The notes under the pieces were generated by a model that saw only the letters and a list, made by a program, of their open reading frames with translations, had not been told where the DNA came from and did no database searches. Below are positions 1-26,005 of a stretch of 26,005 bases of DNA, one piece after another. Source of the DNA: a virus (taxonomy: Duplodnaviria > Heunggongvirae > Uroviricota > Caudoviricetes); the IMG/VR virus record IMGVR_UViG_2703718840_000008; one strand, 5' to 3'. How positions within the stretch are numbered: the first letter of the stretch is position 1; each line of letters opens with the position of its first letter. The translations under genes and the position numbers were made by a program.

Positions 1-258
1 ATGCAAACCGTTATTTTTGGTCGTTCGGGTTGCCCTTACTGTGTGCGTGCAAAAGATCTGGCTGAGAAATTGAGCAATGAACGCGATGATTTTCAGTATC
101 AGTATGTAGATATTCGTGCGGAAGGGATCACTAAAGAAGATCTACAACAAAAGGCAGGTAAACCCGTAGAAACCGTGCCGCAGATTTTTGTCGATCAGCA
201 ACATATCGGCGGCTATACCGATTTTGCTGCATGGGTGAAAGAAAATCTGGACGCCTGA
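1..258 (+). CDS. grxA: Glutaredoxin 1
   Basis: Complete 85-aa ORF with the redox-active CPYC motif (GCPYC); recognised as E. coli GrxA; followed by a hairpin plus T-run. Confidence 0.95.
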   Translation: MQTVIFGRSGCPYCVRAKDLAEKLSNERDDFQYQYVDIRAEGITKEDLQQKAGKPVETVPQIFVDQQHIGGYTDFAAWVKENLDA

Positions 259-267
259 TCGTCTGAC

Positions 268-300
268 AAGCCCTCGCGTTGAGGGCTTTACTGATTTTTT
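268..300 (+). terminator. Rho-independent terminator-like hairpin after grxA
   Basis: Inverted repeat aagccctc/gagggctt (268-288) with 5-nt loop, followed by a T-run ending at 300; overlaps the 3' end of convergent ybjM. Confidence 0.55.
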
Positions 301-665
301 CTGTGCTGTGGTTTAAACAAACTACTGATAAATAAGAAACACAGTGCCCCCAGCGCACACCAGAACACCGCGCTTAGTAACCATGCCAGCTCTTGCCAGA
401 ATGAGCGCGTCGGTGAAAAAAACAGCCGCATAATGAGCATCGAACAGGGTGCCGCCAGCATTGCGCCAAACAGAGGTTTCAGGACTTCTCTACGCTGTGA
501 AAAGAAGCTGGCGACTGCTCCAGGAAGAATGAAAAATAGCAAGCCGATTTCAGGATGCCCGGCAGCCCGAAAAGCGCCTTTCATGTGCGTCGCCAGAAAA
601 AGGCACACCACAATGAAGAGGACAAAACAGCAGATTGCCCCCGCCCAACGTTGTTTATGTTTCAC
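288..665 (-). CDS. ybjM: Inner membrane protein YbjM
   Basis: 125-aa hydrophobic ORF convergent with grxA, recognised as E. coli YbjM; gene order grxA-ybjM-ybjL matches E. coli. Confidence 0.85.
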   Translation of the reverse strand: MKHKQRWAGAICCFVLFIVVCLFLATHMKGAFRAAGHPEIGLLFFILPGAVASFFSQRREVLKPLFGAMLAAPCSMLIMRLFFSPTRSFWQELAWLLSAVFWCALGALCFLFISSLFKPQHRKNQ

Positions 666-934
666 TCGTTCCTCCTGACACTGCGTCTATCGAACACATT
701 TTTCGCCAGTGTGGCGTTCAGTAAGATAAAGCCGCTTCGCATTCCATGCTAATATAGGCCAACGCAATTCATATAGCCGTTGATACCTAATGTGATTACA
801 CTAGTAAAATATATTGTTACTTTACTATCGTTTAGGTGCGCTGAATGAATCTGCGCCCTGAATTCTGGTAAAAAACATTATCGTAAATTACCATTTCTTT
901 CAACAGCTTACTAGTAAACAAGAAGTTAGCCTCC

Positions 935-2620
935 GTGAATATAAACGTCGCCGAATTGTTAAATGGGAATTACATTCTGTTATTATTTGTGGTCCTCGCG
1001 CTTGGGCTATGTCTCGGAAAGTTACGACTTGGTTCGATCCAACTGGGTAATTCCATTGGCGTTTTAGTCGTATCGCTGTTATTAGGCCAACAACATTTCA
1101 GCATTAACACCGATGCGCTTAATCTTGGCTTTATGCTGTTTATTTTCTGCGTCGGGGTCGAAGCCGGACCGAACTTTTTTTCCATTTTTTTTCGCGATGG
1201 GAAAAATTACCTAATGTTAGCACTGGTGATGGTTGGCAGTGCGCTGGTGATCGCCTTAGGGTTAGGTAAGCTGTTTGGCTGGGATATTGGCCTGACGGCC
1301 GGTATGTTAGCAGGCTCTATGACGTCGACACCGGTTCTGGTCGGTGCTGGCGATACACTGCGTCATTCCGGCATGGAAAGCAGGCAGCTCTCACTGGCAC
1401 TGGATAATCTGAGCCTCGGGTATGCCTTAACCTATTTAATCGGTCTGGTGAGTTTGATTGTTGGTGCGCGTTACTTGCCGAAATTGCAGCATCAGGACTT
1501 ACAGACCAGCGCCCAGCAAATCGCCCGCGAACGTGGCCTGGACACTGATGCCAACCGTAAGGTTTATTTACCGGTGATCCGCGCCTATCGCGTCGGCCCG
1601 GAACTGGTGGCCTGGACCGACGGCAAAAATCTGCGTGAACTGGGTATTTATCGACAAACCGGCTGCTACATTGAACGTATTCGACGTAACGGGATTCTGG
1701 CAAATCCAGACGGTGATGCCGTGCTACAAATGGGCGATGAAATAGCGTTGGTAGGCTATCCCGACGCCCATGCCCGACTCGATCCCAGCTTCCGTAACGG
1801 TAAAGAAGTTTTCGATCGTGACCTTCTCGACATGCGTATCGTCACTGAAGAAGTGGTCGTTAAAAACCATAACGCTGTAGGTAAACGTCTCGCACAACTG
1901 AAGTTGACCGATCACGGTTGCTTCCTTAACCGCGTCATTCGTAGCCAGATTGAGATGCCGATAGATGACAACGTCGTGCTTAACAAAGGTGACGTTTTAC
2001 AAGTCAGCGGCGATGCCCGCCGCGTAAAAACCATCGCCGATCGCATCGGCTTTATCTCGATTCACAGCCAGGTCACTGACCTGCTGGCATTCTGCGCCTT
2101 CTTTGTTATTGGGCTGATGATCGGGATGATCACCTTCCAGTTCAGCACATTCAGTTTCGGCATGGGGAACGCTGCCGGGTTGTTATTCGCCGGAATTATG
2201 CTGGGCTTTATGCGTGCTAACCACCCGACCTTCGGTTACATTCCGCAGGGTGCATTAAGCATGGTGAAAGAGTTCGGCTTGATGGTGTTTATGGCAGGCG
2301 TTGGTCTGAGCGCCGGTAGCGGTATTAATAACGGCCTGGGCGCGATTGGCGGTCAGATGTTGATTGCCGGATTGATTGTCAGTCTGGTGCCCGTGGTTAT
2401 CTGTTTCTTGTTCGGTGCTTATGTATTGCGAATGAACCGCGCGCTGTTGTTCGGCGCAATGATGGGCGCACGTACCTGCGCGCCGGCAATGGAGATCATC
2501 AGTGATACAGCTCGCAGTAACATCCCGGCGCTGGGCTATGCGGGCACCTATGCAATCGCCAACGTCCTGCTGACGCTGGCAGGGACAATCATCGTCATGG
2601 TATGGCCAGGATTAGGATAA
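935..2620 (+). CDS. ybjL: Putative transporter YbjL (AAE family)
   Basis: 561-aa ORF with hydrophobic N- and C-terminal membrane domains and a central soluble region; recognised as E. coli YbjL. Confidence 0.93.
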
Positions 2621-2732
2621 AACTGAAGTTGCCCTGAAAATGAAATTTTTTTGCACAACCGCAGAACTTTTCCGCAGGGCATCAGTCTTAATTAGTGCCA
2701 CTGCTTTTCTTTGATGTCCCCATTTTGTGGAG

Positions 2733-2775
2733 CCCATCAACCCCGCCATTTCGGTTCAAGGTTGATGGGTTTTTT
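2733..2775 (+). terminator. Hairpin plus T-run downstream of ybjL; probable host terminator near the prophage junction
   Basis: Perfect 10-bp inverted repeat cccatcaacc (2733-2742) / ggttgatggg (2760-2769) followed by tttttt (2770-2775). Confidence 0.45.
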
Positions 2776-2855
2776 GTTGCCTGAAATTTAAGCTGTTTAA
2801 AATCATGATGTTAGAAGCACTGTTTTTTAACGATGGCGACAAAATGGCGGCAGCG

Positions 2856-3074
2856 TCAAAGAGAGAGCGCCACCTGTCCTGATTTCATTGGATGCGGCTG
2901 AACCGGATTTGACTCTTTTGGCGTTGCAATCGAACGAACAAAAGTTTCATGGGTAACAAAAGTATGGCTGCAGTTAATGTTCTGGCACTGGTTGTAACGC
3001 TCTTTGGTCAATGAAGATACCTGAAAACTGCTGCGAGTATGGGCGGCACTTCCACACAGTGGGCAAATCATCAT
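2856..3074 (-). CDS. ogr: Ogr/Delta-type zinc-finger late-gene transcription activator
   Basis: 72-aa product MMICPLCGSAAHTR...CQNINCSHTF with the Cys4 pattern CxxC...CxxxxC typical of P2 Ogr (72 aa); GGGGAGA RBS 9 nt upstream of the ATG at 3074. The 83-aa track ORF is an upstream extension. Confidence 0.88.
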   Translation of the reverse strand: MMICPLCGSAAHTRSSFQVSSLTKERYNQCQNINCSHTFVTHETFVRSIATPKESNPVQPHPMKSGQVALSL

Positions 3075-3164
3075 TTTTCGAGTTCTCCCCATTTTTGCTA
3101 AATTCACAATAATGATACCGCATTATTCCATTTTGCAAACTTAAAAGTTCTCCATTGCGAAGAA

Positions 3165-3878
3165 TCATTCCATTTCGAAATCATCAATCCTCACTTCAAG
3201 CTCCAGACTGGTCGTAAAACCATTATCCGGGCTTACGGTATGCGTCAGAGTCGTAATGGTCCATTCCGCATCATCTATCGGCTGTTTAAAGCCACTGACT
3301 TTCACTGGCATTTCCGTGTAGAGATCTGCCCGCCCTTCCGCCAGTTGTAACGAGAATGACGCAACGCCGCGTTGCAGGCGTTCCCACTGCATTTTCGCCG
3401 CTCGTTCGGCGTTGCTCCGGTTGGCATAAGTGCGATTAAGTACCAGCACGTTTTCATCCGTACCCACCAGGTAATCGCCCTGCTTCGCTTCCGGCTCTTT
3501 CTTCTGCTTCTTAGTCCTGCGCTTACGCTTCACCGTGGTGCTTTCTTTCTTCGCGGGTTCGCGGGTATGCAACCAGCTGGCAATTACGCCCGTGTAGGCT
3601 CCGCGATCTGCCAGGGTAAAGCGGTGACTGTCGCCGTCCTTACGTGTGATAGTGATAACCGGTAGTGGTTTACCGCTGGCGCTTTTACCCTGTCCCTGCC
3701 GGATGAATAACAGATTGCCATTTTTCACCGACGCAATAGCACCGTACTGGCGCGCCAGCCGCATCAGAAAACTGCCGTCACTCTCATTGGTCTGGTCTAT
3801 ATGCTCCACGGGTTTATCCGACAGGTCTTCACCCAATGCCATCTTCAGTTTGTGCCGCGCAGATATTTCCTTCACCAC
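3165..3878 (-). pseudogene. D: Tail protein D, C-terminal fragment (N-terminal ~150 aa missing)
   Basis: 237-aa ORF resembling the middle and C-terminal parts of P2 gpD (387 aa). The reading frame is closed by a stop at 3942-3944 and the track start at 3878 is a GTG; no gpU gene lies between it and the tape-measure ORF. Confidence 0.7.
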
Positions 3879-5836
3879 TTCCCCAACGGTGGTCTTGTGC
3901 CACGATTTTTCACGGCGGGTAGTTTTGCCTTTGCGGCCTCTTTACTGACAATGCCGAGTTTCTCCAGCAACCAGGAAACGCCGGATTTCAGGGAGTCCAG
4001 CGGATGCATGACCATATTCAGCCCTTCCGCCAGTGCCTCCCCGAATCGCCGCCCCATTGCCGCTGCACTCTGCAGTTCGGCAGAGGTCGACTTAACGGGC
4101 GTCAGCAGATCAGTAAACCAGCCCCACAGCGCCTGCACTTTGTCGCCAATCCACTGGAACACAGGCTTAAGCGGTTCGAACGCTGCACTGATGGGACCTG
4201 CCGCCGCTTTGAATCCTTCCACCACGCCACCAAGAAATGCGGTGATGGGTTGCCAGTATTTCCAGACAACCAGTGCCACACCCGCCAGTGCAGTAACCAC
4301 AAGACCTATCGGACTAAGCAGAGCACCTAACAGACCAGATACGGCATACAGGGCAACGCGCAACATCGCCAGCGGACCGGATGCCAGTACTCGCAGCACC
4401 GTGCCTGCGGCAGCCAGCCCGTCGCGTAGTGCTGCCAGTGGATTCATAAACATCACAGCAACCGCACGTAAACCGGATAATCCAGACCGCAACAGTGCAA
4501 CCGGCGCACCTGCTACAGTTTTCAGGACATTTCCCGTCAGTGATGCCGTGCGGCGCAAAGACGACAACGGAGCAGTAAGTAAGCCTGCGGCGTTGCCCGA
4601 TGAAGCAAGCCCGCGTCGCAGCACTGCCAGTGGAGCGCCAGCCAGCCAGGACAACGCGCTGCTGGTTCGTGTTACTGCTGCCGTAACGGAAGGTAACGTT
4701 TTGATGCCCAGCACAGAGAATCCCAGACGGATGACTGCCAGCGGCCCCAGCACTGCAGCCAGCGCCACAGCCAAGGTGCCGAGGCCTACGGTAACCGCAG
4801 CCACAACAGCCGCTACTTTCATCAGTGTGCCCGTCAGTTCCGGGTTAGCTTCGACCCAGCGACGCAACGCTCCCGTAACGCTTTTCACCGTGTACAGAAT
4901 ATCCATCAGCGGCTGGCGCAGCGTTTCGCCCAGGCTGCTGAAGGTATTCTGCGCTCCGGTTTTAACCAGCAACCACTGAGCAGAAAGTGAGTCCTTGTTG
5001 ATGTCGGATTCTTTCTGCATGGAACCGAGCGCATCATTGCCCGCTGTCAGTTTTAGCTGGCGCTGTAGTTCCGGCAGGTTGTTTGCCAGTTTCGCCGCGT
5101 CATCGCCAAACTCTTTACCAAACAACATGGTCATGGCAGACAGACGCTTGTCCTGCGGCAGTGCGTTCACCTTCTCCAGCACACGCTGGATAGTTCCCAT
5201 CGCATCCTTCGTCATCTGCTTTTCAATCACTTCAGGATTGAGTTTCAGCAGATTCATCCCTTCAAAGAAACTCTTGCTTTGCATGGTGGCAATGGACAAT
5301 TCACGCACCATCGCGTTTGCTGCACTGGCTGCAACCTCCGGCGCAGCGCCCAGTGTCAGAAAGGTGGAACCCAGCGCCGCCGCTTTACGATAATCCAGAC
5401 GATCAGCCACACCGCCCAGGCGTTGCATGACATCAATGATGTCTGCCCCTTTCGACAACCACTGACGGTAAGCTGTACCTCCGGTGAGTGCCGGACGTTC
5501 CCGCAGCCGGGTAATGTCAGCAGGCAAAGGAGTATCAGCCCAGCGGCGTAAATCCTCGTTCTCACGTTTCAGTTCCTCGATCCGGTGTTGTCGTTGTCTC
5601 AGCAGTGCGCTGGTCTGTTCTGCTTCGGCATAGAGCCGCGCCTGCTCCCGGTTATTGGTTTCAGTCAGAATGGACAGACCGATCAGCTGGCTGTTTTTCT
5701 TCGTCAGTTCCTGCGCTTTACTTTTCAGCGCCGCGCGCTGCGTTTCGATGGTGTGGCTGGCGCTGTTAAGCCGCCACGACTGCCAGCCCAGCGCAACGAG
5801 TGCCAGCGCCACCACTACTGCCAGCGCACGCGTCAT
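3872..5836 (-). pseudogene. Chimeric ORF: Rz/LysB-like i-spanin N-terminus fused in frame to the C-terminal part of tail tape-measure protein gpT
   Basis: First ~130 aa have a TM helix, coiled coil and the ENEDLRRWADTPLP motif typical of Rz/LysB spanins; the rest is Ala/Gly/Leu-rich repeat sequence typical of tape-measure proteins. Start overlaps the endolysin stop (ATGA). Sheath, tube, baseplate and fibre genes expected between lysB and T are absent. Confidence 0.7.
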
Positions 5837-6348
5837 AGTCCAGCTCCTTTAAGGCACCAGGCCATCTCCCGCGCACGGCGGTTATCCAGCCCCTGATTAA
5901 AAACACCTTTCACATAAACCCAGCGCGGCAACTGTCGGCACGCATCCGCCCAGCGCCGCTGATTGAGCAATTTCACCAGCGTGGAACTGCAGGCATTGCC
6001 CGTTCCCACGTTGAAGGCAAACGACACCGCAGCGTCATACACCTTCTGCGGCGGCTGTTGCTTCACACACCTTTCCAGCGCCCGCTCCACACGCAGCACG
6101 TTGGAGATCAGCCCTTCCGCTGCCTGTCGTTCCGTAATGGTTTTGCCCGGGATGACGCCCGATGTATTACCAATGCCGTCGGTCCAGACACCCGCGCTGC
6201 ACTGATACGGCTGCAGACGACAGCCTTCGTAATCAGCAATCAGTTTCAGCCCCTCCACGGAGGTGTGAAGCTGCTGAAAACCCGGCAGCGTGGCAGTAAT
6301 AGCCAGCACGGTCCCGACAAGGCAGCGTTTAACGATTGATGGATTCAT
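5833..6348 (-). CDS. Endolysin (phage lysozyme family; weakly hydrophobic N-terminus suggests SAR type)
   Basis: 171-aa ORF with N-terminal Gly/Ala/Thr-rich hydrophobic stretch (CLVGTVLAITATLPGF) followed by a lysozyme-like EG...D/E...T region; positioned after the holin as in P2-like lysis cassettes. Confidence 0.85.
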   Translation of the reverse strand: MNPSIVKRCLVGTVLAITATLPGFQQLHTSVEGLKLIADYEGCRLQPYQCSAGVWTDGIGNTSGVIPGKTITERQAAEGLISNVLRVERALERCVKQQPPQKVYDAAVSFAFNVGTGNACSSTLVKLLNQRRWADACRQLPRWVYVKGVFNQGLDNRRAREMAWCLKGAGL

Positions 6349-6544
6349 AGTCCTCCCGCGAGATCTGCCCGTCGCGCAGAAGCTGGTAGGCTTTGTGTTT
6401 GTAGTACCAGTTGATAGCCAGCATCAGCACACCAATCATCAGGCCGCCCAGCGTTGAGGCATCCTTGATGGACAAATCGCCCAGCCAGGCCAGCACGACG
6501 GCGATGCAATACGTGATAAAGGCGCTGATTCGCTCAAGCGTCAT
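6329..6544 (-). CDS. Holin (small, two predicted TM segments)
   Basis: 71-aa ORF with two hydrophobic segments and a charged C-terminus, immediately upstream of and overlapping the endolysin gene. Confidence 0.75.
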   Translation of the reverse strand: MTLERISAFITYCIAVVLAWLGDLSIKDASTLGGLMIGVLMLAINWYYKHKAYQLLRDGQISREDYESINR

Positions 6545-6547
6545 AAT

Positions 6548-6751
6548 TCAGTCCCATAGCTGGACGGTCTGCACGGTGGTGGTTGTCGGTATGTCCGGCA
6601 GCTCCACCTGCAACCCGTGAGGTAAAAAAGGGCCGTATTCGGCAAGCCCCGGATTTGCCTTCAGTACCTGCTCCGTGACACCCTGCGTGCGCCCGTAATG
6701 ACGCCAGCAAAGCGCGTCCACCGTGTCATACTGATGCGCACGCACTTTCAT
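6548..6751 (-). CDS. X: Tail protein X (LysM-like)
   Basis: 67-aa ORF MKVRAHQYDTVDALCWRHYGRT...ANPGLAEYGPFLPHGLQVELPD, recognised as P2 gpX family (67 aa). Confidence 0.85.
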   Translation of the reverse strand: MKVRAHQYDTVDALCWRHYGRTQGVTEQVLKANPGLAEYGPFLPHGLQVELPDIPTTTTVQTVQLWD

Positions 6752-7215
6752 CAGATAAGCTCCACTGTGCAGTGCGGCGCATCCTGCACCCGGCTGATGG
6801 CCCAGCGGGCGTCACGCCACAAATCACCGCTTGCTTCCGCCAGTTCCTCGCCCCGCTTCACACCGGATGCCGTGGCGTCATAGTCCTGATAACGCTCGTT
6901 GAGCATGGCGCGTGCCCAGCAGTAAACCGCGTTGAAATAGTGATGAATGCGCTCACTTTTGCCGTCCAGCTGTTCCGCCGGAACCTCAGCCAGCGACACA
7001 TACCCCAGCATCTGCTGACGTCTGCGAAACTCATACAGCTCTGCGTTGACCTCCGAAATTGCCGACAGCGCAACCTGCTTTAAACGCGGCTGCGTCACCG
7101 TGCCGTCAGTGCGCATGACACAGCGAAACTCCGACAGGTCCACATCAGGCCAGAACGGCGTATTTCTGATGATTTCCGCCTGTTCCGGTGCCTGTTCTGG
7201 CGCAACAAACTTCAT
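6751..7215 (-). CDS. L: Head completion/stabilisation protein gpL
   Basis: ORF between M and X as in P2; start placed at the ATG at 7215 (MKFVAPEQ...) preceded by AGGAGA. The track ORF extends to 7278. Confidence 0.75.
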   Translation of the reverse strand: MKFVAPEQAPEQAEIIRNTPFWPDVDLSEFRCVMRTDGTVTQPRLKQVALSAISEVNAELYEFRRRQQMLGYVSLAEVPAEQLDGKSERIHHYFNAVYCWARAMLNERYQDYDATASGVKRGEELAEASGDLWRDARWAISRVQDAPHCTVELI

Positions 7216-7310
7216 GCTGCTTTCTCCTGAAATAAAGGACGGTGGACGGGGTTTTGATGTGGCAGTGCCTTTCGCCACCCCGTGCCGCCCGTGCGCGGGG
7301 GCACGTTCTG

Positions 7311-7961
7311 TCAGCGGCTGTCATTGCGCAGTCTGCGCTCCAGCTGCTGTTTGTCTTTTTTCACGCCACAGCGGGGATCGAGCTGTAACGCATGGTTGAG
7401 ATGATTAAGGGCGGAAGCCGGATTGCTTTCACTCAGGACAGCGCCAATCGCTTTATGCAGACGCGCCCGTGACTGGTCCGGCATATCCAGACCGTCTGTC
7501 AGTTCCAGCGTCTGCAGCAACAGATCAGCATCAAAGCCGATGGCGGCAAGCATTGCGCTCTGCGCTGCGTCTGCCATTTCCTCTGCCAGCACGGTCTGCA
7601 CGTTGCGGTTACCCAGCGGCATCACCCAGCCATGACGCAGGGCATGACGCCCGATCTCCAGCGCCCCGGCATAATCTCCGGCATCAATGCGCCACAGCAT
7701 CACGTACATCAGTACGTCATCCTGCTGTGCGCCTCCGGCAGCCAGGACACCCTCCGCCCAGGCGGCGTACTTCGGCAGCAGCTCCACTTTGATTTCCGCT
7801 TTTTTGACCGTGGACTGAACGCCCTTGAGACGGCGGCGGTCTTCCGCCAGTTGCAGCAGCATCAGGTCATAGCCCGACGCGTGGCGAACACTGCCGCCCT
7901 CGCGGGCGGCCTGTTCAGCCTGAACGCGCAGGCGATGCTGCCGTGCGGGACTCAGGCTCAT
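7311..7961 (-). CDS. M: Terminase small (endonuclease) subunit gpM
   Basis: 216-aa ORF at the position of P2 gene M between N and L; start overlaps the region just after the N stop. Confidence 0.8.
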   Translation of the reverse strand: MSLSPARQHRLRVQAEQAAREGGSVRHASGYDLMLLQLAEDRRRLKGVQSTVKKAEIKVELLPKYAAWAEGVLAAGGAQQDDVLMYVMLWRIDAGDYAGALEIGRHALRHGWVMPLGNRNVQTVLAEEMADAAQSAMLAAIGFDADLLLQTLELTDGLDMPDQSRARLHKAIGAVLSESNPASALNHLNHALQLDPRCGVKKDKQQLERRLRNDSR

Positions 7962-7964
7962 GGT

Positions 7965-9020
7965 TTATGCTCCGGCTTCTGCGGCGGTGCTGAAGTCGCC
8001 AATCTGGATGTTTTCCACCAGTGCTGTGCAGCGGTAGTCCTCAACCACATAGGCTTCGTTAACGGATTCAAAGTTTTCAATCCGGTCACGTTTCGGGTTG
8101 TCGATAACTGAACGGCGGCGGGTGTCTTCCTGCCAGTAGATGGACAGGTTATCCAGACGGGTGATCAGCAGCGCATTCGGCGGGAAGAACGGCGCACGCA
8201 CGGCCTGCAGGCCACCCATGCGTTTCTGGCTGATGATCATATCGGCAGCCAGTTTTTCACTGTTTTCCTGCTCTTTGTTGACCAGCGGGAAATACTTATC
8301 AGACAACAGTTCACGGCCGCAAATCACCACCAGATCGTCATCGTCCTGGTAGACCACGTCGATAAGCTCATTAACGGCATCCATCACCACGGCGTCCAGG
8401 TTGGCATATTCGCCACCTTTACCGACTTTCACCGCGCCCGGTGTGGTTTCACCGCCCGTGGTGGTGCTGCCCATGACGTGATCCGGTGCATCCTCACGGA
8501 TTTTCTGCAGCCAGCCTTTATTCACATCCTGCAGCAGCGGGTTTTCGCTACGGTTGGAGGTTTTCGCACGCTTCACGCCGTTAAAGCCGATCATGATGCG
8601 GTCCAGTGCCTGACGTTTCACGATGGCGTCACGGATACGCACCTGGAAATCCTGAAACTTCGCCCACAGGTCCAGCTTCGCGTAGGTCAGCACCGTGTCA
8701 AAGTTGGTCTGCTCGCATTTATATTCCACATCGACCATCAGCGTCGGATCGACAGGTTCACGCTCTTTCGCGGTGGTATCAGTGGTTCCGGCAATGGTGC
8801 TGCCAACTCCCAACCCCAGCAGCTGACCGGACTGCTCAGTCACTGGCGTGACGTTAATCAGCGTCAGGAAAGCGGCGGACTGCTGGATCTGGTCTTCCAA
8901 TGTCTGCTGCACGGACGGCTCTACGGTGAACTTGCTGGACAGTTCTTCAACTGCCACACCGTTCAGACGCGCCAGTTGCTGCAGGTAAGCGTTAAAAGCA
9001 AAGCGGGTATTCTTCTTCAT
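7965..9020 (-). CDS. N: Major capsid protein gpN
   Basis: 351-aa ORF; size and position (after scaffold O) match P2 gpN (357 aa). Confidence 0.88.
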   Translation of the reverse strand: MKKNTRFAFNAYLQQLARLNGVAVEELSSKFTVEPSVQQTLEDQIQQSAAFLTLINVTPVTEQSGQLLGLGVGSTIAGTTDTTAKEREPVDPTLMVDVEYKCEQTNFDTVLTYAKLDLWAKFQDFQVRIRDAIVKRQALDRIMIGFNGVKRAKTSNRSENPLLQDVNKGWLQKIREDAPDHVMGSTTTGGETTPGAVKVGKGGEYANLDAVVMDAVNELIDVVYQDDDDLVVICGRELLSDKYFPLVNKEQENSEKLAADMIISQKRMGGLQAVRAPFFPPNALLITRLDNLSIYWQEDTRRRSVIDNPKRDRIENFESVNEAYVVEDYRCTALVENIQIGDFSTAAEAGA

Positions 9021-9036
9021 CAGGTTTTGTGCTCCA

Positions 9037-9870
9037 TCAGCAATTGGTCAGAGTGTCAGCGGGGGCGTTACCACCTGTTGCACGCTGGCGGTAGTCCTGG
9101 CGGCTGTCTTCTTGGCTCAGCTTGTCCACCAGTTCGTTAAAGGCGGTCTGCTGTGCCTGCAGGGCAGTCTCCAGCTCAGACAGGCGTTCTTCCTGCTCAG
9201 ACAGGGATTTTTCGGTGCGCGCACTCAGGTTCTGCTGCTCAGTGGCGACCAGTTCCACGGCCTTATGCACATCAGAGAACCGGGCGTCATCGGACTGCTC
9301 TTTTTTGGTGAACAGCGCCGTGACACGGGCAAACAGGGACGGCTTGTCCTCCTGGATTTCTTCCAGTTCGATCACCGTTTCCTCTGCGGCGGTAAAGAGA
9401 TTGGCGGGATTTTGCTTGCGGTTTGCCAGCGGGTTATGGGCTGCACTGGCGCTGAATGCCAGCATTTCAGTGCCCAGGCTGGCAGGGTCATCAGTGGCAG
9501 CCAGCCCGACCAGGTAGGCTTTGCCCGTATCAGCAAACTTTGGGCTGACTTCCATAGAGGTGAATAATTTCTGGCCTTTTTTCACTAGCTCCACCAGGGA
9601 CTCTGTTGGCTCAACGTCGGCATACAGCGCCATCTTGCCTGCCAGCGGACCTTCCGTGATTTCTTCAGCAAACAGCGCCGTCACCTTGCCGTAGCGGTTA
9701 AAGGTGCTGTCCGGCAGATAAGACTTGATGTGCTCAAGGTTAATCAGCGCGGTATACACCGCCGGGTTGTAGCTGGCTGCCATCTGTTCCAGCCATTCAC
9801 GCTGGATTTCGCGTCCGTCGGTGGTGGCACCTTCCACCCCGATGCGAAAACGCTTTGCTTTCACTGTCAT
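9037..9870 (-). CDS. O: Capsid scaffolding protein gpO
   Basis: 277-aa ORF with acidic coiled-coil C-terminus, divergent from P as in P2 (O about 284 aa). Confidence 0.85.
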   Translation of the reverse strand: MTVKAKRFRIGVEGATTDGREIQREWLEQMAASYNPAVYTALINLEHIKSYLPDSTFNRYGKVTALFAEEITEGPLAGKMALYADVEPTESLVELVKKGQKLFTSMEVSPKFADTGKAYLVGLAATDDPASLGTEMLAFSASAAHNPLANRKQNPANLFTAAEETVIELEEIQEDKPSLFARVTALFTKKEQSDDARFSDVHKAVELVATEQQNLSARTEKSLSEQEERLSELETALQAQQTAFNELVDKLSQEDSRQDYRQRATGGNAPADTLTNC

Positions 9871-9948
9871 GAGCCGTGCTCCGTTAGAAAAAACTTACTG
9901 GAGCCTTATGGTTGCGGCGATGGGGGCAGTGAAACAATGCGCGGTATT

Positions 9949-9966
9949 TGTACCGACAACCACACA
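9949..9966. promoter_or_regulatory. Candidate Ogr-binding element (TGT-N12-ACA) of a late promoter in the O/P divergent region
   Basis: tgt accgacaaccac aca lies about 45-65 bp upstream of the P start codon, matching the TGT-N12-ACA dyad described for P2/186 late promoters. Confidence 0.45.
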
Positions 9967-10012
9967 AACCGCAGGCGGGGAAAGCCTTCATTCAAGGCTG
10001 TAGGTTTGTGCC

Positions 10013-11779
10013 ATGAACACCACACTGACACCCGCAGATCTCGATCCCCGTCGGCAGGCCATGCTGCTGTACTTTCAGGGATACCGCGTAGCCCGCATTG
10101 CTGAAATGCTGGGCGAGAAAGTTGCAACCGTTCACAGCTGGAAAAAACGCGACAAGTGGGGTGACTATGGGCCGCTGGACCAGATGCAGCTCACCACCGC
10201 CGCACGCTACTGCCAGCTCATCATGAAGGAGCACAAAGAAGGGAAAGATTTCAAAGAGATTGACCTGCTGGCGCGCCAGTCTGAGCGCCACGCGCGGATC
10301 GGCAAGTTTAACAATGGCGGCAACGAAGCCGACTTAAACCCTAACGTCGCCAACCGCAATAAAGGCCCACGCCGTCAGCCGGAAAAGAATGTTTTCACCG
10401 ATGAGCAGATTGAGAAGCTGGAAGAAATCTTCCATTCCTCCATGTTCAACTACCAGCGCCACTGGTGGGAAGCCGGAAAAACCAACCGCATCCGCAACCT
10501 GCTGAAGTCTCGCCAGATCGGCGCGACCTTCTATTTTGCCCGTGAAGCCCTGATTGACGCCCTGCTTACCGGACGCAACCAGATTTTCCTTTCTGCCAGT
10601 AAGGCTCAGGCCCACGTCTTTAAACAATACATCATCGACTTCGCCAAAGAAGTGGAGGTGGAGCTGAAAGGCGATCCGATGGTGCTTCCTAACGGGGCCA
10701 CGCTTTACTTCCTCGGCACCAATGCCCGCACGGCCCAGAGTTACCACGGCAACCTGTATCTGGATGAATATTTCTGGATACCGAAATTCCAGGAGCTGCG
10801 CAAAGTGGCTTCCGGTATGGCTATTCACAAAAAATGGCGACAAACCTATTTTTCCACGCCATCCAGCCTGACACACAGTGCTTATCCGTTCTGGTCCGGT
10901 GCGCTGTTCAACCGTGGGCGCAACAAAGCTGACAAGGTGGACATCGACCTGTCCCACAGCAATCTGGCCCCCGGCCTGCTGTGCGCAGACGGGCAATACC
11001 GCCAGATAGTCACCGTGGAAGATGCGGTGCGCGGCGGCTGTAACCTGTTCGACCTCGACCAGTTGCGCATGGAGTACAGCCCGGACGAATACCAGAACCT
11101 GCTGATGTGTGAGTTCGTGGACGATCTCGCGTCCGTGTTCCCGCTCAGCGAGCTGCAGGCGTGCATGGTGGACAGTTGGGAAGTCTGGACCGACTTTCAT
11201 GCACTGGCGCTGCGCCCGTTTGGCTGGCGCGAAGTGTGGATCGGTTATGACCCGGCAAAAGGTACGCAGAACGGCGACAGTGCCGGATGCGTGGTGGTGG
11301 CTCCGCCAGCCGTGCCGGGTGGTAAGTTCCGCATTCTTGAGCGTCACCAGTGGCGCGGGATGGACTTCCGCGCCCAGGCTGACGCCATCAAAAAACTCAC
11401 CGAACAGTACAACGTTACGTATATCGGTATCGACTCGACCGGCGTTGGTCACGGGGTTTATGAGAACGTGAAAGCGTTCTTTCCTGCCGTCCGGGAGTTT
11501 GTCTATAACCCCAATGTTAAAAATGCCTTGGTACTCAAGGCCTACGACATTATCAGCCACCGCCGTCTGGAGTTTGACGCCGGACACACTGACATTGCGC
11601 AGTCATTCATGGCAATCCGTCGCGCAACCACCGCCAGCGGCAACCGCCCGACCTATGAAGCCAGCCGCAGCGAAGAAGCCAGCCACGCCGATCTGGCCTG
11701 GGCAACAATGCACGCACTGTTTAACGAACCGCTGCAGGGCGAATCCGCCAATACCAGCAATATTGTGGAGATTTTTTGA
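10013..11779 (+). CDS. P: Terminase large (ATPase) subunit gpP
   Basis: 588-aa ORF; length and position match P2 gpP (about 590 aa); stop overlaps the Q start (TGATG). Confidence 0.9.
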   Translation: MNTTLTPADLDPRRQAMLLYFQGYRVARIAEMLGEKVATVHSWKKRDKWGDYGPLDQMQLTTAARYCQLIMKEHKEGKDFKEIDLLARQSERHARIGKFNNGGNEADLNPNVANRNKGPRRQPEKNVFTDEQIEKLEEIFHSSMFNYQRHWWEAGKTNRIRNLLKSRQIGATFYFAREALIDALLTGRNQIFLSASKAQAHVFKQYIIDFAKEVEVELKGDPMVLPNGATLYFLGTNARTAQSYHGNLYLDEYFWIPKFQELRKVASGMAIHKKWRQTYFSTPSSLTHSAYPFWSGALFNRGRNKADKVDIDLSHSNLAPGLLCADGQYRQIVTVEDAVRGGCNLFDLDQLRMEYSPDEYQNLLMCEFVDDLASVFPLSELQACMVDSWEVWTDFHALALRPFGWREVWIGYDPAKGTQNGDSAGCVVVAPPAVPGGKFRILERHQWRGMDFRAQADAIKKLTEQYNVTYIGIDSTGVGHGVYENVKAFFPAVREFVYNPNVKNALVLKAYDIISHRRLEFDAGHTDIAQSFMAIRRATTASGNRPTYEASRSEEASHADLAWATMHALFNEPLQGESANTSNIVEIF

Positions 11780-12807
11780 TGGGTAAGAGTGAGAAGAACC
11801 GCGCTGCGGCGACGAAACAGATCCAGCTTAAAAGCCAGACTACAGCCGAAGCATTCAGCTTCGGCGATCCCGTTCCTGTTCTGGACCGCCGAGAACTGCT
11901 GGACTATGTGGAATGCGTACAGATGGACCGTTGGTATGAGCCGCCCGTCAGCTTTGACGGACTGGCGCGCACCTTCCGCGCTGCCGTGCATCACAGTTCC
12001 CCGATTGCAGTAAAGTGCAACATTCTGACCAGTACCTATATCCCTCATCCGCTGCTCAGCCAGCAGGCTTTTTCGCGTTTTGTGCAGGACTATCTGGTAT
12101 TTGGTAACGCCTACCTGGAGAAACGCACGAACCGATTCGGTGAAGTTATCGCCCTTGAGCCTGCGCTGGCAAAATACACCCGACGCGGGTTAGACCTGGA
12201 TACCTACTGGTTTGTGCAATACGGTATGACAACCCAGCCGTATCAGTTCACGAAAGGCAGCATTTTTCATCTGATGGAACCGGACATCAACCAGGAGATC
12301 TACGGCCTGCCCGGTTATCTTTCTGCCATTCCGTCAGCCCTGCTCAACGAGTCCGCCACGCTGTTCCGCCGCAAGTATTACATTAACGGTAGCCATGCAG
12401 GCTTCATCATGTATATGACCGATGCCGCGCAGAACCAGGAAGATGTGAACAACCTCCGCAACGCAATGAAAAGCGCCAAAGGCCCTGGCAACTTCCGCAA
12501 TCTGTTTATGTACTCGCCTAACGGCAAAAAGGACGGACTTCAGATCATCCCGTTGTCAGAAGTCGCAGCGAAAGATGAATTTCTTAACATCAAGAACGTG
12601 AGTCGTGATGACATGATGGCCGCGCATCGTGTTCCGCCACAGATGATGGGGATTATGCCGAATAATGTTGGGGGTTTTGGGGATGTGGAGAAGGCTAGTA
12701 AGGTTTTTGTGATAAATGAATTAATTCCTTTGCAAAAACGATTTATGGAAATAAACGCATGGCTCGGGGAGAAACTTATAGAATTTTCTCCATATGAGCT
12801 TAACTAA
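11779..12807 (+). CDS. Q: Portal protein gpQ
   Basis: 342-aa product from the ATG at 11779 (track ORF begins at a TTG 3 nt upstream); matches P2 gpQ in size (about 344 aa) and position. The last ~40 codons are markedly AT-rich. Confidence 0.88.
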   Translation: MGKSEKNRAAATKQIQLKSQTTAEAFSFGDPVPVLDRRELLDYVECVQMDRWYEPPVSFDGLARTFRAAVHHSSPIAVKCNILTSTYIPHPLLSQQAFSRFVQDYLVFGNAYLEKRTNRFGEVIALEPALAKYTRRGLDLDTYWFVQYGMTTQPYQFTKGSIFHLMEPDINQEIYGLPGYLSAIPSALLNESATLFRRKYYINGSHAGFIMYMTDAAQNQEDVNNLRNAMKSAKGPGNFRNLFMYSPNGKKDGLQIIPLSEVAAKDEFLNIKNVSRDDMMAAHRVPPQMMGIMPNNVGGFGDVEKASKVFVINELIPLQKRFMEINAWLGEKLIEFSPYELN

Positions 12808-12815
12808 AATATTAG

Positions 12816-12845
12816 TTGCCAGTACCGTATTGTTGCTACTGGCAA
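12816..12845. terminator. Hairpin between convergent Q and the RloC-like gene (possible bidirectional terminator)
   Basis: 9-bp inverted repeat ttgccagta (12816-12824) / tactggcaa (12837-12845) with 12-nt loop; no strong T-run, so weak. Confidence 0.3.
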
Positions 12846-12856
12846 TTGCAATAAAA

Positions 12857-15193
12857 TTACAAATATGTATTGCTATGTAGAGATGTGTTTATTCCATCTT
12901 CTATCTCAATTTTTGACGAAGCATACTCATCATTCGCACTATCATCAATATCAAACTCATCTTGTAGATGAAGTGACTCATTTAACGGTTTATAAAACTC
13001 ACCCATCATCATTTTGTAATGGGCAGTATGCTCACTACACTCAAATATCTTCTGAAAAACAATTAAATATTTTTGCACAGACTCCGTATCTAAATTCATA
13101 TAAAGATCATCACCTGCAAAATGAGAACCATCATTAATCCATGACACTAAAGATTTAAATATGATTTTTTCATCACCATAAAAATGACACTCAAGCTTCC
13201 TAATATCCATCCCTCCTAATATCTTAAAGTAATTCTCCAAAATCCTTCGCATTGTATTTTGTATAGTATTATTATTAATATCTGTTCTTCTCAATTCGCA
13301 CCAGAGCAAATCATAAGACGTTTTTATTGGGTTTGATTCGCACTTTTCAAGATATGAGACCTTCCCTTTTTTCCTTACAATCCAAAAAGTCTCCTCTTTC
13401 ATTGCTTGATTACCGGATCTTTTAGTATTAAAAGTCAACTCTTTATGAAAATAAATATTATGCGTAAGGAATATAATTTGCTTAATATTTCCTTCATCCT
13501 TACGAACATCCTCCATTAAATCTTTAATCAACGAACTTACAATAAACAGAATATCACTATCTAAACTTGAAATTGGATCATCAAATACTACAACACGATC
13601 ATCTAAAACACCTGATGCATTATCACTCCCTCTAACAAGACTATAAAAATACAAAAAAGTGATAAATGTCTTTTCTCCCTCGCTAAGAGTTGTACGAGCA
13701 TTATCTCCACTATCTCTCACTATCATATAATGCTTTTTATCTTCGGAGGGTTTTAAGTAAAAATTTTTGAAGCCATAAGAATCCAGAATCTTGTTAATTT
13801 TTGTAATAGTTGGAAGAGTACTGGTTTTATTAGACTCAATTGCCTCAATAGCCGAAGCATTTAACATTAACTTCTTTTTGTCTTCCTCTAACCCAGATTT
13901 AAGTCCTTGTAACCTCCTACTAAATTTATCAGATTCGCTACGGTAAGAAGTTATTTCAGACTTTAACTCCACCTTTACGATATATGCCCATATCTGATTA
14001 GAAAGATTACTAACCTCTACCTTTCTATTACTGTGTATTTTGTTATTATTATCTATCAATAGATTTGAATCATTCAAAAAAGAAATAAAATCATCAACAA
14101 CTTCACTTAAGTCACTAAAATGAACTGATTCACTTAAAAAATTGCGTTTGTTTTTTGCTAATTCAAAATTCTTGTTTAATTCAGATAATACTATCTTAGC
14201 CTTATCCTCAAATACTTCATAATTTATGAATGGAGATTTAATCGCCCTTATATCATCTATCGCCTGCAAGATATTATTAAGTTGATGTTCATATTGTAAA
14301 ACCAATGCATCGATTTCTCTTTTTTTTAACTCATATGTTTTATCAAAATATGATGATAGATTATCAAATATATTATCATTTACATCCTGCTGGCAGAATG
14401 GGCACTTGGGATTAGATTTACTGAAATATGTTAAACCTTCCTTAACCCAATCACTGTTATTGAGCATTGTAATTAAGTCTGAAACACTAACGTCTTTTTT
14501 CCCTAGAATACGCTCACTCCAAATCTCCCTACTCAAAATATCATCTATCCCATTGAAGGATGGAATTGTAATTGATACATGTGATGTCAATTCAGTAGAA
14601 AAAACAATTTTTGCTTTCTCAATTAGCTCTGCTATTGAGCAAACTTCTGATGTGTTATTTTCATACTCAGCCAACACTCTAGCTTTAAATTTTTCACTAC
14701 TATTCCTTAATCCCTCAAAAGCCTTTGAGAACACATTATCATGTTTTATTTTTTGCTTCCAACATGAATCTTTAAAAGATTTTTCATGGTCTTCGATTTG
14801 TTTAACAACGCCTAATATATTATCACCACCATCTATTAGCTTTTCCTTTGCTATAATAGATTCTATTAGCTTATTTTTTTCTTCTTCAAGAGATATTAGT
14901 TTCTCTTCATCCTCCTTAAGATCGCTACCAAGGGTAAATACACCTTTAATTTTATCTTGACTAAAATTTCTTTCAACAAAATCTTTATTATATACGTAGC
15001 TTATTAAAGATATATTATTTTTCCATTTAATCGGACATGTTGGATATTGTTCAGGGTCATTAATAATTTTACTTATAGTTGTTTTACCTGCACCATTAGC
15101 TCCATATAAATAGTTAAATTTAGAAAGCCCATGTAAAAGCTGAGTAGGGCCATTATATGAGCCTACTTTGTCAATAACTACCTCTTCAATCAT
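12857..15193 (-). CDS. RloC/PrrC-like ABC-type ATPase (AAA_13-like) with Rad50-type CxxC zinc hook; candidate anticodon nuclease / abortive-infection protein
   Basis: 778-aa ORF, ~30% GC. N-terminal Walker A GANGAGKTT; long predicted coiled-coil region containing CPFC; ABC signature-like LSEGEK; Walker B VVVFDDPISSLD; H-loop-like FLTHN; C-terminal ~200 aa with an RRILE (R-x3-E) motif and downstream His residues, reminiscent of the PrrC/RloC nuclease triad. GAGGA RBS upstream. Confidence 0.6.
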   Translation of the reverse strand: MIEEVVIDKVGSYNGPTQLLHGLSKFNYLYGANGAGKTTISKIINDPEQYPTCPIKWKNNISLISYVYNKDFVERNFSQDKIKGVFTLGSDLKEDEEKLISLEEEKNKLIESIIAKEKLIDGGDNILGVVKQIEDHEKSFKDSCWKQKIKHDNVFSKAFEGLRNSSEKFKARVLAEYENNTSEVCSIAELIEKAKIVFSTELTSHVSITIPSFNGIDDILSREIWSERILGKKDVSVSDLITMLNNSDWVKEGLTYFSKSNPKCPFCQQDVNDNIFDNLSSYFDKTYELKKREIDALVLQYEHQLNNILQAIDDIRAIKSPFINYEVFEDKAKIVLSELNKNFELAKNKRNFLSESVHFSDLSEVVDDFISFLNDSNLLIDNNNKIHSNRKVEVSNLSNQIWAYIVKVELKSEITSYRSESDKFSRRLQGLKSGLEEDKKKLMLNASAIEAIESNKTSTLPTITKINKILDSYGFKNFYLKPSEDKKHYMIVRDSGDNARTTLSEGEKTFITFLYFYSLVRGSDNASGVLDDRVVVFDDPISSLDSDILFIVSSLIKDLMEDVRKDEGNIKQIIFLTHNIYFHKELTFNTKRSGNQAMKEETFWIVRKKGKVSYLEKCESNPIKTSYDLLWCELRRTDINNNTIQNTMRRILENYFKILGGMDIRKLECHFYGDEKIIFKSLVSWINDGSHFAGDDLYMNLDTESVQKYLIVFQKIFECSEHTAHYKMMMGEFYKPLNESLHLQDEFDIDDSANDEYASSKIEIEDGINTSLHSNTYL

Positions 15194-15326
15194 CCTCTAA
15201 TCCTCAAAAAACAGATTAATCCTATCAAATCAATGATAATAGAAGACATTACTTACCTAATTACAAGGTGATCATTTATACAGCTGTGAATAAATCAGGC
15301 TAATCATCTATTTGTCATAACGCGCG

Positions 15327-15345
15327 CTCGTATCCCCGCCACGCC
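15327..15345. other. Candidate cos site (cohesive-end sequence) of the P2/186-like phage
   Basis: Reverse complement reads GGCGTGGCGGGGATACGAG followed by CGCGCG, matching the conserved GGCG(A/T)GGCGGGGA start of the P2 and 186 cohesive ends as I recall them; lies in a GC-normal island between two AT-rich cargo cassettes, oriented toward Q. Confidence 0.5.
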
Positions 15346-15897
15346 TGCCCGCTTTATGCAGTGATTTTCATGCACCTGCATGACATAAGCGAAAGCCCGC
15401 CAGTTCTGGGGGGCCTCAGCAAAAACGATCCTCAAACGATCATGCAATTTCATGCAGCATAGTCATGCACAGCCAAGAGAAGTGAAAATCCGTATCTGAA
15501 TGACCACTTAAAAAACGAAATATACGGGTTTACAAACATGGAGGTTCACTGTGAGCGAAGAGCGGAAGTTGCCTTAATTAGGTTACATGGGGGACAAATG
15601 TTACTAGCATGATTATGCGGGATACTTACAATACCACGCCTTAATTGCTTTGTTATCCCACCAGAAAGTCATGGAGCCGCAACTGATAAGAAAATTGTTG
15701 TAAAAGTGCCAGTTGGTTACTCTGAATTTCTGCTTAGCCAGGAGAGTGCCTGCGTTGTCAGCGAATGCGTAAGTTGATCCTTCAATGCAGAAATAGTTCA
15801 ATTTATTAAACAACACTCCTGGCGGGATTAACGCCGCATCTATAATGCGTGAGAGTGTGCATGCGCAATTTCAGCAAAAAAATTGAAAATAGCGCTA

Positions 15898-16869
15898 CTA
15901 ACTTCCCTTTATTTTTAGTTCGTTAAAAATATCTTCGATTACCAATCCATTTTTAATTAAATGCTGCACAATATTTTCATATTCTTTGAAATTGTCAATA
16001 TGCAAGCCATGATCTTTTTCTTTAGCAATTCTCGTGATCACATGTACGCTATCTATATAATCAATCTTATTTTTAAGAGCATTGAGCAAACTTATACTTG
16101 GATTTAAAGTTGAGATTAGTTTACCAAACTCGGTTTGTAACTCTTTGGATTGATGAGTATTAATATAATCTTCAATAAAAGCATCAAAATCTCCTTGCAA
16201 CTCAACTTTAAGGTTTGCTATATCCTTCATAATATTTTCTAACTCAGAAGAGTATGGCCGACCATGTTTAAAATCGAATAAAAAAAGATTTGCTTTCTCA
16301 ATACATTCGCAAATATAAAAAACTGTATAAAGGGAATATTTTTGCTTAACTTTTAATTTTCCATAGGCGTAGTGAACCAAAAGATGCTTAGCATTAATAA
16401 CATTTTTATTTTTTGAAAGTTGATTGTTAGTTGCAGGCGGATAAATTACCACATCAACATTATCTAAATTTTGAAAAGTTTTTAAAATAAGAGCCTCAAC
16501 CTTATTCCAATCGAGGCCCCCATTACCACAGCCTAAAGGTGGTATTGATATTGATGTAATTTTTTTTTCATCTATAATTTTTGCTAAAGATTCAAGGCCT
16601 TGCGAGATAAAATCATATGTTGATTTTTTTCTCCAACTATCTTTAGTGGGAAAGTTTACAATTATTTTTCCCTTTTCCTCTACAATTAAAACCTGTCCAA
16701 TTTTCATTGTACCAGTGGCGCATGCTCTCTTATAAACTTCGAAATTATAGGGAAAAGTTTCTTTAAAAGCCAAAGCAATACCCTTTCCCATGACTCCTTG
16801 GCAGTTTACAGCATTCACAAGAGCTTGCGATGTAGAGTTTAGAAGATTTCCGCTTGCATACTTAATCAT
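15898..16869 (-). CDS. darG: DarG-like antitoxin (N-terminal macrodomain, ADP-ribosyl hydrolase)
   Basis: 323-aa ORF; N-terminal ~150 aa show macrodomain hallmarks (GNLL, ALVNAVNC, GVMGKGIALAF, IPPLGCGNGGL); starts 4 nt after the darT stop, giving the toxin-then-antitoxin operon order. Confidence 0.75.
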   Translation of the reverse strand: MIKYASGNLLNSTSQALVNAVNCQGVMGKGIALAFKETFPYNFEVYKRACATGTMKIGQVLIVEEKGKIIVNFPTKDSWRKKSTYDFISQGLESLAKIIDEKKITSISIPPLGCGNGGLDWNKVEALILKTFQNLDNVDVVIYPPATNNQLSKNKNVINAKHLLVHYAYGKLKVKQKYSLYTVFYICECIEKANLFLFDFKHGRPYSSELENIMKDIANLKVELQGDFDAFIEDYINTHQSKELQTEFGKLISTLNPSISLLNALKNKIDYIDSVHVITRIAKEKDHGLHIDNFKEYENIVQHLIKNGLVIEDIFNELKIKGS

Positions 16870-16873
16870 AGAA

Positions 16874-17455
16874 TTAGAACATATAAGTGTTGATCGTTAT
16901 CAATATACTTAATCCTTGTTGTTTTATCAACCCTTCAACATATTTTTTTTCGTTATCATTTTTGACAAAGATGCAATGGAAATTTTTCGGCTCGACCGTT
17001 ACACTTGATAAACACTCAGCCATACATACAGATTTGCATTCTGCATTTTTATAATCCCTTATATTCATTAGCTCCCAGTCAATTTGGGCCATTCCTTGTT
17101 CATAATCTAAGAGGTCTATAACAGAACTGGTGGATAATGGATGTTTAGGTATAACTTTCCAACCATTTTCTTTGGCAAATGCCCGACAAACCGAAATAAT
17201 ACAAAATGATTTTTCCTTATGATCTTTCAGGACTCTTCCATCAAATGGATTCTTAGTAAAGAAATGAAAAGGAACCATTGTTTGCAAATTTAATGCTTCG
17301 CGACCTGTTATTATTTCACCGTCGGCCACATCAACAAACTCACCTTTTACTGATGCACGAGATCTTAATCCTGTGTCTAAAATACTAGGTAGATTATCCA
17401 TACATGTTAAATGATAGAGAAGATACTGATCTTCAATTCTTTTCCTTTCGCTCAT
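16874..17455 (-). CDS. darT: DarT-like toxin (DUF4433 ssDNA ADP-ribosyltransferase)
   Basis: 193-aa ORF with YLLYHLTCMDNLPSIL N-terminal motif, MVPFHFF, and a glutamate in CMAECL, matching the DarT family pattern as I recall it; AGGA-type RBS upstream. Confidence 0.72.
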   Translation of the reverse strand: MSERKRIEDQYLLYHLTCMDNLPSILDTGLRSRASVKGEFVDVADGEIITGREALNLQTMVPFHFFTKNPFDGRVLKDHKEKSFCIISVCRAFAKENGWKVIPKHPLSTSSVIDLLDYEQGMAQIDWELMNIRDYKNAECKSVCMAECLSSVTVEPKNFHCIFVKNDNEKKYVEGLIKQQGLSILITINTYMF

Positions 17456-17922
17456 TTCAACTCATCCTTTCAAATTCGTAAGTCTATTTATAGAACCAAA
17501 CCTCACTGACAGTCAAGGTTTTTAAGATTATTCACATTGCCTTCTGCCTGTCGATCTAATTATTTTCGATTTTTTGGGTATGATTTGGCATTATTGATAT
17601 ACAAGGTAAAACAATTTTTCAGTAGTTTACTGACGCTGAGTGATTACGATTGCTAGCTTGGGAAGGCAATGGCCATAGTGCATGTGCTGAACAAAATGAA
17701 AAAGGCAGGGACATTCTGGTCTTCCCCATGAGTATGGATTTTCATTGCATCGATGGGTATGAGCAACGTCCCCTTGATTAAGGATAGCGTTGCATCGTCC
17801 CGTTGAACTCACAACACAAATCGTACAATCACTTATCAAAATGGCCGCCCACCTTACGCCTCGTTTCACTCGCTACCCAAACTAGCCCCCATCAGAATGA
17901 ATCCTCCTGGGGGCAACGTTTC

Positions 17923-18156
17923 TTAATGCAGCCAGCTGTCGTCTTCCCACACCTTCTGCATAATTTTCATCACTTGTTTTCTTTCTTCATCCAGTTGCAG
18001 TCCGGTCAGTTCCACACCGTTAGAGCTACCTTTACGGATACGAATTACCGTTTTGGGATATAGGGGGCGCAGATTGCGGTAAAGCTCGGATTCAAGGGCG
18101 TCCAGGGTAGACTGGCTAATCTTCTGCTCTTTATCGATCATTATTTCAATGCGCAT
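17923..18156 (-). CDS. DinI-like protein (equivalent to the C-terminal domain of 186 antirepressor Tum)
   Basis: 77-aa product from the ATG at 18156 (MRIEIMIDKEQKIS...ESELYRNL...KIMQKVWEDDSW) resembling DinI; GAGGTG RBS overlaps the stop of the upstream ORF. The 101-aa track ORF is an upstream extension. Confidence 0.7.
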   Translation of the reverse strand: MRIEIMIDKEQKISQSTLDALESELYRNLRPLYPKTVIRIRKGSSNGVELTGLQLDEERKQVMKIMQKVWEDDSWLH

Positions 18157-18166
18157 AAAAGTCACC

Positions 18167-18355
18167 TCAACTGATGACATCCATTGAGCGGTTGTATTCG
18201 TGGGTTCTGATTTTTGCCATGAGTTCATCTGTCAGTTCAGAAACCCACTGCAGGGCCAGCCCCTTCTCTTCATCACTACACTCACTAGCCGCTACAAGCT
18301 TAAGAAAAAAATCAATGCGCTGGAGCTTCAAAGACTCCAAAAAATAGTCCTGCAT
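18167..18355 (-). CDS. Small protein, possible N-terminal part of a Tum-like antirepressor (SOS-controlled)
   Basis: 62-aa ORF from the ATG at 18355 preceded by AGGAGG; translationally coupled to the dinI-like ORF; a LexA box lies 45-60 bp upstream. Confidence 0.5.
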   Translation of the reverse strand: MQDYFLESLKLQRIDFFLKLVAASECSDEEKGLALQWVSELTDELMAKIRTHEYNRSMDVIS

Positions 18356-18398
18356 TTTTCCTCCTATGACACCACAAGCAATACTGTAAATATAACCA

Positions 18399-18414
18399 CT
18401 GTTTATATTTACAG
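18399..18414. promoter_or_regulatory. LexA (SOS) box upstream of the tum-like operon
   Basis: cACTGTttatatttACAGta matches the CTGT-N8-ACAG consensus with flanking A/T; a second half-site-like CTGT lies at 18384-18387. Confidence 0.7.
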
Positions 18415-18508
18415 TATATAATAATCTTACTGATGTAAAACGTTTTTTTACGTTCATCAGCCTGATATGCCTGGTATTATTAAGAGCACGAATTGTTAAC
18501 CCGCGTAA

Positions 18509-20923
18509 TTAATACAGGTTTCGCCACTTATCATCTTCCTGCAAACGCTGGTTCCGATAGAAGATACGCAGGCCTGCTCCTGACGGAATACTGCCGCCGC
18601 GAAGGAGTAAATCGACCTCTTTCTCGCTGCCATCAAATCCTCTGGACTTCAGTTCATAGACGAGCTGCTGTCGTTGATGGTCTGTAATTCGCTGTTTGTA
18701 GTCTCTACGCCGTTTCGGCTTCACCAGGCGTAACCTTGCTGCCAGTTCCCGGCGCTCTTTTTTGCTCATACTGTGCAGGTAATCGTGCAACTCCTTGTCA
18801 TCCATGCGGGTAATGTCCGTTCTGGTGTCCCCATCAGCTGATTTGTCTTTCCCTTGTTGGTTCAAATTTTCAGCAAGGGGATAGTTATTGCCACGAGTCC
18901 AAGGGGCGCAAGCGCCCTGTTCGGCTGCCGCCTCCTGAACGTCAACGGCCTTACGAACCATTTTCCACTTCACTGCATGAGTGCAGATCTTGCCCTCTGC
19001 AATGGGTGACCAGATGCCATAAATACGAATACCGTGATCGCCATAGGCGGTCGGCTCTTCGTTAATTTCATAAGCTGTTCTGATAAGGTGATATTTGCGG
19101 GGAACCAGCACGCCGCCCTGCTTCATGATGTAGGTCGCAAAACAGCCAGCATCAGCAGCAGCCAGGATGGCATCAAGGCGTGGGTTATCCAGTACCGGCG
19201 CACCTGCTTTTATGTCACCCTGCTGCCTTGCCGCCTGACCAGCCAGCAATCGCAGTTCACGATAAGCCTGACGCCCCGGAATACCAAAGAAGCGGAATTG
19301 CTGAACACGATGCAGAGACGCCCAGGCATTCACGTATTCAGCGTTATCACGCAGGGATTTACCCGTTTCCTTGCTGATCTCGCCAGCCAGACCACGCCCG
19401 TCAATGTTCTTACTGATATATTTCGCGATGTAGCTTGTCGGCGTTCCTTTGCGCGGGTTAATCAACTCAGACTTAAAGCGCGGCCCCGTGTTATTGCCCA
19501 GCTCCTCGCGGTCTTCACGGATGGCAAACTTACGCAGTAATGCAGTGATGGCGCGGCGGTCTTTTTTGCGCATAAAACACAACAGGTGCCAGTGAACTGT
19601 ACCGTCATGATGTGGCTCAGCCACCCGCACGCCATACCACCGCAATCCGGCTTTGTGCATCGCCTTACGAAATGCAGCAAACATGCCGACCAGATAATCA
19701 CTGCTTTGTCTTACCGTCGCATTTGTCCAGGTCGGGTTGGGCCTGCCGTTATTTAGCGTGGAATGGAAACGTGACGGACAGGTGATGGTGTAGAAAACGG
19801 CGCAGTCACCGCGCATTTCCGCGATAAGCTCCAGGCCTTTAACACAGGCCATCATCTCATTGCGGCGATGCGCAGGGTTGCTGCTGCTGGCGTTTACCAC
19901 ATCCTCCATGTCCAGCGTGTCGCCGTCTTCGTTCACCAGTTCATGAGAACGAAAAAACTCCAGCGACTTACGGCGCTGCTCACGTTTATGCATCACGGCT
20001 TCATAGCTGACATAGGGAGATGCTTTTTTGCTGACCAGGCAGACAGCACGCAACTGCTCTTCCCGCCATTCGCAACGCATCTTCCATAATTTCCGGTACC
20101 ACCAGTCAGCGCACAACATACGCGCCAGCGAACCCGGAATGAGTTCATAGGGCACGGGTTTACGGCGGTTTCTTTTCCGGCGGAGTTGCTCAAACGCAGG
20201 CGGTATGACATCCAGTCGCAGGGTTTCTGCTGCCACCTTTTCCCATGTCTTGCGGATTTCTTCAGGCTTAACGTCATCGGTGGCATACAAATCGCCACAA
20301 GCTGCATCAAGGCACATGCTCATATGCGCAGCAACAAGGGTGGACAGGCGTTTCACCTGATCCTGACTCATTTCAGGCAGAATCAGCAGGCCGTCCAGCC
20401 CTTCATGGCTTGCCATAAAGCGAAAAGAAGTGGATAGCTGACTGTCGCGTACATGCTCCAGCCGTTCCAGACATGGCTTAATCGTCTCACGCAAATAGCG
20501 GGAATAAGCCTTTGGCCTGCCAAGGCTGCTGAAGTATTCAATACGTTGCATCAGCGGCTTGCTGATATGGGAAGGCTGGGCATTGACGTCCGCCAGAATG
20601 ACCATATCTGGATTAAAACGCTGCTGCTCATGCGCCAGCTTTGCCCGACTAATGAGCTTATCCTGCTCCATTTCGCGCTGGACAGGATCACGGGATTCAT
20701 TAAAGAAATAACGCTCCCAGACCTGATCACTCAGTGCCTCGCGGCGCAGCTGTTCCTGCTCGTTATCGGCAGCGTACAGAGTGATCAGGTTTGAAAGCGC
20801 AGAAACCGGCGCAACTTCCGCCGGGTCCAGATAAGGGTTAATGGCCTTTTTCGGGCTGTTCCATGAGAACGATGCGGCAGCCTCGTTAAAGCCGCAGCAG
20901 TTGTTCATATCGGCATGGCTCAT
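18509..20923 (-). CDS. A: Replication initiation protein gpA (rolling-circle initiator)
   Basis: 804-aa ORF at the position and scale of P2 gene A (761 aa), downstream of dam and the early genes; start overlaps the dam stop (ATGA). Confidence 0.85.
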
Positions 20924-21777
20924 GCACGTACTCCGTACACGGCAGAACTATCCACGCCACGCGAATAATCAAATCCCACCCAGCAGCGCGGCCCGGAAAC
21001 AGCAATGATTTCTGTTGCTGATTTACCCTCGCCAGCTGCCACACCGATGCTGCGTTTTGCCTTGATGTAGTGGTGAGTAAAATTGCGATACAGCGAACGG
21101 ATCAGGGATGTGTCACTGTTAGAAACAATGACCGGATGTCCTTCTGATGACCGATGTTCAAGAACAGATGCCAGGTGATACTGGTCATCTTCAGTGAAAC
21201 CATCAGTGTGATAGCCGGAAAACTTACCGTCATACGGCGGATCGCAATACACCACATCCCCCGCCTTCAACATCGCCAGCGTTTCATCAAAGCTGGCGCA
21301 GATAAACGTTGCTCGCTGGGCCTTTTCTGCAAATGCGCGAATTTCTTTTTCAGGGAAATACGGATTTTTATAATTACCGTAGGGAATGTTGAAATGCCCG
21401 CTCTTGTTATAGCGACATAAACCACGGTAACCGTGACGATTGAGATACAGGAAATATACCGCTTTCATGAAATCAGTAATTTCAGTGGAGTAATTAAACT
21501 CCTGCCTTATGTTGTAATAAGCCACCTCCCTGTTTGCGATCTCAAATAAAACTCTGGCGCGAGATATAAACGATTCACAATCAGCAGCAACCTTTTTATA
21601 GAGGTTGATTAAATCAGGATTAATATCCGCAACCAGATAGCTGGGGTAATCCGTCTCCATCATCACAGCACAGGAACCCGCGAAAGGTTCAACCAGTCGC
21701 GGGCCAGCAGGAAGGTGTTTTTTCAGTTCGGACATAATGGCGGTTTTATTTCCCGCCCATTTCAGGATGGTGCTCAT
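20920..21777 (-). CDS. dam: DNA adenine methyltransferase (Dam-like, orphan)
   Basis: 285-aa product from the ATG at 21777 ([11 protein letters not shown]...) with the catalytic DPPY motif; no adjacent restriction endonuclease gene; start overlaps the stop of the upstream zinc-finger ORF. Confidence 0.85.
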
Positions 21778-22001
21778 ACAGCACCTCCGTTGTAATGTTT
21801 GCCTTTCAGCTCTGCGATTTCCTGACAGGTAATGCAAAGCTGCACCCCCGGAATGGCACGGCGGCGTGCTGGCGGAATTGGCGCTTCACACTCAACGCAA
21901 AGCACGCGGGACACGCCCGGCGTTTTGGCACGGGCAGCACGGATATGACGTTGGCGTTCTTCTTCAACTCGCTGCTGTACGAGATCCATTGCATCAGCCA
22001 T
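21774..22001 (-). CDS. TraR/DksA-family zinc-finger protein
   Basis: 75-aa ORF with a C-terminal C4 zinc finger (CVECEAPIP...CITCQ) typical of phage TraR-like proteins; stop-start overlap with neighbours. Confidence 0.7.
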   Translation of the reverse strand: MADAMDLVQQRVEEERQRHIRAARAKTPGVSRVLCVECEAPIPPARRRAIPGVQLCITCQEIAELKGKHYNGGAV

Positions 22002-22240
22002 CAGTGGATCTCCTGCGCTTCGTTCTGGATTGCTTCAGCAGTCACACGCAGCAGTTCTGCCGCTTCGACGTGGTTTAGTTGGCGGGATGTGATATGACAC
22101 GCCAGGTTATCAAGGCGAGCTGCCATTGCTTCAGCCCTTGCCCGGCGTTCTTCCAGACGAGCCTCTGTCAGTAAAATATTAAGCCCTGCATCATCCGGTC
22201 CGGTTTTAGTCGTGAGGGTTTCAATATTACGCATAATCAA
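22001..22240 (-). CDS. Hypothetical early-region protein
   Basis: 79-aa ORF in the early operon between cII and A; stop overlaps the next start. Confidence 0.5.
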   Translation of the reverse strand: MIMRNIETLTTKTGPDDAGLNILLTEARLEERRARAEAMAARLDNLACHITSRQLNHVEAAELLRVTAEAIQNEAQEIH

Positions 22241-22301
22241 TTCTCCTGAATTTAGATAAAGGGATGCCCGGCGGGTTTACGCCATTAATTTCATTAGTTG
22301 G

Positions 22302-22643
22302 TTAATTCGGCATGGTTAGCCGTCTGGGAAATAAGCTCACCACTGCACGAAAATGATTCATTGCTTTAATCAGCTCCCGCTTTTCGTCAGTGGTCAGCTC
22401 ATTAATGCTGATGCTATGACGTTCAGCTGGAATTTTTGCCATAAAGAATATGGCAGCCAGTGCCCGTTTATTTTGTTCATTATTGATATCCCGTGGATCA
22501 CGCATATCTTTAATAAACCGCTCAAGCTCTGACTCAATATTCATGCCAAAAACTTTCGCCCTTAACTCCGCAATGTGATTAAGTCCATTCAGGCGTTCAC
22601 CGGGGCTTAATGGAACAGTTGCTGCAGCGCCATTAATTGCCAT
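22302..22643 (-). CDS. Hypothetical early-region protein
   Basis: 113-aa ORF with GGGGGA-type RBS about 10 nt upstream of the ATG at 22643. Confidence 0.5.
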   Translation of the reverse strand: MAINGAAATVPLSPGERLNGLNHIAELRAKVFGMNIESELERFIKDMRDPRDINNEQNKRALAAIFFMAKIPAERHSISINELTTDEKRELIKAMNHFRAVVSLFPRRLTMPN

Positions 22644-22665
22644 ACTTCATATCCCCCAAACGCAG

Positions 22666-22890
22666 CTATCGTTCTTTGTTCTTACGGTAACGCTCAAGAG
22701 GAGATACATTTTTTCGTATCGTCTCTTTAACCTGCTCTCCCCGTAAAAACGTCCCATCCTTTAACGTGAAAAAGTAACTGCCATCGCCCGACAATGACGG
22801 ATAGCAACAGAGCAAATCATCTTCAGGTACTGAATAACTCTCCCCTCTGTAACGAAACTGATAAACCACTTCACTTTCTGCCGCATACAT
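22666..22890 (-). CDS. Hypothetical early-region protein
   Basis: 74-aa ORF with GGAGA RBS upstream of the ATG at 22890; overlaps the 3' end of the next ORF in another frame. Confidence 0.45.
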   Translation of the reverse strand: MYAAESEVVYQFRYRGESYSVPEDDLLCCYPSLSGDGSYFFTLKDGTFLRGEQVKETIRKNVSPLERYRKNKER

Positions 22891-23057
22891 TTGGACTTTC
22901 TCCGTTTCCTCGTGGTCAATTCAGACAGCAATTCATCTTGTGAATGACATGGATGCCAGCGTTTTCCATCCTCACCCGTGATCCAGCCGTGACCGTAGTG
23001 CATTGCCGGACTTTGTTTTACCAGCAGCGACGCAAATGATGGTTCTTTCGTCAGCAT
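22761..23057 (-). CDS. Hypothetical protein translationally coupled to cII (overlaps the previous ORF)
   Basis: ATG at 23057 preceded by GAGGTG that contains the cII stop codon; the N-terminal half looks protein-like, the C-terminal half overlaps the 74-aa ORF and may be non-coding or frameshifted. Confidence 0.3.
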   Translation of the reverse strand: MLTKEPSFASLLVKQSPAMHYGHGWITGEDGKRWHPCHSQDELLSELTTRKRRKSKCMRQKVKWFISFVTEGRVIQYLKMICSVAIRHCRAMAVTFSR

Positions 23058-23064
23058 AAGCACC

Positions 23065-23574
23065 TCACAGCAAACCGAATGAAGCACCGAGGCCAGTCAC
23101 GGTATCAACTGCACTCGCCATCGCAGGATTAGCCTGTAAACGGGCCTGCAATGAAACAGCCGCCAGCGCCATCAGTCGTGTTACAGAGTTAATGCTGCTG
23201 ATAGCATCACGACGACCTGCACTGGTTTTTACATCGCCAGATACCGCACCTGCAGCAACACGCCCGATCTCTGCGGTTGCACTCATGACGTAATGTGGCA
23301 GTTTCTCTTTTGCTACCTCATTAATCGGTACACATGGCAGACAATGAATCTGTGCCAGAAAACCATCTACCAACGTTGAATCTTCAGTCAGATCGGTAAG
23401 CAGCCAGATTTCTGGTGCGGTTAATAAATGAGGTTGAGCTGGGTTCAGCTTGTTCCGCAGAATCTGCACATTCATGCCCGCACGTTCTGCCAGTTGCACC
23501 AGATTGTGGCGCAGTGCGAATGCACGACAGGCTTCATCAAAATGTGGATGTTTGGAAACTTGGTAATCAAACAT
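23065..23574 (-). CDS. cII: 186 CII-like transcriptional activator
   Basis: 169-aa product from the ATG at 23574 ([19 protein letters not shown]...), matching the length and my recollection of phage 186 CII; sits after apl in the rightward early operon. Confidence 0.7.
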
Positions 23575-23638
23575 GGTTTTCAACTCCGAACTTATCGCAA
23601 AATCGAACTCAGCGTCTTATTGCGAAAATAGACGTCTA

Positions 23639-23842
23639 TTAAGCAGACAAAGCATCAACAGTCAGAGCAGCCAGGTTAATCATTACCTTTTCACGTTTTT
23701 TGTCTTTACGAAGACGATGACGAGGTAGTCGGCCATCAGCCAACATGTCGTTAATCGTATCAATAGAAAGGCCAGTCAGTTCGCTATAACGTTCGATTGT
23801 GACATGTGGTGTATTCAGAGTAATTGAAATGTTAGGTGTCAT
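23639..23842 (-). CDS. Apl/Cox-type excisionase-regulator (HTH)
   Basis: 67-aa basic ORF with HTH-like segment ([22 protein letters not shown]), first gene of the early operon, divergent from cI; AAGGAA RBS. Confidence 0.6.
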
Positions 23843-23987
23843 AAGGCAACATTCCTTCTAGATATGGCTTGTGGCGAGCCGTTGTTTGTCGTGATTAGTA
23901 GTGAAGGCTCCAAAAGAACACTTCTGGTTCAACTTTAAGATCGCTTTTGGAATCTGTCAACGAATTTTGGATTTCTTTGGAGGACTT

Positions 23988-24557
23988 GTGGATTTCAATA
24001 GCGGCGGTAAGAAAGCCATAGAACGTTTAGTTGAAGCATATGGGTTCGGTACTCGTCAGGCTCTCTGTGATCATTTAGGTGTTTCTAAGAGCACCATGGC
24101 AACGCGCTATATGCGTGATATTTTTCCAGCAGATTGGGTAATCCAGTGCGCCCTTGAAACGGGCACCTCGCTTAATTGGCTAACAACAGGGCATGGTTCA
24201 AAGCAAGCATCAGCAAATACAAATACTATAGAAGTAGAAAAATATTTATTGTCTGATGGAGCATTGCAGAAAGACGGTTTTTATATTTTTGATAAGGGAT
24301 TTCTACCCTCTACGTTTAAAAAACCTTTTGTCATCACAGATAACAATTCTGAATTTATTTGTGATAAAGAATTTGATGATATACGTGATGGTAAATGGGT
24401 AATAAGTATTGATGGCGAAATAACGATCCGTGACATTACTCGTTTACCCGGTGGAAGAATCTTCGTCGAGGGTGGAAACAGAGCCTTCGAATGCAAGATA
24501 GAAGACATTGAAATAATTGGTAAAATTATAAGTTTAACAGTCAAGTATGTTAAATAG
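23988..24557 (+). CDS. cI: 186 CI-type immunity repressor
   Basis: Product of about 190 aa, divergent from apl, with N-terminal HTH-like region (LVEAYGF...ALETGTSLNWLTTG). The start is uncertain: the track ORF begins at a GTG at 23901, while a GTG at 23988 follows a GGAGGA motif. Confidence 0.7.
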   Translation: MDFNSGGKKAIERLVEAYGFGTRQALCDHLGVSKSTMATRYMRDIFPADWVIQCALETGTSLNWLTTGHGSKQASANTNTIEVEKYLLSDGALQKDGFYIFDKGFLPSTFKKPFVITDNNSEFICDKEFDDIRDGKWVISIDGEITIRDITRLPGGRIFVEGGNRAFECKIEDIEIIGKIISLTVKYVK

Positions 24558-24572
24558 TACCGGGAGGAAACT

Positions 24573-24764
24573 ATGCTTGGTAAGGTATTTTTTGTGGTTT
24601 TGTCATGTTCTTTGTTATTAAACCCACTAACTACCTATGCTAGAAATTATCCCTGCTCAGGGAAAAAGGGAGGTGTTTCTCACTGTACCTCAGATGGCAA
24701 ATTCGTTTGCAATGATGGAACTATTAGTAAATCCAAAAAAATCTGTACTAAAAACTCACGATAA
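24573..24764 (+). CDS. Small predicted secreted Cys-rich protein (moron-like)
   Basis: 63-aa ORF with strong RBS (GGAGG), N-terminal signal-peptide-like segment ([23 protein letters not shown]) and four Cys in the ~40-aa mature part; AT-rich; sits between cI and int. Confidence 0.5.
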
Positions 24765-24952
24765 TTTTTGTTTTTATATCTGCGTCTAAAATAAAAATGA
24801 GCCGCAGGTTAACCGCAAAAGTTACATGCTCACATAGCAAAAAGAATAGCCAACTTCATTATGGCTTCAGTGAGATGTATGGTCGTAGGATTTCATACAT
24901 TGACACTGGTTATACATACAGTAAAAATGCTCTCTACTGGAGGGCATTTTTT

Positions 24953-26005
24953 ATGGCAGTACGAAAACTCACCACAGGGAAATGGCTTTGCGAATGTTAC
25001 CCCGCCGGACGAAGTGGGCGTCGTGTGCGTAAACAATTCGCCACCAAAGGCGAAGCTCTGGCTTTTGAGCGTCACACGATGGAAGAAACCGAATCAAAGC
25101 CCTGGCTGGGCGAATCAGTGGATCGTCGAACCCTGAAAGACGTGGTTGAGCTATGGTTCAAACTACATGGTAAATCTCTGACTGCTGGACAGCATGTCTA
25201 TGACAAATTGCTGCTGATGGTTGACGCTCTAGGCAATCCTCTTGCAACCGATCTCACCTCTAAAATGTTTGCCCACTATCGAGATAAACGCCTGACAGGC
25301 GAGATCTACTTCAGCGAGAAATGGAAGAAAGGAGCAAGCCCGGTCACCATTAACCTGGAGCAAAGCTATCTAAGTAGTGTTTTTAGCGAACTATCCCGTC
25401 TGGGCGAATGGTCGTATCCGAACCCACTGGAGAACATGCGAAAATTCACCATCGCAGAAAAAGAGATGGCATGGCTTACCCATGAGCAGATTGTTGAATT
25501 GCTGGCTGATTGCAAACGTCAGGACCCAATTCTGGCACTGGTAGTTAAGATATGCTTAAGCACAGGCGCACGCTGGCGTGAAGCCGTAAATCTTACCCGC
25601 TCACAGGTGACCAAATACCGAATTACCTTTGTCAGAACGAAGGGGAAGAAAAACAGAAGCATCCCTATCAGTAAAGAGCTTTACGAAGAGATCATGGCGC
25701 TTGATGGGTTCAATTTCTTCACAGACTGCTATTTTCAATTTTTATCCGTGATGGAAAAAACGTCTATCGTGCTCCCTCGCGGTCAACTCACACACGTTCT
25801 GCGCCATACGTTTGCGGCGCACTTCATGATGTCGGGTGGAAACATTCTGGCCTTACAAAAAATTCTCGGACACCACGATATAAAAATGACTATGCGTTAC
25901 GCACATCTGGCACCGGATCATCTGGAAACGGCGCTCCGTTTCAATCCTCTGGCAACGCTGCCAAGTGGCGACAAAGTGGCGGCAGCGGTTGGCATTACCC
26001 CGTAA
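24953..26005 (+). CDS. int: Tyrosine integrase (P2/186 type)
   Basis: 350-aa product from the ATG at 24953 (GGAGGG RBS); C-terminal catalytic region contains the R...HxxR...Y pattern (ARWREA, HVLRHTFAAH, MTMRYAHL); transcribed toward the expected att site beyond the window edge. Confidence 0.9.
   Translation: MAVRKLTTGKWLCECYPAGRSGRRVRKQFATKGEALAFERHTMEETESKPWLGESVDRRTLKDVVELWFKLHGKSLTAGQHVYDKLLLMVDALGNPLATDLTSKMFAHYRDKRLTGEIYFSEKWKKGASPVTINLEQSYLSSVFSELSRLGEWSYPNPLENMRKFTIAEKEMAWLTHEQIVELLADCKRQDPILALVVKICLSTGARWREAVNLTRSQVTKYRITFVRTKGKKNRSIPISKELYEEIMALDGFNFFTDCYFQFLSVMEKTSIVLPRGQLTHVLRHTFAAHFMMSGGNILALQKILGHHDIKMTMRYAHLAPDHLETALRFNPLATLPSGDKVAAAVGITP

Follow-up and report, generated by a model that had tools for sequence, protein, structure and literature searches.

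The in-frame LysB::T fusion of an Escherichia coli P2/186-like prophage, a probable scar of two deletions

A stretch of 26,005 nucleotides (IMG/VR record IMGVR_UViG_2703718840_000008; the whole stretch is called the window below) carries a 654-codon ORF that begins like a spanin gene and continues like a tape measure gene. Is this a new kind of gene, or what is left after a tail module was lost? The original prediction, made from the letters alone, took the ORF for an in-frame spanin-tape measure fusion that marks a single deletion of the whole tail module, with capsid and lysis functions retained. The ORF itself was confirmed, and it lies on the minus strand, which had not been given. As argued below, it is very probably a chimeric pseudogene without function, left behind by two deletions, and not a new kind of gene.

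Where does the ORF lie? The window runs from the E. coli chromosome into a P2/186-like prophage and ends at the integrase stop codon, so that the prophage spans from attR to the end of the window (Table 1). The attR core was placed by a collinear BLAST match of window positions 2665-3921 to positions 33540-32284 of the record of Klebsiella phage 4LV2017. On the source contig LOOF01000014.1 (GCA_001576305.1), ogr abuts ybjL, and the integrase gene is directly followed by rcdA-ybjJ-ybjI-ybjH-mdfA. Since the element is bounded by ybjL and rcdA there, no tail genes are hidden outside the window, and the possibility of tail genes elsewhere in the element, which would have spoken against the original prediction, is excluded. 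Between the att sites, the gene order (Q-P / O-N-M-L-X-holin-lysin ... D-ogr-att-int-CI/CII-A) and the sequence identities are those of Peduoviridae. By these features the prophage is assigned to the P2/186-like phages, integrated between ybjL and rcdA in E. coli.

Table 1. Features of the window around the fusion ORF and in the rest of the element (the relative is the prophage of E. coli 2018-11-3CC)
Feature	Position	Strand	Remarks
grxA	1..258		E. coli chromosomal flank; followed by ybjM
ybjL	935..2620		Chromosomal flank on the ogr side of the prophage
attR core	2765..2783	.	Directly downstream of ybjL; equivalent to the annotated attR (33422-33440) of Klebsiella phage 4LV2017
ogr (late-gene activator)	2856..3074	-	72 aa, intact; PF04606 Ogr_Delta, E = 6.7e-22; 72/72 identical to the relative
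gpD remnant	3165..3921	-	About residues 116-366 of 366; native start missing; mechanical ORF 3165..3878
Chimeric ORF	3872..5836	-	654 codons, ATG to stop; three parts (LysB, gpT, frameshifted gpD)
Frameshifted gpD tail of the ORF	3872..3916	-	14 codons and stop, out of frame; peptide AVKNRGTRPPLGKW
Junction 2 (T::D)	3918..3921	-	4-bp microhomology TACC (phage orientation); 1,334 bp deleted; D out of frame
gpT part of the ORF	about 3918..5452	-	Residues 345-857 of 1025; 513/513 identical to a 1025-aa gpT
Truncated o-spanin LysC	5356..5565	-	Native signal peptide, lipobox and 17 mature residues, then 32 out-of-frame T codons
LysB part of the ORF	5453..5836	-	Residues 1-128 of 142; 128/128 identical to LysB of an intact relative
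Junction 1 (lysB::T)	5454..5457	-	4-bp microhomology TGTC (phage orientation); 11,194 bp deleted; in frame
Endolysin (lysozyme)	5833..6348	-	Intact; PF00959, E = 4.7e-40; 171/171 identical; its stop codon and the ATG of the chimeric ORF overlap
Holin	6329..6544	-	Intact; 100% identical over the full length to the relative
Tail protein X	6548..6751	-	Intact; 100% identical over the full length to the relative
Head and packaging module L, M, N, O, P, Q	6751..12807	L, M, N, O -; P, Q +	Intact; each 100% identical over the full length to the relative
Accessory and early region	12857..26005		PDC-S06 ATPase, DarG/DarT, DinI-like, gpA, Dam, TraR, Fil, CII, Apl/Cox-like, CI, integrase; full length or nearly so

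The two halves of the fusion were recognized correctly. The N-terminal part matches the NCBIfam profile TIGR03495 (phage_LysB; N-terminal transmembrane helix and periplasmic coiled coil) with 165.1 bits, above the cut-off of 92.75, over profile positions 2-129 of 135. The motif ENEDLRRWADTPLP, which the original prediction had picked out as part of an Rz/LysB-type spanin, is present at about residues 92-105. The tape-measure-like continuation occupies ORF residues 129-640 and covers profile positions 131-349 of 349 in TIGR01760 and positions 92-201 of 201 in PF10145, the latter with 30.5 bits, which is under the cut-off of 33.2. Thus, the N-terminus is spanin-like and the ORF is not a full-length tape measure; either finding in the opposite sense would have spoken against the fusion. 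A complete tape measure would come with its chaperone, tube and sheath genes; what was found is a gpT fragment, and E, E+E', FI, FII and U have no match in the window. Downstream of the fusion, the ORF 3165..3878 is identical to gpD residues 130-366 of an intact relative at 236 of 237 positions, and this remnant matches PF05954 over profile positions 111-302 of 305 only.

What joined these parts? When 5,426 complete E. coli genomes were searched, many prophages of this family turned up at the same locus, and the window was compared with them. The closest intact reference among them is the prophage of E. coli 2018-11-3CC (NZ_AP021895.1), which lies at the same ybjL/rcdA locus and has a complete late gene set; it provides the intact version that had been proposed as a check. 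BLAST aligned the window to this prophage in segments of 3,921, 1,540 and 8,810 bp with 1, 1 and 3 mismatches, respectively. That is, the two differ by five mismatches in 14.3 kb of collinear DNA, and the alignment is interrupted at two points only.

At junction 1, the missing segment corresponds to positions 24293-35486 of locus L003 of the relative. In the three-way alignment, the lysB side reads CAGTGGTTGTC followed by CGCGAG, the T side reads GCCATGTC followed by GAAAGG, and the window reads CAGTGGTTGTCGAAAGG, with TGTC common to all three. Both the lysB and the T sides are in codon phase 1, and for this reason the junction is in frame. At junction 2, the missing segment is 21423-22756 of the same locus; the T side reads AAACTACC followed by GGAAAG, the D side GAATACC followed by CGCCGTG, and the window AAACTACCCGCCGTG, with TACC in common. 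Here the codon phases of T and D differ, and the ORF thus ends with wrong-frame gpD codons and a stop at position 3872. Deletion 2 took 168 residues from the C-terminus of T, the whole of gpU and roughly the first 115 codons of gpD.

The two deletions add up to 12,528 bp relative to the 2018-11-3CC prophage, which agrees with the predicted loss of over 10 kb. The in-frame LysB::T fusion does mark the loss of tail genes, as had been claimed. The view of a single deletion was incomplete, since it missed the second, out-of-frame deletion from T to D, along with the frameshifted gpD codons and the truncation of LysC. Relative to Klebsiella phage 4LV2017, the loss is about 8.8 and 1.3 kb. This phage gives approximate junctions only, because identity in its lysB region is only 87% and an additional gene separates the endolysin gene from lysB. 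A third deletion at that place was considered and rejected; the extra gene is also absent from the closest intact E. coli relative.

Microhomology at the junctions had also been proposed as something to look for, and exactly 4 bp was found at each of them. From the formula P(k) = (k+1)(1/4)^k(3/4)^2, the calculated chance of at least 4 bp for random pairs of breaks is about 0.016 per junction; the observed lengths are thus above chance expectation. Short microhomology is a signature of RecA-independent illegitimate recombination, by slipped mispairing or microhomology-mediated joining.

Which genes have been lost? Each annotated protein of the intact relative was used as a tblastn query against the window. 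Seventeen tail-region genes gave no match there, namely U, E+E', E, FII, FI, the invertase gene, the alternative fibre gene and the gene of its assembly protein, a small hypothetical gene, H, I, J, W, V, the DUF6216 gene, S and R. The predicted absence of the genes between lysB and T was thereby borne out. LysB, LysC, T and D gave partial matches only. An intact gpX and a C-terminal remnant of gpD persist. The complete virion gene set of a viable P2/186-like prophage is therefore not there, with 17 tail-region genes absent and four genes truncated, and the defective element measures about 23 kb, roughly 65% of the parental genome.

Alignments of full or almost full length were obtained for the remaining 27 prophage genes that were compared. 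As predicted, no damage is seen in the genes for the head, packaging, replication, regulation and the integrase. Ogr, the endolysin, the holin, X, L, M, N, O, P, Q, the AAA ATPase, DarG, the DinI-like protein and a 62-aa hypothetical protein are 100% identical without gaps over the full length. DarT, A, Dam, TraR, DUF2732, DUF5347, Fil, CII, CI and a 63-aa protein are full length at 88-99.5% identity. For the Apl/Cox-like protein, 66 of 73 residues align, and for the integrase 338 of 343, the ends reflecting mosaic or att sequence divergence; against 4LV2017, the integrase is full length. Both defence loci have stayed whole, with 100% identity to the relative for DarG and the ATPase and 99.5% for DarT. 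The early and immunity region as a whole has 98.0% DNA identity to 2018-11-3CC, with CI at 88% amino-acid identity, and this greater divergence indicates a mosaic history. The regulators of the element are of the 186 type (CI, CII, Apl-like, Fil and a DinI/Tum-like protein). A P2 cos sequence gave no match at up to three mismatches, which carries little weight for a 186-like phage. cos is presumably intact, since the window and the intact relative are nearly identical across Q and the DNA next to it.

The lysis genes had also been counted as intact, and this does not hold. LysB has lost its last 14 residues, with T sequence in their place. LysC, whose gene overlaps lysB, retains 37 of the 96 codons of the intact reading frame, and its match to NF038368 (P2_Rz1) covers profile positions 2-37 of 85 only. 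Spanin subunits interact via their C-termini, and i-spanins of the overlapped architecture diverge at the C-terminal extremity (PMC6139136). The loss of the extreme C-terminus of LysB alone might be tolerated; the loss of LysC is not in doubt. Neither the native LysB C-terminus nor an o-spanin with a complete periplasmic domain, which together characterize a spanin complex, was found. As both spanin subunits are broken, lysis is not intact, and only the holin and the endolysin are whole. Judging from the encoded proteins, the outer-membrane step of lysis is expected to fail. In the lambda system, loss of the spanins halts lysis at the stage of spherical cells, above all when divalent cations are present.

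Is the fusion common? The exact fusion occurs in only about 3-4 draft assemblies; its protein stands under three E. coli accessions (KJJ78479.1, KXQ21685.1 and KXR96772.1) and on about four contigs, the longest of which, LOOF01000014.1, has 258 kb. Public records label it as 'tape measure protein T' or 'hypothetical protein'; it would be better annotated as a pseudogene or a fusion remnant. When 120-mers spanning the junctions were searched in the 5,426 complete E. coli genomes, neither junction was found (0 places with at least 80% coverage), and no intermediate with a single deletion was seen among the same genomes. The flanking halves occur in their native context in 803 and 932 complete genomes for the two junctions. 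The intact late region is covered to at least 80% in 652 of the 5,426 genomes; below these come versions at all stages of decay, E. coli B REL606 among them.

Other prophages at this locus have lost tail genes as well. EC71 has a deletion from lysB/lysC to just upstream of T and a second one from the capsid region (O) through cII. In isolateD and several others, the deletion runs from downstream of V to the middle of T; WWCOL-315 has deletions from the endolysin gene to a fibre-assembly gene and from the invertase gene to D. The tail deletions of EC71, isolateD and WWCOL-315 have different breakpoints and are independent of the fusion. Decayed relatives also lack head or early genes in no obvious pattern, and P2-like prophages that are defective and yet have whole defence genes are documented at scale (PMC13586616). 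The five mismatches to the intact prophage, the lack of substitutions in the LysB and T parts and the rarity of the fusion point to a young event. The fusion-bearing element is thus best read as a young, lineage-private defective prophage, one recent case of common decay.

I consider it very likely that two deletions by microhomology-mediated illegitimate recombination within a P2/186-like prophage, that is, ordinary prophage decay, account for the locus. One deletion brought lysB codon 128 next to T codon 345 at the common TGTC, and the frame was kept by chance; the other brought T codon 857 next to about codon 116 of D at the common TACC, out of frame. With them went R, S, V, W, J, I, H, the fibre-switching cassette, FI, FII, E, E+E' and U. 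By its gene content, the element is a tail-less and spanin-less defective prophage. The original prediction found it notable that the frame of the fusion stays open over ~650 codons. Both parental frames, LysB and T, are unchanged and a junction has a 1-in-3 chance of being in frame, and so the long ORF is not notable. Selection on the fusion was rejected on the same chance, the lack of substitutions relative to the parents and the extreme rarity.

In a lysogen, CI would hold the late genes silent, and the fusion would cost nothing. The element may be SOS-inducible, given its 186-type regulators. After induction, Ogr would activate the late O-operon, and the fusion would be transcribed and translationally coupled to the endolysin gene. 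The LysB transmembrane helix would anchor the product in the inner membrane, where it would presumably be useless both as a spanin, with its LysC partner gone, and as a tape measure, with both ends, tube, sheath and chaperones missing. The element could nevertheless excise and replicate, and it could build capsids and perhaps fill them; the holin and endolysin could still permeabilise the cell. A genome of ~23 kb might be packaged inefficiently, and infectious particles would not be expected to form without a helper.

Could the element be functional in its present form? It might be an evolved capsid-forming satellite or 'tail pirate', which fills its own capsids with its DNA and takes tails from a co-resident P2-like helper, the fusion being tolerated or adaptive. 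Its head, terminase, portal, head-completion, replication, regulatory and integrase genes are all intact, its cos-containing region is near-identical to that of the intact phage, P2-like prophages are common enough in E. coli to make helpers plausible, and tail-less variants recur at the ybjL-rcdA locus. However, the few mismatches that remain besides the two deletions leave no time for the evolution of a satellite, and the dead fragments of T, D and LysC do not form a clean architecture. A satellite of the cf-PICI or P4-like type would be a distinct evolved lineage with its own architecture and helper-dependent regulation, present in many genomes; this element was seen on about four contigs and in none of the complete genomes, and no helper-sensing genes of the satellite type were seen in it. 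The other tail-less variants differ in breakpoints and have further random losses (EC71, O through cII), and cos-to-cos packaging of ~23 kb in a full-size head may be inefficient. An evolved satellite is highly unlikely on these grounds. It is very unlikely, too, that the derivative is nevertheless still mobile as a newly born 'tail pirate', through SOS-induced excision, replication, capsid filling and then the tails of a co-resident P2-like prophage. If it were, capsid-forming satellites could arise from complete phages in a single step, and the element would spread its DarTG and PDC-S06 defence cargo.

The intact and nearly identical DarG, DarT and ATPase may instead suggest that the host has kept the DarTG and PDC-S06 defence while virion production was disarmed, tail loss being selected. 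Defective P2-like elements with conserved defence genes have been reported (PMC13586616), and tail losses recur at this locus. Nevertheless, a tail deletion leaves induction, replication and killing by holin and endolysin in place and does not disarm the prophage for its host; the fusion event is rare and recent, and the decayed relatives have lost head or early genes with no obvious pattern. Moreover, the tail module makes up about one third of the genome, and random deletions should often land there. Such adaptive domestication is extremely unlikely here. The source genomes are draft assemblies, and a contig collapsed across the tail region would produce the same picture. The identical 654-aa protein stands under three NCBI accessions, and about four contigs carry it; both junctions are in unique sequence, and the 4 bp shared at each are far too few to collapse an assembly graph; the chance of an artefact is negligible. 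Ordinary decay by two deletions is thus the preferred reading. It provides a clean and datable example, with two short-microhomology deletions and an almost identical intact parent, and adds to the evidence that P2-like prophages at ybjL-rcdA repeatedly lose tail genes and keep defence cargo. For phage-prediction pipelines, the element is a reminder that whole head, replication and integrase modules do not guarantee a functional prophage.

How does the element compare with known ones? The E. coli 2018-11-3CC prophage shares its integration site and gene order, with 99.97% nucleotide identity in the shared late region, and the window differs from it by lacking the 12.5 kb that comprise the 17 tail-region genes and parts of lysB, lysC, T and D. 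Klebsiella phage 4LV2017 (Peduoviridae, Elveevirus) has the same site and gene order at about 96-97% nucleotide identity in the shared late region. In the remnant of E. coli B REL606, EC71, isolateD and WWCOL-315, internal deletions leave partial modules as they do here. In defective P2-like prophages of E. coli, ogr and a fragment of D often survive beside the attachment site, again as here; ogrK-yegZ (gpD fragment) of K-12 is another such remnant. The present element differs from other defective P2-like prophages in its breakpoints, which are independent of theirs, in its long in-frame LysB::T ORF and in the intactness of every non-tail gene except lysB and lysC. The cf-PICIs encode capsids and packaging, lack tails and use those of a helper, and the likeness is in gene content only; they are evolved and widespread and have their own regulation, whereas this element appears to be a days-to-decades-old deletion derivative with pseudogene debris. 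R-type tailocins are also derivatives of P2-like prophages that keep one morphogenetic module. In contrast to this element, they have kept tails and lysis, lost heads and replication, and are conserved and functional, which is the opposite outcome.

Related prophages at the ybjL-rcdA locus (those of EC71, isolateD, and WWCOL-315) show at least three further tail-module deletions. Their breakpoints differ and the events are independent, and two of these three variants also have the two-deletion structure. The LysB::gpT chimeric ORF itself has been deposited as KJJ78479.1, KXQ21685.1, and KXR96772.1 under the name "phage tail tape measure protein T" or "hypothetical protein", and clustering at 90% groups it under a 142-aa LysB representative. 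Fusions of this kind can mislead annotation and clustering alike.

Is there a third deletion, between the endolysin gene and lysB? Klebsiella phage 4LV2017 and isolateD carry in this interval, at the LysA position, a 125-aa gene that is absent from the window. This candidate deletion was rejected, since the gene is also absent from the intact closest relative, the prophage of E. coli 2018-11-3CC (NZ_AP021895.1). The presence or absence of this gene is natural cassette variation. The lysB segment of the window is only 87-89% identical to those of 4LV2017 and isolateD. As for the overlapping o-spanin gene lysC, the RefSeq start of the 82-aa LysC of the relative falls within the signal peptide's hydrophobic core. 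If the protein is instead read from a GTG that lies 14 codons further upstream, it has a canonical lipoprotein signal, MRTRIYAAGLILLCLLTLPG|C. The RefSeq start is probably misannotated.

Coordinates of the features discussed (L001, Klebsiella phage 4LV2017; L003, a region of the 2018-11-3CC prophage; L005, isolateD)
Feature	Location	Strand	Corresponding window position	Remark
lysC	L003 35304-35594 (NZ_AP021895.1)		5523-5565	
125-aa gene, "DNZ54_00345 family"	L001 19897-20274 and L005 8656-9033		5818-5855	
AAA_13 ATPase, 778 aa	window 12857-15193	minus		adjoins portal gene
DarT/DarG toxin-antitoxin defence pair	window 15898-17455	minus		intact; PADLOC

The late region of the window is 99.97% identical to that of the 2018-11-3CC prophage, whereas identity drops to 98.0%, with 14 gaps, in the early region (window 12804-26005 against L006, a second region of that prophage). 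Divergence is greater still in the immunity region; the CI proteins are 88% identical in amino acids, and window 23857-24014 does not align to L006. This contrast indicates that related prophages have recombined with each other. Where the integrase gene ends and the flank on the rcdA side begins, the relative has about 350 bp extra (L006 13126-13475), which contain an 89-aa ORF. This segment is missing at the corresponding place in the window (25962-26005), and the final 5 residues of the window's integrase differ accordingly from those of the relative. A short IS5/IS1182 transposase fragment is annotated in the relative between the ATPase and DarG genes (L006 2831-2938). Since the window is collinear with L006, the same remnant should be present at about 15630-15745.

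The DarT/DarG pair lies in an accessory region, with a DinI-like gene on one side and the portal-side hotspot on the other. The PADLOC E-values are 9.8e-81 for DarG and 2.2e-36 for DarT, and the NCBIfam scores of the pair fall under the equivalog cut-offs. The position of the AAA_13 ATPase gene is that of the P2 "old" hotspot. Along its full length, the ATPase is a match to PDC-S06, a candidate defence family (E = 8e-266), and PrrC and LmuB are weakly similar to it.

Follow-up and report, generated by a model that had tools for sequence, protein, structure and literature searches.

The window, which is the whole stretch of 26,005 nucleotides analyzed here, is a defective 186/P2-like prophage of Escherichia coli. 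Compared with E. coli strain 2018-11-3CC, it has a deletion in the tail genes and a diverged early region, and as the prophage is defective, virions of its own cannot currently spread the cargo. Within a backbone of approximately 55% GC lie two AT-rich blocks of approximately 30–35% GC and a GC3 of 0.24–0.28. In windows of 400 bp, the backbone had a mean GC of 0.547 (sd 0.044), while 0.305 was reached at 12.85–14.9 kb (z = -5.4) and 0.322 at 15.9–17.1 kb (z = -5.1). The GC3 values of the three cargo genes were 0.25, 0.24, and 0.28, compared to 0.58–0.70 for head, terminase, and replication genes. Sliding-window GC and GC3 hence confirmed the compositional break proposed in the initial annotation, but its limits had to be shifted. 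Instead of 12,700 to 17,600, the AT-rich region starts at approximately 12,771–12,808, where the portal gene ends, and extends to 17,912. Likewise, a cos-like sequence does separate the two blocks, but the segment that is both conserved and normal in GC measures only about 150 bp and not 0.6 kb. All features are summarized in Table 1.

Table 1. Features of the accessory region and its flanks (positions refer to the window).
Feature	Position	Strand	Basis or remarks
Portal gene (P2 Q / 186 W homologue), left conserved flank	11776..12807	+	Pfam Phage_portal
Portal-side cargo slot	12808..15320	-	GC 0.306; alignments to L003, L084, and L085, and 66-locus conservation profile
RloC-like AAA_13 ATPase / putative anticodon nuclease, 778 aa	12857..15193	-	PADLOC candidate PDC-S06; RefSeq WP_061357951
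Conserved cos core, approximately 150 bp	15321..15470	-	GC 0.547; P2 cos alignment, 186 cos annotation
Replication-side cargo slot	15471..17912	-	GC 0.355; alignments to L085 and L084
IS5-family (IS903-like) 5'-end remnant	15600..15815	-	Extent estimated from ORF 15613-15816
darG, predicted antitoxin, 323 aa, N-terminal macrodomain (ADP-ribosyl-DNA glycohydrolase) and C-terminal domain	15898..16869	-	Pfam Macro
darT, predicted toxin (ssDNA ADP-ribosyltransferase), 193 aa	16874..17455	-	Pfam DarT E=9e-22
IS30-family (ISCfr4-like) left end and 5' leader, 69 bp	17759..17827		Megablast vs plasmids
DinI-like gene (186 tum counterpart), right conserved flank	17923..18228	-	Pfam DinI
Replication endonuclease (P2 gpA homologue), outer right flank	18509..20923	-	Pfam Phage_GPA E=1.4e-127

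The accessory region is located between portal gene Q and replication gene A in the same gene order as in P2 and 186, in agreement with the proposed variable cargo region between the replication and packaging genes of a P2-like phage. On the portal side, the homology stopped at 12,710 in the alignment with a relative carrying different cargo and at 12,770 in that with a cargo-free relative. The last 25 or so portal codons co-vary with the adjoining cassette, and the C-terminal tails of the portal protein differ by cargo type. On the opposite side, the position of the DinI-like gene corresponds to that of tum, the p95 promoter, and the LexA site in 186, and a perfect LexA-box consensus (CTGTTTATATTTACAG) was found upstream of the gene at 18,399–18,414.

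The region is adjacent to the cos packaging site. The 19-nt cohesive end, GGCGTGGCGGGGATACGAG, is the reverse complement of positions 15,327–15,345. This sequence can be aligned to the cohesive end annotated in P2, and it agrees with that of 186 in the first 13 of its 19 bases. The conserved sequence around the cohesive end extends for approximately 125 bp toward the replication genes, but for only about 7 bp toward the portal gene. Of 5426 complete E. coli genomes, 1270 had matches to the core that ended sharply at 15,321 and approximately 15,470, and the conservation profile of 66 loci from many genera revealed a retained block from -14 to +137 around cos.

The single gene in the portal-side slot encodes a protein in which all sequence features that characterize the anticodon nuclease RloC are present. 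Pfam AAA_13 matched over its full length (E=1.6e-163), the PrrC model of PADLOC reached E=4e-11, and the best PADLOC match was PDC-S06 (E=8e-266), which is only a candidate class in that database. The ATPase motifs of RloC were found as GANGAGKT (Walker A, residues 31–38), LSEGE (503–507), VVVFDD (Walker B, 534–539), and H578, together with a CxxC motif (CPFC, 264–267) as a putative zinc hook. RloC is further defined by a C-proximal Arg-x3-Glu-x36-52-His triad, often with a Ser before the His (PMC2610378), and the protein carries R649-x3-E653-x37-S690-H691 in agreement with this definition. All of these ATPase and nuclease motifs, including the hook, were invariant in 30 homologues, and homologues are named 'wobble nucleotide-excising tRNase' by JGI. 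As a sequence search against solved structures returned no relatives, a predicted model (AF2) was used instead. In this model, long helices (residues 93–455) split the head and a helical C-domain follows, with low confidence around the hook. The best fold matches were Rad50, SMC, LmuB, and AriA, with Rad50 and SMC at the top. Sequence, model, and fold matches thus agree on the hook-bearing coiled-coil insert that splits the ATPase head in RloC. The module would accordingly combine a Rad50-like ABC ATPase and its zinc hook with a fused PrrC-type anticodon nuclease, and by analogy it can be expected to cut tRNA anticodon loops and to stop translation once infection or DNA damage is sensed. The protein resembles RloC of Geobacillus kaustophilus (PMC2610378) in its ABC ATPase motifs, the CxxC zinc hook in an inserted stretch of long helices, and the Arg-x3-Glu-x37-(Ser)His triad near the C-terminus. 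In contrast to that protein, the gene described here is prophage-borne and adjoins cos, and the activity of its product is predicted. The 127-bp region upstream of the gene abuts cos, and where Q and the cargo gene converge, a hairpin with a 9-bp stem was read by eye from the sequence at approximately 12,816–12,845.

The replication-side slot carries darT and darG, with only 4 nt between the darT stop and the darG start codon. DarT scored 78 bits with the Pfam model (cut-off 22.5) and E=2e-36 with that of PADLOC. It aligns to the Thermosipho DarTG structure 7omu, where E147 lies in MAECL at the mutated position at which the crystallized chain reads MAACL. DarG matched the PADLOC model (E=9.8e-81) and the DarG macrodomains 5m3i (E=2.7e-43) and 5m31 (E=3.3e-37) of the PDB, and the lysine of the FPTK motif (K76) is conserved. 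A DarT domain with its catalytic glutamate is therefore followed directly downstream by an antitoxin with a macrodomain (not NADAR) and its catalytic lysine, which is the arrangement of the DarTG2 subfamily, defined by a macrodomain-type DarG (PMC11543638). With NCBIfam scores of 53 bits for DarT (cut-off 150) and 230.9 bits for DarG (just under the cut-off of 250), both proteins stay below the equivalog thresholds and are thus divergent members, classed as DarTG2-type by domain and motif. They share the darT-darG order, the catalytic Glu of DarT, and the macrodomain with catalytic Lys with the DarTG2 systems of Thermus, Mycobacterium, and E. coli, but differ from them by this divergence. The resemblance to DarT1 of E. 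coli C7 was weak (E=0.048). By analogy with characterized systems, DarT would ADP-ribosylate thymidines in single-stranded DNA and block phage DNA replication, while the DarG macrodomain would remove the mark and neutralize DarT in uninfected cells. With regards to position, DarTG takes the place of orf97 of phage 186, downstream of the LexA-controlled tum and transcribed toward cos, and it lies on the same side of cos as old and tin of P2. However, the genes are unrelated to those of 186 and P2, P2 old is transcribed away from cos, and the slot described here also holds remnants of insertion sequences (IS).

The first of these remnants falls within the cos-proximal part of the slot (15,471–15,897), which has a GC of 0.415 and is linked to the cassette. 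It is oriented with the outer end toward darG, and the truncation is on the cos side. RefSeq annotates a pseudo-CDS, 'IS5/IS1182 family transposase, incomplete', at 15,634–15,741, and the NCBIfam IS5 match was weak (E=0.007). The second remnant, the 69-bp IS30-like fragment, gave megablast matches in more than 100 plasmids, and in plasmid pBM374-1 the match directly precedes the start codon of the ISCfr4 transposase. With a remnant on either side, DarTG may have been brought in, at least initially, by transposition or an IS-mediated rearrangement and not by homologous exchange. Neither cassette was found to be bordered by direct or inverted repeats that would mark site-specific insertion or target-site duplication, beyond short chance matches.

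Across the region, a promoter and terminator scan gave counts equal to the shuffled expectation; Shine-Dalgarno-like sequences and the hairpin between Q and the cargo gene were the sole expression signals noted. As promoter-like and terminator-like sites occur at chance frequency, expression of the cargo is putative. An Rfam search of 12–19 kb at E<=0.1 gave no match, and the interval thus holds no retron or other known RNA. Since DarTG lies downstream of the LexA-controlled tum operon and no terminator was detected between the two, the dose of DarTG could, although with low probability, rise in the SOS response. A general design in which replication-side cargo is systematically co-oriented with tum as part of an SOS operon was rejected, as orientations were mixed in the sampled loci.

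The two cassettes assort independently as separate slots, as initially proposed, since each occurs without the other in E. coli prophages. L085 carries only the RloC-like gene, and its cos core is joined directly to the sequence at window position 17,913. L084 carries only DarTG and is 99.8% identical to the window over 15,321–19,000, from cos through gpA. In L083, the RloC-like gene is accompanied by a KAP NTPase. Among 5426 complete E. coli genomes, just 2 had both modules together, and these are two entries for a single strain. The entire two-cassette block of strain 2018-11-3CC is near-identical to the window. Gene content hence varies among related prophages (alternative cargo in L083–L085 and L088–L092). 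Cargo on both sides of cos was pointed out in the initial annotation and is present, but the surprise implied there is unwarranted, as this layout is the norm among relatives. All five sampled E. coli prophages had cargo genes on both sides, and more than 500 bp separated Q and cos in 44 of 52 species-level loci, while the portal side is empty in P2 and 186. PADLOC matches were obtained for all three cargo genes and also for the cargo of relatives on both sides of cos, indicating an enrichment of defense genes. The species-level loci contained PD-T4-9, bSEFIR, AbiL, AriA, PtuA, Old, and methyltransferase-type genes, distributed over both sides. A tblastn search with the three cargo proteins found no homologue in 80 species-level P2-like loci, which contradicts the reading of these genes as conserved core in most relatives, and megablast of phage and plasmid collections found neither cassette, with matches limited to the cos core and the 69-bp IS30 fragment.

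The region is therefore a known cos-proximal variable cargo hotspot of P2/186-like prophages, real but ordinary and already catalogued, so that its interpretation as such is correct yet not new. Rousset et al. 2022 (PMC9122126) reported the cos-adjacent gpA-gpQ defense hotspot ('tin-old' or TO) and demonstrated active anti-phage systems in it experimentally, and it appears again in PMC13586616. Table S5 of the former work includes WP_061357951, DarT+Macro arrangements, and an 'RloC-like' AAA_13 system. The place between portal and replication genes by cos and the AT-rich variable cargo are the same, but these surveys treat the whole gpA-gpQ interval as one arrangement, whereas here the cos core splits it into two independently assorting slots. 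The position from cos(L) to Q is also cited as a known hotspot in PMC5694545. That work cites Dodd & Egan 1996 (retrons Ec67/Ec86) for the cos-to-portal slot. In this cos-to-terminator slot of 186-related prophages, the short spacer that separates cos from the end of the portal gene has given way to foreign DNA. The RloC-like gene sits at exactly this site, although those prophages carry a retron and not an RloC-like ATPase.

Taken together, the data are best explained by a cos-proximal accessory hotspot of a defective P2/186-like E. coli prophage, in which two cargo slots on either side of a 150-bp packaging site hold an RloC-like and a DarTG2 module, both acquired horizontally and reshuffled by flank recombination (probability approximately 0.9). 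Both cassettes would have come from AT-rich donors, and the exchange among related prophages would proceed through recombination in the conserved flanks, namely the 3' end of Q, the cos core, and tum/A. The very similar GC and GC3 of both blocks and the near-identical block in strain 2018-11-3CC could also point to one genomic island at 12.8–17.9 kb, gained in one step and containing a cos-like sequence by chance. This is very improbable, as the breakpoints in the prophages with one cassette each fall on the borders of the cos core, which itself has the GC of the backbone and is kept in the many E. coli genomes described above and across genera. A single island followed by secondary deletion is disfavored by the KAP NTPase as replacement cargo and by the diverged backbones of L083, L084, and L085.

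Delivery of DarTG by insertion sequences instead of homologous exchange, either as a composite-transposon-like unit or by IS-mediated rearrangement, would turn the IS5/IS903-like 5' fragment between darG and cos and the ISCfr4 left-end fragment between darT and tum into scars of the event, and the IS5-like fragment accompanies DarTG in the eight other listed DarTG-bearing E. coli genomes. A composite transposon would consist of two intact IS with outward-facing ends and target-site duplications, but only fragments of approximately 200 bp and 69 bp without a transposase were found, the outer end of the IS5-like fragment points inward to darG, and flanking direct repeats were sought without success. 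Considering that the present-day spread uses the conserved phage flanks, as seen in L084, and that transposable elements are nearly absent from such hotspots (PMC13586616), we regard this route as unlikely, albeit with some remaining weight. Somewhat less likely still, the cargo could mainly stabilize the prophage remnant or regulate the host, with DarTG in addiction or growth control and the RloC-like protein as a DNA-damage responder. DarTG is a genuine toxin-antitoxin system with an additional role in the control of replication and growth (PMC11543638), a DNA-damage response has been proposed for RloC (PMC2610378, PMC3874168), both modules are intact in a defective prophage, and the operon upstream of darTG is preceded by a LexA box. 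However, relatives fill the same slots with many validated or candidate defense families, and the hotspot is the one with experimentally active systems (PMC9122126). Moreover, defense and non-defense roles are not mutually exclusive.

As one more case of a catalogued hotspot with two catalogued defense families, the finding in itself adds little. It is, however, a clean worked example of a gpA-gpQ 'hotspot' that consists of two independently assorting slots, bounded within approximately 7 bp by a functional cos core. Counting 'arrangements' over the whole gpA-gpQ interval will inflate diversity and may mistake neighboring independent systems for multi-gene ones. The sharp slot boundaries and the IS scars offer minor hints about the entry and movement of cassettes, a question still listed as unresolved in a 2026 survey (PMC13586616). 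More speculatively, the location of both hotspots would be explained by the linear form of the packaged genome, whose two termini they occupy. If the ends of an incoming or induced phage were resected as far as Q or tum/A, a resident relative could serve as the template for repair, so that each end-proximal cassette would be swapped independently without a crossover in the 150-bp cos core. This joint reading, with the SOS-raised DarTG dose as its second and smaller part, is a long shot. If true, however, end repair would be the 'recombination process' behind the rapid turnover of defense genes in P2 and P4.

The phage backbone had a GC content of 0.547 ± 0.044 in 400-bp windows, against 0.305 at 12.85–14.9 kb and 0.322 at 15.9–17.1 kb, each about 5 SD lower. 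The GC3 values of the three cargo genes (0.24–0.28) compare with 0.58–0.70 for head, terminase, and replication genes, and the two low-GC blocks proposed by the initial annotation were borne out by both measures. However, the GC-normal segment between them, for which ~0.6 kb had been assumed, comprises only about 150 bp (15321–15470, GC 0.547), and the variable DNA on its right reaches 17912 rather than ending at 17.6 kb. Between the two AT-rich blocks, cos was located as the reverse complement GGCGTGGCGGGGATACGAG (15345–15327), which can be aligned to the cohesive ends annotated in both P2 and 186. In a set of 5426 complete E. coli genomes, this cos core was found in 1270, and the matches extended from window position 15321 to about 15470. 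Across 66 loci, the conserved block reached 7 bp past the nick toward the portal gene and about 125 bp toward the replication genes before stopping abruptly, and therefore the variable DNA starts where the packaging signal ends. A 49-aa ORF (15304–15453) lying wholly within the conserved core is carried as a "hypothetical protein" under this sequence in some RefSeq genomes, but is probably not a gene. The adjoining stretch of about 100 bp (15471–15570) occurs in only some E. coli prophages, including those of A12, E2348/69, and B strains, and showed no match to the t95b terminator of 186.

Features of the prophage and of the two cargo slots beside cos
Feature	Position (nt)	Strand	Remarks
ogr	2856–3107		
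Truncated gpD, then tape-measure fragment, then lysis and head genes			between ogr and terminase P
Terminase P	10013–11779		
Portal Q	11776–12807		
Portal-side slot (Q to cos)	12808–15320		one gene
RloC-like gene	12857–15193	minus	778 aa
Replication-side slot (cos to tum/A)	15471–17912		darT, then darG
IS5/IS903-like 5′-end remnant	15600–15815		between darG and cos
darG	15898–16869		macrodomain antitoxin
darT	16874–17455		darG begins 4 nt downstream
ISCfr4 (IS30-family) left end and leader	17759–17827		69 bp, between darT and tum-like gene
Replication gene A	18509–20923		preceded by DinI/tum-like gene on cargo side
Dam methylase, CII/CI-type regulators, integrase			after gene A, in that order

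The left end of the window consists of host genes (glutaredoxin, ybjM, and a ybjL-type permease), and the rest of it, starting at about 2.8 kb, is a P2/186-like prophage. The closest complete genome, E. coli 2018-11-3CC, harbors a near-identical prophage, relative to which about 11.2 kb of tail genes are absent, so that the prophage studied here is defective. A 654-aa chimeric ORF (3872–5836) joins the 3′ portion of the tape-measure gene (3918–5457) to the lysB/lysC region, gpD is cut down to 237 aa (2856–5836 region), and gpU is apparently missing. From 5454 to about 17950, only three positions differ between the two prophages. A mosaic junction lies at about 17913–17950, after which the divergence amounts to 2–4% through the early region and is far higher near 23.5–23.9 kb. 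The latter belongs to the immunity region, a further AT-rich stretch (23600–24800, GC 0.34–0.41) spanning the CI repressor gene (GC3 0.32) and the DNA up to the integrase. The immunity region of P2-like phages has been described as a minor locus of variability or defence.

The protein encoded in the portal-side slot corresponds to Pfam AAA_13 along its full length (E = 1.6e-163), and the defence annotation with PADLOC assigned it to the candidate class PDC-S06 (E = 8e-266), with weaker matches to PrrC, LmuB, and AriA. Comparison with the published RloC definition (PMC2610378) revealed the ATPase features Walker A, ABC signature, Walker B, and linchpin His, a zinc-hook motif CPFC at residues 264–267, and the C-proximal triad R649-x3-E653-x37-S690-H691. 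All of these defining residues were invariant across 30 aligned homologues (41–66% identity). Several homologues carry the JGI name "wobble nucleotide-excising tRNase". The AlphaFold model (mean pLDDT 78.6) displays an ATPase head divided by long helices, a low-confidence CxxC apex, and an all-helical C-terminal domain; its best matches among solved structures were Rad50, SMC heads, Lamassu LmuB, and PARIS AriA. The last ~25 residues of Q (12710–12807) vary between prophages according to the adjoining cassette, which places the left cassette junction within the 3′ end of the portal gene.

On the replication side, DarT retains its catalytic glutamate (E147, in MAECL), and the DarG macrodomain is very near to solved DarG macrodomains (E = 2.7e-43) with the catalytic lysine kept. 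The DarTG2 subfamily is defined by a macrodomain antitoxin and modifies thymidine (PMC11543638). As both proteins score under the strict NCBIfam equivalog cut-offs, they are divergent members. The IS5/IS903-like remnant accompanies DarTG in other E. coli genomes, and many plasmids of Klebsiella and Pantoea carry the 69-bp ISCfr4 stretch upstream of the transposase gene. These IS scars suggest that DarTG first arrived by an illegitimate or IS-mediated event, although transposable elements were nearly absent from gpA-gpQ hotspots in a 2026 survey (PMC13586616). A perfect LexA-box consensus CTGTTTATATTTACAG at 18399–18414, which precedes a small ORF and the DinI/tum-like gene, matches the p95/LexA arrangement of phage 186. 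The darTG genes lie downstream of this box in the same orientation, and no terminator was detected between them in a simple scan; therefore, judged from the sequence, SOS-linked expression of darTG is possible.

The two cassettes are independent and variable, as initially proposed. Among the 5426 complete E. coli genomes, the RloC-like gene occurred without DarTG in at least 19 records and DarTG without the RloC-like gene in at least eight, and both were combined in only two records, evidently from one strain. Three annotated E. coli prophage loci carry different cargo between the conserved flanks: Q, RloC-like gene, cos, KAP NTPase, and tum in L083; Q, cos, IS5′, darG, darT, and tum in L084; and Q, RloC-like gene, cos, and tum in L085. 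The breakpoints fall at the edges of the cos core (15320/15321 and 15470/15471 or 15558) and at 17912/17913. From cos through gpA, L084 is 99.8% identical to the window, but its portal gene only 81%.

The presence of cargo on both sides of cos was likewise confirmed, but it is not the unusual arrangement that had been implied. In P2 and 186, only about 170 bp separate cos from the portal gene, whereas relatives usually have more: the median spacing was 1.7 kb in 63 loci with Q and cos placeable. Where Q, cos, and A were all placeable (52 loci, each from a different species), the low-GC DNA between Q and cos exceeded 500 bp in 44, and cargo was present on both sides, judged by length thresholds, in 21. 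In every one of five E. coli prophages picked along the ranked hits, genes were annotated on both sides. Their portal-side slots held genes for DprA, a TIR protein, an OLD-like nuclease, and two hypothetical proteins; the products encoded on the replication side included a KAP-type NTPase, an ASCH protein, and a DUF4145 protein. Among the PADLOC matches in the species-level cargo were PD-T4-9, bSEFIR, AbiL, AriA, PtuA, and Old between Q and cos, with PD-Lambda-5 and methyltransferases on the opposite side of cos. In related P2-like elements (L003–L065), 81 of 84 portal-side cargo ORFs were on the strand opposite to Q. As in the window, their transcription points away from cos and converges with that of the late P-Q operon; the orientation of replication-side cargo was mixed.

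Rousset et al. (2022, PMC9122126) described the gpA-gpQ region beside cos as a defence hotspot, for which 18,150 E. coli loci showed 1,650 arrangements, and the 2026 survey confirmed rapid swapping there. In another article (PMC5694545), the position from cosL to the portal is named, with reference to Nakayama et al., as a known acquisition site for foreign genes. Considering family membership and the validated nature of the hotspot, both modules would act as prophage-borne defences in the lysogen. The RloC-like protein would cleave tRNA once its Rad50-like sensor is triggered, and DarT, upon loss of DarG control, would act on a replicating invader by ADP-ribosylating its single-stranded DNA. 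The cassettes probably pass between related prophages via the conserved flanks. The AT-rich cargo region is real, was correctly read, and is already in the literature; the explicit resolution into two slots with base-level boundaries is a mildly useful addition. More speculatively, the position of the cargo may be tied to the physical ends of the packaged genome.

Follow-up and report, generated by a model that had tools for sequence, protein, structure and literature searches.

An intact RloC-family gene, a candidate single-gene anti-phage cassette, between the portal gene Q and cos of a defective P2/186-like Escherichia coli prophage

A real and intact member of the RloC family, in which a Rad50-like ATPase is fused to a predicted tRNA-cutting domain, is confirmed from its sequence in a defective P2/186-like Escherichia coli prophage. 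The window analysed (the whole stretch of DNA, 26,005 nucleotides) places this gene between the portal gene Q and cos, where it represents an ordinary, already known single-gene candidate anti-phage cargo. Judged from its motifs and by analogy with characterised relatives, the product is probably an anticodon nuclease of the RloC type that would be gated by DNA and ATP and would shut off translation during infection, its gene forming a self-contained single-gene cassette within the Q-cos slot.

The product is identical to RefSeq WP_061357951 ('AAA family ATPase'), and the DNA from 12700 to 15500 is 100% identical to that in NZ_AP021895.1. The features of the region are listed in Table 1; the 778-aa reading frame and all of the motifs quoted in a preliminary description of this DNA are present as listed there, and the gene is AT-rich relative to the phage backbone as had been claimed (GC 0.28-0.33 along the gene vs 0.52-0.60). 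It occupies an island of ~30% GC between Q and the 186-type cos. Comparison with the allele in strain D7 gave a dN/dS of 0.13, which indicates a conserved protein under purifying selection and not a chance reading frame. The non-synonymous differences between these alleles fall almost entirely (17 of 18) within the helical insert, aa 93-456, with zero amino-acid changes in the ATPase head or the C-terminal domain. The frame of 778 codons is intact and of equal length in all genomes inspected. It was also considered whether the 778-aa frame is a read-through of a 'normal length' of 734 aa, the length of the cluster representative; this was rejected because the 734-aa entry is labelled partial and the RefSeq genomes all have the 2337-bp gene.

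Table 1. Coordinates of the features in and around the Q-cos slot (positions are those of the window).
Feature	Position	Strand	Details
Portal gene Q, left border of the cargo slot	11776..12807	+	Pfam Phage_portal; RefSeq 'phage portal protein'
Hairpin separating the stop codons of the convergent Q and RloC-family genes	12813..12848		candidate bidirectional terminator
RloC-family gene	12857..15193	-	ATG start, 778 aa, intact ORF
Disordered acidic C-terminal tail	12860..12991	-	aa 735-778; pLDDT 27-36
C-terminal domain, predicted anticodon-nuclease (HEPN-type) module	12992..13408	-	aa 596-734
S690-H691, His of the predicted triad after Ser	13121..13126	-	within GSHF, aa 689-692; both invariant
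RRILE (R649-R650-I-L-E653), Arg and Glu of the predicted triad	13235..13249	-	R649, R650, E653 invariant
H-switch FLTHN	13457..13471	-	aa 575-579; T577, H578, N579 invariant in 37 homologues
Walker B and D-loop, VVVFDDPISSLD	13559..13594	-	aa 534-545; D538, D539, P540, S542, S543, D545 invariant in 37 homologues
ABC signature LSEGEK	13670..13687	-	aa 503-508; L503, S504, E505, G506, E507 invariant in 37 homologues
Helical insert of the coiled-coil type that splits the ABC head	13826..14917	-	aa 93-456; 75% helix in the AlphaFold model
CPFC, candidate zinc hook	14393..14404	-	aa 264-267; C264, P265, C267, Q268 invariant in 37 homologues
Walker A / P-loop GANGAGKTT	15077..15103	-	aa 31-39; G31, N33, G36, K37, T38, T39 invariant in 37 homologues
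Cargo-specific upstream region	15194..15320	-	candidate promoter TATAAA -10 at 15275-15280, inside conserved block 15264-15283
Conserved cos region	15321..15470		88-92% identity with this block in two further P2-like phages; four-way alignment
DarG	15898..16869	-	PADLOC E=1e-80; Pfam Macro
DarT	16874..17455	-	PADLOC E=2e-36; Pfam DarT

The family assignment is carried by matches along nearly the whole protein. Pfam AAA_13 (PF13166) matches aa 10-718 (E=1.6e-163; 546.5 bits, cut-off 36; positions 2-713 of the 713-position profile), a match that spans the C-terminal domain too. In PADLOC, the protein matches PDC-S06 as a single gene (model PDLC04890, aa 1-734, E=8e-266), a label that denotes a single-gene phage-defence candidate and not a validated defence system. 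The PrrC model of PADLOC gives a weaker and partial match, at aa 458-704 (E=4e-11), and this together with the AAA_13 match bears out the RloC/PrrC-like family that had been proposed. Homologues at 42-45% identity are named 'wobble nucleotide-excising tRNase' in IMG, and NCBIfam has no model matching the 778-aa protein. Sequence searches of solved structures with the protein, the family profile, and a profile of the C-terminal domain returned no true relative. The AlphaFold model (pLDDT 80.7) has Rad50 as its best Foldseek match (E 3.6e-7), and the solved-structure matches of the model are, best first, Rad50, then SMC, AriA, LmuB, and PtuA.

Likeness to RloC (known from Geobacillus kaustophilus and Acinetobacter baylyi; Davidov & Kaufmann 2008; Klaiman et al. 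2012, 2014) was judged by the published motif definition. According to Davidov & Kaufmann (2008), RloC combines ABC motifs, a helical insert that splits the ATPase as in Rad50 and carries a central CX2C hook, and a C-proximal Arg-X3-Glu-X36-52-His, 'where Ser often precedes His', in a protein of 658-897 aa that is rarely linked to restriction-modification (R-M) genes. The protein studied here has the ABC motifs, a CxxC-bearing insert between Walker A and the signature, the predicted triad, and a length (778 aa) within that range; it also resembles RloC in having no R-M linkage, and an RloC is in many cases the one cargo gene that an integrated phage carries. Conservation was read from a set of 37 homologues at 41-66% identity. 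In these the CPxC of the helical insert is invariant, and CPFC aligns in register with the CPVC of the Pyrococcus Rad50 zinc hook; a profile of the hook region has two P. furiosus Rad50 hook structures, 6zff and 1l8d, as its top two PDB matches (E=0.007), with the hook region itself modelled at low confidence (pLDDT 48-59). The candidate zinc hook that had been read from the letters is thus borne out. So is the predicted Arg-Glu-His triad, since the C-terminal domain, which is mostly helical, carries an invariant Arg-x3-Glu-x37-Ser-His whose Glu-to-His spacing of 37 residues lies inside the published range of 36-52.

Two other groups of proteins share parts of this architecture. Rad50 and SbcC provide the best structural matches of the model and a hook sequence in register, but they are without a C-terminal nuclease domain and act with the partner Mre11 or SbcD, whereas the protein described here has an extra, triad-bearing C-terminal domain, and no Mre11/SbcD partner gene is present in the window. 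PrrC, the E. coli anticodon nuclease linked to EcoprrI, has an ABC ATPase head and a homologous C-terminal nuclease region; however, it is ~400 aa long and without the coiled-coil/hook insert, as opposed to 778 aa with a 360-residue insert in the present protein. PrrC also always lies within a type I R-M operon (hsdMSR) that silences it, whereas the flanks here are Q and cos/DarTG.

With regard to specificity, the same architecture might serve another reaction, in which the predicted HEPN-type domain cuts mRNA, rRNA, or other tRNA positions, or makes a single nick like PrrC. HEPN domains cover many RNase specificities (Anantharaman et al. 2013), Geobacillus RloC is promiscuous in vitro, and the protein described here is only a distant relative of the sole biochemically dissected RloC. 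On the other hand, in triad spacing and in collinearity over its whole length the protein follows RloC, and the PrrC model is confined to its partial match, so that a different specificity is considered unlikely.

Unlike RloC as described, this clade has an additional disordered and acidic tail of ~44 residues with a SAND motif. The tail holds 11 Asp/Glu against 2 Lys/Arg in its 44 residues and carries a conserved SANDE motif at aa 752-756; of the 12 close homologues in the alignment, which are 49-66% identical, the majority share SAND, among them those placed here within P2 or P4 elements, whereas relatives at 41-45% identity lack it. It is conceivable, albeit with a rather low probability, that this clade of close homologues, several of which reside in P2/P4 elements, differs functionally from textbook RloC and that the tail acts as a built-in regulator or as a sensor of a phage or host protein; the support for this reading consists of the conservation pattern.

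The steps proposed for an RloC-type anticodon nuclease follow the work on Geobacillus RloC. Briefly, as long as the lysogen is resting, the nuclease would be restrained by the zinc hook and coiled coil; binding of DNA, particularly of DNA ends, at the ATPase heads together with ATP hydrolysis would release the C-terminal nuclease, which would then cut on either side of the wobble nucleotide in one or more tRNAs. The excision of the wobble nucleotide would leave a lesion that resists phage tRNA repair enzymes, translation would be halted, the infection would be aborted, and sibling lysogens would be protected. In characterised RloC, tRNase activity and toxicity are both lost on mutation of any one of the triad residues and hook mutants are hyperactive (Davidov & Kaufmann 2008), and the nuclease is under the control of a DNA-dependent ATPase. 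Excision of the wobble nucleotide under such control by hook and ATPase is known from the Geobacillus protein only. Counting against this scheme, DNA breaks alone failed to activate native Acinetobacter RloC (Klaiman et al. 2012).

The position of the gene was fixed by locating cos. The 19-mer of P2 cos has no match in the window at up to 3 mismatches; alignment to the P2 end junction places its 19-nt cohesive-end equivalent at 15327-15345 (reverse complement GGCGTGGCGGGGATACGAG vs GGCGAGGCGGGGAAAGCAC in P2), P2 right-end homology extends to 15377, and TCATGCA repeats occur on the A side of cos. With cos at this position, the RloC-family gene lies on its Q side, as the preliminary description had it in opposition to the A-side tin/old locus. 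In P2 itself, the Q-cos interval is ~170 bp and holds a terminator only, with tin/old on the A side. Like P2 Old and Tin, the gene is lysogenic-conversion cargo beside the cos of a P2-type phage, differing from them in the side that it occupies, and no match to the Old or Tin family was found in the Pfam or PADLOC scans.

At the left border, homology to relatives stops at 12740-12762, within the 3' end of Q. The hairpin that follows folds as RNA at -19.4 kcal/mol on the minus strand (z=-4.4) and -16.4 kcal/mol on the plus strand (z=-3.3), and it was not flagged in the consensus terminator scan because its loop exceeds 8 nt. On the other side, a candidate ribosome-binding site, GAGGA, stands 7 nt ahead of the ATG of the RloC-family gene, and the conserved block CTGTATAAATGATCACCTTG also occurs upstream of a 62%-identical Enterobacter orthologue, where the flanking sequence has diverged. 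We infer that the promoter may lie at the TATAAA block; the yield of the consensus promoter/terminator scan did not exceed that from shuffled sequence, and the upstream region gave no site. The proposed self-contained single-gene cassette, of about 2.6 kb, extends from ~12763 to 15320 in the Q-cos slot and includes its own upstream region.

The AT-rich island runs on across cos and contains a separate DarT-DarG pair in the A-side slot (15898..17455). The RloC-family gene stands beside Q in 21 of 5,426 complete E. coli genomes, and across cos these genomes have DarTG, a KAP NTPase, or nothing. A joint system of the RloC-family gene and DarTG was rejected because the two assort independently. 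The description of the gene as 'standalone' therefore stands in part: it is free of R-M genes and independent of DarTG, although the AT-rich island around it continues over cos to that pair. The Enterobacter orthologue occupies the same Q-cos slot, P4-like satellites carry orthologues (51-52% identity) by themselves between psu and int, and a relative in Burkholderia stands by itself in the chromosome. The prophage is defective, with most of its tail module lost. An IS fragment lies just across cos.

These surroundings bear on how the nuclease may be silenced. In a PrrC-style arrangement in trans, a type I R-M enzyme of the host, encoded elsewhere, would hold the protein inactive until a phage anti-restriction protein disabled that enzyme and thereby triggered the nuclease. 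Such regulation was left open by Davidov & Kaufmann and by Klaiman et al.; E. coli APEC O1, whose RloC is borne by a prophage, 'encodes type I EcoK like', and PARIS, a system from the sister hotspot in P4, senses an anti-restriction protein. However, R-M genes are absent from the 26 kb window (no hsd genes) and from the vicinity of the orthologues. The sole methyltransferase in the window (20920..21837) is of the Dam type (D12 class), has no adjoining restriction gene, and is also found in a related intact prophage. The gene, moreover, moves on its own and across genera among P2, P4, and chromosomal sites, and this mobility speaks for a silencer built into the protein. Control in trans is accordingly rated as improbable; it overlaps with the preferred reading, an RloC-type anticodon nuclease, and differs from it in the trigger alone.

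It was also considered that the gene serves the P2 and P4 elements themselves, either by excluding rival P2-like phages or satellites or through an interaction with cos or terminase. It directly adjoins cos in both P2-like and P4-like elements, the clade-specific tail motif is limited to close homologues, several of them in such elements, and another system of the P2 hotspot protects against P2 relatives. Nevertheless, the slots beside cos house hundreds of unrelated cargo types, so that position reflects the hotspot and not function; close relatives also occur outside any phage, and the RloC-family gene is still intact in a prophage that is defective. A role of this kind is thus very improbable. 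That the gene is an inactive passenger, decaying within a decaying prophage that has lost most of its tail module and has an IS fragment just across cos, is hardly credible in view of the intact 778-codon frame, the dN/dS of 0.13, the zero replacements in catalytic regions, and the retention of all family-invariant residues.

Both the protein and its location have been recorded previously. Davidov & Kaufmann (2008) listed an RloC of E. coli with phage replication and capsid genes on its flanks, prophage-borne E. coli RloC/ABC-HEPN proteins were reported in 2008, 2012, and 2013, and Anantharaman et al. (2013) defined a prophage ABC-HEPN group, APECO1_4465, which falls with PrrC and RloC in the HEPN superfamily, marked by an all-alpha fold and a catalytic Arg/His motif. 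In Rousset et al. (2022), WP_061357951 is listed in Table S5A, and Table S5 gives P2-hotspot system #5 as 'AAA_13, RloC-like', with 420 occurrences, in the single-gene class; the AAA_13 system was not cloned. The hotspot, Pfam family, and single-gene organisation of system #5 are the same as those described here. Its printed representative belongs to a different lineage (25% identical over the first 400 residues; best PADLOC model PDLC04886 vs PDLC04890 here), and the published hotspot merges both sides of cos, whereas the present gene lies specifically in the Q-cos slot. The earlier suggestion of a variant 'not yet characterised' thus holds in the experimental sense only, the exact protein and location being already catalogued; novelty was overstated because the published P2 hotspot is the whole gpA-gpQ interval, on both sides of cos. 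In the literature searched, no plaque assay was reported to show an RloC blocking a phage, and a recent survey gives RloC as 'not tested'.

As a finding, the gene adds little, given that prophage RloC has been described since 2008 and that the exact protein is in the P2-hotspot table. The window nevertheless illustrates clearly how two cargo slots, one on each side of cos, exchange their contents independently, and how putative defence cargo has outlived its carrier prophage. The compact E. coli cassette is a convenient substrate for the questions of whether RloC blocks phages, what triggers it, and which tRNA it targets, and both phage panels and tRNA assays are mature in E. coli. If the reading of the tail as a regulator or sensor were true, this cassette could be the one with which an RloC is for the first time shown to block phages, and its trigger could be defined.

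As defined by Davidov & Kaufmann (2008), an RloC is 658-897 aa long and has ABC motifs like those of PrrC, a coiled-coil insert with CX2C at its centre, and, towards the C-terminus, an Arg-X3-Glu-X36-52-His motif whose His often follows a Ser. In the defective P2-like Escherichia coli prophage, an uninterrupted ORF with an ATG start and 778 codons encodes a protein with all four of these features, and every motif quoted in the preliminary description was recovered from its translation (see the table). The profile search proposed there gave an end-to-end match to Pfam AAA_13 (E=1.6e-163, profile positions 2-713 of 713). The protein also matched the PADLOC single-gene candidate PDC-S06 (E=8e-266), and the PrrC model matched only aa 458-704 (E=4e-11). 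When the 145 residues that precede the tail were searched alone, they matched AAA_13 at its C-terminal end (E=9e-31); the C-terminal domain is thus part of the family model. No model for the protein was found in NCBIfam, and no sequence relative among solved structures. At E<=1e-30 the family comprises 1,120 cluster representatives, and collinearity over residues 1-731 holds for nearly all of them. Across 37 aligned homologues (41-66% identity), the Walker A, signature, Walker B/D-loop, and H-switch residues are invariant, as are C264, P265, and C267, and R649, R650, E653, S690, and H691. The proposed Arg-Glu-His triad is thus borne out by the alignment, and its arrangement, R649-X3-E653-X37-S690-H691, fits the RloC spacing. 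By every sequence criterion testable, the protein is a member of the RloC family.

Features of the prophage and of the RloC-family protein (window nucleotides unless marked aa)
Feature	Position	Strand	Remark
RloC-family gene	12857..15193	minus	778 aa
GANGAGKTT (Walker A)	aa 31-39		present
CPFC (CX2C, zinc hook candidate)	aa 264-267		present
LSEGEK (signature)	aa 503-508		present
VVVFDDPISSLD (Walker B/D-loop)	aa 534-545		present
FLTHN (H-switch)	aa 575-579		present
RRILE	aa 649-653		present
GSHF	aa 689-692		present, downstream of RRILE
Acidic C-terminal tail	aa 735-778 (12860-12991)		disordered
Host genes ybjM and Asp-Al_Ex permease	1-2620		left of Ogr gene
Defective stretch with a second junction near 3900	3165-5836		tape-measure gene end, gene U, gene D start truncated
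LysB/tape-measure chimeric ORF	3872..5836	minus
Terminase large subunit gene	10013..11779		left of RloC-family gene, convergent with it
Portal gene Q	11776..12807		left of RloC-family gene, convergent with it
Block common to other P2-like phages	15321-15470		88-92% identity
Cohesive-end equivalent	15327-15345		reverse complement GGCGTGGCGGGGATACGAG
TCATGCA copies	15368-15374, 15440-15446, 15450-15456, 15463-15469		A side of cos
GCATGA and GTGCATG motifs	15346-15470		accompany TCATGCA repeats
67-aa ORF	15613..15816	minus
IS5/IS1182 transposase fragment	15634-15741		between cos and darG
DarG (323 aa)/DarT (193 aa) pair	15898-17455	minus	cos-A slot; strong PADLOC matches
80-aa ORF	17627-17869	minus	just upstream of darT
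96-aa ORF	18167-18457	minus	beside DinI-like gene
Replication endonuclease gene	18509..20923		right of RloC-family gene
Integrase gene	24797-26005		runs past right end
Orthologues at loci with P4-like satellites	L011 1284-3569; L015 6001-8280		between psu and integrase gene; coordinates of those loci

An alignment-based AlphaFold model (mean pLDDT 80.7) is 75% helical over residues 93-456, and its best matches among solved structures are Rad50 proteins (top E=3.6e-7), followed by SMC heads and the defence ATPases AriA, LmuB, and PtuA; the hook region (~240-280) was modelled at low confidence, as was the tail (740-778). With a hook-region profile, the top two of 177,635 sequences were two Pyrococcus Rad50 zinc-hook crystal structures (E=0.007), with CPFC aligned to Rad50 CPVC and the flanking helices in register, which lends modest but specific support to a zinc hook. 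Identity as PrrC was rejected because the protein has the insert and lacks an R-M operon, and identity as Rad50/SbcC because of the additional, predicted nuclease domain and the lack of an Mre11-type partner in the window.

A mildly new element is the acidic tail, whose conserved SAND motif (SAND[DE]) occurs in most of 12 close homologues at 49-66% identity, those located in P2/P4 elements among them, and is absent from the 41-45% relatives. Several of these close homologues end in D[DE]APF, which resembles the acidic C-terminal tip of SSB in E. coli; in the window protein the last residues are NTYL.

The AT richness that had been remarked on for the gene extends over an island (~12.8-17.9 kb) with a GC content of 0.28-0.38 vs 0.52-0.60 in the phage genes on either side. 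Where Q and the RloC-family gene converge, a strong hairpin lies between their stop codons. To the right follow a conserved non-coding block, the DarG/DarT pair, a DinI-like gene, and the replication endonuclease gene. A 20-nt block with TATAAA, 5′ of the gene, is likely its promoter, since it is common to the Enterobacter orthologue amid diverged surroundings. Two small ORFs flank the DinI-like gene, and neither Pfam, PADLOC, nor NCBIfam gave a match to them; the 80-aa one lies within the island and lacks RefSeq annotation.

The 19-nt cohesive end of P2 was not found in the window with up to three mismatches allowed. The cohesive-end equivalent was located by alignment to the circularised P2 end junction, within the only island portion common to other P2-like phages, and homology past cos extends into sequence corresponding to the right end of P2. 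In a four-way alignment, conservation on the Q side ends a few bases beyond cos and cargo-specific sequence starts there, which places the gene on the Q side, as first proposed. In P2, the Q-cos interval is ~170 bp with only a terminator, and tin and old are on the A side. In the Q-cos slot, other P2-like phages carry different cargo: Hypoth_Ymh, Abi-alpha, and AIPR proteins. Conservation of the four TCATGCA copies, in ~100 bp, and of the related GCATGA and GTGCATG motifs extends to other P2-like phages and in part to the right end of P2; these elements may be terminase recognition repeats.

The region 12700-15500 is 100% identical to that of E. coli strain 2018-11-3CC, where the product is named WP_061357951, 'AAA family ATPase', in RefSeq. 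The gene was present in 21 of 5,426 complete E. coli genomes, each time adjoining the portal gene. Among the genomes inspected, the opposite side of cos held DarTG (window), a KAP NTPase (strain D7), or nothing (strain TUM12355); the two slots thus assort independently, and a role as a DarTG component was rejected. That Q-cos and cos-A act as two cargo sites, each exchanged separately, is also mildly new. The published hotspot analysis, which took the entire gpA-gpQ interval, lumps them as one (Rousset et al. 2022). Against the D7 allele, dN/dS is 0.13, and 17 of 18 non-synonymous differences lie in the helical insert, with none in the ATPase head or C-terminal domain. An Enterobacter P2-like prophage has an orthologue (62% identity) in its Q-cos slot, and 51-52%-identical ones stand alone between psu and int in P4-like satellites of E. 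coli and Serratia; one gene family thus occupies cos-adjacent hotspots of both helper phage and satellite. In Burkholderia, a relative at 43% identity stands by itself on the chromosome, with unrelated genes around it. R-M genes were absent beside the gene, in agreement with the preliminary description, and beside all these orthologues.

With regard to the rest of the prophage, it is defective and its defence cargo is intact. In the chimeric ORF, the first 128 residues are the LysB N-terminus (100% identical to the intact relative in 2018-11-3CC) and residues 127-645 come from the tape-measure protein, of which they form the C-terminal portion, indicating a deletion junction near 5454-5457 with loss of tail, baseplate, and fibre genes. 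Collinearity with that relative is limited to 5454-23856 (98.8%). Given the host genes at the left and the integrase gene at the right edge, the window covers nearly all of a shortened prophage of ~23 kb. DarT and DarG, a toxin-antitoxin defence pair, both score below NCBIfam equivalog cut-offs and are thus divergent versions. The transposase fragment, annotated in RefSeq at the equivalent site of the near-identical prophage, corresponds to the 67-aa ORF.

Such genes have been listed previously. Davidov & Kaufmann (2008, Table S1) recorded a 738-aa RloC of E. coli APEC O1 with the flanks 'Phage replication initiation, Capsid'. Anantharaman et al. (2013) described ABC-HEPN proteins on prophages, with APECO1_4465 as type, and proposed R-M-independent exclusion of other phages as their role. 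The fifth commonest P2-hotspot system of Rousset et al. (2022) is 'AAA_13' (420 occurrences, note 'RloC-like'), and their Table S5A includes WP_061357951 and the D7 allele, WP_001741452. Their printed AAA_13 representative is of another lineage, 25% identical to the window protein over 400 residues, with PDLC04886 as its best PADLOC model vs PDLC04890, both within PDC-S06. The prophage RloC-family gene is therefore already known; the RloC-like reading of the preliminary description is supported, and its 'not yet characterised' holds as regards experiments alone.

Our literature search found no published demonstration of any RloC blocking a phage; a 2025 survey lists RloC as 'not tested', and Rousset et al. 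(2022) left the AAA_13 system uncloned. DNA breaks alone failed to activate native Acinetobacter RloC (Klaiman et al. 2012). In Geobacillus RloC, the nuclease is switched on by the DNA-dependent ATPase, the enzyme is inhibited by Zn2+, the wobble nucleotide is removed via two successive cuts, changing any one residue of the triad to alanine eliminates both the toxicity and the anticodon-nuclease activity, and hook mutations render the nuclease hyperactive. By analogy with this enzyme, the prophage product would be silent until its heads engage foreign or broken DNA, and would then disable tRNA, so that the infection is aborted.

Follow-up and report, generated by a model that had tools for sequence, protein, structure and literature searches.

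A P2-family cos site, recognised by homology, between two cargo cassettes of an Escherichia coli prophage

The cohesive ends of phages P2 and 186 and of the satellite P4 were determined experimentally, as stated in later papers that cite Padmanabhan (1974) and Wang (1973), and a 55-bp cos core is credited to Ziermann and Calendar (1990) in PMC3931495 and PMC5694545. The interval between cos and the portal gene (Q in P2, W in 186) has in addition been regarded as a place where foreign genes accumulate. [quoted passage not shown] Experiments have also used a 186 phage into which a CmR cassette had been built "between cos and tW" (PMC7708051). The survey of Rousset (2022; PMC9122126) defined one gpA–gpQ hotspot, comprising the "genes between gpQ and gpA" and lying "adjacent to the cos site", and a 2026 follow-up in NAR retains this single-hotspot definition, in which the two sides of cos are not separated. 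Among the closest relatives of the locus described below is SEN8, an isolated phage that was sequenced and reported to have "a cos site (ggcgtggcggggatacgag)" identical to the sequence found here (PMC5427200).

The stretch of DNA analysed in this work, hereafter the window, comprises the 26,005 nucleotides of IMG/VR record IMGVR_UViG_2703718840_000008. It is 100% identical to sequence of E. coli 2018-11-3CC (NZ_AP021895.1), where it lies inside a P2-family prophage. The genes follow the order tail and baseplate, lysis, L-M-N-O (minus strand), P-Q (plus strand), a variable region, A, dam, the regulatory genes (CII, Fil, CI) and int; the remainder of the prophage extends back to ogr, and this gene order is typical of P2 prophages (Table 1). 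Genes of the P2 type for structure, terminase, replication, lysis and regulation are all annotated as intact. The regulatory module is 186-like (CI/CII/Fil, with a DinI/tum-like gene at 17923–18156; in phage 186 itself LexA represses tum, which is SOS-inducible) and the packaging module is Fels-2/SEN8-like, with the gpP homologue of the window being identical to that of SEN8 at 586 of 588 residues and to that of Fels-2 at 520 of 535 (97%). A search for attachment sites gave only a 14-bp direct repeat (ATGGGTTTTTTGTT) with copies 36,160 bp apart, and because this repeat is weak the length of the prophage (~36.2 kb) is approximate; P2, at 33.6 kb, and SEN8, at 35.2 kb, are both shorter. Two further genes of the window may be mentioned. 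A DUF6216 family gene (3694–4500, plus strand) lies between the baseplate V and virion-morphogenesis genes, on the opposite strand to them, and is probably another small cargo insertion within the late operons. A gene for a D12-class Dam methyltransferase (20920–21837) overlaps the end of gene A, as it does in Fels-2 and SEN8.

Table 1. Features of the cos region and of the genes that surround it, in coordinates of the window
Feature	Position	Strand	Basis or remark
Terminase endonuclease (small) subunit, gpM homologue	7311..7961	-	RefSeq "terminase endonuclease subunit"
Terminase large (ATPase) subunit, gpP homologue	10013..11779	+	Pfam Terminase_6N, Terminase_6C, Terminase_5
Portal gene, homologous to Q of P2 and W of 186; 3' end towards cos	11779..12807	+	Pfam Phage_portal, RefSeq
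Inverted repeat TTGCCAGTA-N12-TACTGGCAA	12816..12845		Separates the converging genes Q (stop at 12807) and RloC-like (stop at 12857)
RloC-like ATPase, 778 aa	12857..15193	-	Pfam AAA_13; candidate model PDC-S06 of PADLOC; direction of transcription cos to Q
55-bp P2/P4 cos core equivalent	15320..15374	-	29 bp of right arm + 19-mer + (C/T)GCGCGC
CGCGCG, all that is conserved between the cut and Q	15321..15326	-	Cargo directly after
19-nt cohesive-end sequence GGCGTGGCGGGGATACGAG	15327..15345	-	Identical to SEN8 nt 1-19, "putative cos site"
Predicted staggered terminase nicks	Top: 5' of G15345; bottom: 15327/15326	Top -, bottom +	Inferred from 186 and P2 annotations
Right arm of cos, facing gene A; conserved, carries TGCAT(G) repeats	15346..15470	-	Candidate terminase recognition sites
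IS903/IS5-family transposase remnant	15631..15817		Between cos island and DarG
DarG (15898-16869) and DarT (16874-17455), toxin-antitoxin defence pair	15898..17455	-	Pfam Macro, DarT
Replication endonuclease gpA, outer border of right-hand cargo	18509..20923	-	Pfam Phage_GPA 1.4e-127

The sequence-only reading of this stretch had proposed a candidate cos site on the minus strand, where a cohesive-end start of the P2/186 type is followed by CGCGCG. Read from 15345 to 15327 the minus strand is indeed GGCGTGGCGGGGATACGAG, followed by CGCGCG at 15326 to 15321. Its first 13 nt agree at all 13 positions with the left cohesive end of 186 (GGCGTGGCGGGGAAAGCAT, nt 1–19 of the record, annotated as cos) and at 12 of 13 with that of P2 (GGCGAGGCGGGGAAAGCAC). 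The window has both the GGCG(A/T)GGCGGGGA start and the GC-rich 19 nt by which P2-family cohesive ends are recognised. The resemblance extends well beyond the motif, as approximately 150 bp (15321–15471) align to 88–92 records of P2-family phages at 85–93% identity, with a best E value of 6e-58. The circular cos junctions of P2, 186, P4 and SEN8 were rebuilt from the ends of their records and aligned with Fels-2 and the window. All six share the right arm on the A-gene side, with its TGCAT(G) blocks aligned, and in each of them a proximal stretch ...TGCAT-AAAA-C...AAAG-GGGC(A/G) is followed by the 19-mer and then by (C/T)GCGCGC. Left of (C/T)GCGCGC no alignment was found among the six, and P2 and P4 also diverge from each other at this point. 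The stretch over which P2 and P4 can be aligned amounts to 29 + 19 + 7 bp, that is 55 bp, which fits the "55-bp core" attributed to Ziermann and Calendar; the limits given for the core in Table 1 are our own delimitation, taken from this stretch. Within it the window is identical to Fels-2 at 52 of 55 positions, to SEN8 at 51, to 186 at 42, to P4 at 41 and to P2 at 40.

The exact 13-mer GGCGWGGCGGGGA occurs a single time in the window, where two other matches were found, each with two mismatches, against a chance expectation of 0.88. The remaining 19.5 kb of the prophage contained no second cos-like site when searched with the 13-mer at up to two mismatches, the one match with two mismatches being at chance level. 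The cos-like sequence is thus single-copy in the whole ~36-kb prophage, from ogr to int. Two of the checks named in the earlier reading, the alignment with cos regions of P2, 186 and their relatives and the search for a better cos elsewhere in the prophage, therefore came out on the side of the candidate. The possibility that the motif is a chance GC-rich sequence, with the true cos located elsewhere, had only the shortness of the originally reported motif to recommend it, and it is refuted by the 150-bp homology, the multiple alignment, the uniqueness of the 13-mer in the window together with its absence from the rest of the prophage, and a position between Q and A, which is the expected one; we give it next to no credence. 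The 55-bp core, the Q–A location, the intact genes for gpP and gpM and the single copy are all what membership in the P2-family cos sites entails. On grounds of homology, 15321–15470 is cos and forms a sharply bounded conserved island of ~150 bp. We hold it to be very probable that this is the cos site of a complete-looking ~36-kb P2-family prophage of E. coli, and that the cargo on both of its sides represents a common arrangement.

The right arm contains five copies of TGCAT and one of ATGCA in 126 bp, compared with 0.30 expected from the frequency in the window itself, and by analogy with relatives these repeats may be the binding sites of the terminase. No experimentally mapped termini were found for the cos allele of the window (ATACGAG), the cos of SEN8 being labelled "putative", and for this reason the cut positions are predicted from those of P2, 186 and P4. 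The RefSeq record of SEN8 opens with the 19-mer and ends at the base equivalent to 15346 of the window, which corresponds to linearisation at the predicted nick. The last six bases of the overhang track the type of terminase across 119 IMG/VR loci, with gpP being 84–100% identical to that of the window in loci with ATACGAG and 62–70% identical in those with AAAGCAC, AAAGCAT or ATAGCAT. One locus (L091) is an apparent recombinant, having a gpA 82% identical to that of the window (Fels-2-like), a gpP only 66% identical and the allele ATAGCAT. Its cos allele, in this single instance, goes with the terminase side and not with the replication side.

In IMG/VR, 41 loci have the same 19-mer as the window, and 44 stretches of species-representative genomes have the same 25-mer. 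Across the 41 loci, ungapped identity to the window at each position is at least 80–90% from -125 to +24 and random outside this range, giving sharp edges at about -125 and +25, with conservation on the Q side dropping to random at +25/+26. At +25 (15320) the window carries a T, against a C in at least 90% of the relatives. Several other loci (L072, L079, L090 and L113) also carry T here, beside different flanking sequences. The junction in L072 reads CGCGCGT, with the same last base as in the window.

Cargo begins directly beyond this edge. As the sequence-only reading had stated, a RloC-like gene separates cos from the 3' end of Q. Its product matches Pfam AAA_13 over the full length (1.6e-163) and the PADLOC candidate model PDC-S06 (8e-266), and the PADLOC model for PrrC shows weak similarity to its C-terminal part (4.3e-11, residues 458–704). 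An RloC anticodon nuclease would have a Rad50/SMC-like ATPase head, with a zinc hook in a long coiled-coil insert, and a PrrC-type anticodon-nuclease domain with its catalytic residues at the C terminus. The translation contains a Walker A motif (GANGAGKT) and CPFC at residues 264–267; a CXXC motif is reportedly the zinc hook of RloC (Davidov and Kaufmann 2008). Phage homologues at 26% identity are annotated as "translation-disabling ACNase". "RloC-like" therefore seems a reasonable label for this 778-aa predicted ATPase, membership of RloC itself being unproven, and an anti-phage role may be proposed from family assignment only, as PDC-S06 is a candidate system that has not been validated. 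A scan for consensus promoters and terminators across 12700–16000 gave counts not above those of shuffled sequence, and it found no sigma-70 promoter for this gene at 15194–15320. The inverted repeat between the RloC-like gene and Q was read by eye, the scan missing loops of more than 8 nt; it is possibly a bidirectional terminator in place of tQ/tW.

What the cassette has displaced can be seen from four relatives with an empty site (L160, L165, L170 and L173). These have a spacer of 172–182 bp (~175 bp after the core), which starts with CGCGCGCAACGGGGTGAAATGG and, ahead of the stop codon of Q, has a terminator rich in GC. With these relatives the window has no more than the first 25 nt in common and their spacer is wholly absent from it, so the entire spacer, terminator included, has been replaced. 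The cassette is joined to cos in the same manner, at 97–99.5% identity, in ~20 different E. coli strains among those listed and in one IMG/VR contig, a recurrence which suggests spread. A tblastn search of INPHARED revealed no isolated phage with this RloC-like cassette, only homologues at 25–29% identity in unrelated phages, and packaging with this exact left flank is unproven for that reason.

To judge from its sequence this copy of cos is likely to function, with three points giving rise to doubt: the T at +25, the genome of ~36.2 kb and the lack of an isolate with the cassette. On these points one might argue for a cos by descent that no longer works, either because the prophage is defective or oversized or because replacement up to +25, with its change from C to T, impaired packaging. 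We regard this as quite improbable. The T that departs from the consensus C is the same base that recurs beside other flanks, and a length of ~36.2 kb has to be set against the 35.2 kb of SEN8, which makes particles (PMC5427200). The cassette may be missing from the isolates in INPHARED, but its junction with cos is the one maintained at 97–99.5% in the ~20 listed strains and the contig. The IS remnant nearby could likewise be taken as a sign of decay, although the gene complement is annotated as intact, the core is still identical to SEN8 and Fels-2 at 51–52 of 55 positions and the terminase differs from that of SEN8 at two residues of 588.

The earlier reading had described the interval between cos and Q as an unusual insertion point, giving a distance of only about 100 bp in P2. 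Neither part of this description holds. The distance from cos to the Q stop is 167 bp in P2 as measured, and 176 bp in 186, while across the relatives the interval spans 157 to 4407 bp. It exceeds 300 bp in 47 of the 88 IMG/VR loci that have both cos and the end of Q present, and is at least 1 kb in 38 of them. Among loci with the cos allele of the window it measures at least 555 bp in 23 of 27 IMG/VR viral contigs, and among carriers of the exact 25-mer at least 600 bp in 22 of 27 GTDB species representatives, which include Klebsiella, Enterobacter, Citrobacter, Raoultella, Serratia and Pantoea. An occupied interval is consequently the majority state in this clade, and Fels-2, SEN8 and the literature agree in this respect.

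The contents of the occupied intervals (>300 bp, IMG/VR loci) are diverse, with 74 ORFs falling into 61 protein clusters, and 69 of the 74 are transcribed from cos towards Q, as is the RloC-like gene. PADLOC models for defence or candidate-defence systems match 15 of 20 representatives of this cargo; the matches include retron I-C and II-A, Lamassu LmuB, DRT2 (Drt2), RT_UG36, bSEFIR, PDC-M03, a Septu-like (PtuA-like) protein and a PD-T4-4-like protein, and retrons of the Ec67 type with RT-Toprim are also present in the cos–Q interval of relatives. One locus (L158) keeps the empty-site flank and yet has 1557 bp before Q, indicating an insertion further from cos. The interval has the properties of a hotspot, as the spacer is swapped with cos and Q intact and its content varies among otherwise collinear relatives. 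Cargo on either side of cos, also in the stretch that leads to the portal gene, is therefore a common arrangement that has been known since 1996.

On the A side of cos the cargo consists of DarG and DarT, which were identified with PADLOC (9.8e-81 and 2.2e-36, respectively) and lie 4 bp apart on the same strand, giving the adjacent pair of a DarT ADP-ribosyltransferase and a macrodomain DarG by which DarTG systems are defined. The placement of cos between two cargo cassettes, with the RloC-like gene on the Q side and DarTG on the A side, was thus correctly recognised from the sequence. Moving rightwards from the island, ~88 bp common to some relatives are followed by the IS remnant and then by DarG-DarT. 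The IS remnant begins 160 bp from the island, is 73–74% identical to IS903 transposase copies in P7, HK022 and SJ46, and overlaps a RefSeq pseudogene, "IS5/IS1182 family transposase, incomplete", at 15634–15741; further E. coli genomes also have it together with the DarTG cassette.

The two cassettes are for the most part found apart. Matches of complete E. coli genomes to 12700–17600 break at 15318–15321 on one side and at ~15470 or 15558 on the other. The RloC-like cassette with cos and a different right side was found in ~20 of the E. coli records listed, cos with DarTG and a different left side in ~8, and the RloC-like gene together with DarTG in only 2, each of 4,557,772 bp. From this separate occurrence it follows that the cos island is a conserved anchor between cassettes that exchange independently. 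A hotspot made up of two independently swapping halves, split by cos, is a small addition to the known picture.

A stronger claim would be that the published gpA–gpQ hotspot is really two hotspots, with their inner borders matching the edges of the cos island (+25 and about -125) to the base and with exchange caused by cohesive ends that are cut by the terminase or injected. This we consider doubtful. It is equally unlikely, in our judgement, that the sharp borders and two-sided cargo arise from cohesive ends starting cassette exchange, as opposed to ordinary homologous recombination, although recombination at terminase-cut or injected ends was raised as a speculation by Rousset (2022; PMC9122126). 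In a large number of independent loci cargo starts at precisely +25/+26 and at ~-126, which would suit such an origin, but selection for packaging alone predicts the same conserved island, and some loci retain the further ~88 bp rightwards (with the break at 15558 and not at 15470) while in others, such as L158 with its 1557 bp, the insertion lies further from cos. The independent assortment of left and right cassettes, and the P4-like satellites, which have the same core and a hotspot abutting the same left side of cos, would also be expected of it; on the other hand, 150 bp of homology together with the Q and A flanks suffices for RecA or phage recombination. Were the two-hotspot geometry true, the chromosome in the virion would have defence cassettes at each of its physical ends.

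A number of loci carry a cos but no Q, A or P. The suggestion that these are artefacts was rejected for eight of them, as they encode a homologue of P4 psu ~165 bp from cos and are therefore P4-like satellites. Five IMG/VR loci (L008, L052, L082, L084 and L100) share the allele GGCGTGGCGGGGAGAGCAT; all five are without Q, A and P, and their psu homologue ~165 bp from cos marks them as P4-like satellites. This allele was present in no Q-containing locus among the 119 loci listed, and within this set it looks satellite-specific. Three other IMG/VR loci (L061, L072 and L099) have the allele ATACGAG and no match to Q, A or P. Of these, L061 is a contig of 11.9 kb, which is satellite-sized, and no psu homologue was detected in it with the P4 fragment.

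The exact 25-mer GGCGTGGCGGGGATACGAGCGCGCG is also found in non-enterobacterial hosts, with five copies in one Chitinimonas genome and three in another (Chitinimonas sp. BJB300 and C. taiwanensis DSM 18899; loci L132–L135, L138, L156, L159 and L167). A detectable Q homologue (70%) lies beside only one of these copies, and they may represent multiple P2-like elements or satellites. In a locus of Pasteurella testudinis DSM 23072 (L148) GGCGTGG directly follows the 25-mer, as if the start of the cohesive end were repeated; the right arm of this locus is without the proximal TGCAT block and Q (60% identity) is at 239 bp.

Taken together with what is known of P2, 186 and P4, a tentative scheme for the locus can be put forward. 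By homology, the gpM/gpP terminase would recognise an asymmetric site, chiefly the ~125-bp right arm with its TGCAT repeats, and would nick the two strands at a distance of 19 bp (15345/15346 and 15326/15327), giving 5' overhangs of GGCGTGGCGGGGATACGAG and its complement. Nothing left of +25 is conserved or would be needed, and the spacer between cos and the portal gene would on that account be free for replacement by accessory genes. In this prophage the spacer has been replaced in full, together with its terminator, by the gene for the RloC-like ATPase, with DarTG on the other side, and the chromosome of the virion, if the prophage is packaged, would carry its two defence cassettes at its two physical ends. 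The cassettes exchange independently, with the cos island as their common anchor.

With this result the prophage has an assigned packaging site and predicted ends for its virion DNA. The finding matters little beyond correct annotation, except that it corrects the impression of cargo between cos and the portal gene as exceptional. For the mining of hotspots in P2-like phages, it is best to record on which side of cos, left or right, a cassette lies, since exchange on one side is independent of the other, and the cos island (-125 to +25) provides a precise anchor for extracting cassettes. For the engineering of transducing particles of the P2/186 type, the variation among natural loci suggests that sequence to the left of +25 can be dispensed with.

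Among the nearest described systems is SEN8 (Felsduovirus SEN8, NC_047753), which has the identical 19-mer and a right arm 92% identical to that of the window. Between cos and the portal gene SEN8 carries ~2.2 kb of cargo encoding a hypothetical protein and an HNH endonuclease. It differs from the window in having other cargo on both sides, a C at +25, a Salmonella host and a cos that is putative rather than mapped. The Fels-2 prophage of S. Typhimurium LT2 (NC_010463) has the same cos allele as the window, with a 565-aa ORF (STM2723.1) between cos and Q and DinI/tum-like genes on the A side; its cargo genes are different, with neither DarTG nor the RloC-like gene being present.

Phage 186 resembles the window in the TGCAT-repeat right arm and the GCGCGC left flank, but its spacer of 176 bp is empty, the last six nt of its overhang are AAGCAT as against TACGAG in the window, and its terminase is ~63% identical. 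It is in 186-related E. coli prophages that the retrons Ec67 and Ec86 are inserted as accessory DNA between cos and the W/Q terminator, the same position that is held here by the RloC-like gene. P2 has a homologous cos with defence cargo (old/tin) directly beside it, although on the A side only. The gpA–gpQ hotspot as defined by Rousset (2022) includes the locus of the window. The satellite P4 shares the TGCAT right arm and has a psu–int hotspot with variable cargo (the gop/beta/cII position) right after CGCGCGC, which places this cargo, like the RloC-like gene of the window, to the left of cos; unlike the prophage, P4 is a satellite without terminase or portal genes and its psu lies ~165 bp right of cos. 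Finally, PMC5694545 describes foreign genes between cosL and the gpQ homologue in phiCTX (ctx) and phiRSY1 (ORF1–4) and calls the left arm a "hot spot"; these are distant P2-like phages of Pseudomonas and Ralstonia, and their cargo is related to virulence or to T6SS and is not anti-phage.

Follow-up and report, generated by a model that had tools for sequence, protein, structure and literature searches.

A predicted SOS induction module of the tumA-tumB type in a Fels-2/186-like prophage of Escherichia coli

A tumA-tumB-type operon behind gene A

The two-gene operon downstream of gene A in the window (the whole 26,005-nt stretch of DNA that was analysed) is very probably the SOS induction module, of the tumA-tumB type, of a Fels-2/186-type (P2-like) Escherichia coli prophage (Table 1). 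In the lysogen, host LexA would occupy an operator over the -10 hexamer of a promoter resembling p95 of phage 186 and keep the operon off, and DNA damage would open this promoter through RecA-stimulated self-cleavage of LexA. The first product (ORF1), a predicted helical-hairpin protein, would then bind the non-cleavable 186-type repressor CI encoded in the same window, most likely at its N-terminal DNA-binding domain, and stop CI from holding its operators, whereupon the lytic promoter would fire and the prophage would be induced. The second product (ORF2), a free-standing DinI homologue, would act on RecA filaments and tune the SOS signal, and would be dispensable for the module. The present analysis supplies the anatomy, homology, conservation, selection and covariation of the locus. 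The literature on its relatives supplies the evidence that 186 Tum is controlled by LexA and acts as an antirepressor, the reported lexA-null lethality of Fels-2 and the activity of PSP3 tumA.

The surroundings are those of a Fels-2/186-type prophage. CI and the integrase are encoded on the strand opposite to the operon, CII, a Dam methylase and gpA on the operon strand, and the portal and terminase genes lie beyond a cargo region. The gene for gpA (Pfam PF05840, E 1.4e-127) ends at 18509 on the minus strand, 154 nt before the ORF1 start codon, and the operon follows it directly in a prophage whose CI is of the 186 type and non-self-cleaving by profile.

Table 1. Features of the operon, its flanks and the repressor gene, with positions in the window
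Feature	Position	Strand	Details
Hairpin	18429..18461	-	Between the gene A stop (18509) and the SOS promoter; 3' arm holds the -35 hexamer
-35 hexamer TTTACA	18434..18439	-	Read from the sequence; 17-nt spacer to the -10; p95-like SOS promoter
-10 hexamer TACTGT	18411..18416	-	Doubles as the left half of LexA box 1
LexA operator, box 1 (20-mer TACTGTAAATATAAACAGTG)	18397..18416	-	Perfect CTGT-N8-ACAG core; overlaps the -10
Second, imperfect LexA-like box CAGTGGTTATATTTACAGTA	18382..18401	-	Core GTGG-N8-ACAG; 5-bp overlap with box 1
ORF1, tumA-like, putative SOS-induced antirepressor	18167..18355	-	62 aa; Shine-Dalgarno AGGAGG at 18365..18360; ATG at 18355; TGA at 18169..18167
Shine-Dalgarno GAGGTGA of ORF2	18162..18168	-	Read from the sequence; overlaps the ORF1 TGA
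ORF2, DinI family, tumB-like	17923..18156	-	77 aa; Pfam PF06183
Weak hairpin	17885..17914	-	Directly 3' of the ORF2 stop; dG -20.4 kcal/mol, z -1.95, poor U-tail
DarT	17455..16874	-	PADLOC E 2.2e-36; anti-phage defence cargo in the slot after the DinI gene
DarG	16869..15898	-	PADLOC E 9.8e-81
AAA_13/PDC-S06 candidate defence protein	15193..12857	-	778 aa; E 8e-266
186-type CI immunity repressor, presumed target of ORF1	23901..24557	+	PF07022 E 3.3e-31; PF16452 E 4.7e-29
Integrase ORF	24797..26005	+	Ends at the last base of the window; Int_N domain begins at residue 109

The LexA operator and its promoter

The predicted operator is a LexA box with a perfect core lying over a conserved -10 hexamer, the arrangement of a LexA-repressed promoter of the p95 type. 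An earlier note on this DNA had pointed to a near-consensus LexA box ahead of the 62-codon frame, and the box is indeed present on the minus strand as the single perfect core of the window. The CTGT-N8-ACAG core occurs once in the 26 kb with 0.18 occurrences expected, and 15 of 100 shuffled sequences held at least one; the stricter 19-mer TACTGTWWWTATWWACAGT, allowing at most one mismatch, was found in 0 of 100 shuffles. In a survey of 34 homologous loci across Enterobacterales (one genome per species), the core of box 1 is perfect (8/8) in 23 loci and matches at 7/8 positions in 8 more, one of the remaining 3 loci being without upstream sequence. A perfect core also stands 5' of the TumA-like gene in all eight other divergent P2-like phages examined. 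With box 1 as the anchor of the alignment, the loci preserve the -35 TTTACA, a 17-nt spacer and the -10 TACTGT, and TTTACA or TTTCAC is kept at the -35 position in nearly all 34 loci. The 34 Enterobacterales genomes, each from a different species, and the 8 divergent P2-like phages retain box, promoter and ORF1, and this conservation is far beyond chance.

The p95 promoter of 186 is annotated as TTCACA-18 nt-TACTGT with a LexA site that starts at the -10, and the promoter of the window has the same design; LexA control is a prediction made at the sequence level. A generic sigma-70 promoter scan did not pick up the SOS promoter, because only three of the six positions of its -10 hexamer match TATAAT.

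The second box extends the operator in one part of the family. The ACAG motif repeats 11 nt past the ACAG of box 1 in about 25 of the 32 loci with a box 1; the second box is conserved in the Fels-2 clade, whereas 186, PSP3 and the short-leader Pantoea loci lack it. This half-operator may tighten LexA repression or make it cooperative. Upstream of the promoter, the hairpin that holds the -35 hexamer in its 3' arm has a folding energy of -12.6 kcal/mol (RNA fold, z -3.4), equalled in 2 of 200 shuffles, and is probably a terminator or insulator against upstream early-lytic transcription. Terminator-like palindromes also precede the LexA boxes of the analogous Gifsy loci (Lemire et al., PMC3121763). 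An Rfam search of positions 17300-18600 returned a chance miRNA match only (E 0.85).

The products of ORF1 and ORF2

ORF1 encodes a small protein of conserved length that is maintained by selection. PGAP predicts the identical 62-aa coding sequence and labels it 'hypothetical protein', and the product is 98% identical to STM2728 of Fels-2, with one residue differing (S62N). The length is 62 aa in 29 of the 34 loci, and the gene has its own stop codon in all of them. Against 28 diverged loci, pN/pS is 0.09-0.38 at a pS of 0.45-0.85, and purifying selection acts on ORF1 up to its last codons. An AlphaFold2 model predicts a two-helix hairpin (H2-23 and H28-61, pLDDT 89) with the conserved Cys26 in its turn. 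A Foldseek comparison of the model with the PDB retrieved generic helical hairpins only (best E 0.68), and ORF1 had no match in Pfam, PADLOC, or PDB profile and sequence searches.

Other readings of the frame were rejected. A 96-aa extended version (ATG 18457) starts 5' of the promoter and LexA box, and the Shine-Dalgarno-preceded ATG at 18355 is both the conserved start and the one that PGAP uses. The plus-strand ORFs 18200..18421 and 17803..18063 were rejected on the same grounds of conservation and selection. Among the relatives, many gene calls place the start of the TumA-like ORF 5' of its own promoter, which lengthens it to 87-101 aa.

ORF2 is a full-length member of the DinI family. It covers positions 1-63 of the 63 in PF06183 (E 6.6e-23), aligns with the E. 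coli DinI structure 1GHH over its full length (residues 1-75 against 1-77, E 2.7e-6) and matches phrog_189 (E 1.5e-29). Its acidic C-terminal helix (..QKVWEDDSW) aligns with the counterpart in E. coli DinI, and by analogy with DinI the protein is predicted to act on RecA filaments. PGAP labels its counterpart in the E. coli chromosome 'DinI-like family protein'. The two genes are closely coupled: the string TGAGGTGA holds both the TGA of ORF1 and the ribosome-binding site of ORF2, the TGA sharing letters with GAGGTGA, which agrees with the overlap that the earlier note described. At the other end of ORF2, the weak hairpin (Table 1), which the terminator scan did not pick up, may be a leaky terminator placed like t95a of 186.

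Relation to Tum of 186 and to TumA and TumB of PSP3

By profile comparison, the homology of ORF1 to the N-terminal half of 186 Tum is distant but significant. ORF1 and Tum do not align in pairwise BLASTP, and identity to the Tum N-terminal half is only about 19%; the profile methods place the two in one Tum/TumA family. An hhalign comparison of the ORF1 clade with the clade of the Tum N-terminal half gave a probability of 96.4% and an E value of 1e-9 over columns 3-46 (44 columns). Both proteins also reach overlapping PHROG families: the Tum N-terminal half matches phrog_189, 1993, 8554 and 698 (phrog_698 at E 6.7e-6), ORF1 matches phrog_698, 8554 and 1993 (the last, the PSP3 TumA family, at E 2.2e-3), and PSP3 TumA matches phrog_1993. 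Intermediates between ORF1 and Tum occur in Yersinia (proteins annotated 'tum'), Erwinia, Cronobacter and Escherichia phages, and the shared core reads (Q/E)R(I/V)..h..h.A...C.......AL..h..E/D-h.

The C-terminal half of Tum corresponds to ORF2. In line with the earlier note, Tum is a single protein of 146 aa with a DinI-like C-terminal half; residues 71-145 of the 146 are 41% identical to ORF2 (E 3e-24). With ORF2 equivalent to this half, ORF1 a remote homologue of the other and the promoter geometry that of p95, the proposal that the operon is equivalent to a split Tum holds. The 186 locus further shares with the window a LexA-repressed promoter after gene A, a 186-type CI and a variable gene that follows (orf97). 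It differs in that a linker of about 26 residues joins its two modules into one protein, and its record annotates internal starts giving free DinI-like 'truncated Tum' forms in place of a separate cistron.

PSP3 provides the closer parallel in layout. Its record annotates a pair of cistrons, tumA and tumB, which follow gene A as an operon with a LexA box. TumB shares 78% identity with ORF2, and TumA, a reported antirepressor of 60 aa, belongs to the same superfamily as ORF1 with the motif C-x7-AL-x-hh-x-(D/E)-h. In contrast to the window, tumA and tumB share a reading frame, with one stop codon plus one codon between them, and lie behind a single LexA box, and TumA is only about 17-22% identical to ORF1 (PHROG 1993 versus 698).

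The split arrangement of tum is already documented. In the account of Lemire et al. (PMC3121763), 186 Tum is under LexA control, binds CI and blocks its operator binding; at roughly double the size of the Gifsy antirepressors and with a DinI-like second half, it suggested a fusion. The same authors describe the 186 tum region as split in two in Fels-2 and PSP3, with the upstream gene as the antirepressor, and relay for PSP3 that the antirepressor lies upstream and the DinI homologue downstream (Christie, personal communication, second-hand via Bunny et al. 2002). The dinI-gfoA/gftA loci of the Gifsy phages, and AntC of N15, are also LexA-controlled small antirepressors acting against non-cleavable repressors beside a dinI homologue (PMC3121763); they differ in having dinI as the leading gene, in their unrelated antirepressor and repressor families and in belonging to lambdoid, not P2-like, phages. 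The locus is an already described DNA-damage switch and adds no new principle.

One relative shows the N-terminal module by itself. A protein of the Erwinia phage ENT90 (L006, 659-898) matches 186 Tum (L001, 4083-4523) through the linker (..NQQFSVFFSAVPLEKQP) and then ends, and there is no DinI domain or gene downstream of it. It looks like a 186-type Tum minus its DinI half, or a pre-fusion state.

Covariation of TumA with the CI repressor

The presumed target of ORF1 is a mosaic repressor. The CI of the window, encoded 5.5 kb upstream of the operon, is 33% identical to 186 CI (E 8e-38), and its match to the S24 peptidase domain is below the cutoff. Its true start codon probably lies about 30 codons inside the ORF. 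The N-terminal helix-turn-helix domain is Fels-2-like (71% identity), whereas the C-terminal domain is 37-38% identical to those of Yersinia phage CIs versus 26% to that of Fels-2, and the 18-residue linker insertion of Fels-2-type CIs is lacking.

The similarity of TumA proteins tracks the N-terminal domain of CI, not its C-terminal domain or the neighbouring genes, which is a modest new point. Over whole CI proteins, the Mantel correlation of TumA with CI (r 0.45) is close to that of TumA with gpA (r 0.48), a result in which function is not separable from linkage; the whole-CI test is therefore uninformative, and only the domain split and the partial tests discriminate. In a sample that is small (11-15 phages) and phylogenetically non-independent, the identity of the TumA core correlates with that of the CI N-terminal domain at r 0.69 (p 1e-4; 11 phages with complete data), and the partial correlation is 0.55 (p 0.0013) given the adjacent gpA and 0.69 given CII. 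TumA is uncorrelated with the CI C-terminal domain (r 0.02) and with CII (r 0.09). Additionally, 186 and PSP3 are 91% identical in gpA and 81% in CII, but only 26% in TumA and 37% in the CI N-terminal domain, so two distant loci, TumA and the CI N-terminal domain, were exchanged together. The covariation speaks for TumA and CI as functional partners and singles out the DNA-binding domain as the likely target, with the caveat that this domain also co-evolves with its own operators. A literature search for the CI domain bound by Tum found nothing relevant.

An SOS-induced small protein with another job, directed at the host or at phage regulation, is the alternative that survives best, and we consider it unlikely. 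ORF1 would then leave prophage induction to something else. The homology to Tum is remote, our literature search found no direct experiment on this exact protein family, and identical TumA sequences accompany at least five CI variants, which in phages with an identical ORF1 are only 38-57% identical overall, an odd pattern at first sight for a specific antirepressor. However, these CI variants keep N-terminal helix-turn-helix domains that are 71-83% identical, against 24-42% for the C-terminal domains (multiple alignment), and it is the N-terminal domain that the TumA type follows. The position, promoter and operator of ORF1 are, moreover, those of 186 tum, and CI belongs to the 186 type, for which an antirepressor is required. 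In Salmonella, lexA-null lethality is reportedly attributed to Fels-2 in the title of a 2002 paper by Bunny, Liu and Roth, and such an effect fits an inducer held by LexA.

Keeping to ORF1 as the antirepressor of CI, a broader model can be sketched, although as a whole it is tentative and rather doubtful. TumA might recognise the conserved N-terminal DNA-binding domain of CI, so that the invariant 62-aa protein would serve as a common key for prophages with divergent C-terminal (oligomerisation) domains and would allow trans-induction between co-resident Fels-2-like prophages, with the 'one-and-a-half' LexA operator giving extra-tight SOS control.

Two separate genes

ORF1 and ORF2, each with a ribosome-binding site of its own, are truly separate genes and were never one broken gene. 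The gap between them is 10 nt, with ORF2 in the +1 frame relative to ORF1. Across the 34 loci, a DinI gene follows ORF1 in 19, at a gap of 9-13 nt, and is absent from 15; in the 19 loci its frame relative to ORF1 is 0, +1 and +2 in 6, 6 and 7 cases, respectively, and a G-rich Shine-Dalgarno sequence precedes it in 19/19 despite the varying spacing and frame. The ORF1 stop codon differs between close relatives (TGA, TAA, TAG). TumA-like genes without a DinI gene are also found in the phages ENT90, vB_YenM_324, vB_YenM_06.16-2, ESSI-2 and ESSI2_ev015. The DinI cistron is therefore facultative and frame-independent, an increment of the present work. Since frame, gap and stop codon are all variable, a conserved recoding signal and a recent 1-nt lesion are both incompatible with the locus.

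Searches for fused proteins agree with this picture. No ORF1-DinI fusion was found among 66 representative clusters (two weak outliers of 217 and 1218 aa left out), whose proteins were short or carried the ORF1 match at the C terminus, nor was a fused ORF1 relative present in 120 near homologues among the matches listed (of 484). In the phage collection, the fused form of Tum is restricted to close kin of 186, a tight clade with at least 91% identity to it. The fusion therefore looks like a derived state, and the single Tum of 186 would be the unusual arrangement.

Programmed recoding, in which a +1 frameshift or stop read-through yields an extra Tum-like fusion beside both separate products, is very improbable. 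A mixture of products is plausible in itself, as 186 is annotated with a full-length Tum and free DinI-like truncated forms from one gene, and a small hairpin spans the ORF1/ORF2 junction (dG -9.4). Yet this hairpin, the sole 'terminator' of the generic scan, was judged a chance structure, as it is neither significant (z -1.46) nor conserved in other junctions. A recoding site requires a frame relation that is conserved, together with a conserved slippery or stimulatory element, neither of which was found; frame, gap length and stop codon differ even between close relatives, and the DinI gene is missing from the 15 loci and several phages noted above.

A frameshift lesion, in which a once-fused 186-like tum was broken by a 1-nt indel and the induction gene damaged, is even harder to credit: the +1 frame of ORF2 fits it, and the DinI frame is open for 24 codons 5' of its ATG over the 3' end of ORF1 (uninformative, with a chance of about 0.3), but the two-gene layout with its own stop, Shine-Dalgarno sequence and ATG recurs in 19 of the 34 species-level genomes in three frames, ORF1 is selected to its last codons with neither the relaxed selection nor the intact fused orthologues in close relatives that mark a pseudogene, its tail does not resemble the linker of 186 Tum (residues 45-70), fusions are missing from the 66 representative clusters with the two weak outliers set aside, and the operon is carried by 21% of complete E. 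coli genomes.

The earlier note had left a lesion, a natural split and a recoding site side by side. The natural split stands, and the other two fall with the variable gap and frame and the selection on ORF1. The homologues are in all cases either two genes or ORF1 alone.

Distribution, cargo and annotation

The operon is essentially the same locus as in the Salmonella phage Fels-2. A 641-nt region comprising the end of gene A, the promoter, ORF1 and ORF2 is 98.5% identical to Fels-2; the gene order is unchanged, and the two loci agree in promoter, LexA box, 10-nt gap and +1 frame. Fels-2 is annotated with STM2728 (hypothetical) and STM2726.1 (DinI family, 'similar to TumB of PsP3'). The two prophages differ in host (Salmonella versus E. 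coli), in CI (38% identical overall, with 71% in the N-terminal and 26% in the C-terminal domain) and in what follows the DinI gene (STM2726/STM2723.1 versus DarT, DarG and PDC-S06). Other P2-like phages of Klebsiella, Escherichia and Salmonella, among the matches listed, are 96.7-98.2% identical, the top chromosomal match is E. coli TUM2820 (99.8%), and 1129 of 5426 complete E. coli genomes carry the operon.

The module would set when a very common prophage family of E. coli, Salmonella and Klebsiella wakes after DNA damage, for example by fluoroquinolones, and its biology is understood in outline from 186, PSP3 and Fels-2. What is added here is incremental. The DinI cistron proves facultative and frame-independent, a second LexA half-operator is conserved, ORF1 is modelled as a helical hairpin, TumA covaries with the N-terminal domain of CI, and annotation has a gap at this family. 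The practical value lies in annotation, as the antirepressor family is unnamed although roughly one in five complete E. coli genomes has it, and the domain-level covariation with CI offers a testable guess at the binding surface. The TumA-like family is without a Pfam model and is listed as 'unknown function' in PHROGs 698, 8554 and 1993. The label 'levan regulatory (domain) protein' on some TumA-like records looks spurious.

The slot behind the DinI gene is variable. Similarity to Fels-2 stops exactly at the ORF2 stop codon; the slot holds orf97 in 186, where it is part of the p95 SOS operon, STM2726/STM2723.1 in Fels-2 and the defence cargo in the window (Table 1). The junction with DarT is common to only 10 of the 5426 complete E. 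coli genomes. It is speculative, by analogy with 186 orf97, that read-through of the operon would place the DarTG/PDC-S06 cargo under SOS control. PGAP annotates a 'phage repressor protein CI' of 313 aa in the near-identical prophage of TUM2820, versus the 218-aa CI ORF of the window; the CI/int junction may differ between the two or may have been mis-called.
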